A DNA stretch of 31,872 nucleotides from a virus. Taxonomy: Duplodnaviria; Heunggongvirae; Uroviricota; Caudoviricetes. Location of the stretch: the IMG/VR virus record IMGVR_UViG_3300045988_180666; one strand, given 5' to 3'. This document shows positions 1-31,872 of this stretch, piece by piece. Every line of letters begins with the position of its first letter. Positions within the stretch are counted from its first letter, which is position 1. Under the pieces are notes generated by a model. The model did not search any database, was not told the DNA's origin, and saw only the letters and a program-made list of their open reading frames with translations. The translations under genes and the position numbers were made by a program.

Positions 1-1363
1 CCGAAAGACCGCAAGGACCACCATAGTAAGCGTCAGCACCACGAAGGCAGACACGAAAACCGGATGTAGCACCAGACGTATTCCAGAAATAGCTAGTCCA
101 GTAGGTTGACTCGGATGCGCCCGTAGCGGTCGGGAAGTTCTCTAGATGCTCCATCGAGAGCGTCTTGATATAGCCTTCGCCCTTGGTCGGCGAGGTGCTG
201 TAAGCCACCATGCCATCGGTGGAACCTATCGTCCACGTGCCGTAGATGGACGGTGCCACGAGATGGGTCACGGAAGTGTCCTCGTTGCAACGCACCTGCT
301 CGTCATCCATGTGTCGCCACAATAAGCCGAAGCCATTTTTGTAGCCGAAGAAGGATGGTATCTTGGCGGTATAGACCACGGTGCCATCGTCTTTTTTGAC
401 CTCGTAGCTCGCCTCGCCGCAAGCGTCGCCAAGCTCGATGCCAGCCGACATCGGCACGACAGGGCGATAGCCGTTGTAACCACCCCAATCAGGCATCTGT
501 GTCACGCCAGCGCCGAGACCACCCTGGTAGAGACCGTTGGCATCTTTTTGGCTGTTGACGGCATCCTGGTCGTAGTGGGTGCCGAAGATGACCCCGAAGA
601 GCACGGAGATGGCAGAGGTGTGGCGCATGGTGGTGCAGAGCCAGCCTGTGCCGTTTTTGCGGGCAGCAGCACGCCAGTATTCGGTAGTCTGGTTGGTGGC
701 AGCCTTGCCCAGCATGGTGCGGTTGGTGTTATCTAACGTGGAGTCGTTGTTGCCGCCTCGGTAGTTTGTGCCCTCGTTGATGTAGCTCACCAGCTTGCCT
801 GTGCTGCGCTCTAGCGTGGCGAAGCCAGCGGCGGAGATGCTGCCCACAGGTATCTTGTAATTGTACTCGCCTGGTATCGGCGTAGGGCTGACCATCTCGT
901 AATGGAGTCTGCCCACGGTCTTGATGACCATGTACCACTCCTTGCCCCAGCCCCACTGGTAGTGCCCCTCTGAGCCATCGAGCTTGGCTGTCTCGCCGGT
1001 GGCATACTTGTGGTGGTCTTTGGAGTCGAGCTTGCGACGGGAGTGGTCATTCTTGACCAGATAACAGCCCAGACCCAGCTCCGTTGGTAGGGTCTGCAGT
1101 AACTCTAGCGAGCCCACATAAGTGGCGGCTTTAGGGGTTGCATTGTCGAGGTTCCACACTCGACCACACCAAGGATGCTGTCCCATTTGGACGGCGCTTT
1201 TGAGCGACATCTGCTCAGACCTGCCGGATTTTTTGTCGAAGACCTCGACAATCTTGTCAGTGGCGCTCATGTCTGACTGTGGGAGGTCGTCAACCTGTTG
1301 ACCTCCATCGAAAGCGGCTATGATAGCCTTGAGCTTACTCTCTTCTTCTGATGTTAATGCCAT
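1..1363 (-). CDS. phage tail-associated structural protein, partial (start in window, 3' end beyond left edge)
   Basis: Hand translation of the minus strand. ATG at 1363-1361 (MALTSEEESKLKAIIAAFDGGQQVDDLPQ...) stays open to the window edge (...TSGFRVCLRGADAYYGGPCGLS). It is missing from the ORF track only because no stop lies in the window. It is the last gene of the tail-fibre string; function is inferred from position only. Confidence 0.6.
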   Translation of the reverse strand, partial: MALTSEEESKLKAIIAAFDGGQQVDDLPQSDMSATDKIVEVFDKKSGRSEQMSLKSAVQMGQHPWCGRVWNLDNATPKAATYVGSLELLQTLPTELGLGCYLVKNDHSRRKLDSKDHHKYATGETAKLDGSEGHYQWGWGKEWYMVIKTVGRLHYEMVSPTPIPGEYNYKIPVGSISAAGFATLERSTGKLVSYINEGTNYRGGNNDSTLDNTNRTMLGKAATNQTTEYWRAAARKNGTGWLCTTMRHTSAISVLFGVIFGTHYDQDAVNSQKDANGLYQGGLGAGVTQMPDWGGYNGYRPVVPMSAGIELGDACGEASYEVKKDDGTVVYTAKIPSFFGYKNGFGLLWRHMDDEQVRCNEDTSVTHLVAPSIYGTWTIGSTDGMVAYSTSPTKGEGYIKTLSMEHLENFPTATGASESTYWTSYFWNTSGATSGFRVCLRGADAYYGGPCGLS

Positions 1364-1385
1364 AATAAAAATTATATTTAATCGA

Positions 1386-2150
1386 TTAAACAATGCGTAA
1401 TTTATCACCAACTTTTCTAAGCTTGCCCGATGCCGACAGGCGAAGGCGAGGCTGGCGCACGGTGATGCTGACCTCTTGCCAGAGCGGTGTGTTGGCGGTG
1501 GGGATGACCCAGAACTTGGTGGTGCCCTCGCCCTTGATGATGAGGTTGCCGCTTGGGTCTGCCACGAGCGAGTCGCCCTCGGCTCGCTGGAAGAGCACGC
1601 TCTGAGGGAGGTAGCTCGGCAGGATCTGCACGGCGATGCGCAGAGCCACCTTGTTGCGTAGGCTTATCTCGGGGAGATAGGTCAGGTTCATGCGAGCTGG
1701 CGCGATGAAGCCTGTGGTTATCTGAGCGGCGAGACCATCCATCTGCGCTATCTTGGCATCGGCTCGCTTGGATGCCGCGTCAGCCTCTGCAGCCTTGGTC
1801 TCTGCCAAGGCTGCCTGTGATGCTGCAGCCTCGCCCTGCTCGCCAGCCGCCTTGGCTGCGCTCTGGGCGAGGTTAGCCGCCTTGTTGGCATCGTCGGCCG
1901 CACCCTGCGCTCTGACGGTCGGTGTCTTGTCGAGCCACAAGCGCCACTTGGCGTTGGTATCTGAAGGAGTCGTCGTGTTGCCATCCTCTAGGGAGGCGAA
2001 GACTCCTGACGATGTGTGAACGATGTCGCCCTCGTCGTAGCCCTTGACGGTCTGGCCATCCTCATCTTGATAGGAGTAGCCCGACTGCCAGGTGCCCTGG
2101 TCGGTGAAGGCGACATTGCCCACGATAATGATGTTTGTGTTATCTGCCAT
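1386..2150 (-). CDS. tail fibre-like protein with Ala-rich coiled coil
   Basis: 254 aa with ATG at 2150. The central segment AANLAQSAAKAAGEQGEAAASQAALAETKAAEADAASKRADAKIAQ is flanked by beta-rich ends. Tightly packed with neighbouring tail genes. Confidence 0.6.
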   Translation of the reverse strand: MADNTNIIIVGNVAFTDQGTWQSGYSYQDEDGQTVKGYDEGDIVHTSSGVFASLEDGNTTTPSDTNAKWRLWLDKTPTVRAQGAADDANKAANLAQSAAKAAGEQGEAAASQAALAETKAAEADAASKRADAKIAQMDGLAAQITTGFIAPARMNLTYLPEISLRNKVALRIAVQILPSYLPQSVLFQRAEGDSLVADPSGNLIIKGEGTTKFWVIPTANTPLWQEVSITVRQPRLRLSASGKLRKVGDKLRIV

Positions 2151-2156
2151 AATGAT

Positions 2157-2999
2157 TTATACTTTAATGACTAACTTGTTTCTGCGCTTGACAACGTGTT
2201 CAGCGACATGACTGCCGTAGTCGATCATGAGGAGTTTGTTGCGCCGTTGACGGAACGCCGGATACATGGCACCGCCTCGGGCGATGACTCCTGTATCGAC
2301 ATAGGTGTGCTTGGAGAGATCCCACTGCCACCAGTTGCCGTTGTCGCCCATCTTGGGTGGATGGTCGTTGAGCTCCTGGGCTAGGTTGGTCTGCTTCTCG
2401 CTCTCGGTGAGGGCTGTGAGCGTATCATCGATGCGCTTGTTCTCGGCGGTGACACGACCCGCCTCGGCGGCTATGCGAGCATTTTCGGCTGTCGCTCGCT
2501 TGATCTCTGAATCCATGCGAGCTTGCTCTTGGGACTGTCGGGTCTGCTCGGCAGCTTGTCTCTTGGCCTCGTTGCTCTCAATGGCAGCCTTGGAAGAGAG
2601 CGTGGCTTCGGTCGCCTGTTTGGCAGCCTCGGTCTGCGACTTGCTGGCACTGACCGCATCCTCTACCTTTTTGCGTTCGGCGGTGAGGTCAGTTGTCGCC
2701 TTGTTGACGCTAGCCGCCGCATCGTTGGCTTTGCCAGCTGCGGTGTTGGCCTCCTCTGTCGCCTGTTTCGCCTCCTCGATGCGGATATCCACATCTTTAG
2801 TCAAGAGTGACAGCGGTGCGATGACTTGCTTTTGCACACCGTCTTTGCTGTAGAGGGCGGGCATCGTACTGATGCCATCGAGCGAGGTGGCGAGCTCGCA
2901 AGAGAAGATGTTCTTGCTGTGCCGCTGTAGATATTCGTTGAACTTAGGTAAGAGCCGGGCGCATAGCGCCTCGAACTCTGTGTCATTCTCTATGCCCAT
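2157..2999 (-). CDS. tail fibre-like coiled-coil protein
   Basis: 280 aa with ATG at 2999. A long A/E/K/T-rich helical stretch (EEAKQATEEANTAAGKANDAAASVNKATTDL...RIAAEAGRVTAENKRIDD) is followed by a W-rich globular C-terminus. Confidence 0.6.
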   Translation of the reverse strand: MGIENDTEFEALCARLLPKFNEYLQRHSKNIFSCELATSLDGISTMPALYSKDGVQKQVIAPLSLLTKDVDIRIEEAKQATEEANTAAGKANDAAASVNKATTDLTAERKKVEDAVSASKSQTEAAKQATEATLSSKAAIESNEAKRQAAEQTRQSQEQARMDSEIKRATAENARIAAEAGRVTAENKRIDDTLTALTESEKQTNLAQELNDHPPKMGDNGNWWQWDLSKHTYVDTGVIARGGAMYPAFRQRRNKLLMIDYGSHVAEHVVKRRNKLVIKV

Positions 3000-3002
3000 A
3001 GG

Positions 3003-3299
3003 CTATGATTTTAAGATGTCCTGTTTCCACTCGGCAATCTTGGCGAAGACAGCCCCTGCCTCTTCATCGCTCAGCACGGCAGTGTTGATGCGACATGAGA
3101 GGTTGGTATCCATAAAGCTGATGTATCCAGCACCGCTCTCGGAGGCTGGTGCATCATCTTTGGACTCTGTACGTTTATAGACCTCACCGGAAAAAGAGAC
3201 CTTGTCATCTCGCTTTGTCTTGGTGAACTTGACGAAAACGCCTGTAACAACCTCAATCTCCTGGATGTCGGTTGTCGTAACTGTTGACTCTACCTTCAT
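3003..3299 (-). CDS. hypothetical phage protein (tail module)
   Basis: 98 aa with an ATG start. Gaps of 2-3 nt to both neighbours and same strand as the operon. Confidence 0.55.
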   Translation of the reverse strand: MKVESTVTTTDIQEIEVVTGVFVKFTKTKRDDKVSFSGEVYKRTESKDDAPASESGAGYISFMDTNLSCRINTAVLSDEEAGAVFAKIAEWKQDILKS

Positions 3300-3301
3300 A
3301 A

Positions 3302-3604
3302 TTAATCTTGCTCTATTAGTTTAACAATCTGACAATATACCCCTGGCACCAAGGAAGCCTTGGCGACCTCTTTGATCATGGTTAAGTCTTCGGTCGTACA
3401 CTCGACCTCACTTGGTTTAGTGTGCATCTGCACACTCAGGTTGTAGGCTCTCTTAAGAGACTCATCATCAGCCTTGACGCTGTTATTGCTTCCGTTGAAC
3501 AGATGAAGTCCGAGCACCTCATTCATCATCTGAGGCTGTCCGTTGCTGTCTGTCATCACCCCGCCCCTGTAGTTACGGATGGCGACCTTAAAATTTCTTT
3601 TCAT
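3302..3604 (-). CDS. hypothetical phage protein (tail module)
   Basis: 100 aa with ATG at 3604. Packed between the large tail gene and 3003..3299. Confidence 0.55.
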   Translation of the reverse strand: MKRNFKVAIRNYRGGVMTDSNGQPQMMNEVLGLHLFNGSNNSVKADDESLKRAYNLSVQMHTKPSEVECTTEDLTMIKEVAKASLVPGVYCQIVKLIEQD

Positions 3605-3622
3605 ATCTGTCTAAGTTTAAAA

Positions 3623-6600
3623 TTAATATGCGTGGTTCAGCTTGCGCGCTGTGTATTTGGTCGTGTAGTCACTCACCTTGTTGCCCATGGTTGAGTTATA
3701 GACCAGCAGGAACGTCGCACTGTCGCCCTGTCCCATCTCTATGTAATCTTTGTTGCCGCAGTTCTCATCGAGAATCAAAGGTAACTCCTCTTTGTTCCAT
3801 GCGTAGGAATCGCTTTTGTCTTTGATCTTGTTGCGCCCATAAATGAAGAAGTTTGTCGTGCCTGGCTCAGCGACCACCGTAAATGTCACGGCGAAGTTGG
3901 TAGATGAGCCACAGCCTAATGCGCTGCGCACCTCAGACAGTGTTGGCAGCGTTATGCCGCTTGACGAGACGTAGCTGTAGATGAGCCAGACGTTATTCTC
4001 AGAAATCTTGGCATAGCCATTATAGATGGTGTTTTTTGTGCTAAGCGCATATCTGCTATACTTATATCCACCTATCCATCCATTGAGTACGCCATTGCCA
4101 GCACCTGTGAAAGCAAAATTATAGGCACCGTTTTTAGCCGAGAGTATGGCTGCGATATTGTAACCAAGCCCCCACCAGTCGCTGCTGTCCTCATTTTCGA
4201 ATCGAGCCACCGCACGCTGTCCTGATGACGCTGGTAGTACGTTGCCACCGATGCCCGCAAAGCATTTATGGGTATCGTTGCGAAATATGATGTATGCATC
4301 ATTGGTAAATGGGTCGTTTGTCAGACCCGTGCCCTGGATAGTGAATCCAGCGATCTTGCCCGCCAATGCCTCCATGGAGCCATCTTTGTTGATTTTGAAA
4401 TTGCTGTTGGCCGTGACCACACCGTTAAGGTTGATTTGGTCTGCCGTGATGGTGGCAGAGGAGATGCCGTTGGCAATCATTGTCTTGATGGTAGCCTCGG
4501 ATAGAATCTTGCCATCGACACCCTCGATTTTTGTAGTCAGCGCATTGTAGTCTGCCGTCACAAGCAAGCCACCTTTGTTTTTGAGCGTGCCATCGGCATT
4601 GAATCGCTCGCTCATCAGGGCGTTGTAGTCAGCGGTGGTGATAAGATAGCTCGTATCTTTGAGCTTGCCATTGGCATCGAAACGAGCAACTGCCGAAGAC
4701 CACGAATCGGCGTTTTGACTGACTAACGATATAGTCGGACCATAATCGTTGCGTATGTCTGAGCCTACGCTGTCGGCGTGTCTCCTGGCTTCGGCAACGG
4801 AACTGTTGAGGGCATTGTAGTTGTCAGACATAGTCCCTTGCAAAGTGTTTTTGGCTGCATTCAGCTCGTCTTTTGTCGCAGCCTTGCCCACCGTGGTATT
4901 GATGCCATTGACCGTTATCTTTAACTCAGCGAGTGCCGCCTTGGTGCCGTTGGCAGTATTGGTGACGCTCTCGACACGTGCAGTGATGCTGTCGATGTCG
5001 GTGTAGATGCCAGAAATTTTCTCGTTTGTGCTATCCTGCCAGGTGTTGATGAGGTCGATGCGACCTGCCTCTATCTCTATTCTTGACGAGAGTGTTGTGT
5101 TGAGTTCGCCGTATCTCTTATCGACATATAGGCGTATTGCCTCTTTCTCAGCGTCCAGCTCGATGCCGAGCTGAGTTGTGGTACCATTGACCTTGTCGAT
5201 GTTTTGTCCCAGCAGCTTGATGTTTTTGGCCGTCTGAAGTATTTGTGTCGAGACGGTCTTGCTCAGGTTGTCGAGCGGCTCGTCGGTGATGGTGAGCAGC
5301 GCGACGTAGATGTCTCCTGTATATCGGAGCACGAAGTCGCCGGTGCCATTCCACTTGCCATTTAGCTCTACCGTCTGCCACTCTGCCGAGTATGGCACGC
5401 TGACGCTCTGGGCTGACAGGTCGTTGGTCTTGCCTTCGACAGCCTTGCAACCCTCGAAGCCAAAGGTGAGGGTGCCAGCAGTCTTGGCGTAGATGCGAGC
5501 ACTTATATATAAGGTGTCTTGCACCTCGGTGTAGTCATCGCCAGTGGTGTTCATGCCATCCTCGCCTTTTTCTGCCGATGGCTGGGTATATTCCTTGTGG
5601 GTACCGGGTTTGCGGATGAGATCATTGGCTTGTTTGATGCCGCTGTCCTGTATGTGCAGCATGTTGCGACCCTCGTTGTTGTCGATGCTCACTCGGTGGT
5701 TGCCACTCACGGTGGCGGCACCATTGACCATGACAGGTAAGCCATTGGCATCGACCCAGAACTGGGACTCGTCTGTATCGTCGATGGTCCAGCCATCAAT
5801 GAGCTGCTCATCGTTATAGCCTATCGCCGTCAGAAACTGACCGTTATGGAGGTAGTTGTTCTCCTCTGTCGCCTCGTAGGAGGTCTGTGCGAAGCGGGTG
5901 GCGAACTGGTTCTGCAGCATCTGTATTTTGGTGTCGATGCTCTCACCTGTGCGGCGGAGCACGAAGTCGCCCGTGGCGTAGAGGTTCTGCAGGAACTCAC
6001 CGAAGCCTGATAGTGCACCGAAGAGTGGATGGGTGATGCCCCGTAAGTTGCCGAGGCGACCTTTGAGCGCATTGTCTGGGTCTGTCTTGAGACCATAGAT
6101 GATGTCCATGTAGGGCGTATCGCTGCCCACAGTCATCATCTGTATGATGCCCTTGCGGTCGGGGTCGGTGAGGTTGTCGACCCTAACAAAAGTGTCTCGC
6201 TTGGTGATGAGCTGCTCTGCGGTGGCACCCTCCATCGATGAGGTGAAGTTCTTGAACTTGACCCATGCTAGCATATCCTCGCCACTGCCCTCGCTGCCCA
6301 CCTCTGTCACGATAAGCTCGTATCGCTTGGTGACATAGTGATTGTTTTCGGTGGAGGGCATGCCATTGTACTGCTGCACCATCACGTAGTCATCCTTGCG
6401 GAATGGGTTGTACATCCTGCCCTCGTGGGTGTCGAGATAGACCCTGCCTGTCTCTGGATCGTAGTGGTCAACCTCTAGCATCGCCGTGAAGATGCGGTTG
6501 TCATTCTCGCCCAAGAGTTGGGAGATAATCATCTCGAAGATGCGCATGGTACCACGCACGATGAGATTATCGAGCTCTAGACCATACCTATTCTCTTGCA

Positions 6601-7102
6601 CCCCGGCAGCGTTGGTCGTGGGGTTGTTGGCGAGTCGCCAGCCCTTGCCATCGAGGAAGCCCGAGACGAAGTCGGGAGAGCCTATGGTATCGTCAAAACG
6701 AGCAGCGCCCTTGACGTGCAGCGCACTGACTGTCGCCAAGCCCCACGCCAGGATCTCTTCGATGCAAAGCTTGTAACCCCCATTCTCTTTTGTGGCGAGG
6801 CAGAAGCCTTTTTGACCAGCCTCGGAGTAGTCATCAGTGGCGATGGAGTGGGCGATGATGTCGCCCTCTTTGGAGAAAGAAAAGAGGTTGCCTATCTTGA
6901 TGCCCTTGAGAAAGGTGATGAGCCCATGGGCTGTATCGTCGTTGATGGCGGAGAGTTTATCGTTGTCAGCAGAGGAAGCATAGTCGAGCAGGGACAGGAA
7001 GGCGTTGCCAATGCGGCTTGCCGTATTGGCGTGCTTGACTCTCTCGTCACGGATGCCCTCGAAAGCCTCTCTGATTTTGTTGATGTCTTTATTTTCTGCC
7101 AT
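3623..7102 (-). CDS. large tail fibre / tail spike-like structural protein
   Basis: 1159 aa, the longest ORF in the window, with ATG at 7102 and a -7 promoter box just upstream. The central coiled-coil region carries an internal duplication (TTADYNALMSERF... / VTADYNALTTKIEG...). The C-terminal part is beta-rich. Confidence 0.7.
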   Translation of the reverse strand: MAENKDINKIREAFEGIRDERVKHANTASRIGNAFLSLLDYASSADNDKLSAINDDTAHGLITFLKGIKIGNLFSFSKEGDIIAHSIATDDYSEAGQKGFCLATKENGGYKLCIEEILAWGLATVSALHVKGAARFDDTIGSPDFVSGFLDGKGWRLANNPTTNAAGVQENRYGLELDNLIVRGTMRIFEMIISQLLGENDNRIFTAMLEVDHYDPETGRVYLDTHEGRMYNPFRKDDYVMVQQYNGMPSTENNHYVTKRYELIVTEVGSEGSGEDMLAWVKFKNFTSSMEGATAEQLITKRDTFVRVDNLTDPDRKGIIQMMTVGSDTPYMDIIYGLKTDPDNALKGRLGNLRGITHPLFGALSGFGEFLQNLYATGDFVLRRTGESIDTKIQMLQNQFATRFAQTSYEATEENNYLHNGQFLTAIGYNDEQLIDGWTIDDTDESQFWVDANGLPVMVNGAATVSGNHRVSIDNNEGRNMLHIQDSGIKQANDLIRKPGTHKEYTQPSAEKGEDGMNTTGDDYTEVQDTLYISARIYAKTAGTLTFGFEGCKAVEGKTNDLSAQSVSVPYSAEWQTVELNGKWNGTGDFVLRYTGDIYVALLTITDEPLDNLSKTVSTQILQTAKNIKLLGQNIDKVNGTTTQLGIELDAEKEAIRLYVDKRYGELNTTLSSRIEIEAGRIDLINTWQDSTNEKISGIYTDIDSITARVESVTNTANGTKAALAELKITVNGINTTVGKAATKDELNAAKNTLQGTMSDNYNALNSSVAEARRHADSVGSDIRNDYGPTISLVSQNADSWSSAVARFDANGKLKDTSYLITTADYNALMSERFNADGTLKNKGGLLVTADYNALTTKIEGVDGKILSEATIKTMIANGISSATITADQINLNGVVTANSNFKINKDGSMEALAGKIAGFTIQGTGLTNDPFTNDAYIIFRNDTHKCFAGIGGNVLPASSGQRAVARFENEDSSDWWGLGYNIAAILSAKNGAYNFAFTGAGNGVLNGWIGGYKYSRYALSTKNTIYNGYAKISENNVWLIYSYVSSSGITLPTLSEVRSALGCGSSTNFAVTFTVVAEPGTTNFFIYGRNKIKDKSDSYAWNKEELPLILDENCGNKDYIEMGQGDSATFLLVYNSTMGNKVSDYTTKYTARKLNHAY

Positions 7103-7118
7103 ATTTTTTATTTTGATG

Positions 7119-7126
7119 CAAAGATA
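7119..7126 (-). promoter_or_regulatory. Bacteroides-type -7 box (TATCTTTG on minus strand) for the large tail gene
   Basis: Plus-strand GCAAAGATA lies 17 nt upstream of the ATG at 7102. No clear -33 TTTG. Confidence 0.5.
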
Positions 7127-7154
7127 GGTATGATGAGAACTATATAAAAATACG

Positions 7155-7613
7155 CTAGATCGGTGTGCCGAACATCTGCTTGAAGATGTCTGCCATCAGT
7201 CCCTGGTACTCATCGCCATAGAAGTAGCCCTCCATGTCGTTGAGCTTCATGATGGAGGCGTAGTACTTGCGATTGAACCATGGACGGCGCTGTCGTGGCT
7301 CGCCGAGGTTGTGCTTGGCACGGTACTCAGGGTCGAGGAACTCTAGGTCGCCGGGGTTGCCATGGTAATAGCCATTGCCTGTGCCCGTCTCTTGGTAGAG
7401 ACCGTAGAGCAGGAACTTGTGGGCTATCTGGCGAGAGGAACCGCCAAAGGATGTGGCTTGGACAGAGCTGAAGAGGGCACCGGTATGTCGGATGCGATAG
7501 TGGATGATTTTCTCTTTCCAGATATGCACCATCTCCTCTGCCCATCCTCGCTCGTAGGCGTAGATGTCCTCTTGTGAGACGGGTTGCTTGATGTCATTCG
7601 TTCCATTCCTCAT
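7155..7613 (-). CDS. phage virion protein, possible head-tail joining / tail completion component
   Basis: 152 aa with an ATG start. The motif RHTGALFSS recalls the TG.L..S motif of HK97 gp10-like proteins, but this is recollection only. The position between the portal side and the tail genes fits. Confidence 0.5.
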   Translation of the reverse strand: MRNGTNDIKQPVSQEDIYAYERGWAEEMVHIWKEKIIHYRIRHTGALFSSVQATSFGGSSRQIAHKFLLYGLYQETGTGNGYYHGNPGDLEFLDPEYRAKHNLGEPRQRRPWFNRKYYASIMKLNDMEGYFYGDEYQGLMADIFKQMFGTPI

Positions 7614-8124
7614 AATTATACTCCAGGTCTAGTGGCTCGCTCACGTCAAGATGGAACTCGACGCCTGTGAGACCGTTGATGAAATAGGCACCTATCTCTC
7701 GGCTGTCTATCTGGTCGCTGAGGGTGTAGGTGTTATAGTTGTCTTGCCAGTTGTATTTGTCGATGACAATCTTGCTCAGGAACTGTCGGAATATCTTGCG
7801 GCAGGTGTTGAGCTTCTCTTGTCGGTCGTTCATGTCGAACTGTTTGTATCGCATGAGAATCCACACGGTATAGGTCATCACCTTGCGATAGCTGCCATCG
7901 CCGTTGATGGCGACGTTGCCCTCGTTGGTGTCGTCGATGACCACGAAGTTTTTGCTCTTCGCCATATTCTGTAGCATGCCCTCAAACGAGGCAGGGGTGC
8001 TGCAGGTGGTTGGAGTGAAGCCAAGCTCGGAGGTGAGCTTGTTTTGGCGGGTGAGGTCTCTAAAGTAAGAGAAGGCATCGAACCCCACCTGAGTGTCGGG
8101 AGTCTTAACATCTGTACTGATCAT
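7594..8124 (-). CDS. hypothetical phage virion protein
   Basis: 176 aa with ATG at 8124. 4-nt overlap with the upstream gene and 20-nt overlap with the downstream gene. Confidence 0.6.
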   Translation of the reverse strand: MISTDVKTPDTQVGFDAFSYFRDLTRQNKLTSELGFTPTTCSTPASFEGMLQNMAKSKNFVVIDDTNEGNVAINGDGSYRKVMTYTVWILMRYKQFDMNDRQEKLNTCRKIFRQFLSKIVIDKYNWQDNYNTYTLSDQIDSREIGAYFINGLTGVEFHLDVSEPLDLEYNYEEWNE

Positions 8125-8918
8125 GATTTTTGTTTTAATCGTTTGTCTAACTCGTCAGCCTCGCGAGCCTTGGCATCCAGTTCGGTGAGTGCTCGCCATA
8201 CGTCTGAGTCTCTAATCTGCCCTTCTTTGGTGATGTCGCCGCCCGTGAGGGCACGGATCTGGGCGTTCATCGCCTCTATCATATCGTAGTCGCCATCAGC
8301 TGAAGCTGGCTTGAAGAGGTGTGGAAAACTTGTGGAAAAGTTTTGCTTGACCCACATGAACCACAGGAAGGCACCCATCACCTCGACTGGCGTACACTCG
8401 ATATGTTCGGGTGGGTTGCCCTTGGCATCGAGATAGAGGTAGCGCATCATCTCTCTGAGCGGTGCGTCGCTCGACTGGTCTGACTGCAGAAACTGCTGGA
8501 AGTAGTTGTCGGCGATGAGGTAATGTTGAAATGGGTACTCGTGCAGCTCGATGTCGGCGGCTTGGAAAAGCCCGATATGATCGAGGCGGTTGTCTGCGCC
8601 CTTGCCGTCGAATATGTAGTCGAAGGCTTGGCAGAAGTCTTGCACTTGCCATAGCTGAAGGAAGAAGCGCACAGTCTTGCCACTGTCTAGCTGGGTTTGG
8701 CAGAGCCAGCCGTCTTTTTTCTCGTTGAGCACCTCGATGCCAGCGAAGCGAGCGAAGAGGTAGGTGCGCACCTGCCACTCTTGCCACCCTTGGGTGAGGA
8801 GGTAGAGCACGTAGCGCAGCTGGTCTTGGGTGAGCTCGCCCCAGGAGTGAGGCACGTGGAGGTTGAGCGTGCCGTCAGCCAGCAAAGAAGAAGGTTGTGT
8901 CGTCAGCATTGTTTTCAT
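8121..8918 (-). CDS. hypothetical phage protein
   Basis: 265 aa with ATG at 8918. Same operon, with 44-nt overlap with the upstream ORF. Confidence 0.6.
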   Translation of the reverse strand: MKTMLTTQPSSLLADGTLNLHVPHSWGELTQDQLRYVLYLLTQGWQEWQVRTYLFARFAGIEVLNEKKDGWLCQTQLDSGKTVRFFLQLWQVQDFCQAFDYIFDGKGADNRLDHIGLFQAADIELHEYPFQHYLIADNYFQQFLQSDQSSDAPLREMMRYLYLDAKGNPPEHIECTPVEVMGAFLWFMWVKQNFSTSFPHLFKPASADGDYDMIEAMNAQIRALTGGDITKEGQIRDSDVWRALTELDAKAREADELDKRLKQKS

Positions 8919-9720
8919 AAGCTATATTGTGGCTAGCCTTGTAGGCGGTGGAATCTCTATATTTGGCGAAGTCATCGATGTTATCGTCTATGAGGGAGAG
9001 TAGGCTGAAGAAGAGTTTGTCTCTCGCCCTGAGGTCGATGGAATCGCCGTTTTTTGTGATATGGCACCCGATGAAATCGTAGATGCGCATGATGGCGACC
9101 CGATGGGAGGTGGTCGGGAACTGAGCCTTGCGCTCCTCTTCGAGCAACTGGTCTATCTGTGCATCGGAGAGCTCTCGGCGCAGGAAGGTCTCGGCTTGGT
9201 CTATCTCGCCCTTGTGCGCCACGAGGTCATCGAAGGTAAGCTTGCCGGGGATGCCGCAGAACTTGTTGAGGATGTATGGCGACCAAATGAAGGAGCGGAT
9301 GGTGTTGAAGGCTTGCAAGCTGTCAGCCCAGCCCTCGACCTGTCGCAATCGGTTGATGACGTTGTGCTGGGCGTAGTCTCGCCTGTAGGCAAGCTCGTGC
9401 TCCATGGCATCGACACGAGCCTGTGAGGCTGGGGCGATGTTGTCGTTGGAGACCACCCCGAAGCCGTTGTCGGTCATGATGATGTCGTGGGAGTGGAGAC
9501 TATCGAGGAAGGTGGCCAGTATGACATAGTCTCTGGCGTAGCGCTGCAGGGGCGAGTCTTCGGTCGAGACCGCTTGCTCGGCATCTGCGCCCACGACGGT
9601 GGCGATAAGATCGTCAAAATGGTTCTCGAAGGATGGCTGCATCTTGGTGAAGACATCCTCGGAGGCTGCCGCCACGAATGGCAGCAGCTGCTCGAACTGG
9701 TTTATATCAATCTGTATCAT
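8875..9720 (-). CDS. hypothetical phage protein (possible head-tail adaptor)
   Basis: The track ORF is 8875..9762. The internal ATG at 9720 (MIQIDINQFEQLLPF...) is preferred because it overlaps the upstream gene by 14 nt rather than 56 nt. The start remains uncertain. Confidence 0.5.
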   Translation of the reverse strand: MIQIDINQFEQLLPFVAAASEDVFTKMQPSFENHFDDLIATVVGADAEQAVSTEDSPLQRYARDYVILATFLDSLHSHDIIMTDNGFGVVSNDNIAPASQARVDAMEHELAYRRDYAQHNVINRLRQVEGWADSLQAFNTIRSFIWSPYILNKFCGIPGKLTFDDLVAHKGEIDQAETFLRRELSDAQIDQLLEEERKAQFPTTSHRVAIMRIYDFIGCHITKNGDSIDLRARDKLFFSLLSLIDDNIDDFAKYRDSTAYKASHNIAYENNADDTTFFFAG

Positions 9721-11113
9721 CTTGTTGCTTTGATTTTTGGTTGTTGGAAACTTGCTTGGCATCCTTGTTCTCGTCGAGGGTGGTGAGCATGATGAGCGGC
9801 ACGTCTGGATAGACCTTCTGCTCCCAGTGGTTGAAGTAGATGACCACCCAGTGAACGGTCTCCATGAGGTCGTGGAACGCCTTCTCTATCGACTGCTTGA
9901 GGGTGAAGAGCTCTCGCTTGTCTGAGCCAGAGTTGTTGGTTTGGCTCTTGCCCGGTGTGGCGCCCACGAGATTAGGGTGGATGTTGTCGGCATAACACTG
10001 CATGTTGTTGCTCTCGGCGATGTCGTCGCTGTAGTCACCGCCATCCTTTGAGGTGTCGATGCGCGTGATGCGCACCATCTTTACCTCTTTGCCATCAGGT
10101 GTGGTGTAATAGCCCGCTATCCAGAGCTTGCCGCTATTCTCGATGCCTGAGATGAAGGAGCGGATTTTTTCTTTCTCCTTCAGCTTGCGCTCCTTTTGCT
10201 TTGCCTTGTCGGTGATGTGCTCCTCTTGGAAGATGCCACGCCAATAGTCGTTGTGTATCTCTACGAGGTAAGGGATGGCAGCGTGGTTTTTGAGCTTTGC
10301 CATCTTGCCGATGGCGATGAGCCGGGAGATGTCGTACCACTTGTCTCGGAAGATGGCGCTGTAGTAGGGCACGGGGTAGTATTGACTGCCAGGAGTAGGG
10401 AAGCGAGTCACGATGGCGAAGACTCTGTCTTTGCACTTTGCTCCACCCGTCTGTCTGGTCAGGGTCTGTCCGCTTTGACCGTCGAGCCCCATGCGCTGCT
10501 GTAGGTCGCCCAGTGGGTCTAGCTCGTCGAGGAGTGGCAGCACCTCGATGTTGTCGGGTTTGACGGCATTGCGCCAGTTGGTATAGAGCACGTATTCGGA
10601 GCGACCGTTTTTGCTCTGGGTGAACCGACAGTAGCACGCCTCTTTGTGCCGGATGCCCACGATGCGATCGCCCTTTTTGTTGAGGATGATGGCTGAGACA
10701 CAAAAGAAGAAGTACTTCATGTCTGTGATTTGCTCGAGGAAGAAGCGCGAGAGGTTGTTGTGCATCTTGAAGAGGTTGACCTCTTTGTCTTGTGTCGGAA
10801 GCTTTGTCTTGATGTCGTTGTACTGGAAGCCCATGCCGTAGCAGGTGAGCACGTTGAAGAGCTTGTTTTGCGCCATCACGCTGCTCTCGCCGATGTTTTT
10901 GATGAGCTGGTAGGGCAGCTTGTTGTCTGCCCCGAAGGGGATGTAGGTGTATCTTTGCTTGTCCACCTCTACGGAGACGGTGGGTGTGGTACCATCATCA
11001 TCGAAGATGGATGAGGACTCGACGAAGCCGCTGGTGGGCGACGAGGTCTGGTAATCGAGCACCTCGCCCATGGTGGCGTATGTGATGTCTATGTTATTGC
11101 TTTTGTCTGCCAT
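9707..11113 (-). CDS. putative portal protein
   Basis: The track ORF extends to 11284, but its first 57 codons overlap 11119..11379 and look non-protein-like. The ATG at 11113 (MADKSNNIDITYATMGE...) gives 468 aa. Size, the polar/acidic C-terminal tail and the position ahead of adaptor/tail genes suggest a portal. No motif-level proof. Confidence 0.45.
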   Translation of the reverse strand: MADKSNNIDITYATMGEVLDYQTSSPTSGFVESSSIFDDDGTTPTVSVEVDKQRYTYIPFGADNKLPYQLIKNIGESSVMAQNKLFNVLTCYGMGFQYNDIKTKLPTQDKEVNLFKMHNNLSRFFLEQITDMKYFFFCVSAIILNKKGDRIVGIRHKEACYCRFTQSKNGRSEYVLYTNWRNAVKPDNIEVLPLLDELDPLGDLQQRMGLDGQSGQTLTRQTGGAKCKDRVFAIVTRFPTPGSQYYPVPYYSAIFRDKWYDISRLIAIGKMAKLKNHAAIPYLVEIHNDYWRGIFQEEHITDKAKQKERKLKEKEKIRSFISGIENSGKLWIAGYYTTPDGKEVKMVRITRIDTSKDGGDYSDDIAESNNMQCYADNIHPNLVGATPGKSQTNNSGSDKRELFTLKQSIEKAFHDLMETVHWVVIYFNHWEQKVYPDVPLIMLTTLDENKDAKQVSNNQKSKQQDDTD

Positions 11114-11118
11114 AATCT

Positions 11119-11379
11119 TTATAAGTATATTGAATGGTCGTTGTATCTGAAGATGAAAATGTCTCTCACCTTGCGTATCTGGTGGTTGACTGGGTTGTAG
11201 AGGGTGTGGGTGCCGTTTTGCCAGGATGAGGACTTGACGAGCCATCCCCTGTACTGGATGATGGAACCATCGCCGCCCTTCCAACAGTCGATGTCAACGG
11301 GCGAGCGGTCGATGCGCGAGATGTCGAGGGCACGGCGCAGCTCGTTGATGTGTATTGCCTTGGGTGTCTTGTCTGCCAT
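11119..11379 (-). CDS. hypothetical small phage protein
   Basis: 86 aa with ATG at 11379. 5-nt gap to the putative portal start. Confidence 0.5.
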   Translation of the reverse strand: MADKTPKAIHINELRRALDISRIDRSPVDIDCWKGGDGSIIQYRGWLVKSSSWQNGTHTLYNPVNHQIRKVRDIFIFRYNDHSIYL

Positions 11380-11396
11380 ATATCTGAAGATGTTTT

Positions 11397-12458
11397 TTAG
11401 TTGAACGTATCGTCGAAGGAGTCGTCGAAGATGCGACCGCCCGTATTGTCGATGTTTTTGAACACGACATTCTGGACTCGCTGGGCATATTGGTAGCTGA
11501 AGGTGAACTCAGCCATGTCATCCAGCTCGTTGGTGCGCTCGCTCTTGGAGTCGGTGAAGGTAATCTCTTTGTCCTGTGTGTAGTCACGGAACAGATAGAT
11601 CTCATCGGAGCGCAGCAGGTCTTCGGCGAAGTGTGCCATGGACGGAGGAATAACACCTGTGTCGCCCTCGAAGGTGCGGGTCTCTTTGACGGAGTAGTTG
11701 ATCTTTTTGCCGCTGATGACGGCGCTCTTGCGCTCGAAGGTAGGTGCAATCTTCTTTTTGCCTAGGCAATAGAAGATCTCTTGGCACCCGAAGGAGTTGG
11801 TGAAGAGGAGCACCGGGTCGGCGACCGCCTCGGTATGGTCTATCTGGAAGTCTTGCACTCGCTTGCCCACGGTGACGGTGTAGGCGAAGAGGTCGCCACG
11901 GTCGGCATCGTAGTAACGGTCGGGCGAGACATCGAAGGTGGTGATGTTATTCACCGTATGGGTAGGGGTGGCATCGGCGGCGATATTGCCCTCCACGACC
12001 TTGCCGTCTTTGTAATATCGGGCTGTGACGGCGGCAGTGGTTCTGTCGGCACCTGCGGCATGGAGATATTCACGGTGTCCGAGCTGTGTGAGCTTGGCAC
12101 CATCGAGGAGGGTGAGGAAGTATTGGTCGAGGAACGACTGGCACGACATGTTGATGTCAACGGTGGCGTAGTAGGCGGTGAACTCGCACGACCAGTTGGC
12201 GACATCGCTCTCGCCATTGTGCTCGACAATCTTGATGGCGCACTTGGCGACCACGGTCGTGCGCACGGCATCGGAGATGAGCGTGCCGAGGTCGTAGATG
12301 GTGATGGTGCCAGCCACTGGGTAGTAAGTCTCGCTGAGCAGCTCTTCGCCCTCGCAGGTGATGGTAACGGTAGCGCGCTCGCCACCTATCTTGAAGGAGA
12401 AGGAGTCGAGCGCACTGGTGAACAATGGCGAAGATGGTTGGTTGGTAACTGTAATCAT
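11397..12458 (-). CDS. phage structural protein, function unknown
   Basis: 353 aa with ATG at 12458. First gene downstream of the -7 box at 12482-12489. Composition is beta-rich. Confidence 0.6.
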   Translation of the reverse strand: MITVTNQPSSPLFTSALDSFSFKIGGERATVTITCEGEELLSETYYPVAGTITIYDLGTLISDAVRTTVVAKCAIKIVEHNGESDVANWSCEFTAYYATVDINMSCQSFLDQYFLTLLDGAKLTQLGHREYLHAAGADRTTAAVTARYYKDGKVVEGNIAADATPTHTVNNITTFDVSPDRYYDADRGDLFAYTVTVGKRVQDFQIDHTEAVADPVLLFTNSFGCQEIFYCLGKKKIAPTFERKSAVISGKKINYSVKETRTFEGDTGVIPPSMAHFAEDLLRSDEIYLFRDYTQDKEITFTDSKSERTNELDDMAEFTFSYQYAQRVQNVVFKNIDNTGGRIFDDSFDDTFN

Positions 12459-12481
12459 ATCAATGTCTCATTAAAACGATG

Positions 12482-12489
12482 CAAAGATA
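12482..12489 (-). promoter_or_regulatory. -7 box TATCTTTG for the 11397..12458 / portal / tail operon
   Basis: GCAAAGATA lies 24 nt upstream of the ATG at 12458, directly downstream of terminator 12503-12541. Confidence 0.5.
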
Positions 12490-12502
12490 GGAAGGAAGGG
12501 GA

Positions 12503-12541
12503 GAAAATAAAAATACCTGATTGTCATCACGACAACCAGGT
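12503..12541 (-). terminator. intrinsic terminator after 12636..12947
   Basis: Minus-strand RNA: ACCUGGUUGUC-GUGAU-GACAAUCAGGU (11 bp, one G-U pair) followed by AUUUUUAUUUUC. Confidence 0.75.
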
Positions 12542-12635
12542 ATCGACTCATGGAGCGGACCACGCCTTGTTAAGCCTAAGGCTCCATTCCGAGACTGTTT
12601 TATGTTGTAAATGAAAAAAAATGTGCTTGTCTTGC

Positions 12636-12947
12636 TTACTCTTCGGGCTGTGCGCAGTTGATTATCCAGACGAGTCTGCCACCCTCGACAGACTTCATCT
12701 TGAAGCCGTGCTCGACCATGTACTCGGTGATGACGGGGATGGGAGCGACGACCATGCCGCTGATGGCCTCTTGTATATCTTTGGAGGATAGGAAGTCAAC
12801 GCATTGGCTGTATGGGTCATCGCCCGGTGTGTCGCCCTCGAAGTAAGCGTCGAGCGCCATGCGCACATAGTCGATCTTGCTCTCTTGCTCTGACTGTTGC
12901 TGCTCGTCGCTGTTAGCACTGAAGCCCATCACACGCATACGTTTCAT
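12636..12947 (-). CDS. hypothetical small acidic protein
   Basis: 103 aa with ATG at 12947. ATGA-type 4-nt overlap with the upstream gene, and followed by a strong intrinsic terminator. Confidence 0.55.
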   Translation of the reverse strand: MKRMRVMGFSANSDEQQQSEQESKIDYVRMALDAYFEGDTPGDDPYSQCVDFLSSKDIQEAISGMVVAPIPVITEYMVEHGFKMKSVEGGRLVWIINCAQPEE

Positions 12948-13213
12948 GCCTCACCTCCTTTCGTCTCCAGTGCTATGTTGATGGTCTTGAAGAGCTTGCT
13001 CATGTGGTCGAAGTTGTTGAGCATGAGTAGCACTTTGTCGGCACCGCCGAGGTCTTCGACACAGTTGGTCACCACCTCGTCTGAGATAAGCACCTTTTTG
13101 ACTTGCTCTAGGTACTCGATGAAGTAGCTGAGCTGGTTGACATCCATCATTTCTACGAGCGCATTCCAGACCTCTGCTGTCATGTGCATATTTGTTGCGT
13201 TGTTTGTGTTCAT
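12944..13213 (-). CDS. hypothetical small protein
   Basis: 89 aa with ATG at 13213. 4-nt overlaps on both sides indicate translational coupling. Confidence 0.55.
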   Translation of the reverse strand: MNTNNATNMHMTAEVWNALVEMMDVNQLSYFIEYLEQVKKVLISDEVVTNCVEDLGGADKVLLMLNNFDHMSKLFKTINIALETKGGEA

Positions 13214-13461
13214 GCTACGACTCCTCCCATCAGATAACCACCAAAGAAAACCACTGCCATGAAGGCTGCGAAGCCTAGTGTGGCCTTGACCACCTCGCCG
13301 TAGGTCACGCTCTCGTCGCAGAGTGCGGTGAAGGTCTCGCTCTCGGTCTTGGCGAGCTTCTTGATTTCACACTTGAGGGTATTGATACCCTCCTCTACGC
13401 TGATGCCTGCAGGTCTCACCTGCGCATCACTAATTAAAATTGAATTCTGCATAATTGCCAT
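13210..13461 (-). CDS. small tail-anchored membrane protein (holin-like or exclusion-type, unproven)
   Basis: The track ORF starts at 13575. The first 38 codons are AT-rich and contain a 14-bp inverted-repeat pair, so the ATG at 13461 (MAIMQNSILISDAQ...) or at 13452 is preferred. The C-terminus ATLGFAAFMAVVFFGGYLMGGVVA is a clear hydrophobic helix. Confidence 0.5.
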   Translation of the reverse strand: MAIMQNSILISDAQVRPAGISVEEGINTLKCEIKKLAKTESETFTALCDESVTYGEVVKATLGFAAFMAVVFFGGYLMGGVVA

Positions 13462-13709
13462 CTTATAACCATTATAGACCGACCTTGATGTATAAATACA
13501 ATGGTGGCGGTCACATTCACCGTTGGTTATAAGATGGTAGCTTTCCCAGCGAAGGGCAAGTATCTTACGGATCATGCAACCGCCATATTGAAAAGACCTT
13601 TTTCCCGCTGCCGGGAAAATGATACTTTATAGGCATAAAAAAAGCCCACGGCGTGAAGCCTAGGCGAAACAGTCGCCATCGCTGAGTAGATTACTACTAT
13701 CTTATAACC
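13458..13709. repeat. three copies of ATCTTATAACC (two extend to the 14-mer CCATCTTATAACCA in inverted orientation)
   Basis: 13460-13470 (+), 13525-13535 (inverted) and 13699-13709 (+, at the predicted start site of the orphan promoter). Confidence 0.6.
13637..13665 (-). terminator. intrinsic terminator about 45-70 nt downstream of the orphan promoter
   Basis: Minus-strand GCCUAGGC-UUCAC-GCCGUGGGC (8 bp with one bulge) followed by U7. Confidence 0.6.
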
Positions 13710-13714
13710 GATGG

Positions 13715-13746
13715 CAAAAGTACGAAGAATAATTGGAACCGCCAAA
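13715..13746 (-). promoter_or_regulatory. full consensus promoter (-33 TTTG, 20-nt spacer, -7 TACTTTTG) with no ORF directly behind it
   Basis: Plus-strand CAAAAGTA at 13715-13722 and CAAA at 13743-13746. Confidence 0.55.
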
Positions 13747-13816
13747 AAAAAAGCGAGAAATTTTGAAATAAATGACTTTTTTATGTTTTAGAGCATAAAA
13801 CAAGGGGGTGAGGAAC

Positions 13817-13848
13817 GAAAAAGCCCCGGATGCTCACGCACCCGAGGC
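13817..13848 (-). terminator. intrinsic terminator of the AT-rich three-gene operon
   Basis: Minus-strand GCCUCGGG-UGCGUGAGCA-UCCGGGGC followed by UUUUUC, beginning 7 nt after the stop at 13855. Confidence 0.65.
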
Positions 13849-13854
13849 TGACAG

Positions 13855-14247
13855 TTATTTTTGGAAATAAACTTTTAAAGGGATTGAATTCTCCACATTG
13901 CCAATTTTGAAAGAGAACTGATAGTTGCCCTCTGCAGGGAACTGGAGGTCGGAGAACTCAAAGATGAAGTTGCTGAAGAGAAACTCATCTGAAGGGTGTG
14001 GCTCAATCTTGGAATTGATGGGCTGGCCAAGAATCATCTTGCCAGTGCTCATCTCTGTAACCTCTGCCGAGAACTCTTGCTGAAGTTTGCTTTCCTCGCT
14101 GTTCATCTTAACTCTCGCTACCATGAAGAGGTTGCTCTTAGGCAGCGGTGCTTTTCTTACCACATAGTGGTCAAAAGTGCCCACGATGGTAAGTTTGCCG
14201 TCATTATCTTGTGCAAAGTCACACAATGCAAGAATATCTATGTTCAT
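13855..14247 (-). CDS. hypothetical protein, third gene of AT-rich ORFan operon
   Basis: 130 aa (MNIDILALCDFAQDNDGKLTIVGTFDHYVV...), predicted all-beta by composition. ATG at 14247 overlaps the upstream stop by 4 nt. A terminator hairpin begins 7 nt after the stop. Confidence 0.65.
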   Translation of the reverse strand: MNIDILALCDFAQDNDGKLTIVGTFDHYVVRKAPLPKSNLFMVARVKMNSEESKLQQEFSAEVTEMSTGKMILGQPINSKIEPHPSDEFLFSNFIFEFSDLQFPAEGNYQFSFKIGNVENSIPLKVYFQK

Positions 14248-14684
14248 TTTATATGTCCTTTAATGTTAGACTCGATAGCCGAGTGTTTGAAAAGTTTTTT
14301 ATAATTGTCGAATGAATATTTGAGTTTGCTCACCGTGCGCTTGTTTGTGCTCACTAGGTTGGCTCCATGTCTGCCAGAGATGCCTTCCTTGGTATTGAAC
14401 TTCAGAGAATTTCTTTTGGAGTCAACCCAAAGCCTGATGGCATCGCCTTGTATCTTGTCACCCACATTGCCATGGACGTTGAGATCTTCTCGTATTTTCT
14501 TGTCCTCTTCGTTGAGCTCAAGAGCTTCGGTGATTTCTACGGAACTATTTCGGTCTAGTTCGTATAATGTCATCTTTTTGCCCGTGATAGGTTCCTCTTT
14601 GAGTCCCTTCCACTCAGCCCTTCTGGCAATGACATCAGCTTTTTTGCCCTCTATGATTTCACCTTCTTTGATATATATAGCCAT
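14244..14684 (-). CDS. hypothetical Lys-rich protein, second gene of AT-rich ORFan operon
   Basis: 146 aa. Its start overlaps the upstream stop in a TAATG arrangement (shared nt 14684). No motif recognised. Confidence 0.65.
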   Translation of the reverse strand: MAIYIKEGEIIEGKKADVIARRAEWKGLKEEPITGKKMTLYELDRNSSVEITEALELNEEDKKIREDLNVHGNVGDKIQGDAIRLWVDSKRNSLKFNTKEGISGRHGANLVSTNKRTVSKLKYSFDNYKKLFKHSAIESNIKGHIK

Positions 14685-15112
14685 TATTGGATACTTTTTT
14701 GCATTGATTTTTCACTGAAAGAGAATACCTCAGCCATATCATCAGGCGAGGTGATGCTCATGAGCGATGGGCTGACCTCAAGAGCCACCTCAATGTCTTC
14801 AATGGAAGCATCTTTATCTTGTTTGATGATGTACTTATCCTCATGCTCTTCAATCTCTTTATCAAACTCTTCTTCGGTAATATTGCCGTCAAGCATTTCG
14901 CAATATAGTTTGAAGTAGTTGCGCTCACGTGTGCGGTTGTTAACGGCACGAGTCATCAACTCCTTGAGTCTGTCGGCAGTACTGATGTTGAAAAAGTTAG
15001 CCTTATTGGTAACACCAGCGAATGCAACCTTGCCAGTACCTTTGTCTTGTATAGCCACAACAGGGCTGCCATCAGTTTGGTATGTTGTATATATAGTCGT
15101 TGTATTGCTCAT
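14684..15112 (-). CDS. hypothetical protein with acidic C-terminal half, first gene of AT-rich ORFan operon
   Basis: 142 aa with ATG at 15112, about 30 nt downstream of a full consensus promoter (15143-15174). Acidic stretch EEEFDKEIEEHEDKYIIKQDKDASIEDIEVALE. Confidence 0.65.
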   Translation of the reverse strand: MSNTTTIYTTYQTDGSPVVAIQDKGTGKVAFAGVTNKANFFNISTADRLKELMTRAVNNRTRERNYFKLYCEMLDGNITEEEFDKEIEEHEDKYIIKQDKDASIEDIEVALEVSPSLMSITSPDDMAEVFSFSEKSMQKSIQ

Positions 15113-15142
15113 AATTCACATCCTGTTTATATTAACACGGTG

Positions 15143-15174
15143 CAAAGATACGGATATTTTTTGTAAATCGCAAA
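15143..15174 (-). promoter_or_regulatory. full consensus promoter of the AT-rich three-gene operon
   Basis: Plus-strand CAAAGATA at 15143-15150 and CAAA at 15171-15174, an exact 20-nt spacer. The ATG at 15112 follows. Confidence 0.65.
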
Positions 15175-15299
15175 TTTAATGATAAATTTAACAACAAAAA
15201 TTGCAATAAAGATTGGAAAATGGTATATAAAAAATGCTCGACCGCTTTTTGGCTCTTGCCAGACGCTTTCGCCGCAGGCGAAAATTTTTGGAAAATGAG

Positions 15300-15321
15300 G
15301 GGGAAGGTTTTAGCCTTCCCC
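15300..15321. terminator. GC-rich hairpin after radC (possible bidirectional terminator)
   Basis: GGGGAAGG-ttttag-CCTTCCCC, 20 nt after the radC stop. U-rich tracts follow on both strands but are not immediately adjacent. Confidence 0.5.
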
Positions 15322-15340
15322 TTACCTTATTATATATATA

Positions 15341-16024
15341 TTATAGCTTTCCTTTGTCGTGGTAGCTGTAGAAGCCATCCTCAGCCAAGATGATATGGTC
15401 CATCAAGAAAAGTCTCATCACCTCGCACGCCTTGGCTATCTTCTGCGTGAGCATATCGTCCGCCTTGCTCGGCTGCGTGCTGTTCGATGGGTGGTTGTGT
15501 GCCACGGCGATGATGGTTGCATTGTTGAGCACGGCTTCTTTCATTATCAGTCGAACGTCCACCGCTGTCTCGGTGATGCCTCCCTCGCTGAGCTTGGTGC
15601 ACTTTATCAGCCTAAAGTTTTGGTTCATCAGCACTACCCAAAAGCCCTCTGTCTCATTGCAGCCTATCATTGGGCGAAGATAGTTGTAGAGTGCCAGGCT
15701 GCTGCCTAGGTCGGTGTTTCTCGCTACCTTTTCCATTTGGTAGCGTCTGCCTAGCTCGATGGCTGCCTGTAGGGCTATCGCCTTGCAGTCTCCAATTCCT
15801 GGTACCACTTCCAGGTCTTCTATTCTCGCCTTGCCGATGTTGCGAAGCGAGTTGCCCATGATGTTATAAATCTGTCGTGCCTGCTCTTGGCTGTCCTTGG
15901 TACCTGCCCCTCTGTTGATTACCAAAGAAATCAAGTCAACGTTGGTAAGGGTGTCGAAACCTTGGTTATAGGCTCTGTACTGCGGTCTCTCCTCCATACA
16001 AAGATTGTTATAATTTTGTCTCAT
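15341..16024 (-). CDS. radC: RadC-family JAB/MPN domain protein
   Basis: 227 aa. The N-terminal part is HhH-like (LEVVPGIGDCKAIALQAAIELGRR). The C-terminal JAMM motif is intact: E in ETEGFWVVLMN, then AHNHPSNSTQPSKADDMLT (HxHx7SxxD). Confidence 0.85.
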   Translation of the reverse strand: MRQNYNNLCMEERPQYRAYNQGFDTLTNVDLISLVINRGAGTKDSQEQARQIYNIMGNSLRNIGKARIEDLEVVPGIGDCKAIALQAAIELGRRYQMEKVARNTDLGSSLALYNYLRPMIGCNETEGFWVVLMNQNFRLIKCTKLSEGGITETAVDVRLIMKEAVLNNATIIAVAHNHPSNSTQPSKADDMLTQKIAKACEVMRLFLMDHIILAEDGFYSYHDKGKL

Positions 16025-16039
16025 ATCTTTTGTTATTTG

Positions 16040-16564
16040 TTAGTTATACATTCTCTTTGTTCTCGCTAGGAACATCGCTCCCATCACTTGTGCGCCACAT
16101 TCGGCTAGCTCGTTGGCGAACTCTCGGGCGGTCGCTCCGCTCGTCACCACGTCGTCGAAGATGATGACTTTCTTTCCGCTGAAGTACTCTCTATCGAGTG
16201 CCACTCTGTAGTCGAAGCTCTCACACACTCTGTCTGTGCTGAAGTGCTTGGCTGTGCGCTCTCCATAGATGGAAATGTGCTCGTTTCCGTTCTGTACCTT
16301 TGCGCCTTGGCTCACCTTTTGGGCGAAGCGAGAAAAGCGCTTGGTGTACTTCTTTGAGTTGGCTGCTGGAGCGCAAACCATCACGAAGTCGCTGGCTTTG
16401 TCGCCATAGGTGTTGACGAAAGAGCTGACCACCATATCGGCAGCTGCGTCTGTCGCCCACTGCTTTCCATCCTTGAAGGCAAAGATGAAGTTTCTCACTT
16501 GCTCTGCTTGTGCTGAGCGGTCGAAACGCTTGGAGCTGTACTCGTAATAATTGAAAGTTTTCAT
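16040..16564 (-). CDS. ComF-like phosphoribosyltransferase (PRTase) domain protein
   Basis: 174 aa. Canonical PRPP-binding loop KKVIIFDDVVTSGATAREFANELAECGA. The upstream segment VCAPAANSKKYTKRFSRFAQKVS resembles the ComF-type R.F.Q region. No N-terminal Cys4 zinc finger is present. Only 15 nt separate it from radC. Confidence 0.8.
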   Translation of the reverse strand: MKTFNYYEYSSKRFDRSAQAEQVRNFIFAFKDGKQWATDAAADMVVSSFVNTYGDKASDFVMVCAPAANSKKYTKRFSRFAQKVSQGAKVQNGNEHISIYGERTAKHFSTDRVCESFDYRVALDREYFSGKKVIIFDDVVTSGATAREFANELAECGAQVMGAMFLARTKRMYN

Positions 16565-16745
16565 ACGCTTAAAATTTTTATTCTAGCCAGAGGGAGGAAG
16601 GAGCTTTTTTATTTGAACTCGTCTTTGCCTGCCCGTCTGAGAGTTTTTTTTATTCTGTCCGTCGGTCGTTTTTGTCGCTTTTTACGGTGCGATGCAGACG
16701 AGCGGAGAAGAGGTATGAAAGCCAAGGAATTTTGCAAAAAGTTTA

Positions 16746-17299
16746 TGGAAAACCGTCATCTCTGATTGCGGAAGGCTGCCGAAAAGTTTTTGGAAAATAG
16801 ATTTATCGGTACTTGGTGCATGCCGTCCGCCGTACCTTTGCACCCGAAAAAGAGATAATGACCGATGGATAACCGATAAAGGGAAAAGCTCTCGGACAGG
16901 AAAAGCGGGCAAAGAAAAGGCTCTGCCTTACCTTGGTGGTTAAGCCTTAGCGACGTTTGAGCGCCATCACGGTCACCACCGCTTGAAAATTCGCAAATTT
17001 TAACCCTAGCGTATGAAATGAAAGATGGAAAATTTGCGTCATCAAAAACACCATGTTTTTCAGACTTCAGGAGGAAAAACATACCTTGGAGCGATGAAAT
17101 CGCAGCATTTGGCATGCTTCGACCCCGAGGTTGAAGATGCCGAATGTGTCGTTTTGCGACAGGTTTTCCACACCCACGGATTGGAAAACCCCGATTTTAT
17201 CGTGGTTTTAGGGATTCAAAGGGAAAATAATTCCCCTTTGTCGGCGATAGCACCCCCCACCGCCCTACGCCCGAGCGCGCCTTCCGCCCCCTTGGAAAA
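16746..17299 (+). repeat. cluster of nine same-strand GGAAAA motifs (five as TGGAAAA) plus one inverted copy
   Basis: GGAAAA hexamers start at 16747, 16792, 16882, 16899, 17027, 17073, 17183, 17222 and 17294, with the inverted copy at 17164-17170. A further TGGAAAA lies at 15289-15295. Confidence 0.55.
16833..16840 (+). promoter_or_regulatory. plus-strand -7 box TACCTTTG inside the ORF-poor segment
   Basis: GTACCTTTGCAC (16832-16843) is identical to the 12-mer at 25902-25913. No good -33 box. Confidence 0.35.
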
Positions 17300-17359
17300 G
17301 ACGGAATATGTAAAAGACCGTTAACGTTTTTGTAGGAATGTAAAAAGCCAAAAGGCACG

Positions 17360-17392
17360 AAAAAAGGGAACACGCTTCGCAGCGCACTCCCC
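17360..17392 (-). terminator. intrinsic terminator after terL
   Basis: Minus-strand GGGAGUGCGC-UGCGAA-GCGUGUUCCC (10 bp including three G-U pairs, hence strand-specific) followed by U6. Confidence 0.7.
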
Positions 17393-17462
17393 TTATCGGC
17401 GGTCAAGCAAGAATGCCAGCCACCTAACTTATATAAGAATCGTACTATCTAAAGAAATCAAA

Positions 17463-19064
17463 CTATAGCATGGAACCCGTGGCGATGTAGCCATCAGCCT
17501 GAGGGTATTTCTCCATGCCAATCATGAGCGTGTCGTAGGCATCGGAGCCATCGGTGCGAGCCTCCAACTTATCCTCCTCGGTCTCAGCCAGCTTCTCGCC
17601 TCGCTTATCCTTCTTGCCGTTGTAGACCCCGGCCAGGCGGATGGAGATGAGCAGGTCTTCGTTGTTCTCGCTGTTGATCATCGAGCGATGCTCAGCCTTG
17701 CCGAGGAACATGCGGTTGAGCAGAAGCATCTTTTCGAGATGTCCCATCGGGTTGCCCAGATAGACCTCGTTGACATACCAGCCATGGTCGGTGAGGTAGT
17801 CGGTGATGAAGGTATGGAAGTCATCGTTCATCAGGGCGTAGTTGTTGCCCACGAAGGTGGAGTCGTAGTAGAAGTTGACCTCTTTGCACCGATGGTACTC
17901 ATAGTACTGCATGAACTTGTCGAGCAGGGCTGGCAGCTTCTCCTCATACTTCACGAAGATGCTCTTGAGGCAGCGTGCCTCGCCCCGCAGGTTGTCTTGT
18001 CCGACGGCTATCCAGTTGATGAGGGCGTTGGCATCGAAGGCGATGCAGAGCGGACGGTCGGGGTCAACGTCGGCATCCATTCTGGAATCTACATGCTTGA
18101 GCTTGTCGATGTCGTAGCCCAAGCCATCGAGGTAGGCGAGGTTGGGCGCCGTGTATAGGTTGGCATCCCTGAGGTTGGAGTAGAAGCCATCGAGCGAGAT
18201 GGAAGGTCGCTTGCACATGATGGAGGTCTGGAAGGTGAGGGCAGGGAGGTCTCGCTTCATCTGCTTGATGAACTCCATGCCGAGCACCTCGATGTTATAG
18301 ACCGATGAGTACTCTTTATAGAAGAGTGCCTTGGAGCGCAGTTGCGCCAGGAGCTGACCAATCTCTCGGAGTCGGCGCTGGGCATAGCCTGAGACATGGC
18401 CCGAGGTCTTGATGCGGTTGCGTATGTCATACTCCTCTACCACGAGCGAGGCGATGGCGTCGATGAGCAGCTGGTCGCAGTCTTTCTTGTAGTTGAGGAA
18501 CCAGGAGCCCTTCTTGGTCACGGGCATATCAGAGGTGATGAGCATGCCATGGTGGTAGTAGTGCTGGCCGAAGAGGTTGACGTTGCCTCGATTGGCAGGG
18601 AAGGTCTCGTCTTTGAGCTGTTCGAAGTTGATGAACTTCGCCTCGTCGATGTCGAGGTAGTCGAGCGAGAGGGAGTTGGAGGTACCCTTGCGGTCTTGCG
18701 AGATGATGGTACCGATGGAGCCGTTATAGAAAGAGATGGTGTTCTCCCAGTTGCTGGGCGGTATGACCGGGTCGGGCCATCCCAGTTTTTTGGGAGGCTT
18801 GACCCCGATGAGATAATGCTTGCCCCGGTGGAAGCCCCATCGCTCCCAGTGCTGAAGCATCGACGGTATGGTGTTGGTGAGGCATCGCTTGGTGTTGGCG
18901 GATACGAAGCCGCCGTTGCTGCCAGGCATGCGCTGCATGTTGCGCAGGTTGAAGGTGGCGTGGAGAATGCTCTTGCCGATGCCTCGACCGCCCACGACCA
19001 CGTTGTCGCGGGCGGAGATGAGGTTGACCTCCATCTGGGCTGGGTTGAGATATTGATCTATCAT
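17463..19064 (-). CDS. terL: terminase large subunit
   Basis: 533 aa. Walker A is VVGGRGIGKS and Walker B-like is LSLDYLDIDEA, followed by a C-terminal nuclease-sized domain. The start overlaps the upstream gene in an ATGA arrangement. Confidence 0.85.
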   Translation of the reverse strand: MIDQYLNPAQMEVNLISARDNVVVGGRGIGKSILHATFNLRNMQRMPGSNGGFVSANTKRCLTNTIPSMLQHWERWGFHRGKHYLIGVKPPKKLGWPDPVIPPSNWENTISFYNGSIGTIISQDRKGTSNSLSLDYLDIDEAKFINFEQLKDETFPANRGNVNLFGQHYYHHGMLITSDMPVTKKGSWFLNYKKDCDQLLIDAIASLVVEEYDIRNRIKTSGHVSGYAQRRLREIGQLLAQLRSKALFYKEYSSVYNIEVLGMEFIKQMKRDLPALTFQTSIMCKRPSISLDGFYSNLRDANLYTAPNLAYLDGLGYDIDKLKHVDSRMDADVDPDRPLCIAFDANALINWIAVGQDNLRGEARCLKSIFVKYEEKLPALLDKFMQYYEYHRCKEVNFYYDSTFVGNNYALMNDDFHTFITDYLTDHGWYVNEVYLGNPMGHLEKMLLLNRMFLGKAEHRSMINSENNEDLLISIRLAGVYNGKKDKRGEKLAETEEDKLEARTDGSDAYDTLMIGMEKYPQADGYIATGSML

Positions 19065-19690
19065 AGTGCTTTGTCCTCCTTGACTTCTTCTGTAGGTGTA
19101 TATTCCAAGAGCTGTTCGTCGTAGTCCTCGGCCTCGATCTTGACGAGATCCATGGAGTTGTCGGTGTATTTCTTGACGAGCTTCTTGATGGTCTGCATCA
19201 CGTTAGGGATGCGCTTGAGACCCAAGTGTCGTGGGTCGGTGGTAGGGATGAAGACCTGAGGCTGAATCTGGTCGTAGCCGTTGTCGGTAGGATCCTCTTT
19301 GTCGAGCAGGTGATATTTGCCGTATGCAGCTGCGGCGGCAGCCATGGCTCGGGCATCGCCCATGGAGTCGGCCTTGTCGTAGGTGCGCTGTATCATCTGG
19401 TCGAAGCGATAGCGGGCGAAGTCTTTTGACACTTTTTGCAGGTTGCCCAATATGAGCTTGATGAGGTGCAGGTCGTTGTAAGCCATCATGCGCTGCACCT
19501 TGTAGTCGTGCATATCTTTATAGACCAGCTCTTGGTCGCTCTTGCGAGGGTTGATGAGCCACCAGGCATAGAGGGCACGGATGCGCAAAATGCGGTCGCG
19601 CACTGGGGCGGGCACATTTTGCGCATCCATCTCTTCGGGTGTGCGGTCCATCAGTTCGATGATGGCATCGATGTTGGCGGGTTCTCTCAT
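19061..19690 (-). CDS. possible terminase small subunit / packaging protein
   Basis: 209 aa, helical, translationally coupled (4-nt overlap) to terL on one side and to the HTH ORF on the other. The call rests on position only. Confidence 0.4.
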   Translation of the reverse strand: MREPANIDAIIELMDRTPEEMDAQNVPAPVRDRILRIRALYAWWLINPRKSDQELVYKDMHDYKVQRMMAYNDLHLIKLILGNLQKVSKDFARYRFDQMIQRTYDKADSMGDARAMAAAAAAYGKYHLLDKEDPTDNGYDQIQPQVFIPTTDPRHLGLKRIPNVMQTIKKLVKKYTDNSMDLVKIEAEDYDEQLLEYTPTEEVKEDKAL

Positions 19691-19968
19691 ATTCTAATCT
19701 CCTCTAACATTTGGTTCAGATATTCGTGTGTGCGCTGCACCGCCTGTGGCGAGCCAGCCGCAGCCAGGTCTAGCTTGTTTTTGCGTATCTGCTGGCGCAC
19801 CGTCGCCATGCCCAAGTAATAGACACGGTGAAGCTCGGAGTCGGGCTTCAGTATCTCGTCACGCAGATCGTCCTCGCTAATATCCAAAAGGACGGACATC
19901 TCGGATATCGGAGTCAACGTCTCCGCGAAGTCTTGCACTTTTTTGAGTAATTCCTGAGAAATTTCCAT
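19687..19968 (-). CDS. small HTH-like DNA-binding protein (TerS N-terminal-domain-like)
   Basis: 93 aa. The segment ISEMSVLLDISEDDLRDEILKPDSELHRVYYLGMATVRQQ resembles the HTH/recognition layout of small-terminase N-termini. ATG at 19968 lies 92 nt inside the upstream ORF. Confidence 0.4.
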   Translation of the reverse strand: MEISQELLKKVQDFAETLTPISEMSVLLDISEDDLRDEILKPDSELHRVYYLGMATVRQQIRKNKLDLAAAGSPQAVQRTHEYLNQMLEEIRI

Positions 19969-20452
19969 TGATTCTTAAGCTTTGAGTGTCACAATGAAGG
20001 GTATATCCGCCGAAGAGGTCGGCGAAGACCTGCGGGTCGGTGGTGATGATGGTTGACTCGTCACGGCTGCCGTAGGTCTGGTTTTGCGAGGTGACGACCG
20101 ACACGACGTGCTGGTCGTTGCGGAAGAGTGTCACCTTGGAGTGGTTTTGCCCCAGGAACACATCGTTGAAGCAGGTCTGCATCATGCGCCACAGCTGCAC
20201 GGTCTTTTTGCTCGCCTTGACATCGAGCAGCATCGTTGCCGACAGGATGCTGCCCGACTGGCGCATCAGGCGGAAGCCTCGCAGGAACTCCTCGGAGGTG
20301 GAGTAGGAAGACACCCACACATCTGCAGGGCCTATCTGGGAGAGAATCCACTTGATGAGACCGAGGGTGTGGAGGTGCCGCCCGAAGTAGGCTTGCGTCT
20401 GGGCATCGGCGATAGGACGGAGCAGGTCACTGACCTTGACCTTGGTCGGCAT
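19877..20452 (-). CDS. PLD/HKD-superfamily (Nuc-like) protein
   Basis: 191 aa. The single HKD-type motif GQNHSKVTLFRNDQHVVSVVTSQNQT fits the Nuc-like pattern (H.K...D......GS.N.T). The preceding VWVSSYSTSEEFLRGFRLMRQSG...LLDVK matches the first half of the fold. Confidence 0.55.
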   Translation of the reverse strand: MPTKVKVSDLLRPIADAQTQAYFGRHLHTLGLIKWILSQIGPADVWVSSYSTSEEFLRGFRLMRQSGSILSATMLLDVKASKKTVQLWRMMQTCFNDVFLGQNHSKVTLFRNDQHVVSVVTSQNQTYGSRDESTIITTDPQVFADLFGGYTLHCDTQSLRINGNFSGITQKSARLRGDVDSDIRDVRPFGY

Positions 20453-21170
20453 TGGCGGCTAGCTTAGCCTTGGCTACACGGTCACGGTCGGCATTGGTAA
20501 CCTGGTATGAGTCGTAGGTGAGCATGTCGGCACGATAGCGCTTGTCGAGGTCGGAGAGTATCTTGAGAAGCTCGTATCGGTCGCATGGCTCAAGGCGCTC
20601 CATCGTCTTGAGCGTCTCGAAGGTCGATTTAATCTGCTTGTATCGCTTGGCGTTGGCATCCCAGAGAGCGGCAACCTCGGCAGGAAGGAACTCATGGTCG
20701 CTGCGCTTGCCCTTGCGGATGACCGCCACGCCATCGCTCTCGGAGGAAGGCAGCTCGGCATCATCGGTCGAGCCATCATCGTCGATGGAATCGGCATTTT
20801 TTGCGATTTCATTGCCATTTTCGTCGGTTTCATCGGTCTTTTTGGTCGTTTTCTCGGTCGTATCGGTCGTTTCTTCGGTCGTTGCCACAGGTACGCCCTC
20901 ACTGATGATGGCTTGCGCCTCTGGTATGACGATGGCATCCATCTGCTTGACCTCTTCGATGGTCATGCCATCGAGACGAATCTTCAGGAACTTATTCAGC
21001 TCATACTCGATGTTGGTGCGATAAACCTGTGGCTGTCGGGTGGCACGGAAATGGTAGAAGCGATTGCGGTTGAGACGGAAGAGCATGTCTGCGCCCTTGA
21101 TGATGTCAGCGTCGCTCTCGTGCTTGGCATTGAGCCACGCCTGTATCTGTTTGGTGAATTGATGATCCAT
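20427..21170 (-). CDS. hypothetical phage protein with acidic T/D/E-rich linker
   Basis: The track ORF starts at 21302 and overlaps the upstream gene and a terminator. The ATG at 21170 (MDHQFTKQIQAWLNAK...) gives 247 aa, starting just downstream of the terminator at 21190-21230. Confidence 0.55.
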   Translation of the reverse strand: MDHQFTKQIQAWLNAKHESDADIIKGADMLFRLNRNRFYHFRATRQPQVYRTNIEYELNKFLKIRLDGMTIEEVKQMDAIVIPEAQAIISEGVPVATTEETTDTTEKTTKKTDETDENGNEIAKNADSIDDDGSTDDAELPSSESDGVAVIRKGKRSDHEFLPAEVAALWDANAKRYKQIKSTFETLKTMERLEPCDRYELLKILSDLDKRYRADMLTYDSYQVTNADRDRVAKAKLAANADQGQGQ

Positions 21171-21189
21171 ATATAAGAATGTTTTTGAT

Positions 21190-21230
21190 GAAAAGAACAA
21201 AGGTGGCTCAGGCACGAAGCGAGAGCCACC
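21190..21230 (-). terminator. intrinsic terminator after the capsid/198-aa gene pair
   Basis: Minus-strand GGUGGCUC-13 nt loop-GAGCCACC followed by UUUGUUCUUUUC. Confidence 0.65.
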
Positions 21231-21286
21231 TAAGCTTTGAAGTTTAAACCGTATGTAGTTATGCAAAAATTTGGGCAAATGAACGT

Positions 21287-21883
21287 TTATGCCGCCTCCC
21301 ATACAGAGCCATCGGAACCCTTGATGTCTCCGGACTCAGTCTCGATCTTGCCAGGATAGAACGGTGTAGGGCAGAAGTCTGTCGCCTCGGTGTTGACGGT
21401 CGTGGTGCAAGCATCGGTCACGCCGCTGCCTGATGCCTGGCTGACGGTAATCTTAGGTGCGAATGCCTCGCAGCCGATGAGACGGGCACGACCCTTGCGG
21501 TCTTGCACCATCATGATGAGCTCGTCGTTGATAGCCATGGTAGCGAAGCCACTGATGTCCTCGTCGGTACCACCCACCACGAACTCGCCTTTGTTGAGGA
21601 ACGTAGCGGAAGGTGCCTCGCCCTGAGTCTCTGCAGTAAAATTGCTCTTGGCATCTACGAGGTCGAGACTGTGCCACTTGGCATCGCTCGCCAAGGTGAA
21701 GTCGCCTGTATATTGAGCCAGCTTAGCTGGGTCTGTGGTCTCGTCAGTTGCCGCTGGCAATGTTGGCCAAGTCAGAATCTGACTCTTCAAGATGAAGAAA
21801 ACACGAGGGCGAACGCCTGGGGCTATGCGAGCCCCAGGACATTTCTTAACTGATTTATATAAATCTTTTGTATTACAAGCCAT
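21287..21883 (-). CDS. phage structural protein (head decoration or similar abundant virion protein)
   Basis: 198 aa, immediately after the putative capsid gene and followed by a strong terminator, the layout expected of a highly expressed head gene pair. No motif recognised. Confidence 0.5.
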   Translation of the reverse strand: MACNTKDLYKSVKKCPGARIAPGVRPRVFFILKSQILTWPTLPAATDETTDPAKLAQYTGDFTLASDAKWHSLDLVDAKSNFTAETQGEAPSATFLNKGEFVVGGTDEDISGFATMAINDELIMMVQDRKGRARLIGCEAFAPKITVSQASGSGVTDACTTTVNTEATDFCPTPFYPGKIETESGDIKGSDGSVWEAA

Positions 21884-21916
21884 AATTTTATCTCCTATAT
21901 ATAATAAGGTGAAACT

Positions 21917-23026
21917 TTACTCCTTGCCCTCAGCTCCGGTATCGTCTGCAGAAGAATTCTTCTGCTCTGCATCGCTAGCTGTGTTGCTGCTTGCAGGATC
22001 AGCACCTGAACCCTTTGTGATGAGCGATGTGGTACCATCGTTTGTGATGAACAGGGCTCGTTCTTTATTGATGCTCTCGTACTGGCAACCTAAGAACTTG
22101 GTGGCGATGAAGTCGAGCTTCCAAGGGTGGTACTTTTCTACGCTGATCTTCTCCTCGTCGCTGTTGTTTGCCTCGTTGACACCCACGAGCATATTGTTGC
22201 GAGTGGTGAGCTGGAAGAACGGAGCGTTCTTCTTGTTGATGAGTGGTACCATCTCAACGTTGTCGAAACCCTCGACGGTGTTGTGGTTGTAACCGGTATT
22301 GTATGGCACATTGCCAAACTTATTGAGGTAGTTGCGGTTGTAGAGATTGATGAACGCCTGTGGAACGTAGAGATAAAGCTTCTCTTCGCCAATCAGTTCT
22401 TCGTCAGCCTCCTCGCAAATGGCCTGTGCGAAGTCAACGGCGTTATCGCTGCTGATATTCTTACCACTGCCCAAAATATCTGAAACTTTGATGAGGTTGC
22501 CGAGGTCTCGAGACAGCTTGCCATTAGTCAACTCAGTCTTGGCGATGGTATCGAAACCATTGAAGAGGTCTTTTGAGCCTTTGCCCTCGTCGTTGCGCAC
22601 GGCATCGAAGAGGTGGAGGTTGAGGTTCTTGCCCAGCTTGAGCGCCAAGAGCTGCAGCACCTGAAGGGTGATTGGCACGTTCTTAAGCGCTTCGCCATTC
22701 ATGGCGTTGGCCCCCCAAATGGTGGAATAAACTGAGTTCGGGGAGAACTTGATGTCAACGTTGCCGAGGAACACCTGCAAAGTGCGAGGTGTAATCTTTA
22801 CGCCACCATCGCCCACGCGGTTCTCGTCGTATGGACCAAACTCTGCGTTGCCGAGCAACTCGCCCACGGTCTCTGAAACTCTGATGCCCGGGCGCAGGGT
22901 CATGTACTTGAGTGACTGAGCCAAGCCTTTGGTAGGCATCGTAATCAACTTCGAACGGTAAGTTTTCGCAGTGTTCTGCAGCTGTACATCGACATCTACA
23001 GGCACAATGAATTTATTATCTGCCAT
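21917..23026 (-). CDS. putative major capsid protein
   Basis: The ATG at 23026 (MADNKFIVPVDVDV...) lies 1 nt after the protease/scaffold stop and gives 369 aa. Position and size are typical of a capsid protein. It has a long polar C-terminal tail. Confidence 0.65.
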   Translation of the reverse strand: MADNKFIVPVDVDVQLQNTAKTYRSKLITMPTKGLAQSLKYMTLRPGIRVSETVGELLGNAEFGPYDENRVGDGGVKITPRTLQVFLGNVDIKFSPNSVYSTIWGANAMNGEALKNVPITLQVLQLLALKLGKNLNLHLFDAVRNDEGKGSKDLFNGFDTIAKTELTNGKLSRDLGNLIKVSDILGSGKNISSDNAVDFAQAICEEADEELIGEEKLYLYVPQAFINLYNRNYLNKFGNVPYNTGYNHNTVEGFDNVEMVPLINKKNAPFFQLTTRNNMLVGVNEANNSDEEKISVEKYHPWKLDFIATKFLGCQYESINKERALFITNDGTTSLITKGSGADPASSNTASDAEQKNSSADDTGAEGKE

Positions 23027-23027
23027 A

Positions 23028-24053
23028 TTATGCAAACTGATTTAAAACATCCAACACTTGATCTGAGCAGAAATCCTCGACCTTGGTGTCATCGACAGCA
23101 GTGTGCGTGTCGCCACCAGGCTCTCCCTCCAGATCCTTCACTTTATCCTTCAGGTCATCTCTCTCCTTTTCGAGATTCTTGACCTTAGTCTCTAACTCCT
23201 TCTTCTCGTCCTTGACCTTCTGAAGCTCTGTGTCTTTGTCGGTCACGGCCTTGGAGTCGGCAGCGATCTTATCCTCCAGTTTCTGCATCTGCTCCTGTGA
23301 GATTGTGCAGTTCTTTGCGGAATCTTCTGCCTCAATGCCCTCGATATTGAGGACATTGTTGATGTGAGTCCATTTTTTGATCATATTAATAATTTTATTT
23401 TGTGATTTATCTTTGCCGAATAATCGGTCGATGATGCTTGGCTTTTTATCATACCAGGAGTTAACAACCTCTGGGAGAACAGGAAGGTTGTTGTACTTGA
23501 TGAAGTCTTGCGTCTGCTCGGTGATGTCGGCAGGCTTGCCATCCATGGCTTCATCGACGAGACCCAGTTCGATGCACTCATCGACGGTGTGCCACATCGC
23601 TTCGGACATCACCTTGACGATGTCCTCGTGCTTCTTGCCCGAGCGATCGCAGTAAACGTTGGCGATGATGTTGTCGATTTTCTGCTGGTTCTCTTGCTGT
23701 TTTTGAAGTTGCTCGATGAGCGAGCCTATCTGCTCCTCGTTGAGCGCAGACCACACAAACTGCTCGGTAGAGCACTTGTGTACCAGGAGCAAGCTATATT
23801 TGCTCATGCGAATCTTGCTGGCACCCATCGCACAGATGGTGGCAGCAGAGGCAGAGAAGCCCGCCTGGAAGTCAACGGTCACGTCGCCATGGGACTTGAA
23901 CATCTGACAGATGGCGAGACCTGCGGAGACCTCGCCACCCAAGGAGTCGATGGCAACATCGACGTGCTTATCTTTGTTGGCCTTAAGAACATCGCGAACC
24001 ATGAGCTTGGTCCACGAGCCAATATATCCTGTGATAGAAATTTGGTACTTCAT
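23028..24053 (-). CDS. ClpP-like prohead serine protease fused to coiled-coil scaffold domain
   Basis: 341 aa. The N-terminal half has ClpP/S14-like motifs (DSLGGEVSAGLAI; Ser region QAGFSASAATICAMGA; His region LLLVHKCS). The C-terminal part is a K/E/D coiled coil (KVKDEKKELETKVKNLEKERDDLKDKVKDLEGE). Confidence 0.8.
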   Translation of the reverse strand: MKYQISITGYIGSWTKLMVRDVLKANKDKHVDVAIDSLGGEVSAGLAICQMFKSHGDVTVDFQAGFSASAATICAMGASKIRMSKYSLLLVHKCSTEQFVWSALNEEQIGSLIEQLQKQQENQQKIDNIIANVYCDRSGKKHEDIVKVMSEAMWHTVDECIELGLVDEAMDGKPADITEQTQDFIKYNNLPVLPEVVNSWYDKKPSIIDRLFGKDKSQNKIINMIKKWTHINNVLNIEGIEAEDSAKNCTISQEQMQKLEDKIAADSKAVTDKDTELQKVKDEKKELETKVKNLEKERDDLKDKVKDLEGEPGGDTHTAVDDTKVEDFCSDQVLDVLNQFA

Positions 24054-24087
24054 ATATCTTTGCGATTTTTACGGCGCAAAGATATAT
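24052..24087. promoter_or_regulatory. 13-bp perfect inverted repeat with 10-nt spacer spanning the protease promoter and start codon
   Basis: Arm 24052-24064 (ATATATCTTTGCG) pairs perfectly with arm 24075-24087 (CGCAAAGATATAT). Confidence 0.6.
24077..24084 (-). promoter_or_regulatory. -7 box TATCTTTG upstream of the protease/scaffold gene, embedded in a 13-bp inverted repeat
   Basis: GCAAAGATA lies 24 nt upstream of the ATG at 24053. Confidence 0.5.
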
Positions 24088-24113
24088 AATAATGTATAAG
24101 GATAAAAAAACTT

Positions 24114-24533
24114 TTATTGGATGATTTGGAGCGGTTTTATCACGTCAGACCATGTCACGGTATAAGTGATGAGCGATGAGTCTGTGTGTGAGCTTGGCAT
24201 ATTTTCGGTGCGAGTGAGCACCGGGAAGGGACGCTGGTCTCTGCCCAGAAGATAGGCGCACCCATCGGCGGTAGTCACCTTGTAGGCGAGCGGGTGAACC
24301 TCTGAGTCTATCTGCTCGCTCGACTTGAAGGTGAGCTTTGAAGTGAAAATGCGAACCTTGGACTCAATTTTGTCGGTGATTTCACAACTCGACGGCATTT
24401 TGCACTTTATCTGCTGGAAGACTGCACTTGCAGGAATGATGCAAAGATTTTTGGCTGGGAAGATGACAGCCTTGAGGTCATCGGCTCTCACGACCTCAAT
24501 CTTGATGATGTTTTTGATGTATGACATAAGCAT
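24114..24533 (-). CDS. hypothetical phage protein
   Basis: 139 aa with ATG at 24533, same strand and operon as the head genes. Confidence 0.5.
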   Translation of the reverse strand: MLMSYIKNIIKIEVVRADDLKAVIFPAKNLCIIPASAVFQQIKCKMPSSCEITDKIESKVRIFTSKLTFKSSEQIDSEVHPLAYKVTTADGCAYLLGRDQRPFPVLTRTENMPSSHTDSSLITYTVTWSDVIKPLQIIQ

Positions 24534-24612
24534 GAAAATTTATCTTTTTGTTTGGAATCGACGGATATTTCGGTTTTGTTCGGAGTTGTTTGCAGAGACG
24601 GAAAAATTTGTA

Positions 24613-25197
24613 TTAATCTTTGCTAAATCTTGTTGTAGATGTTAAATTTACGCCTCTTTTTGCGTGTTGATCACGCATTCTGTAGAAACATTGGCGTACG
24701 GTATCCTCGTAATCGATGCCAATGCCATGCTGTTCGCACCATGCCGAAATGAGCGATGAAAGCTTGCATGAGCGGTCGGCGATGTCTTTGAGCGAAGCCC
24801 AGAGATCCATCTTGAAGAGGTCGGAAATCATCTCTTTGACGGCACGTCTGGCACGTGGCCCGAGGTAGTTGTACTCTCGCACAGGCTTAGCCTTGGAGTC
24901 AGGCAGCTCGATGGCAAGATACTCTTCGGGATGGGTGAGCCATCGGCTCTGCTCGAACTCCTCGTCGTGGAAGGTATGCTTGACACTTTGGTGCAGTTGG
25001 CTGGCATCAGCCTGCTGCATCTCTTGGATGTTCTCTTGGTCGATAGGCGATAGGTTGACAACGGGAGGTCTGCTGGTGAACTTGCGGAGCACAGCCACCT
25101 CGTTGCCGATGGCAGGGAAGACCACTGGGTTGCCATAAGCTCGGTAAGCCCATTGTCTGATGTGGGTAGGAACTTTGATGTAAACAATTGGATTCAT
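24613..25197 (-). CDS. hypothetical phage protein, first gene of the late/head operon
   Basis: The track start at 25209 is TTG. The ATG at 25197 (MNPIVYIKVPTHIRQW...) lies about 20 nt downstream of the -7 box at 25218-25225 and gives 194 aa. Confidence 0.55.
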   Translation of the reverse strand: MNPIVYIKVPTHIRQWAYRAYGNPVVFPAIGNEVAVLRKFTSRPPVVNLSPIDQENIQEMQQADASQLHQSVKHTFHDEEFEQSRWLTHPEEYLAIELPDSKAKPVREYNYLGPRARRAVKEMISDLFKMDLWASLKDIADRSCKLSSLISAWCEQHGIGIDYEDTVRQCFYRMRDQHAKRGVNLTSTTRFSKD

Positions 25198-25217
25198 ATA
25201 GCTATGCAATTTTCGTG

Positions 25218-25225
25218 CAAAGATA
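25218..25225 (-). promoter_or_regulatory. -7 box TATCTTTG, candidate late/head operon promoter
   Basis: GCAAAGATA lies 21 nt upstream of the ATG at 25197. Confidence 0.55.
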
Positions 25226-25311
25226 CAAAGAAAATTTGAAATAACTAACGATAATCGGTAAAAACTAACTTTTATCAGTAAATTTGGTGTGATATAATTT
25301 CGTCCGAAAAG

Positions 25312-25600
25312 TTTGTATTTTTGTATCGTACAAACAAGGCTCTGTAACTAGCTGATAATCAATACTATTTTTGTGATACAATTTTCTGATACAGAAATTG
25401 TAACTCTTTAGCTTTTGTAACTTGGGGTTTTGTCGAGGTCGAAGACCTGTAGGAGAAGGGGCTTGTTACAAACTTGAAAAACTTTGTAACAGAGTTGTAA
25501 CGCAACTTTGTAAACATCGGCAAGGCGGCTTAACTCCATCTTTTATAATTATTTACCTCTTTTGCCAACATTATGTTACAGAGTTACAAAGGATTTGTAT
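25312..25600. repeat. iteron-like array of (T)TTGTAAC / GTTACAA(A) motifs
   Basis: TGTAAC-core copies were read at about 25343, 25398, 25415, 25484 and 25495, with a variant at 25508. Inverted copies lie at about 25465, 25575 and 25583. A TTTGTA-tcg-TACAAA palindrome lies at 25320-25334. Confidence 0.6.
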
Positions 25601-25734
25601 AAAATAAAAGAAAGGGGTGTGGGGAAAACGATGGCACGGGGCGTGAAGGAGGATAGGGAAGGCCCATCGAGACACCCAGGACACCCCCATTGGCCAATGG
25701 AGGGGTAGCGAGACGAAACATCGCCCATGGCAAC

Positions 25735-25770
25735 GAAAAAAGGGAGCGACGGCCAATGCGCATCGCTCCC
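25735..25770 (-). terminator. intrinsic terminator downstream of the primase-helicase gene
   Basis: Minus-strand GGGAGCGA-13 nt loop-UCGCUCCC followed by U6. Confidence 0.65.
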
Positions 25771-25878
25771 TCGTAACATGGGAAAAGAATTATAAATCAG
25801 CAAAAATCTGCCTATGAAATCAGCCCTCGTCTGCTTGCAAAAATAGTGAAAAATTGCTTGAAAATTTAGCCGAAAATA

Positions 25879-25910
25879 TTTGCATAATTCAGATATTTTT
25901 TGTACCTTTG
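25879..25910 (+). promoter_or_regulatory. plus-strand consensus promoter (-33 TTTG, 20-nt spacer, -7 TACCTTTG) pointing antisense into the primase 3' end
   Basis: TTTG at 25879-25882 and TACCTTTG at 25903-25910. Confidence 0.45.
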
Positions 25911-25951
25911 CACTATAACTTGGGGCTATCTATTCTATTATATATGGATGG

Positions 25952-28906
25952 CTAGAAAGGTTTATCACTATCTTTATCTACCTTGCTCCAGTCAATGGTA
26001 GATTGATATTCACCCCCAGCTGCAGGGACATCAGCCTTGGCAGCTTGTTTATCCTCTTTTTTATCATCACTCTTCTTGCTTCGGAGATAGATCATCTCGA
26101 CAGGGCTGCCGTCTGGGTTAGCTGGATCGCGTCTGATGATGCGGTGCTGGCTGTTGCAGAGATCAGCTGGGTTCAGCTCTTGGATGTATGGACACAGCTC
26201 GACGAAGGCTCTGAGCTTTTTGGTGAAGCTCTGTGTGGTCGCCTTGTTGATGCCTGAGAACTGCTTGAAGTCATTGAACGCACGCTCTCTCACGATAAAT
26301 GTATCGAGTCGCTCGCTCTCTTCTGAGAAGTAGGATGCAGCCCAGTCTTCGAAGTTGACACCCATGTCGGCCTTGAACTTGCGCTTGATGATGTTATCCA
26401 TCGGTGGCATGATCTTGATAGGTTCGCCAGCCAAGGAGAGATAGAAACGACAGCACTGCAGGAAAAAGTTGATGTCAGCATTCCACTCATCCTCAGTGTA
26501 TGTCTTTGAGAAGAGATCTTCGTCGAAGTCATCACGGATGCTTCGGGTCTCTTGGTAATCATTCTCCTCTGTGCGCTGATGGTAATAGTCGGAGAACACC
26601 ATATAGAGCAGTCTCGCCTCTGAGGAAGGGTCGAAGTCTGCCGGCACGTAGTTGGTGGTGAAGGCAATCTTCGGGCTATCCTCGAAAGGAATTGTGAAGC
26701 TCTGGTTGTTCTTTGGGTTGACTGTCATATCTGAAGTAATGTTATCGTAAAATAAACCTGTGTTGAGATAGCGGTCACAGTCATCGAGGAGCAGCATCTG
26801 GGTGTGCTGTGTCACCTGATCGAAGACGTGTGGGTTGTCCATCAGCTTAGGGTTGCGTCCGGAAAGCTTGACTGTTTTCATCAGCAGTGAAAGCGTCTTG
26901 AAGAAGAAACTCTTACCGGAACGGCCGTTGCACTCGTTGTTTTCACCAATCTTGTTGTCCATCGCCATCGGAGCCCAAGCCCTGGATGGTGCCTTGTAAT
27001 GATGGAGCATGTAGCCGAAGGTGAAAATCTTGTTTATCAAGTTCTGCTTTTGCTCTTGTATCTCGTTGTCGGCAAGCCCTTCGCCAGCGATGTCGAAGAG
27101 GTGTGCCTTGTGGTATGCCTCTTTCTCCTCGATGCTCTTGTCCTCAAAAGCATACTCTAGCTCTTTGCGCCAGTAGGTGCGAGAGGCGTTGATGAGATAG
27201 CCGAAGAAGTGGGACTTCACGTTCTTGACCTCGATGTCGAACTTCGGCCTGCCATCCTCGTCGATGGTTCGGGTGATGGAGAACATGTCATCCAACTTCT
27301 TGAAGTTGTGGTTGATGACATTCTCTTGCCAAACATAGTTTTTGAGCGAGCTGCCCTCACGCTGGTACTCGTTTAGTCCATCTTTGGTGACCTCGACGCT
27401 GACACGAGGGAAGAAGAACAACTGCGAGTGGTTGGTGTAGCTGGTGAAGTCTAGCGTAATCTCTTGGAGCGAGTCGAGCGCCGATGCCGACAGCTTTGGC
27501 GTGTTGAGCACCAAGTTAAGGATGTCACGCTTCTCAGCTCTCTCGATGACCCATTGGCGGCAGAACTCACGGATGTCTCTCGTGGTGATGAGCTTGACGA
27601 TGTTGCCCGTGATGCGAACATATTTGGTGATGGTCGAGTTGTCATCGTGCAAGGTATAGAAACCATTGAGACGAAGAAAATTGTAGAGGCACGCCGTGTC
27701 GATGTAGTGGTCCCAGGTGTTAGCCTTTTTGTTGAGCTTGCTCACCCAAAATCGGGCTGGCATCGCCAGTGTCATGAGGTTGCGGAAGTCTTTGCGAGTA
27801 TTGCGCAGCTCCATCCAGTCTCGCAGGTCTTTGCGCCCCTTGCCACGGTTGTCGTGGTAGGTGCGAAGCCAAGAAGGCAACCATATCGTATGGATGTCGA
27901 TGAAGCGCAGGGCAAGCTCTGTGCCCTTGGCGATGCCCGTCTCGTCGATGTCGGGTATATTGTAGAGCACCTCGACATACTTCATAATCTCTCGGTACTC
28001 CTCGTCGCTGAGCTTGTAGGTCTCGGAGTTGAACCATAACGGGTTGTAGCCCATGGAACGGCAGCAGAGACTGTCACGCTCGCCACTGCAGATGAAAGCC
28101 TCGGGAAGTTTCTTCTCCTTGTAAGGCTTGGACTCGTCTGTGTTGGTCTTGTTGTACTCAGCCTCTTCACGGCGGTTGAACTCGTGATAGGCAGCCTTCA
28201 GCTCAGCTAGGCCATTGATGTATTGCTTAGGCTTGATGCCGTCTGGGGTGTAAGAGAATCGCCACTGCTTTTGGTAGTTGAGAGGCTCATATATCTTGTA
28301 GAACTTAACCTCAGGCTTGTCGCCTTCAGCTGGGCGAACCAAGCACTCACGCATAAAGATAGGGTAGTGCTCGTTGCTGTGCTTAATCTTGACCTTGCGG
28401 TCTTTGACGTATCCTATCCACTTGGCGGAATGCCAGTTGAGCGCATCGACGTGCTCTTGCTTGACGTTTGGACCCAGTACCTTCAGTTCATCTTCGGTGA
28501 ACTTCTCGTTCAGCTCGAAAGGTCTGGTACCATCTTTCTCGTTGATGGTGGCATCACGCTCTGTGAACGTAGGCTTGTTGACCTCTTTTTTGAGTTCATC
28601 GCTAACGTTGTATTCGGAAGCCAGTCGCAGGATAGCATCAGGAAAGCGGTCGATGCACTTCTCTCTCATGTAGAGGTCGATAGGTGACTCGGCAGATCCG
28701 TCGCCGCCGAAGTCTGTCACTCGCCAGCAGTCTTTGAACTTTTTGAGACTGCAGGAAGGTGTTTTCTCATTGCGGATGGCAAAGTGCTTTTTAGGCGTGC
28801 CAGTCGTGCAATATTTCTGGATGCATTCTTTTGCGTCCGGGTATAGTGAGATGATGATGTCGAGACCATCATCTGTAGCTTGATAAATTTGTTCTGCTTT
28901 GATCAT
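25952..28906 (-). CDS. DNA primase (Toprim) fused to SF3 (P4/D5-like) helicase
   Basis: The track start at 28936 is TTG inside the promoter, so the ATG at 28906 (MIKAEQIYQATDDG...) is preferred. The Toprim-like segment is FICSGERDSLCC...LYNIPDIDETGIAKG. Walker A is ECNGRSGKSFFFK and Walker B is QMLLLDDCD. Confidence 0.8.
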   Translation of the reverse strand: MIKAEQIYQATDDGLDIIISLYPDAKECIQKYCTTGTPKKHFAIRNEKTPSCSLKKFKDCWRVTDFGGDGSAESPIDLYMREKCIDRFPDAILRLASEYNVSDELKKEVNKPTFTERDATINEKDGTRPFELNEKFTEDELKVLGPNVKQEHVDALNWHSAKWIGYVKDRKVKIKHSNEHYPIFMRECLVRPAEGDKPEVKFYKIYEPLNYQKQWRFSYTPDGIKPKQYINGLAELKAAYHEFNRREEAEYNKTNTDESKPYKEKKLPEAFICSGERDSLCCRSMGYNPLWFNSETYKLSDEEYREIMKYVEVLYNIPDIDETGIAKGTELALRFIDIHTIWLPSWLRTYHDNRGKGRKDLRDWMELRNTRKDFRNLMTLAMPARFWVSKLNKKANTWDHYIDTACLYNFLRLNGFYTLHDDNSTITKYVRITGNIVKLITTRDIREFCRQWVIERAEKRDILNLVLNTPKLSASALDSLQEITLDFTSYTNHSQLFFFPRVSVEVTKDGLNEYQREGSSLKNYVWQENVINHNFKKLDDMFSITRTIDEDGRPKFDIEVKNVKSHFFGYLINASRTYWRKELEYAFEDKSIEEKEAYHKAHLFDIAGEGLADNEIQEQKQNLINKIFTFGYMLHHYKAPSRAWAPMAMDNKIGENNECNGRSGKSFFFKTLSLLMKTVKLSGRNPKLMDNPHVFDQVTQHTQMLLLDDCDRYLNTGLFYDNITSDMTVNPKNNQSFTIPFEDSPKIAFTTNYVPADFDPSSEARLLYMVFSDYYHQRTEENDYQETRSIRDDFDEDLFSKTYTEDEWNADINFFLQCCRFYLSLAGEPIKIMPPMDNIIKRKFKADMGVNFEDWAASYFSEESERLDTFIVRERAFNDFKQFSGINKATTQSFTKKLRAFVELCPYIQELNPADLCNSQHRIIRRDPANPDGSPVEMIYLRSKKSDDKKEDKQAAKADVPAAGGEYQSTIDWSKVDKDSDKPF

Positions 28907-28933
28907 AATTCTTTTCCATTGTAAATTTGCTTG

Positions 28934-28964
28934 CAAAATTATTGCAAAGCGAGTTCAAAACAAA
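28934..28964 (-). promoter_or_regulatory. promoter of the primase-helicase gene (-33 TTTG, 19-nt spacer, -7 TAATTTTG)
   Basis: Plus-strand CAAAATTA at 28934-28941 and CAAA at 28961-28964. The ATG at 28906 is downstream. Confidence 0.6.
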
Positions 28965-28968
28965 ATAC

Positions 28969-29088
28969 TTATTTTTTGTCGCATAGAGCCTTTGGCTCAT
29001 ACTCGACGTATCTGTGGAGAGGGTGGCAGTATCTGCCATTGATGCAGTTGCTGCCATCCTCGCACTTTTGGCATTTAATCGGTGGCAT
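28969..29088 (-). CDS. possible 39-aa Cys-rich (zinc-ribbon-like) peptide
   Basis: Hand translation gives MPPIKCQKCEDGSNCINGRYCHPLHRYVEYEPKALCDKK. The ATG at 29088 overlaps the end of 29075..29386 by 14 nt. It is below the ORF-track size cut-off. Confidence 0.3.
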   Translation of the reverse strand: MPPIKCQKCEDGSNCINGRYCHPLHRYVEYEPKALCDKK

Positions 29089-29386
29089 CGACTTTTATAT
29101 CAAAAGTGTCGTTGTGTAGCAACATCTTGGTATGAACATAAATTGGCTTTTGCTCATCCTCATCCCATCCAACCTCTCGGAAGTCTCTGCCATCGATATA
29201 GCATTCGGTGGCGTATCCTTTGTCGGTCCACTCTACGATATGGTCTTTGTCGAACTCGTCTCTTGCTGGCACTGTAGCCAGAACACGAGTGCCAAACTTG
29301 CTGTAGCTAATCTCGTGTATGGTTACGTTAGGATATTTCTCGATGATTGCCTCCTCGATAGATTTTGTCTTAGTCTTCTTTTTCAT
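29075..29386 (-). CDS. hypothetical early phage protein
   Basis: 103 aa with an ATG start, part of the early leftward operon. Confidence 0.55.
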   Translation of the reverse strand: MKKKTKTKSIEEAIIEKYPNVTIHEISYSKFGTRVLATVPARDEFDKDHIVEWTDKGYATECYIDGRDFREVGWDEDEQKPIYVHTKMLLHNDTFDIKVDATD

Positions 29387-29576
29387 TGTTCTTCATTCTG
29401 AATTTAACAATACCTGCCACGATGCCGTCTTCTTGGTCATCGTAGAACATATTTAAATCTGTTGTGCCCTTATGGAGTGTACCATAGGACACGTCAACGG
29501 CAACGCTGGCATCCTCGAAATCTTTGAGGATGGCTTGAAGCTGTTTGCTGTTGCATCTGACTGTCATTTTTCCCAT
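29370..29576 (-). CDS. hypothetical early phage protein
   Basis: 68 aa, overlapping both neighbours by 13-17 nt. Confidence 0.45.
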   Translation of the reverse strand: MGKMTVRCNSKQLQAILKDFEDASVAVDVSYGTLHKGTTDLNMFYDDQEDGIVAGIVKFRMKNNEKED

Positions 29577-29788
29577 GATCCATCATTGATAATTTGCTCG
29601 ATGACCTCTCTGTCGATGGCACGCCAAGTATTGGTGCGCATCTTATTGTAGATGGTGTTCTGGCTCATCTCTAGCTTTAGCTGCAGTGTGGCCATGAACT
29701 TGCTTCTCTTTTTGCGTGGTATCTCATTATACCATGCGAGGATGATATTTTCATCATCATTTTTTTGTTTTTTTCTTGCATATTCCAA
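29564..29788 (-). CDS. small HTH-like early protein (Cro/excisionase-like position)
   Basis: 74 aa, first ORF after the leftward early promoter. The segment RSKFMATLQLKLEMSQNTIYNKMRTNTW looks HTH-like. The only start at the 5' end is TTG, so the start is uncertain. Confidence 0.45.
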   Translation of the reverse strand: MEYARKKQKNDDENIILAWYNEIPRKKRSKFMATLQLKLEMSQNTIYNKMRTNTWRAIDREVIEQIINDGSWEK

Positions 29789-29798
29789 TATTTATTAT

Positions 29799-29806
29799 TA
29801 ATTTTG
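29799..29806 (+). promoter_or_regulatory. -7 box TAATTTTG, candidate rightward promoter for the repressor gene
   Basis: The plus-strand TAATTTTG is separated by 3 nt from the leftward -7 box. The repressor ATG is at 29903. Confidence 0.4.
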
Positions 29807-29809
29807 TTG

Positions 29810-29817
29810 CAAAGTTA
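29810..29817 (-). promoter_or_regulatory. -7 box TAACTTTG, leftward early promoter
   Basis: Plus-strand GCAAAGTTA lies 22 nt upstream of the first early ORF. Confidence 0.5.
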
Positions 29818-29902
29818 GTAATAAAAATCGGAAAATACTAACGAAAGTAAGTAAAAACACCTACGATAATAGGTTAAATATTATTAATTAAATTAGGTAA
29901 TT

Positions 29903-30280
29903 ATGTTTAATGGTCAGATAATCAGAAAGTTAATGTCGGATGCTGGCTTAACTAAAAAAGAGTTTGAAAGACGTATGTTCGGTAGTAAATCGACCGACCT
30001 CAACCATTTGGAAAAAGCGAAGAATCTTCGCAGTGACACTCTCGAACGTCTGCGTGATGTGTTGAAGTGCTCTATGGATGACTTCTTTACAGCACCCTCA
30101 TGGGCTGAGAACGGAAAGGGGACAGTCGTAGGCTCTAACAATGTGCTGTCAACAGTAGCCATCGGCAACGAAGTGATGGAAGCCCAATATCTCAAGGAGT
30201 TGCTCTTGGAGAAGGACAAACGCATCAGCACTTTGGAAAATTATATCAAGCTTCTGGAGACTAACTTAAATAAGGACTAA
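29903..30280 (+). CDS. XRE-family HTH regulator, putative prophage repressor
   Basis: 125 aa, the only phage gene on the plus strand and divergent from the early operon. The N-terminal HTH is IIRKLMSDAGLTKKEFERRMFGSKSTDLNHLEKAKNLRSDTLERLRDVLKCSMDDFF. The C-terminal part is a coiled coil (QYLKELLLEKDKRISTLENYIKLLE). Confidence 0.75.
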   Translation: MFNGQIIRKLMSDAGLTKKEFERRMFGSKSTDLNHLEKAKNLRSDTLERLRDVLKCSMDDFFTAPSWAENGKGTVVGSNNVLSTVAIGNEVMEAQYLKELLLEKDKRISTLENYIKLLETNLNKD

Positions 30281-30510
30281 TACGAAACATAATTCGTAAG
30301 ATGAATCCTTATATATAATAAGGTGTATAAAATATATCGTATAATCTCAGCAGTGATATCCAACTCGTTAGTCCTGCCGCCGCAACTAGTTTCGGGTAAG
30401 AAGTTGGTAAACAACATCTTATCCGATTTCTGTTTTTCTATTGGAACTATATCAGAACGAAATACTTTCCATTCCACATTCCTTTGATATTCAATATTTA
30501 ACACTTATTA

Positions 30511-30542
30511 TTTGCGTATATTGAATAAAAGTGCTACTTTTG
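30511..30542 (+). promoter_or_regulatory. host TetR gene promoter (-33 TTTG, 20-nt spacer, -7 TACTTTTG)
   Basis: TTTG at 30511-30514 and TACTTTTG at 30535-30542. The ATG at 30592 follows. Confidence 0.55.
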
Positions 30543-30565
30543 CACATTGATAATTTATTGTGCAA
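30540..30565. promoter_or_regulatory. 7-bp perfect inverted repeat TTGCACA-N12-TGTGCAA overlapping the TetR -7 box / start site (likely autoregulatory operator)
   Basis: Read directly: arms at 30540-30546 and 30559-30565. Confidence 0.5.
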
Positions 30566-30591
30566 CCAAATCTCGATGGAGGTACTTCGTT

Positions 30592-31188
30592 ATGTCAATA
30601 TCAAAAACTAGACAGAAATTAGTGGATGTCGCTCGACAACTCTTTGCAAAGAACGGAATCGCCAATACAACGATGAATGACATCGCTGTGGCTTCTGGTA
30701 AGGGACGTCGCACGCTTTATACCTATTTTAGTCGTAAGGAGGACGTCTATTACGCAGTGATAGAGTCGGAATTGGAGCGCCTTTCTGACAAACTTGACGA
30801 AGTGGCCGCCAGTAAGATTCGACCTCAAGACAAAATCATCGAATTGATTTATACCCACTTGAGCATGATCAAGGAGACTGTTGTCAGAAATGGAAATCTG
30901 AGAGCTGAGTTCTTCCGCAATATTTGGATGGTGGAAAAGGCTCGCAAGAATTTCGATGAAGACGAGATAGAACTTCTCAGGAAGGTTTATTCCGAGGGCA
31001 AGGCGGACGGCGAGTTTGACATCGATAATGTAGATTTGGTGGCTGACATCACACACTATTGCATCAAAGGTCTCGAAGTTCCGTTTATCTATGGGCGATT
31101 GGGACATGGCTTGAACGTGGAGTCGAGCAAACCGCTGGTTGCCAAGGTTGTCTATGGTGCTTTAGGAAAGTCGGGAATGAAGTTGTAA
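30592..31188 (+). CDS. TetR/AcrR-family transcriptional regulator (host)
   Basis: The track start at 30547 is TTG; the ATG at 30592 gives MSISKTRQKLVDVARQLFAKNGIANTTMNDIAVASGKGRRTLYTYF, the canonical TetR N-terminal HTH. A consensus promoter and a palindrome lie just upstream. Confidence 0.85.
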   Translation: MSISKTRQKLVDVARQLFAKNGIANTTMNDIAVASGKGRRTLYTYFSRKEDVYYAVIESELERLSDKLDEVAASKIRPQDKIIELIYTHLSMIKETVVRNGNLRAEFFRNIWMVEKARKNFDEDEIELLRKVYSEGKADGEFDIDNVDLVADITHYCIKGLEVPFIYGRLGHGLNVESSKPLVAKVVYGALGKSGMKL

Positions 31189-31330
31189 GAGATTGCTTGC
31201 TAGAATAGCGAAATGCTCTTTTTCTGTTATTCAAAGTATATTGAATGATGGACTAAACTTTCTTGCAAATTCTCAGCAAATCACAAATTGAATAATATAA
31301 AGTGTTAAATATCAAATAAATAAAAAGAAA

Positions 31331-31872
31331 ATGGGATTATTAACAGGTAAGACAGCCCTTATTACAGGTGCTGCACGCGGCATCGGTAAAGCTGTCGCAA
31401 TGAAATTCGCATCAGAAGGTGCTAACATCGCATTCACAGACCTAGTTCTCAATGACGACATGGCTGCTGGTTTGGAAGCTACTCGTAAGGAAATCGAGGC
31501 TCTTGGCGTAACATGCCGTGCTTATGCTGGTAACGCTGCTGATTTCGCGGAGACAGACAAGACTGTTAAGCAGATTCATGCTGACTTCGGTTCTATCGAT
31601 ATTTTGGTTAACAACGCTGGTATCACTAAGGATGGTTTGATGCTCCGTATGAGCGAGGCTCAGTGGGATGCTGTGTTGAACGTTAACTTGAAGTCTGCTT
31701 TCAACTTCATCCACGCTTGTTCTCCTATCATGCTCCGTCAGCGCAGCGGTTCTATCATCAACATGGCTTCTGTAGTAGGTGTTCATGGTAACGCAGGTCA
31801 GTGCAACTATGCAGCTTCTAAGGCTGGTATGATTGCTTTGGCTAAGTCTATCGCTCAGGAGTTGGGTCCTAA
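31331..31872 (+). CDS. fabG: 3-oxoacyl-[acyl-carrier-protein] reductase FabG, partial (runs off right edge)
   Basis: Hand translation from the ATG at 31331: MGLLTGKTALITGAARGIGKAVAMKFASEGANIAF...ILVNNAGITKDGLMLRMSEAQWDAVLNVNLKSAF...NYAASKAGMIALAKSIAQELGP. This shows the SDR TGxxxGIG, NNAG and YxxxK motifs in the FabG pattern. Confidence 0.9.
   Translation, partial: MGLLTGKTALITGAARGIGKAVAMKFASEGANIAFTDLVLNDDMAAGLEATRKEIEALGVTCRAYAGNAADFAETDKTVKQIHADFGSIDILVNNAGITKDGLMLRMSEAQWDAVLNVNLKSAFNFIHACSPIMLRQRSGSIINMASVVGVHGNAGQCNYAASKAGMIALAKSIAQELGP

What the first reader, a model, noticed from the sequence alone, without database searches (positions are those of the whole stretch)
25312..25600. 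Iteron-like TTGTAAC array between the primase gene and the late operon: candidate origin or operator bank
At least nine copies of a TGTAAC-core motif occur in both orientations within about 280 bp. These include the near-helically phased triplet ACTTTGTAAC-AGAGTTGTAAC-GCAACTTTGTAAAC (starts about 25484, 25495 and 25508). A mirrored GTTACAGAGTTACAAAG lies at 25575-25591, and a TTTGTA-tcg-TACAAA palindrome at 25320-25334. The array is just downstream of the replication gene's terminator and upstream of the late-operon promoter (25218-25). That location fits either a phage origin with initiator iterons or binding sites for a late-gene regulator.
Basis: partly seen in the sequence, partly recalled or inferred. 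Interest (0 to 1): 0.55.

Follow-up and report, generated by a model that had tools for sequence, protein, structure and literature searches.

The report
Phage replication origin with short iterons
The TGTAAC repeat cluster is real, and it is most likely the replication origin of a Segatella (Prevotella) copri prophage, read by the primase-helicase encoded just upstream; this kind of origin is already known from staphylococcal SaPI elements but has not been described for these common gut phages.

Summary
Eight exact TGTAAC copies plus one TGTAAAC variant lie in 25343-25588, against about 0.34 expected (0/5000 local shuffles). It is the densest word cluster in the window.

About 45 distinct related Segatella phage sequences keep 6-11 copies with fixed spacer lengths. 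Other lineages carry the same kind of array with a different word: TGTAGAA, TGTAGCA, TGTGGCA, GTGTGTAA, TTTGTGAT, TTTGTGAC, TCTGTAT or TTCAACT.

The word follows the upstream primase-helicase gene, not the downstream 194-aa gene:
- Loci with a 94% identical 194-aa protein but a 57% identical primase use different words.
- A locus with a 33% identical 194-aa protein and a 66% identical primase keeps TTTGTAAC and the same RIIRR strand in the predicted C-terminal winged helix.
- Some primase homologues carry an array with no 194-aa gene.

Verdict: a probable SaPI/P4-like origin (confidence about 0.7). The late-regulator and packaging-site readings are disfavoured. It is a new member of a known kind and of moderate interest. 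It could serve as a replicon source for Segatella genetics.

The parts
25952..28906 (-). Primase-helicase gene, 984 aa from the ATG (the ORF listing starts at TTG 28936). This is the proposed initiator. It has an N-terminal degenerate DnaG-type Zn-ribbon, an SF3 helicase core (Walker A NGRSGKS) and a C-terminal domain with winged-helix element order (residues about 838-943).
25736..25771 (-). Intrinsic terminator of the early/replication operon: hairpin GGGAGCGA...TCGCTCCC followed by a T6 run.
   Evidence: Sequence. It is the dominant hairpin in the RNA fold. It is conserved in relatives, and substitutions in the upper stem keep pairing. Equivalent hairpins precede the arrays in other lineages.
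25592..25629 (-). Conserved C-rich then T-rich leader of the array (GTTTTCCCCACACCCCTTTCTTTTATTTTATACAAATC on the - strand).
   Evidence: Nearly invariant in 40 distinct lineage-A sequences. Similar C-rich/T-rich leaders occur in L158, L161, L221, L233 and L283.
25575..25591 (-). Iteron pair CTTTGTAAC + CTCTGTAAC, 8-bp period, both on the - strand.
   Evidence: The hexamers are identical in 100% of 35 more distant lineage-A sequences.
25516..25574 (.). AT-rich spacer (64% AT overall; core 25536-25566 is 71% AT) between iterons that point in opposite directions. Candidate DNA-unwinding region.
   Evidence: The sequence varies but the length is fixed at 59-60 bp and AT content stays at 60-70% in 40 relatives. 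25529-25558 is among the least stable 30-mers of the intergenic region.
25482..25515 (+). Iteron triplet CTTTGTAAC, GTTGTAAC and CTTTGTAAAC, spaced 11 and 13 bp, in the opposite orientation to the pair at 25575-25591.
   Evidence: Column identity is 0.96-1.00 in relatives.
25464..25475 (-). Iteron GTTTGTAAC on the - strand. With 25480-25491 it forms a 28-bp inverted repeat (12-nt arms, 4-nt gap).
   Evidence: Inverted repeat I20. The hexamer is identical in 100% of relatives.
25397..25421 (+). Two iterons: ATTGTAAC (25397-25404) and TTTTGTAAC (25413-25421).
   Evidence: These sites turn over: 23% and 77% of relatives keep them, and relatives gain other copies.
25375..25394 (-). Two TGTATC variant repeats (- strand), 14 bp apart.
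   Evidence: Conserved as TGTATC...TGTATC in lineage A.
25353..25361 (.). Perfect palindrome TGATTATCA inside a 76% AT stretch (25349-25398). Shared by arrays that use different iteron words and both primase types. Possibly a host-factor site.
   Evidence: The only exact copy in the window. Present in the arrays of L068, L063/L149, L122 and L161. 25355-25384 is the least stable 30-mer of the intergenic region. The flanking segment has a fixed length of 50-52 bp.
25340..25348 (+). Iteron CTCTGTAAC.
   Evidence: Column identity 0.90.
25284..25334 (-). Highly conserved promoter-proximal block. It holds TTTGTAtcgTACAAA (25320-25334) and CTTTTCGGACGAAATTATATCA (25290-25311, - strand, with the small dyad TTTCG-ga-CGAAA). 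Its role is unknown, but it belongs to the replication-module side.
   Evidence: The exact 22-mer is found in 40 lineage-A loci and in L158, whose iteron word and late module both differ. A variant is present in L283.
25218..25225 (-). -7 box TATCTTTG of the late-operon promoter. It marks the right-hand limit of the late module and is not part of the origin.
   Evidence: TAnnTTTG is enriched 37 versus 12 in the window, and TATCTTTG precedes several late genes. In L150 versus L157 the high-identity late-module block begins 78 nt before the ATG, between the array and the promoter.

Best explanation
The array is the vegetative replication origin of a temperate Segatella copri phage, built like the origins of SaPI/PICI satellites.

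Proposed mechanism:
- The primase-helicase encoded just upstream (25952-28906, - strand) recognises the 8-9-bp iterons (consensus yTTTGTAAC) through its C-terminal winged-helix domain.
- It assembles on iteron groups that face each other across fixed-length AT-rich spacers (25516-25574 and around 25349-25398).
- It melts the spacer, loads itself as an SF3 hexameric helicase and primes synthesis.

Shown here: the repeat cluster is non-random and conserved; the word co-varies with the primase-helicase gene and with one strand of its predicted wing; the fold of the helicase half.

Inferred: direct binding, melting, and that replication starts here.
For: 1. Non-random and selected. Eight copies against 0.34 expected. 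In 35 diverged relatives, motif columns are 0.91 identical and other columns 0.68. Individual sites are lost and gained while the word is kept. Spacer lengths are fixed at 59-60, 36 and 50-52 bp although spacer sequence drifts.

2. Same architecture, different word in other lineages. The order is terminator, then 8-17 short repeats in blocks of opposite orientation around AT-rich segments, then the late promoter. The words are TGTAGAA, TGTAGCA, TGTGGCA, GTGTGTAA, TTTGTGAT, TTTGTTAC, TTTGTGAC, TCTGTAT, ATGTAGT and TTCAACT.

3. The word follows the primase-helicase.
- All 1678 locus pairs with at least 75% identical primases share the word. Fourteen pairs with at least 75% identical 194-aa proteins do not.
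- L150 versus L157: 194-aa protein 94% identical and most of the late module 70-94%, but primase 57% and TGTGGC versus TGTAGC. Nucleotide identity of 88% starts only 78 nt before the late ATG.
- L221-223 versus L185/L191: 194-aa protein 77-79% identical, primase type switched, array different.
- L283 versus the window: 194-aa protein 33% identical, primase 66%, same TTTGTAAC x10.
- L292/293/296/303: primase homologue followed by an array (8 nt after its stop codon in L293, the one inspected), with no 194-aa homologue.
- Within lineage A the small early genes diverge or are missing (L121 lacks all four), while primase (88-100% identical) and array persist.

4. Residue-level covariation in the predicted wing strand: RIIRR(D/E) with TGTAAC (window, L283); RILRR with TGTTAC; RIQ(H/K/S) with TGTGA(T/C); RISRR with TTCAACT; RN(I/V) with TGTAT.

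6. Published precedent. SaPI origins are 6-12 penta- or hexanucleotide iterons immediately downstream of rep. They are split by an AT-rich region, with at least two iterons on each side pointing in opposite directions, and are read by a winged helix in the Rep C-terminal domain (PMC9371898). The pRN1 origin lies just downstream of its primase-helicase gene and terminator (PMC4234260).

7. No DnaA boxes in the region, as expected for a self-loading initiator.
Against: - No binding or replication data exist; everything is comparative.
- The decisive swaps are few independent events (about four), and whole early modules are exchanged, so an unrecognised early protein could be the binder.
- The array always abuts the late promoter. 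In lineage D (L068) three genes separate it from the primase gene, which would also suit a promoter-linked role.
- The two primase types share only a 60-aa N-terminal region, yet most words share a TGT(A/G) core. That hints at a common factor other than the divergent C-terminal domains.
- Iteron spacing is irregular (8-66 bp), and AT-richness of the spacer is moderate (64-76%).
- GC skew shows no inflection here, though that is uninformative for a co-directionally transcribed phage.
Confidence: 0.7

Rival explanations
1. Upstream regulatory bank of the late promoter. An early-module protein, possibly the primase-helicase itself or an unidentified activator or repressor, binds the repeats to switch on or silence the late operon that starts at 25197.
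For: The array sits directly upstream of the late -7 box in every lineage. It stays there in L068, where a methylase and two other genes separate it from the primase gene. Its co-travel with the early module is equally compatible with an early-encoded regulator.
Against: - The nearest exact repeat is about 125 bp upstream of the -7 box, and the array extends to -400. That is far more sites, and further away, than known late activators use (from general knowledge).
- Other TATCTTTG late promoters in the window have no TGTAAC nearby.
- The small early proteins vary or are absent while the array is constant.
- In L293 the array follows the primase stop codon directly and precedes an unrelated gene.
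Confidence: 0.12
2. Operators for the product of 24613..25197, the first gene of the late operon, acting as an autoregulator or late-gene regulator.
Against: - The word does not follow this protein: 94% identical proteins go with different words (L150/L157), and 33% identical proteins go with the same word (L283/window).
- Arrays exist without the gene.
- The mosaic junction falls between the array and this gene's promoter.
Confidence: 0.04
3. Packaging recognition site (pac/cosB-like) bound by the small terminase at the head of the structural module.
For: Its position at the start of the morphogenetic operon resembles lambda cosB and SPP1 pac (from memory). A few metagenomic contigs end inside the array.
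Against: - Late-module proteins, including the putative small-terminase ORF just upstream of TerL, are 82-94% identical between L150 and L157 although the word changes completely.
- The putative TerS/TerL/HNH genes lie about 5-7 kb away, at 17463-20452.
- By my own rough estimate, about 12 of about 190 contigs end within 1.2 kb upstream, which is close to what random breaks would give.
Confidence: 0.03
4. Partition (centromere-like) or copy-control/incompatibility site of a plasmid-like prophage, bound by a ParR/omega-type protein.
For: Short repeats in both orientations with 8-11-bp periods resemble omega heptad arrays and parC (from memory).
Against: - The Pfam/PHROG scans I ran on 29 ORFs returned no ParA/ParB-type family; I did not scan every ORF of the window.
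- A CI-like repressor module and a Segatella chromosomal contig context suggest an integrated prophage.
- The word co-varies with an SF3 helicase rather than with a small DNA-binding protein.
Confidence: 0.04

Closest known systems
SaPI/PICI replication origins with Rep or fused PriRep self-loading helicases (Staphylococcus aureus pathogenicity islands; PMC9371898)
   Same: - Short iterons (5-6 nt in SaPIs, a 6-nt core within 8-9 nt here), 6-12 copies.
- The iterons lie downstream of the primase/helicase ORF.
- An AT-rich segment is flanked by iterons pointing in opposite directions.
- The iteron word is element-specific and matched to its own helicase.
- There are no DnaA boxes.
   Different: - No detectable sequence homology to SaPI Rep/Pri (no Pfam or PDB sequence hit).
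- The element is a complete temperate phage of Bacteroidota, not a satellite of Firmicutes.
- The array begins 364 bp after the stop codon, behind a promoter-like insert, a terminator and a hypervariable stretch.
- It has additional repeat groups, a conserved TGATTATCA palindrome and a conserved 22-bp block.
- Binding has not been tested.
Bacteriophage P4 alpha protein with ori and crr
   Same: One polypeptide combines primase, SF3-type helicase and a C-terminal origin-binding domain. The iterons are octamers (TGTTCACC in P4) present in both orientations.
   Different: P4 needs a second distant cis site (crr). No second TGTAAC cluster exists in the window or in the 12-20 kb of related loci held. 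There is no sequence similarity. P4 ori is not placed at an early/late junction.
pRN1 ORF904 primase-helicase and its origin (PMC4234260)
   Same: The origin lies in the non-coding region immediately downstream of the primase-helicase gene and its terminator. [quoted passage not shown]
   Different: The pRN1 origin is a 100-nt stem-loop without iterons, and specific binding could not be shown. It is an archaeal plasmid.
Iteron plasmids (RepA, pi, TrfA) and the lambda O/ori system (from general knowledge)
   Same: Repeated initiator sites lie next to an AT-rich region.
   Different: Those iterons are 17-22 bp, mostly direct repeats. They are often accompanied by DnaA boxes, and lambda ori lies inside the O gene. 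Their initiators are not helicases and need DnaB loading. None of these features is seen here.

Membership tests
SaPI/PICI-type origin (self-loading Rep/PriRep + iterons) | 6-12 short (penta/hexanucleotide) iterons | tested here: met
   Eight exact TGTAAC plus one TGTAAAC. Relatives carry 6-11, and other lineages carry 8-17 copies of their own word.
SaPI/PICI-type origin (self-loading Rep/PriRep + iterons) | Iterons located immediately downstream of the rep (helicase) ORF | tested here: inconclusive
   The array is in the same intergenic region but 364 bp after the stop codon in the window. It starts 8 nt after the stop in L293. It is separated by three inserted genes in L068.
SaPI/PICI-type origin (self-loading Rep/PriRep + iterons) | Central AT-rich region with at least two iterons on each side pointing in opposite directions | tested here: met
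   Two - strand iterons (25575-25591), a 59-bp spacer with 64-71% AT and conserved length, then three + strand iterons (25482-25515). Arrays in L068, L122, L149 and L293 have the same layout.
SaPI/PICI-type origin (self-loading Rep/PriRep + iterons) | Initiator is an SF3 helicase, fused or adjacent to a primase | tested here: met
   [not shown]
SaPI/PICI-type origin (self-loading Rep/PriRep + iterons) | C-terminal winged-helix domain that reads the iterons | tested here: inconclusive
   The secondary-structure order H-b-H-H-b-b at residues about 838-943 fits a winged helix. The wing strand co-varies with the word. No separate fold search of the domain was done, and there are no binding data.
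SaPI/PICI-type origin (self-loading Rep/PriRep + iterons) | Element-specific matching of helicase and iteron sequence | tested here: met
   The word class is identical in all 1678 pairs with at least 75% primase identity. It changes when the primase is swapped and is kept when only the late module changes.
SaPI/PICI-type origin (self-loading Rep/PriRep + iterons) | Sequence homology to SaPI Rep/Pri proteins | tested here: not met
   No Pfam, NCBIfam or PDB sequence match for the 994-aa protein or its family profile. The similarity is structural only.
SaPI/PICI-type origin (self-loading Rep/PriRep + iterons) | Replication initiates at the array, and the array is required in cis | not testable with these tools
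   This needs plasmid replication assays or marker-frequency analysis.
P4 alpha ori/crr system | A second cis-acting iteron cluster (crr) at a distance | tested here: not met
   The other six TGTAAC in the window are scattered singles. No second cluster is present within 6-10 kb on either side in relatives. The feature itself is recalled from memory.
Classical iteron-plasmid / lambda-type origins | 17-22-bp direct iterons, DnaA boxes, origin within or upstream of the initiator gene | tested here: not met
   The repeats are 8-9 bp in both orientations. There is no DnaA box with at most one mismatch in 25210-25951. The array is downstream of the gene.
Operator bank of the adjacent late gene product (24613..25197) | Site sequence co-varies with the binding protein | tested here: not met
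   L150/L157: 94% identical protein, different word. L283/window: 33% identical protein, same word. Arrays exist without the gene.
pac/cos terminase recognition site | Site co-varies with the small terminase or late module and lies at the genome end | tested here: not met
   The late module is 82-94% identical while the word changes. Genome ends were not testable.

The most novel reading that the evidence does not exclude
The origin may also act as the early-to-late switch. In every lineage the array is anchored directly upstream of the late promoter, even where other genes separate it from the primase gene. Helicase loading or fork passage at the array could therefore license transcription of the late operon. 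This would be replication-coupled late transcription, as in T4, but achieved by placing ori next to the late promoter. The shared TGATTATCA palindrome and the 22-bp conserved block would be the coupling elements.
Probability: 0.12. Interest if true: 0.7.

Novelty: new member of a known kind. Interest (0 to 1): 0.4.

Why it matters
Segatella (Prevotella) copri is one of the most abundant human gut bacteria, yet (to my knowledge) few replicons or genetic tools exist for it. A defined origin plus its cognate self-loading primase-helicase (about 3.7 kb, 25200-28950) is a candidate minimal replicon.

The related lineages offer roughly a dozen natural initiator/iteron pairs with different words, and these could prove to be orthogonal. 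They also form a ready-made data set for working out how a winged-helix wing strand reads a 3-4-nt specificity segment (RIIRR/TGTAAC, RIQxS/TGTGAT and so on).

For phage genomics, the result gives a simple rule for locating origins in a widespread group of Bacteroidota prophages. It also shows that the replication module, origin included, is exchanged as a unit, with a junction about 80 bp upstream of the late operon.

Tried and rejected
- **Known RNA or tRNA:** none. Rfam at gathering threshold on the whole window and at E<=1 on 25150-26300 gave nothing, and ARAGORN found no gene. The GC-rich stretch 25630-25735 folds stably (z -3.8) but is hypervariable with indels in relatives. I therefore dropped the idea of a structured RNA.
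- **Small ORFs in the gap** (25571-25803): low-complexity, unconserved translations by eye. Rejected.
- **Known phage records:** none by DNA or protein.
- **Domain-level divergence profiles of the primases:** these did not single out one specificity domain. Only the residue-level view of the wing did.
- **Immunity operators:** there is no TGTAAC at the CI/Cro region.
- **attP arm sites:** considered because contigs end in the array. The number of such ends is close to chance, the central spacers are not conserved as a core would be, and no integrase gene is adjacent.
- **Sigma-70 promoter scan:** uninformative for Bacteroidota, so I used the TAnnTTTG motif instead.
- **Literature:** searches found nothing on these phages.
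- **First pooled covariation count:** spoiled by a 7-mer threshold and redone with 6-mers.

Full report
**Setting.** All genes around the finding are on the - strand. Read in the direction of transcription, the order is as follows:
- a CI-like HTH gene (29903-30280, + strand), divergent from four small early ORFs;
- a 994-aa ORF (25952-28936; ATG at 28906);
- a 742-bp gap (25210-25951);
- a 194-aa ORF (24613-25197) and a 139-aa ORF;
- a ClpP-like head protease and further structural genes, down to a weak terminase-large-subunit match (17463-19064) and a 1159-aa ORF I take to be the tape measure (not scanned).

Close relatives lie on Segatella copri and S. maculosa contigs. The Bacteroidota -7 promoter motif TAnnTTTG is enriched 37 versus 12 in the window. 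The element is therefore a temperate Segatella/Prevotella phage. No deposited phage record resembles it.

**The observation.**
- TGTAAC occurs 14 times in the window, and 8 of these lie in 25343-25588: five on the + strand and three on the - strand. The ninth copy is TGTAAAC at 25509.
- Local dinucleotide-preserving shuffles give a mean of 0.34 copies, and none of 5000 reaches 8.
- I also allowed for the word having been chosen after the fact. The commonest 6-mer occurs 9 times against a shuffle maximum of 6 (0/2000). This is the densest word cluster anywhere in the window.
- The array lies between a hairpin plus T-run (25736-25771) and the late -7 box TATCTTTG (25218-25225).

**Conservation.** I retrieved 64 viral-contig loci with the 194-aa protein as query, and more with family alignments.
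- Loci at 73-100% protein identity keep 6-11 TGTAAC copies between -400 and -130 of the late ATG.
- In an alignment of 40 distinct upstream sequences, motif columns are 0.91 identical to the window and other columns 0.68. Four sites are invariant and a fifth nearly so. The others are lost in some relatives, which gain new TGTAAC copies elsewhere.
- Spacer sequences drift, but spacer lengths are fixed at 59-60, 36 and 50-52 bp, and the spacers stay AT-rich. That is what a nucleoprotein assembly with fixed geometry would impose.

**Other lineages use other words.** More distant homologues of the 194-aa gene have the same layout: terminator, then 8-17 short repeats in blocks of opposite orientation around AT-rich segments, then the late promoter. 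The repeated word differs between lineages: TGTAGAA, TGTAGCA, TGTGGCA, GTGTGTAA, TTTGTGAT, TTTGTTAC and ATGTAGT. In each lineage the word is confined to this one cluster within the 8-20 kb held. A specific protein must co-evolve with these sites.

**Which protein?** At first I suspected the adjacent 194-aa protein. It is the constant neighbour, whereas the upstream replication gene comes in two types:
- the window's type, about 950-1030 aa, with no Pfam hit;
- a DnaG-Zn-ribbon/Toprim/DUF927 type, 1064-1108 aa.

The two types share only about 60 N-terminal residues. Natural recombinants then argued the other way.
1. L150 versus L157. The 194-aa proteins are 94% identical and most other late-module proteins 70-94%. 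Nucleotide identity of 88% begins 78 nt before the late ATG. The primases are only 57% identical, and the word changes from TGTAGC to TGTGGC.
2. L221-223 versus L185/L191. The 194-aa proteins are 77-79% identical, but the primase type differs and the TGTAGAA array is replaced.
3. L283 versus the window. The 194-aa proteins are 33% identical and the primases 66%, yet the word is the same, TTTGTAAC x10.
4. L292/293/296/303. A primase homologue is followed by a TTCAACT array (8 nt after its stop codon in L293, the locus I inspected). No 194-aa homologue follows (tblastn found none in the four loci; hhalign probability 0.2% for the ORF that follows in L293).
5. Within the window's own lineage, the four small early proteins diverge to 48-72% identity or are missing (L121 lacks all four). 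The primase (88-100% identical) and the array persist.

Pooled over 110 distinct loci, all 1678 pairs with at least 75% identical primases share the word. Fourteen pairs with at least 75% identical 194-aa proteins do not. These pairs are not independent events; the independent events are roughly the four or five cases listed above.

**The protein.**
- The N-terminus aligns with the DnaG-type zinc ribbon (hhalign E 2.7e-5).
- An AF2 model of the C-terminal 385 residues has pLDDT 82.5. It shows a P-loop helicase core followed by helix-strand-helix-helix-strand-strand, which is the order of elements in a winged helix.
- Across type-1 primases the predicted wing strand tracks the word:
  - RIIRR(D/E) with TGTAAC, in both the window and L283, which are only 66% identical overall;
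  - RILRR with TGTTAC;
  - RIQ(H/K/S) with TGTGA(T/C);
  - RISRR with TTCAACT;
  - RN(I/V) with TGTAT.
- L158, L159 and L161 are as close to the window overall (68%) as L283 is. They have changed both the wing strand and the word.

**Comparison with known systems.** SaPI origins are described as follows (PMC9371898, read):
- 6-12 penta- or hexanucleotide iterons immediately downstream of rep;
- an AT-rich region near the middle;
- at least two iterons on each side pointing in opposite directions;
- recognition by a winged helix in the Rep C-terminal domain;
- pri and rep fused in SaPI5.

The window matches this layout. Two - strand iterons (25575-25591) face three + strand iterons (25482-25515) across a 59-bp spacer. 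Further groups lie around a second AT-rich segment that holds the palindrome TGATTATCA.

The pRN1 origin also lies just downstream of its primase-helicase gene and terminator (PMC4234260). P4 alpha with its octamer iterons is a further analogue, which I cite from memory. There are no DnaA boxes, which fits a self-loading initiator.

Membership in the SaPI Rep protein family fails on sequence, with no Pfam or PDB sequence hit. The claim is therefore that the array works like a SaPI origin, not that it belongs to that family.

**Rivals.**
- A late-promoter regulatory bank bound by an early-encoded factor remains possible (confidence about 0.12). The array always abuts the late promoter, even in L068, where a methylase and two other genes separate it from the primase gene.
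- Operators for the 194-aa product, a terminase recognition site and a partition site are each disfavoured by the covariation data and the gene content.

**Caveats.**
- Nothing here demonstrates binding or initiation.
- The swaps exchange whole early modules.
- The shared TGT(A/G) core across unrelated C-terminal domains is unexplained.
- The winged-helix call is based on topology only.

**Verdict.** The finding is real. This is a new member of a known kind of origin, in a phage group and host where none had been defined.

Noticed in passing
window 25822-25928 (core: TTTG 25879-25882, TACCTTTG 25903-25910, + strand): A near-perfect Bacteroidota promoter (TTTG-N20-TAnnTTTG) sits between the primase stop codon and its terminator. 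It points back into the 3' end of the primase gene, in the antisense direction. The block is almost invariant in lineage A, more so than the adjoining coding sequence. It is cleanly deleted in L003 and absent from other type-1 lineages. It may drive an antisense RNA controlling the replication gene, or it may be a small inserted element. It also forms a 54-nt imperfect inverted repeat with the late promoter region (I1).
   Followed up: partly
window 25630-25735: A hypervariable stretch, C-rich on the gene strand, lies between the terminator and the array. Its length ranges from 66 to 106 bp, and relatives show large indels and little sequence identity. It is flanked on both sides by strongly conserved sequence. 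It folds stably as RNA (z -3.8), but the lack of conservation argues against a structured RNA. No explanation.
   Followed up: partly
window 25353-25361; also L068, L122, L149, L161 arrays: The palindrome TGATTATCA (often cTGATTATCAg) recurs inside the arrays of lineages that use different iteron words and unrelated primase types. In L068 and L122 it overlaps a perfect match to the enterobacterial IHF consensus WATCAANNNNTTR. It may be the site of a host architectural protein. There is only one exact copy in the window.
   Followed up: partly
window 25290-25311 (- strand CTTTTCGGACGAAATTATATCA): A 22-bp block with a small dyad (TTTCG-ga-CGAAA) is identical in 40 lineage-A loci and in L158, whose iteron word and late module both differ. 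A variant is present in L283. Function unknown. It lies between the last repeats and the late promoter.
   Followed up: partly
[not shown]
   Followed up: partly
L210, -640 to -100 upstream of the late gene: This lineage (word ATGTAGT) carries a direct duplication of about 220 bp within part of its array, giving two copies of the same repeat group. This is reminiscent of the duplicated crr region of P4 (from memory).
   Followed up: no
window 7119, 12482, 15143, 24077, 25218 (- strand): The identical -7 box TATCTTTG precedes five genes of the late region, at 7102, 12458, 15112, 24053 and 25197. The late region therefore looks like several transcription units rather than one operon.
   Followed up: no
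window 13000-16600: A low-GC island (0.42-0.46, against 0.50-0.58 for most of the flanking sequence) lies inside the structural region. It contains a RadC-like JAB-domain gene (15341-16024, Pfam E 1e-35) and several small ORFs, and is probably a moron cluster.
   Followed up: no
window 30282-31872: The 100% identical IMG/VR contig starts right after the CI-like gene (about window 30282). The TetR-family gene (30547-31188) and the 114-aa ORF beyond it may therefore be host DNA, or lie outside the called prophage boundary.
   Followed up: no
L068 7207-9473: In the S. maculosa prophage, a C5 cytosine methylase, a 153-aa ORF and a lipoprotein-like 103-aa ORF are inserted between the primase gene and the array. 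This is the only lineage seen where the array is not in the intergenic region right after the primase gene.
   Followed up: partly

What the first reader, a model, noticed from the sequence alone, without database searches (positions are those of the whole stretch)
25879..25951. Consensus plus-strand promoter firing antisense into the primase gene, sharing a 12-mer with the promoter-like box in the ORF-poor segment
TTTG-N20-TACCTTTG (25879-25910) matches the Bacteroides consensus better than most of the phage's own sense promoters. Yet it points rightwards into the 3' end of the minus-strand primase-helicase gene (stop at 25952), with no plus-strand ORF behind it. The 12-mer GTACCTTTGCAC (25902-25913) recurs exactly at 16832-16843, again on the plus strand in non-coding DNA. 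Two identical antisense-oriented promoter cores suggest co-regulated antisense or non-coding RNAs. One example would be a lysogeny-expressed antisense RNA that damps replication-gene expression.
Basis: partly seen in the sequence, partly recalled or inferred. Interest (0 to 1): 0.5.

Follow-up and report, generated by a model that had tools for sequence, protein, structure and literature searches.

The report
Conserved antisense promoter behind phage primase gene
A prophage family of the gut bacterium Segatella copri carries a small, strongly conserved promoter just past the end of its DNA primase-helicase gene, pointing back into that gene; it most likely makes a non-coding antisense RNA, a known kind of phage control device that has not been described for this host group.

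Summary
**Observation: confirmed.** TTTG-N20-TACCTTTG lies at 25879-25910 (+). It points into the 3' end of the minus-strand ORF 25952..28936. The 12-mer recurs exactly at 16832-16843 (+).

**Interpretation: partly supported.**
- The element looks like a real Bacteroidota sigma-ABfr-type promoter.
- Across 21 distinct relatives, the stretch from -33 to +15 is 97-98% identical. The flanks, including the ORF's 3' coding end, are only 71-89% identical.
- A second clade has a different sequence but the same boxes, the same 20-nt spacer, the same orientation and the same position.
- No plus-strand ORF is conserved behind it.
- The first ~35 transcribed nt form a hairpin that is stable only on the plus strand.
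- The promoter and hairpin form a ~130-nt accessory insert between the stop codon and the gene's intrinsic terminator. One 99%-identical relative lacks it, and so do more distant clades.

**Best reading:** a lambda-OOP-like cis-antisense RNA against the primase-helicase mRNA 3' end.

**Not supported:** the shared 12-mer is not an antisense signature. It is the generic extended -7 consensus. GTATCTTTGCAC sits at two sense promoters, and outside the core sites A and B are 26% identical. The 3' end of the RNA, its timing and its effect are unknown. Nothing here shows transcription.

The parts
25879..25910 (+). Promoter P_as: -33 TTTG (25879-25882), 20-nt spacer, -7 TACCTTTG (25903-25910).
   Evidence: Searches give the sequence and motif. 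Mean pairwise identity is 97% over 21 distinct relatives, against 71-89% in the flanks. The same boxes and 20-nt spacer occur in a sequence-divergent clade.
25902..25913 (+). 12-mer GTACCTTTGCAC. It is the extended -7 element, not a special signature.
25915..25918 (+). Predicted transcription start (an A, 5-8 nt after the -7 box). The invariant +1 region 25911-25927 surrounds it.
   Evidence: Inferred from the published consensus geometry (PMC7366714). The +1 region is 98% conserved. The start is not mapped.
25924..25953 (+). 5'-proximal stem-loop of the predicted RNA. The stems are 25924-25933 and 25944-25953. The 3' arm covers the complement of the stop codon.
   Evidence: The + strand folds at -13.3 kcal/mol (z -2.9); the - strand at -1.7 (z 0.1). 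Over 19 distinct sequences in two clades the mean z is -1.8 on + and -0.5 on -. A consensus fold exists only on +. Covariation is not significant.
25822..25951 (+). Accessory module (upstream A/T-rich region, promoter and hairpin) inserted between the stop codon and the terminator.
   Evidence: In L004 (99% aa identity), 25822-25952 is replaced by 8 nt. The module is absent in L045-L080 and L221-L225, where the stop is followed directly by a terminator or by a gene.
25952..28936 (-). Target gene: a DnaG-type primase fused to a D5-like SF3 helicase. The likely start is the ATG at 28906, and its own promoter lies at 28964-28934.
   Evidence: Pfam, NCBIfam and PDB sequence searches gave no hit; PHROGs matched only an unannotated family. 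The AlphaFold model with Foldseek matched 1eqn DnaG core (E 2e-5) and D5/E5 helicase (E 1e-4).
25733..25771 (-). Intrinsic terminator of the primase-helicase transcript. The stems are 25763-25771 and 25741-25749, followed by a T-run on the minus strand. The promoter therefore lies inside the mRNA 3' UTR.
   Evidence: (inverted repeat I1 pair I21: 9 nt, 100% complementary) and the sequence. It is conserved in relatives, with mismatches that are G.U only on the minus strand.
26019..26064 (+). Candidate plus-strand terminator: hairpin 26019-26044 plus U-rich tail. It would give an RNA of about 130-150 nt.
   Evidence: It is present only in the window subclade, because a 21-nt stretch is absent elsewhere. 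Weak.
16832..16843 (+). Site B: the second copy of the 12-mer (-7 box 16833-16840) in the conserved non-coding segment 16565-17460.
   Evidence: The TA..TTTG positions are kept while the two free (nn) positions vary across clades. The -33 is poor. The RNA strand is undecided.
25215..25226 (-). Sense promoter -7 element GTATCTTTGCAC of gene 24613..25209. It serves as the comparator showing that the 12-mer is generic.
   Evidence: core 94% conserved.

Best explanation
**What it is**
- 25879-25910 is a functional promoter for the primary Bacteroidota sigma factor (sigma-ABfr type).
- It belongs to a ~130-nt accessory module.
- The module sits between the stop codon of the primase-helicase gene and that gene's intrinsic terminator, so it lies inside the mRNA's 3' UTR.

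**What it makes (inferred)**
- It fires rightwards from about 25915-25918 and makes a non-coding RNA.
- The RNA starts with a short single-stranded leader and a ~30-nt stem-loop.
- From its first base onward it is perfectly complementary to the 3' UTR and the 3' coding end of the primase-helicase mRNA.

**How it would act (inferred)**
- It acts in cis as an antisense RNA of the lambda OOP type.
- The duplex with the mRNA 3' end is cut, which removes the protective terminator hairpin and exposes the message to decay.
- Convergent transcription may add interference.
- The net effect is less primase-helicase.

**Shown versus inferred**
- Shown: the motif, its conservation, its orientation, the absence of an ORF and the strand-specific hairpin.
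- Inferred: transcription, the extent of the RNA, its timing (lysogeny or late lytic) and its effect on the target.
For: **The motif marks real promoters in this phage**
- The full consensus occurs 6 times against 0.4 expected.
- Four of the six sit directly upstream of same-strand genes.

**Conservation island that exactly covers the promoter**
- From -33 to +15, identity is 97-98% and 29 of 33 columns are invariant.
- The last 60 nt of the ORF are 71% identical and the hairpin 77%.
- This is at least as strong as the sense promoter core at 25215-25226, which is 94%.

**A second clade (L201-L204, L206, L207)**
- It keeps TTTG, a 20-nt spacer of variable sequence and TACCTTTGCA.
- The orientation is the same, and the element lies about 65-70 nt from the stop.

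**Non-coding product**
- No plus-strand ORF is conserved.

**Strand-specific hairpin**
- The hairpin between the start and the stop codon is stable only on the plus strand.
- Changes within it are mostly U-A to U-G.

**Geometry and context**
- The minus-strand terminator lies beyond the promoter, so the mRNA contains the complement of the RNA's 5' end.
- Cis-antisense RNAs with sigma-ABfr promoters are common in Bacteroides: 24% of TSSs are antisense, and there are 78 cis-antisense RNAs (PMC7366714).
- The lambda OOP geometry and mechanism are described in PMC5869508.
Against: - There are no expression data of any kind.
- No conserved plus-strand terminator exists. A candidate appears only in the window subclade.
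- Formal covariation in the hairpin is not significant, and the consensus fold is weak at -1.7 kcal/mol.
- The module is dispensable in nature. It is absent in L004 and in the more distant clades.
- The spacer is invariant in the close clade. That could mean a protein-binding site rather than, or in addition to, a promoter.
- L205 carries the clade-2 module as a free-standing unit next to an unrelated gene. This fits an RNA with a function of its own better than a primase-specific antisense.
- A short conserved island could in principle reflect recent exchange rather than selection.
Confidence: 0.45

Rival explanations
1. It is a free-standing small-RNA gene (a phage 'moron') with a trans target in the host, the phage or a competitor. 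The conserved single-stranded 5' leader and the hairpin are the functional part. Its overlap with the primase-helicase 3' end is a by-product of where it was inserted.
For: - In L205 the clade-2 promoter and its invariant leader TTAAATTGCCTTTTT are followed by a hairpin and a strong bidirectional terminator about 126 nt downstream. The unit lies next to an unrelated 1233-aa gene.
- The module behaves as a discrete insert.
- The first ~15 transcribed nt are invariant within each clade. A pure cis-antisense RNA does not need that.
Against: - Only one free-standing copy was found among 7 clade-2 hits.
- The window-type 24-mer occurs only at the primase position, in 46 viral contigs and 2 S. copri MAGs.
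- The primase-adjacent copies have no conserved terminator.
- No trans target was identified.
Confidence: 0.17
2. It is a DNA-level element of the replication or regulatory region. One version is an operator-like site for a phage regulator that overlaps a promoter-like sequence. Another is a promoter whose role is to activate or prime an adjacent origin by transcription, rather than to make a regulatory RNA.
For: - The spacer is invariant in the close clade and contains an imperfect palindrome, AAAATATTTGCAT/ATTCAGATATTTT (I13).
- TCAG is kept at the same spacer position in both clades.
- A conserved cluster of TTGTAAC/GTTACAA repeats lies 300-500 nt away in the same intergenic region, next to the primase-helicase gene.
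Against: - The conserved positions are exactly the -33 and -7 boxes at the canonical 20-nt spacing. In clade 2 the spacer sequence varies.
- The element is absent from many relatives that must still replicate.
- No origin has been mapped.
Confidence: 0.13
3. It is a promoter-like sequence without a selected function. That could be a relic of a lost plus-strand gene, or spurious antisense initiation in AT-rich DNA that is conserved by hitch-hiking or recent recombination.
For: - The authors of the B. thetaiotaomicron map suggest that part of the observed antisense transcription may be due to random promoters (PMC7366714).
- The module is dispensable.
- The close clade is only moderately diverged.
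Against: - The island is far better conserved than both flanks, including coding DNA.
- A divergent clade keeps the boxes, the spacing and the position while the rest changes.
- The strand-specific hairpin follows in both clades.
- The chance of a full consensus motif in a 215-nt 3' UTR is about 0.001, scaled from 0.4 per window on both strands.
Confidence: 0.15
4. It is a lambda-PRE-like establishment promoter. A long plus-strand transcript would run antisense through the primase-helicase gene and the small early genes (about 4 kb). It would then reach the plus-strand Cro/CI-HTH, TetR and integrase genes.
For: - It lies on the same strand as the lysogeny genes.
- No convincing plus-strand terminator lies between 25917 and 28790.
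Against: - A 4-kb antisense leader would be needed.
- The HTH and TetR genes have -7 boxes of their own at 29799-29806 and 30535-42.
- The promoter is near-consensus rather than activator-dependent.
- Terminator-like hairpins on the plus strand at 28795, 29188 and 29709 lie in the path.
Confidence: 0.05

Closest known systems
Phage lambda OOP RNA (pO-oop-tO)
   Same: - The promoter lies just downstream of the target gene and is convergent with it.
- The RNA is complementary to the 3' end of the target and the adjacent untranslated mRNA. In lambda, 52 nt overlap cII, and cleavage is RNase III-dependent and falls outside the ORF (PMC5869508).
- It sits at the edge of the replication module of a temperate phage.
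- It is dispensable for growth.
   Different: - There is no sequence relation.
- The promoter uses a different sigma factor.
- The target is a primase-helicase, not a lysogeny activator.
- OOP has a defined terminator and a 77-nt length (my own knowledge). Here the 3' end is unknown and no terminator is conserved.
- RNase III dependence is untested.
Bacteroides cis-antisense RNAs (the DonS family and the 78 cis-antisense RNAs mapped in B. thetaiotaomicron)
   Same: - They use the same promoter type.
- They are non-coding RNAs of about 80-130 nt that repress the overlapped gene (PMC7366714).
   Different: - DonS-type RNAs are divergently encoded at the 5' end of susC genes in chromosomal PULs.
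- This element is convergent, at a 3' end, in a prophage of Segatella.
- There is no sequence or Rfam match.
Phage P22 sar RNA and P1/P7 c4 RNA (antisense control in temperate phages; my own knowledge)
   Same: They are small phage-encoded antisense RNAs that limit expression of a lytic-cycle gene, including in lysogens.
   Different: They act at or near translation start regions of antirepressor genes. Here the overlap is with a 3' end.
Lambda PRE transcript (antisense through cro; my own knowledge)
   Same: A lysogeny-strand promoter fires antisense into a lytic gene.
   Different: PRE is activator-dependent, lies close to its coding target and encodes cI. Here about 4 kb would have to be crossed.
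Phage morons (my own knowledge)
   Same: It is a discrete insert with its own promoter between two conserved features, present in some relatives and absent in others.
   Different: Morons usually carry a protein gene and a terminator and run in the same direction as their neighbours.

Membership tests
Bacteroidota sigma-ABfr-type promoter | -7 element TAnnTTTG | tested here: met
   TACCTTTG at 25903-25910. The consensus is as quoted in PMC7366714.
Bacteroidota sigma-ABfr-type promoter | -33 element TTTG at about 19-21 nt from the -7 element | tested here: met
   TTTG at 25879-25882 with a 20-nt spacer. The spacer is 20 nt in every clade-2 member. A few close relatives have CTTG.
Bacteroidota sigma-ABfr-type promoter | The boxes are conserved more than the spacer and flanks across relatives | tested here: met
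   In the close clade the spacer is invariant too.
Bacteroidota sigma-ABfr-type promoter | A transcript 5' end a few nt downstream | not testable with these tools
   No transcriptome data are available here.
OOP-type 3'-end cis-antisense RNA | The promoter lies downstream of the target ORF, is convergent with it, and sits inside or next to its 3' UTR | tested here: met
   The stop codon is at 25952-25954, the promoter at 25879-25910 and the mRNA terminator at 25733-25771.
OOP-type 3'-end cis-antisense RNA | A non-coding product | tested here: met
   No plus-strand ORF is conserved.
OOP-type 3'-end cis-antisense RNA | A short RNA ended by its own terminator inside the target gene | tested here: inconclusive
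   A hairpin with a U-rich tail at 26019-26064 occurs only in the window subclade. Weak T-rich candidates lie at +115 to +133 elsewhere. The simple scan finds none.
OOP-type 3'-end cis-antisense RNA | Duplex-dependent cleavage or decay of the target mRNA | not testable with these tools
   This needs RNA work in the host and an RNase III mutant.
Bacteroidales invertible promoter (inverton) | A promoter inside a segment bounded by near-perfect inverted repeats, with a recombinase nearby | tested here: not met
   The only long inverted repeat (25210-25263 with 25865-25918, 70%) is made of the two promoters themselves. Outside the core it is no more similar than other promoter pairs, at 47%. Inverting it would change nothing.
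Type I toxin-antitoxin pair | A small conserved toxin ORF overlapped by the antisense RNA | tested here: not met
   There is no conserved small ORF on either strand between 25822 and 25951. The overlapped gene is a 984-994-aa enzyme.
Any Rfam family or tRNA-like element | A covariance-model match | tested here: not met
   No gathering-score hit in the window. Only chance-level hits at E above 3 in 25150-26300. No tRNA or tmRNA.

The most novel reading that the evidence does not exclude
The promoter and leader-hairpin module is a mobile small-RNA gene family of Segatella/Prevotella temperate phages. It would have been inserted, in two sequence versions, precisely between the stop codon and the terminator of the primase-helicase gene, and once as a free-standing unit. 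There it would act as the switch that shuts off phage replication, either keeping a prophage quiet or timing the early-to-late transition. That would make it the first regulatory RNA defined for phages of this abundant gut genus.
Probability: 0.25. Interest if true: 0.6.

Novelty: new member of a known kind. Interest (0 to 1): 0.4.

Why it matters
Segatella (Prevotella) copri is one of the most abundant human gut bacteria, and almost nothing is known about how its prophages are regulated.

- **If the RNA is made:** it would give a concrete, easily testable handle on replication control or lysis-lysogeny control in this phage family. A 130-nt module is involved, and a natural deletion variant already exists.
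- **Wider point:** it would extend 3'-end antisense control of the lambda OOP kind to Bacteroidota phages.
- **Practical caution:** in Bacteroidota DNA, a shared 'TACCTTTGCAC' is not evidence of common regulation. It is simply the strong-promoter consensus.

Tried and rejected
**Known RNA families.** Rfam at gathering and permissive thresholds, and tRNA/tmRNA scans, found nothing.

**Homology between sites A and B beyond the 12-mer.** There is none. Only scattered 7-13-mers are shared, and outside the core the sites are 26% identical.

**Promoter A as a duplicate or inverted-repeat partner of the sense promoter at 25215-25263 (possible inverton).** Rejected. Its 47% identity outside the core equals that of other promoter pairs.

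**A plus-strand small protein.** Rejected. The ORFs differ in length and are interrupted among relatives.

**The 10-mer TAACTTGGGG shared by the +1 region and 25418.** Not significant, and not conserved outside the window subclade.

**A conserved plus-strand terminator.** Not found.

**Formal covariation in the hairpin.**
- Not significant with 6 clade-2 sequences.
- Register shifts blur the close-clade alignment.

**Strand of the conserved structures in site B.** Undecidable. Consensus energies are -118 on one strand and -124 on the other, and G.U counts are similar.

**Annotated phage records.** Only one short unrelated match at the window's end.

**Sequence-profile identification of the 'primase'.** It failed. 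The fold search succeeded.

**Procedural error.** One viral scan was wasted on a mis-spaced pattern.

**More distant primase homologues.** L221-L225 were examined for the same architecture, and it is absent there.

Full report
**1.

- On the plus strand, TTTG (25879-25882), a 20-nt spacer and TACCTTTG (25903-25910) are present as described.
- GTACCTTTGCAC occurs at 25902-25913 and again exactly at 16832-16843.
- The minus-strand ORF 25952..28936 ends 41 nt to the right of the -7 box.
- The full motif TTTG-N18-22-TAnnTTTG is found 6 times in the window against 0.40 expected. TAnnTTTG alone is found 37 times against 12.2.
- Four of the six full motifs lie directly upstream of same-strand genes: 13715-46(-), 15143-74(-), 28934-64(-) before the primase ATG at 28906, and 30511-42(+) before the TetR gene. 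The motif therefore marks real promoters in this genome.
- This is the published consensus of the primary Bacteroidota sigma factor (PMC7366714).

**2. Whose DNA this is**

- A 24-mer from the site occurs in two Segatella copri MAG contigs and in 46 IMG/VR viral contigs. All are the same phage family, with one copy each.
- The window is essentially identical to IMGVR_UViG_3300045988_187506.
- The plus strand carries a Cro/CI-type HTH gene and a TetR gene.
- In relative L022 a 412-aa tyrosine integrase follows on the same strand.
- The family is therefore temperate. The lysogeny genes are on the plus strand and the lytic genes on the minus strand.

**3. The target gene**

- The 994-aa ORF hit nothing in Pfam, NCBIfam or PDB sequences. 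PHROGs matched only an unannotated family. All of its more than 1000 homologues are unnamed.
- An AlphaFold model (pLDDT 75) matches the E. coli DnaG primase catalytic core (E 2e-5).
- It also matches poxvirus D5/E5 and NrS-1 SF3 helicases (E 1e-4).
- 'Primase-helicase' is therefore right, on the basis of fold.

**4. Conservation**

- I fetched 80 relatives through the C-terminal half of the protein.
- In about 36 of 43 close relatives (88-100% aa identity), the 32-mer is identical and lies 44-47 nt from the stop.
- Over 21 distinct sequences, mean pairwise identity varies by region:

| Region | Mean pairwise identity |
|---|---|
| -33 to -7 | 97% |
| +1 region 25911-25927 | 98% |
| Hairpin region | 77% |
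| Last 60 nt of the ORF | 71% |
| Upstream DNA | 78% |

- The island is at least as sharp as that of the sense promoter core at 25215-25226, which is 94%.
- A second clade of six viral contigs is quite diverged in sequence. It keeps TTTG, a 20-nt spacer of variable sequence and an invariant TACCTTTGCA.
- That clade also keeps an invariant leader TTAAATTGCCTTTTT and a hairpin, in the same orientation, just before the stop codon.
- Conserved boxes at fixed spacing with a changing spacer are the footprint expected of a promoter. An RNA or protein-coding element would not leave it.

**5. What lies around it**

- On the minus strand, a 9-bp GC-rich stem (25763-25771 with 25741-25749) followed by a T-run is the terminator of the primase-helicase transcript.
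- The promoter therefore sits inside the 3' UTR of the mRNA.
- The segment 25822-25952 is a discrete module. In L004 (99% aa identity) it is replaced by 8 nt.
- In L045-L080 and in more distant homologues (L221-L225, 61-68% identity), the stop codon is followed directly by another gene or by a terminator. No antisense promoter is present there.
- The module is thus an accessory insert, present in two of at least five sampled clades.

**6. The predicted RNA**

- No plus-strand ORF is conserved.
- From about 25917 the plus strand folds into a 10-bp stem-loop (25924-25953) at -13.3 kcal/mol, z = -2.9. The minus strand of the same stretch gives -1.7, z = 0.1.
- In 19 distinct sequences from both clades, the plus strand is always the more stable. 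Mean z is -1.8 on plus against -0.5 on minus.
- RNAalifold finds a consensus stem only on the plus strand.
- Changes are mostly U-A to U-G, which are tolerated only on the plus strand.
- Formal covariation is not significant, so I treat the hairpin as moderate evidence.
- The 3' end is open. A hairpin with a U-rich tail at 26019-26064 exists only in the window subclade.
- Elsewhere there are only weak T-rich candidates at +115 to +133. The simple scan finds no plus-strand terminator up to 28790.

**7. The 12-mer argument fails**

- GTATCTTTGCAC sits at two sense promoters, 15140-51(-) and 25215-26(-).
- All 12 candidate -7 boxes are followed by C, 9 by CA and 5 by CAC.
- Outside the core, sites A and B share 26% identity, the lowest of all promoter pairs.
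- Even the 17-mer TACCTTTGCACTATAAT precedes ordinary genes in unrelated Bacteroidota phages.
- The 12-mer is the strong-promoter consensus, not a mark of co-regulation.
- Site B does keep TA..TTTG while the two free positions vary (TACCTTTG or TAAATTTG) across clades of 78-99% identity. It may also be a promoter.
- However, its -33 is poor. The 900-nt conserved, hairpin-rich, non-coding segment around it could not be assigned to a strand.

**8. Mechanism**

- The best-supported reading is a cis-antisense RNA of the lambda OOP kind.
- In lambda, pO lies just past cII and fires back into it. 52 nt of OOP overlap the cII 3' end, and RNase III-dependent cleavage outside the ORF leads to loss of the message (PMC5869508).
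- Here the RNA would pair with the 3' UTR and the 3' coding end of the primase-helicase mRNA. That would separate the message from its terminator hairpin. Convergent transcription may add interference.
- Such RNAs are common in Bacteroides: 24% of TSSs are antisense, there are 78 cis-antisense RNAs, and half have this promoter type.
- Timing is unknown.

**9. Rivals**

- **Trans-acting small RNA.** L205 carries the clade-2 promoter and leader as a free-standing unit with its own strong terminator, next to an unrelated 1233-aa gene. The first ~15 transcribed nt are invariant within each clade. Both facts fit an RNA with a function of its own.
- **DNA-level element.** The spacer is invariant and carries an imperfect palindrome in the close clade, and a TTGTAAC repeat cluster lies nearby. 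These keep open a protein-binding or origin-linked role.
- **Non-functional promoter.** This is made unlikely by the conservation pattern.
- **PRE-like long leader to the lysogeny genes.** This is unlikely because about 4 kb would have to be crossed.

**10. Verdict**

- The feature is real and conserved, and the sequence evidence points to a functional promoter.
- It is probably a new member of a known kind, in a poorly studied phage-host system.
- Nothing here proves transcription.

Noticed in passing
window 25340-25600: A cluster of TTGTAAC/GTTACAA heptamers in both orientations. It holds 6 of the window's 10 copies, against 2.3 expected for the whole window. It lies between the primase-helicase terminator and the next operon. 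The cluster (3-7 copies) is kept in all subclades. These are candidate iterons or operator sites.
   Followed up: partly
window 25290-25325: A short island that is 96-99% conserved among 34 distinct relatives. It lies about 70-100 nt upstream of the -7 box of gene 24613..25209. Its function is unknown, and it might be a regulator site for that promoter.
   Followed up: no
window 25610-25735: A GC-rich stretch containing the palindrome ACACCCCCATTGG/CCAATGGAGGGGT. It lies just beyond the terminator and is unlike the AT-rich rest of the intergenic region. It was not analysed.
   Followed up: no
window 16565-17460: An approximately 900-nt segment without conserved ORFs but 78-99% conserved across clades. 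It has many conserved hairpins and some compensatory changes. A clear minus-strand terminator of the 533-aa terminase-like gene lies at about 17365-17392, and a minus-strand terminator-like hairpin lies at 16908-16929. It could be a large non-coding RNA, a packaging site or an origin. The strand is undecided.
   Followed up: partly
L083 and L096, at the position of window ~17347: An insertion of about 50-90 nt carrying tandem GACTTGGTACGGA-like repeats inside the conserved non-coding segment.
   Followed up: no
window 28898-28929 (+): A sixth full-consensus promoter motif overlaps the start of the primase-helicase gene. It faces the other way, back-to-back with the gene's own promoter (28964-28934, -). 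It would transcribe antisense to the small minus-strand early genes upstream.
   Followed up: no
window 29903-31188 (+); L022 552-3286: The lysogeny module lies on the plus strand: a Cro/CI-type HTH and a TetR-family regulator. In L022 there is also a 412-aa tyrosine integrase. The window probably ends inside the integrase gene.
   Followed up: partly
L205 300-481: The clade-2-type promoter and leader occur as a free-standing unit of about 130 nt. It ends in a strong bidirectional terminator, convergent with an unrelated 1233-aa gene (weak CotH hit).
   Followed up: partly
window 16040-16564 (-) and 15341-16024 (-): A phosphoribosyltransferase-domain protein and a 'DNA repair protein' PHROG member lie directly after the non-coding segment. 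This is an unusual pair for the position between a terminase-like gene and the rest of the structural genes.
   Followed up: no

What the first reader, a model, noticed from the sequence alone, without database searches (positions are those of the whole stretch)
29799..29858. Face-to-face overlapping -7 boxes form a compact immunity switch, and the same geometry recurs at the primase promoter
TAATTTTG-ttg-CAAAGTTA (29799-29817) places a rightward -7 box (towards the XRE repressor) and a leftward -7 box (towards the early operon) 3 nt apart, so the predicted start sites cross. RNA polymerase can hardly occupy both, which would make the two promoters mutually exclusive. A 6-bp inverted repeat TTAGTA-N15-TACTAA (29815-29841) overlaps the leftward promoter's upstream region and could be the operator. 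The same quasi-palindromic arrangement is seen at 28922-28941 (TAAATTTG-cttg-CAAAATTA) on the primase promoter. TTTG-N3-CAAA cores flank the boxes at about 7113, and a degenerate TTTC-N3-CAAA at about 25213.
Basis: partly seen in the sequence, partly recalled or inferred. Interest (0 to 1): 0.5.

Follow-up and report, generated by a model that had tools for sequence, protein, structure and literature searches.

The report
Interleaved two-way promoter in prophage switch

Summary
TAATTTTG (29799-29806, +) and TAACTTTG (29817-29810, -) face each other 3 nt apart between the XRE repressor gene and the first early gene of a Segatella copri prophage.

This is far above chance. It is kept in 34 of 35 close relatives. 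Full pairs, or pairs with TAnnTTTA, occur in all 10 distant repressor clusters that have this gene layout. Only the consensus positions of the -7 box are conserved on both strands. The rightward box often has a -33 TTTG at the correct spacing. Both boxes therefore look like promoters, not a protein-binding palindrome.

With starts about 5 nt after each box, the two transcripts diverge, and each start lies inside the other box. This is an interleaved bidirectional core.

The proposed operator, TTAGTA-N15-TACTAA, is not conserved. The likely operators are two 16-bp palindromes, 29837-29852 and 29859-29874. They sit on the -33 region of the leftward promoter, co-vary with the repressor type, and recur at 25244-25279 upstream of a second leftward promoter.

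The copy at the primase promoter is not conserved.

Competition between polymerases is inferred, not shown.

Verdict: partly supported; a new variant of known switch and bidirectional-promoter designs.

The parts
29799..29806 (+). Rightward -7 box TAATTTTG, the proposed promoter of the repressor gene. Predicted start is about 29810-29813, giving a leader of about 92 nt.
   Evidence: Exact match to TAnnTTTG. It reads TAACTTTG in 31 of the 35 relatives and the consensus positions never change. A box or TAnnTTTA sits at the same place in all 10 distant clusters with this layout.
29810..29817 (-). Leftward -7 box TAACTTTG followed by CA, the early (lytic) promoter. Predicted start is about 29803-29806, giving a leader of about 23 nt to the ATG at 29781.
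   Evidence: It has the extended form TAnnTTTGCA shared by the other leftward promoters of the window. It is intact in every distant cluster.
29775..29778 (+). -33-like CTTG, 20 nt upstream of the rightward box. It abuts the start codon of the first early gene (TTGCAT).
   Evidence: A TTG lies 18-21 nt upstream of the rightward box in 8 of 13 rows, 5 of them full TTTG. The leftward box has one in only 2 of 13.
29780..29836 (.). Imperfect 57-bp palindrome centred on the two boxes. It is read here as two similar T-rich promoter spacers laid head to head.
   Evidence: 27-nt arms, 81% complementary. DNA hairpin -7.5 kcal/mol, z = -3.0.
29837..29852 (.). O1, proposed proximal repressor operator ACTAACGAAAGTAAGT. 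It begins 19 nt from the leftward box and so occupies that promoter's -33 position.
   Evidence: Its sequence changes with the repressor group.
29859..29874 (.). O2, proposed distal repressor operator ACCTACGATAATAGGT, 22 bp centre to centre from O1.
29873..29893 (.). AT-rich block GTTAAATATTATTAATTAAAT just upstream of the repressor ATG, invariant within the family. Function is unresolved: a translation-initiation region or a protein-binding site.
   Evidence: It has no conserved TAnnTTTG.
29903..30280 (+). Repressor gene, 125 aa. It has an N-terminal Cro/C1-type HTH and a C-terminal stretch with a heptad-like pattern, and no peptidase domain.
   Evidence: Pfam HTH_26, E = 7e-7; PHROG transcriptional repressor. 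Residues 27-45 differ between immunity groups.
29564..29788 (-). First early gene, a small Cro-like protein of 72 aa in relatives. In the window the ATG at 29781 is out of frame by one base of an A-run.
   Evidence: Weakly conserved across clusters. No Pfam or PHROG family.
25244..25279 (.). O3 (25244-25259, ACTAACGATAATCGGT) and O4 (25264-25279, ACTAACTTTTATCAGT), a second operator pair in the same layout. O3 lies 18 nt from the -7 box at 25218-25225.
   Evidence: these and O1/O2 are the only four sites in the window that match ACYNAYNNNNRTNRGT. They co-vary with the immunity-region operators.
25218..25225 (-). -7 box TATCTTTG of the promoter of the 198-aa gene, whose likely start is the ATG at 25197. 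It has no full facing box.
28934..28941 (-). -7 box TAATTTTG of the primase-helicase promoter (ATG 28906), conserved in all relatives.
28922..28929 (+). Facing box TAAATTTG at the primase promoter. It is not conserved and is probably incidental.
   Evidence: other groups read AAAATTCG, AAAATCTG or AAAACTGC.

Best explanation
The region 29775-29874 is the control region of a Segatella copri prophage immunity switch.

**The core.** Two Bacteroidota sigma(ABfr)-type -7 boxes are interleaved head to head. The left box fires rightwards, through a leader of about 92 nt, into the repressor gene. The right box fires leftwards, through a leader of about 23 nt, into the early operon. Each predicted start lies inside the other box. 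The transcripts therefore diverge, but the two polymerase footprints coincide almost completely, so only one orientation can be occupied at a time.

**The operators.** The repressor has an HTH domain and, probably, a coiled-coil dimerisation stretch. I propose that it binds two 16-bp palindromes, O1 and O2. These lie at about -33 to -70 of the leftward promoter, which is about +27 to +64 of the rightward one.

**How it would work.**
- Bound repressor shuts the leftward promoter by occupying its -33 position.
- By removing that competitor, it leaves the core free for the rightward (repressor) promoter.
- At high occupancy it may also slow its own transcript by acting as a roadblock.
- The same repressor controls a second leftward promoter 4.6 kb away through O3 and O4.

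**Shown:** the sequences, their conservation pattern, and the co-variation of operators.

**Inferred:** that both boxes fire, where transcription starts, that the repressor binds, and that polymerases compete.
For: **Host and promoter type**
- TAnnTTTG is enriched in the window.
- Relatives lie in Segatella copri genomes.
- S. copri primary start sites carry this -7 box in over 70% of cases, a -33 box in only 15%, and the mean 5' UTR is 69-76 nt.
- In B. thetaiotaomicron the commonest leader is 23 nt.

**Conservation of the pair**
- Present in 34 of 35 close relatives.
- I looked up 11 distant repressor representatives (26-51% identity), chosen by protein similarity only. Ten have an upstream control region of this kind.
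- Of those ten, 5 have full pairs with a gap of 3-4 nt (L340, L341, L344, L346, L349). Four have TAnnTTTA with a gap of 3 or 5 nt (L338, L343, L345, L348). One has a full pair with a gap of 17 nt (L347).
- A further family, L171/L328-331, whose repressor is 28% identical, has the same layout.

**Evidence that both boxes are promoters**
- Only the consensus positions are conserved. The 'nn' bases and the gap differ and are not symmetric.
- The rightward box has (T/C/A)TTG 18-21 nt upstream in 8 of 13 rows.
- The distance from the rightward box to the repressor ATG is kept at 79-96 nt, with one case of 118 nt.
- The intergenic region has no other conserved TAnnTTTG on the + strand.

**Operators**
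- Exactly 4 sites in the window match the pattern, against about 0.4 expected.
- They have the same layout at both promoters, 18 or 19 nt from the -7 box.
- They change together with the repressor's HTH region across immunity groups.

**Background rate**
- Facing pairs occur at about 1-3% of boxes in control loci.

**Precedents for competition at overlapping opposed promoters:**
Against: - No transcription start data exist for this prophage. Supplementary files of the S. copri dRNA-seq paper held nothing usable.
- Four distant clusters have A instead of the final G in the rightward box, and its effect on activity is unknown.
- L348 has an additional canonical rightward box nearer the repressor gene, and L347 has a 17-nt gap, so the tight interleaving is not universal.
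- In E. coli, bidirectional promoters compete only when one direction is strongly active.
- Repressor bound downstream of the rightward start could repress it rather than favour it.
- Within the close family the whole 29787-29822 block is invariant, so that family cannot separate the two boxes.
- The L171 family was found through the palindrome itself, which is an ascertainment bias.
Confidence: 0.6

Rival explanations
1. Only the leftward box is a working promoter. The rightward box is a silent or very weak by-product. The repressor is transcribed from a non-canonical promoter close to its ATG, for instance inside the invariant AT-rich block 29873-29893, perhaps giving a nearly leaderless mRNA.
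For: - The block 29873-29893 is invariant in the family.
- The window has a one-mismatch box, TAAATTAG, at 29889-29896, which would put the start at the ATG.
- Four distant clusters have an imperfect rightward box, and L348 has a second canonical box nearer the gene.
- S. copri has about 35 leaderless mRNAs.
Against: - The near-box at 29889-29896 is not kept in other groups, which read TAAATGCT, TAAATGGT or TAAATTGT.
- The rightward box, its -33 TTG and its distance to the ATG are conserved across clusters at 26-51% identity. A silent by-product would not be.
- Control boxes rarely have a facing partner.
Confidence: 0.2
2. The 8-3-8 palindrome is the binding site of a symmetric DNA-binding protein, such as the Cro-like early protein or a host factor. 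It overlaps the early promoter, and the rightward 'box' is only the mirror image that such a site requires.
For: - The palindrome is perfect (TAACTTTG-TTG-CAAAGTTA) in most relatives and extends into 27-nt arms.
- A homologous small Cro-like protein accompanies the module in all clusters.
Against: - Across clusters the bases that stay fixed are exactly the TA..TTTG consensus positions.
- The 'nn' bases differ between the two arms (AT/AC, TA/TC, AA/TA, AT/CC, AA/TT) and the gap sequence varies.
- The Cro-like proteins are only 13-34% identical to the window's copy, so a shared specific site is unlikely.
- The gap is 3, 4, 5 or 17 nt.
Confidence: 0.12
3. The palindrome acts as a DNA cruciform or an RNA hairpin, for example as a terminator or processing site, and not as a pair of promoters.
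For: The DNA hairpin is -7.5 kcal/mol with z = -3.0. Another box-containing palindrome at 24051-24088 may act in that way.
Against: - It lies between divergent genes, so no known transcript crosses it.
- Transcripts that start at either box would contain only one arm.
- It is all A-T apart from 2-3 pairs.
- The repressor leader RNA is not unusually structured, z = -0.29.
- Arm complementarity outside the consensus positions is not maintained across clusters.
Confidence: 0.03

Closest known systems
Ecl18kI restriction-modification control region (Protsenko et al. 2009, PMC2760811)
   Same: Two divergently oriented genes have promoters that face one another. An operator-bound protein excludes RNA polymerase from one promoter only. 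The other promoter is controlled by direct competition between promoter complexes.
   Different: - It uses sigma-70 promoters.
- The R start lies opposite the M start codon, so the promoters are further apart.
- The regulator is the methyltransferase.
- It is not a phage switch.
- In the present case nothing has been measured.
Prokaryotic bidirectional promoters (Warman et al., PMC12825309)
   Same: A pseudo-symmetric core drives divergent starts a few to about 25 bp apart (classes at 10, 18 and 23 bp). Two polymerases cannot bind together. Competition arises when one direction is strong.
   Different: There the symmetry comes from one shared, nearly palindromic -10 hexamer. Here the -7 octamer is asymmetric, so two separate copies are needed. 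They are kept head to head by selection and tied to a repressor/early-gene pair.
[quoted passage not shown]
   Same: The lytic and lysogenic promoters point at each other. Repressor operators lie over the lytic promoter. The first early gene is a small DNA-binding protein.
   Different: In P2/186 the promoters are 40-60 bp apart and the genes converge, so transcripts overlap and interference comes from elongating polymerases. Here the boxes are 3 nt apart, the starts have crossed and the genes diverge.
Lambda OR (back-to-back PR and PRM with shared operators)
   Same: - Divergent repressor and cro-like genes.
- Multiple palindromic operators.
- A second operator cluster kilobases away (lambda OL).
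- Different immunity groups have co-varying operators.

   Different: - The promoters here are interleaved, not back to back.
- The operators lie on one side only.
- The repressor has no S24 peptidase domain.
- Any self-stimulation would come from relief of competition, not from contact with polymerase.

Membership tests
Bacteroidota sigma(ABfr)-type promoter (-7 TAnnTTTG, -33 TTTG) | TAnnTTTG octamer a few bases upstream of the start | tested here: met
   Exact matches on both strands, at 29799-29806 and 29810-29817.
Bacteroidota sigma(ABfr)-type promoter (-7 TAnnTTTG, -33 TTTG) | TTTG about 19-21 nt upstream of the -7 box (optional; present at about 15% of S. copri start sites) | tested here: inconclusive
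   The rightward box has CTTG at a 20-nt spacing in the window and full TTTG in 5 distant clusters. The leftward box has TTAG, which is part of O1, at that position.
Bacteroidota sigma(ABfr)-type promoter (-7 TAnnTTTG, -33 TTTG) | A mapped transcription start downstream of the box | not testable with these tools
   No 5'-end data for this prophage.
Bidirectional promoter in the sense of Warman et al. | Opposed core elements that give divergent starts within about 25 bp | tested here: met
   Met at sequence level only. The predicted starts, about 29811 and 29805, are 4-10 bp apart.
Bidirectional promoter in the sense of Warman et al. | Both directions produce RNA, and polymerases exclude each other | not testable with these tools
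   Requires 5'-end mapping and in vitro transcription.
Lambdoid CI/Cro switch | Back-to-back promoters with shared operators between them | tested here: not met
   The boxes are head to head. O1 and O2 lie only on the repressor side.
Lambdoid CI/Cro switch | Repressor with a C-terminal S24 (LexA-like) self-cleaving domain | tested here: not met
   Pfam finds only HTH_26 in a 125-aa protein.
P2/186-type face-to-face switch | Convergent lytic and lysogenic promoters 40-60 bp apart with overlapping transcripts | tested here: not met
   The gap is 3 nt, the genes diverge, and the predicted transcripts do not overlap.
XRE/Cro-C1 family phage repressor | N-terminal Cro/C1-type helix-turn-helix | tested here: met
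   HTH_26 over residues 7-63, E = 7e-7, above the curated cut-off. PHROG 3, transcriptional repressor.
XRE/Cro-C1 family phage repressor | Binds palindromic operators at the promoters it controls | tested here: inconclusive
   Four 16-bp palindromes co-vary with the HTH region and are placed identically at two promoters. Binding itself was not tested.

The most novel reading that the evidence does not exclude
A large superfamily of Bacteroidota prophages uses a contact-free bistable switch. The lytic and the repressor promoters share one polymerase-sized site in opposite orientations. The repressor would then stimulate its own synthesis purely by evicting polymerase from the lytic orientation, through an operator that replaces the lytic -33 element. 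The strength of the maintenance promoter would be tuned by the last base of its -7 box (G or A) and by the gap (3-5 nt).
Probability: 0.35. Interest if true: 0.7.

Novelty: new variant of a known kind. Interest (0 to 1): 0.55.

Why it matters
Lysogeny control in Bacteroidota phages is almost unstudied at the promoter level, yet prophages of this type are very common in Segatella copri: one repressor variant alone is recorded on at least 1000 contigs.

A conserved, compact control region of about 100 bp, with identifiable promoters and operators, gives three things:
- a directly testable model of how these prophages hold and release lysogeny;
- a rule for recognising immunity regions and immunity groups in gut metagenomes;
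- a small bidirectional, repressor-switchable part for engineering Bacteroidota, whose promoters differ from the E. coli type.

It would also extend the idea of competing bidirectional promoters to a phylum whose core promoter element is asymmetric.

Tried and rejected
- **Phage database.** A DNA search of the annotated phage collection with 28800-30300 found nothing.
- **Gap-length scan.** Gap 3 was not enriched (3 of 120 rows) among viruses of all hosts, so the scan says nothing about Bacteroidota. About half of the 77 exact N3 hits were unrelated coding-region matches.
- **Wider protein-pattern searches.** Scans of viral contigs with repressor alignments returned only the same family, the L171 family and unrelated Firmicutes-type HTH genes.
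TTAGTA-N15-TACTAA was rejected because it is not conserved.
- **Direct repeat.** AAATATTATTA flanking the region is seen in relatives but occurs only once in the window. I left it unresolved.
- **RNA explanations.** There is no Rfam hit in the window, and the repressor leader is not unusually structured.
- **Cro-like protein.** No Pfam or PHROG family, even at E = 1.
- **Start-site data.** Supplementary files of the S. copri dRNA-seq preprint contain no sequence or prophage entry that I could map.
- **P0128 (L342).** This homologue sits next to a HicA toxin gene with an 8-nt gap. That is a different context, so I excluded it.

Full report
**1. What the window is**

The window is a prophage of a Bacteroidota host.
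- The -7 promoter motif TAnnTTTG occurs 37 times against 12 expected.
- Almost all long genes run leftwards. They include a head-maturation protease (23028-24053) and a 984-aa primase-helicase-like protein (25952-28906).
- The right end carries host genes: a TetR regulator (30592-31188) and the beginning of a further gene from 31332 that I did not analyse.
- Relatives of the repressor lie in Segatella copri genomes. One variant is named as a Segatella copri helix-turn-helix regulator and is recorded on at least 1000 contigs.
- The repressor gene (29903-30280, 125 aa) has a Cro/C1-type HTH at residues 7-63 and no other domain.

**2.

TAATTTTG lies at 29799-29806 (+). After ttg, CAAAGTTA lies at 29810-29817, which reads TAACTTTG on the minus strand. 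The other quoted sequences are also present.

Facing pairs this close are not expected by chance. With the observed number of boxes placed at random, 0.06 pairs with a gap of 5 nt or less are expected and 2 are seen (P about 0.002). None of 2000 block shuffles gave 2.

In 148 kb of other Bacteroidota-type phage loci, only about 2 independent sites among 183 boxes have a facing partner 3-5 nt away.

The pair is the centre of a 57-bp imperfect palindrome.

**3. Geometry**

In B. thetaiotaomicron and S. copri the motif is centred at about -7, so transcription starts roughly 4-7 nt after the final G.
- The rightward start is then near 29810-29813.
- The leftward start is near 29803-29806.

The consequence is that the two transcripts diverge and do not overlap. 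Each start lies within the other box, and each promoter's upstream region lies in the other's leader. Polymerase footprints would coincide almost entirely.

The leftward leader to the ATG at 29781 is about 23 nt, the commonest length in B. thetaiotaomicron. The rightward leader is about 92 nt, which is ordinary for S. copri, where the mean is 69-76 nt.

**4. Close relatives**

I fetched thirty-five related loci with repressors 64-100% identical.
- The block TATTATTAACTTTGTTGCAAAGTTAC is invariant, and the pair is present in 34 of 35. L032 has one change, in the leftward box.
- The 'nn' bases differ between arms: TAAT/TAAC in the window and TAAC/TATC in L031.

What varies between groups lies just to the right: two 16-bp palindromes.
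- In the window these are ACTAACGAAAGTAAGT (29837-29852, O1) and ACCTACGATAATAGGT (29859-29874, O2), 22 bp centre to centre.
- In the 65%-identity group they read ACTAATATCTTTTAGT and ACTAATAGATATTAGT. Other groups differ again.
- The repressor's residues 27-45, the HTH region, differ between the same groups.
Its right arm is the left half of O1.

**5. A second operator pair**

The pattern ACYNAYNNNNRTNRGT matches exactly four sites in the window against about 0.4 expected: O1, O2, and two at 25244-25259 and 25264-25279. The pattern was drawn up after I had seen all four sites, so this count overstates its significance.

The second pair lies upstream of the leftward promoter at 25218-25225, which serves a 198-aa gene of unknown function, and it has the same layout:
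- distal operator, 4-6 nt, proximal operator, 18 or 19 nt, then the -7 box.

The proximal operator therefore sits where the -33 element belongs.

Across 40-odd loci the operators at the two places change together. Examples are ACTAAC..GTTAGT against ACTAAT..ATTAGT. This is the real connection between the '25213' site and the immunity region.

**6. Distant relatives, chosen by protein similarity only**

A full HMMER search of 1.8 billion representatives gave about 35 full-length homologues at 26-51% identity. I looked up 11 of them. Ten have an upstream control region of this kind. One (L342) sits in a toxin-antitoxin-like context.

Of the ten:

| Pattern | Loci |
|---|---|
| Full facing pair, gap 3-4 nt | L340, L341, L344, L346, L349 |
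| Leftward box intact, rightward TAnnTTTA, gap 3 or 5 nt | L338, L343, L345, L348 |
| Full pair, gap 17 nt | L347 |

A further family, L171/L328-L331, has a repressor 28% identical to the window's and the same layout. It was found through the palindrome itself, so it is not an independent sample.

Across all of these:
- the conserved bases are exactly the consensus positions on each strand;
- the 'nn' bases and the gap sequence vary and are not mirror images;
- the distance from the rightward box to the repressor ATG stays at 79-96 nt, with one case of 118 nt;
- palindromes of cluster-specific sequence begin about 19-21 nt beyond the leftward box.

The rightward box has (T/C/A)TTG 18-21 nt upstream in 8 of 13 rows, five of them full TTTG. 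The leftward box has one in only 2 of 13, because an operator occupies that place.

The small first early gene is weakly conserved across clusters, 13-34% identical to the window's copy, with a helix-turn-helix-like pattern. It matches no Pfam family.

**7. Interpretation**

The conservation pattern is what two sigma-recognised promoters would show. It is not what a palindromic protein site or a hairpin would show. The leader RNA is not unusually structured, and the DNA hairpin is weak.

I conclude that the rightward box is most likely the repressor's promoter and the leftward box the early lytic promoter, sharing one polymerase-sized site.

I propose that repressor on O1 and O2 blocks the leftward promoter at its -33 position and so leaves the core to the rightward promoter. 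Bound at +27 to +64 of its own transcript, it may also limit itself.

That opposed overlapping promoters compete is established elsewhere: the Ecl18kI system and E. coli bidirectional promoters, where competition appears when one direction is strong. Here it is an inference.

**8. The primase promoter and the other 'cores'**

The leftward -7 box of the primase promoter is conserved in all relatives. The facing TAAATTTG is present only in the window, L001-L003 and L097. Other groups read AAAATTCG, AAAATCTG or AAAACTGC. A distant phage, L095, has a similar pair at its own primase promoter, so a weak tendency cannot be excluded. It is not a conserved design in this family, and no operator-like site accompanies it.

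The sequences at 7113 and 25213 are TTTG or TTTC followed by the C-A-rich start region common to this phage's promoters, which read TAnnTTTGCA.

**9. Comparison with known systems and novelty**

The arrangement works like known competing or bidirectional promoters, and like phage switches with operators over the lytic promoter. It is neither the lambda layout (back to back, shared operators, self-cleaving repressor) nor the P2/186 layout (40-60 bp apart, convergent).

Full-text searches found no description of such a core in Bacteroidota phages.

I rate it a new variant of a known kind, of moderate interest. Its value lies in the breadth of its conservation and in how directly it can be tested.

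Noticed in passing
window 29760-29788: The first early (Cro-like) gene appears frameshifted in this copy. The T-run at 29760-29766 is one base shorter than in L001-L003, so the ATG at 29781 is out of frame and the reading frame is open only from TTG at 29788. This could be a homopolymer sequencing error, a disabling mutation or phase variation.
   Followed up: partly
window 25200-25950: A 740-nt non-coding stretch lies just downstream of the primase-helicase gene. It holds at least 8 copies of an ACTTTGTAAC / GTTACAAAGT-like motif in both orientations and several -7 boxes on both strands. These are candidate replication-origin iterons or small-RNA genes. There is no Rfam match.
   Followed up: partly
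window 28930-28955 and the same place in L013, L015, L099: An inverted repeat GCYTGC-N14-GCARGC brackets the primase -7 box. It shows a compensatory change between groups (GCTTGC..GCAAGC against GCCTGC..GCAGGC). It is imperfect in the window. It could be a site for another regulator or a hairpin in read-through RNA.
   Followed up: partly
window 24051-24088: There is a 12-14 bp palindrome, TATATATCTTTGCG-N10-CGCAAAGATATATA. One arm is the -7 box of the protease/scaffold gene and the other abuts its ATG at 24053. The 'nn' bases co-vary in L035 (TAAC..GTTA). Read-through transcripts would fold over the start region, whereas transcripts from the gene's own promoter would not.
   Followed up: partly
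window 24613-25197 and 25244-25279: A 198-aa gene of unknown function at the head of the structural-gene block seems to be under direct repressor control, through its own operator pair 4.6 kb from the immunity region. This resembles the two operator clusters of lambda and leaves room for DNA looping.
   Followed up: partly
window 29873-29893: A 21-nt AT-rich block directly upstream of the repressor ATG is invariant in all family members, while its flanks vary. In relatives, part of it (AAATATTATTA) is repeated directly just left of the rightward box. Its function is unknown.
   Followed up: partly
L032 (about 2898-2916) and L329 (about 1371-1389): Two relatives carry a point change in a consensus position of the leftward (lytic) box: TATCTTTA in L032 and TAATTTCG in L329. 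Their rightward box is intact. These may be prophages with a weakened lytic promoter.
   Followed up: no
L135 3484-3502 (also L137, L183, L192, L195): An unrelated phage group has TAACTTTG-TAG-CAAAGTTA in a gap of about 40 nt (39 nt in L135) between the start codons of two divergent genes of 154 and 155 aa. Each box is about 20 nt from the gene it faces. This is an independent example of the same head-to-head promoter core outside immunity regions.
   Followed up: partly
window 30281-30540: The prophage seems to end within about 250 nt after the repressor stop codon, with no integrase gene on this side. Several distant relatives (L338, L340) have an integrase directly downstream of the repressor instead.
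   Followed up: no
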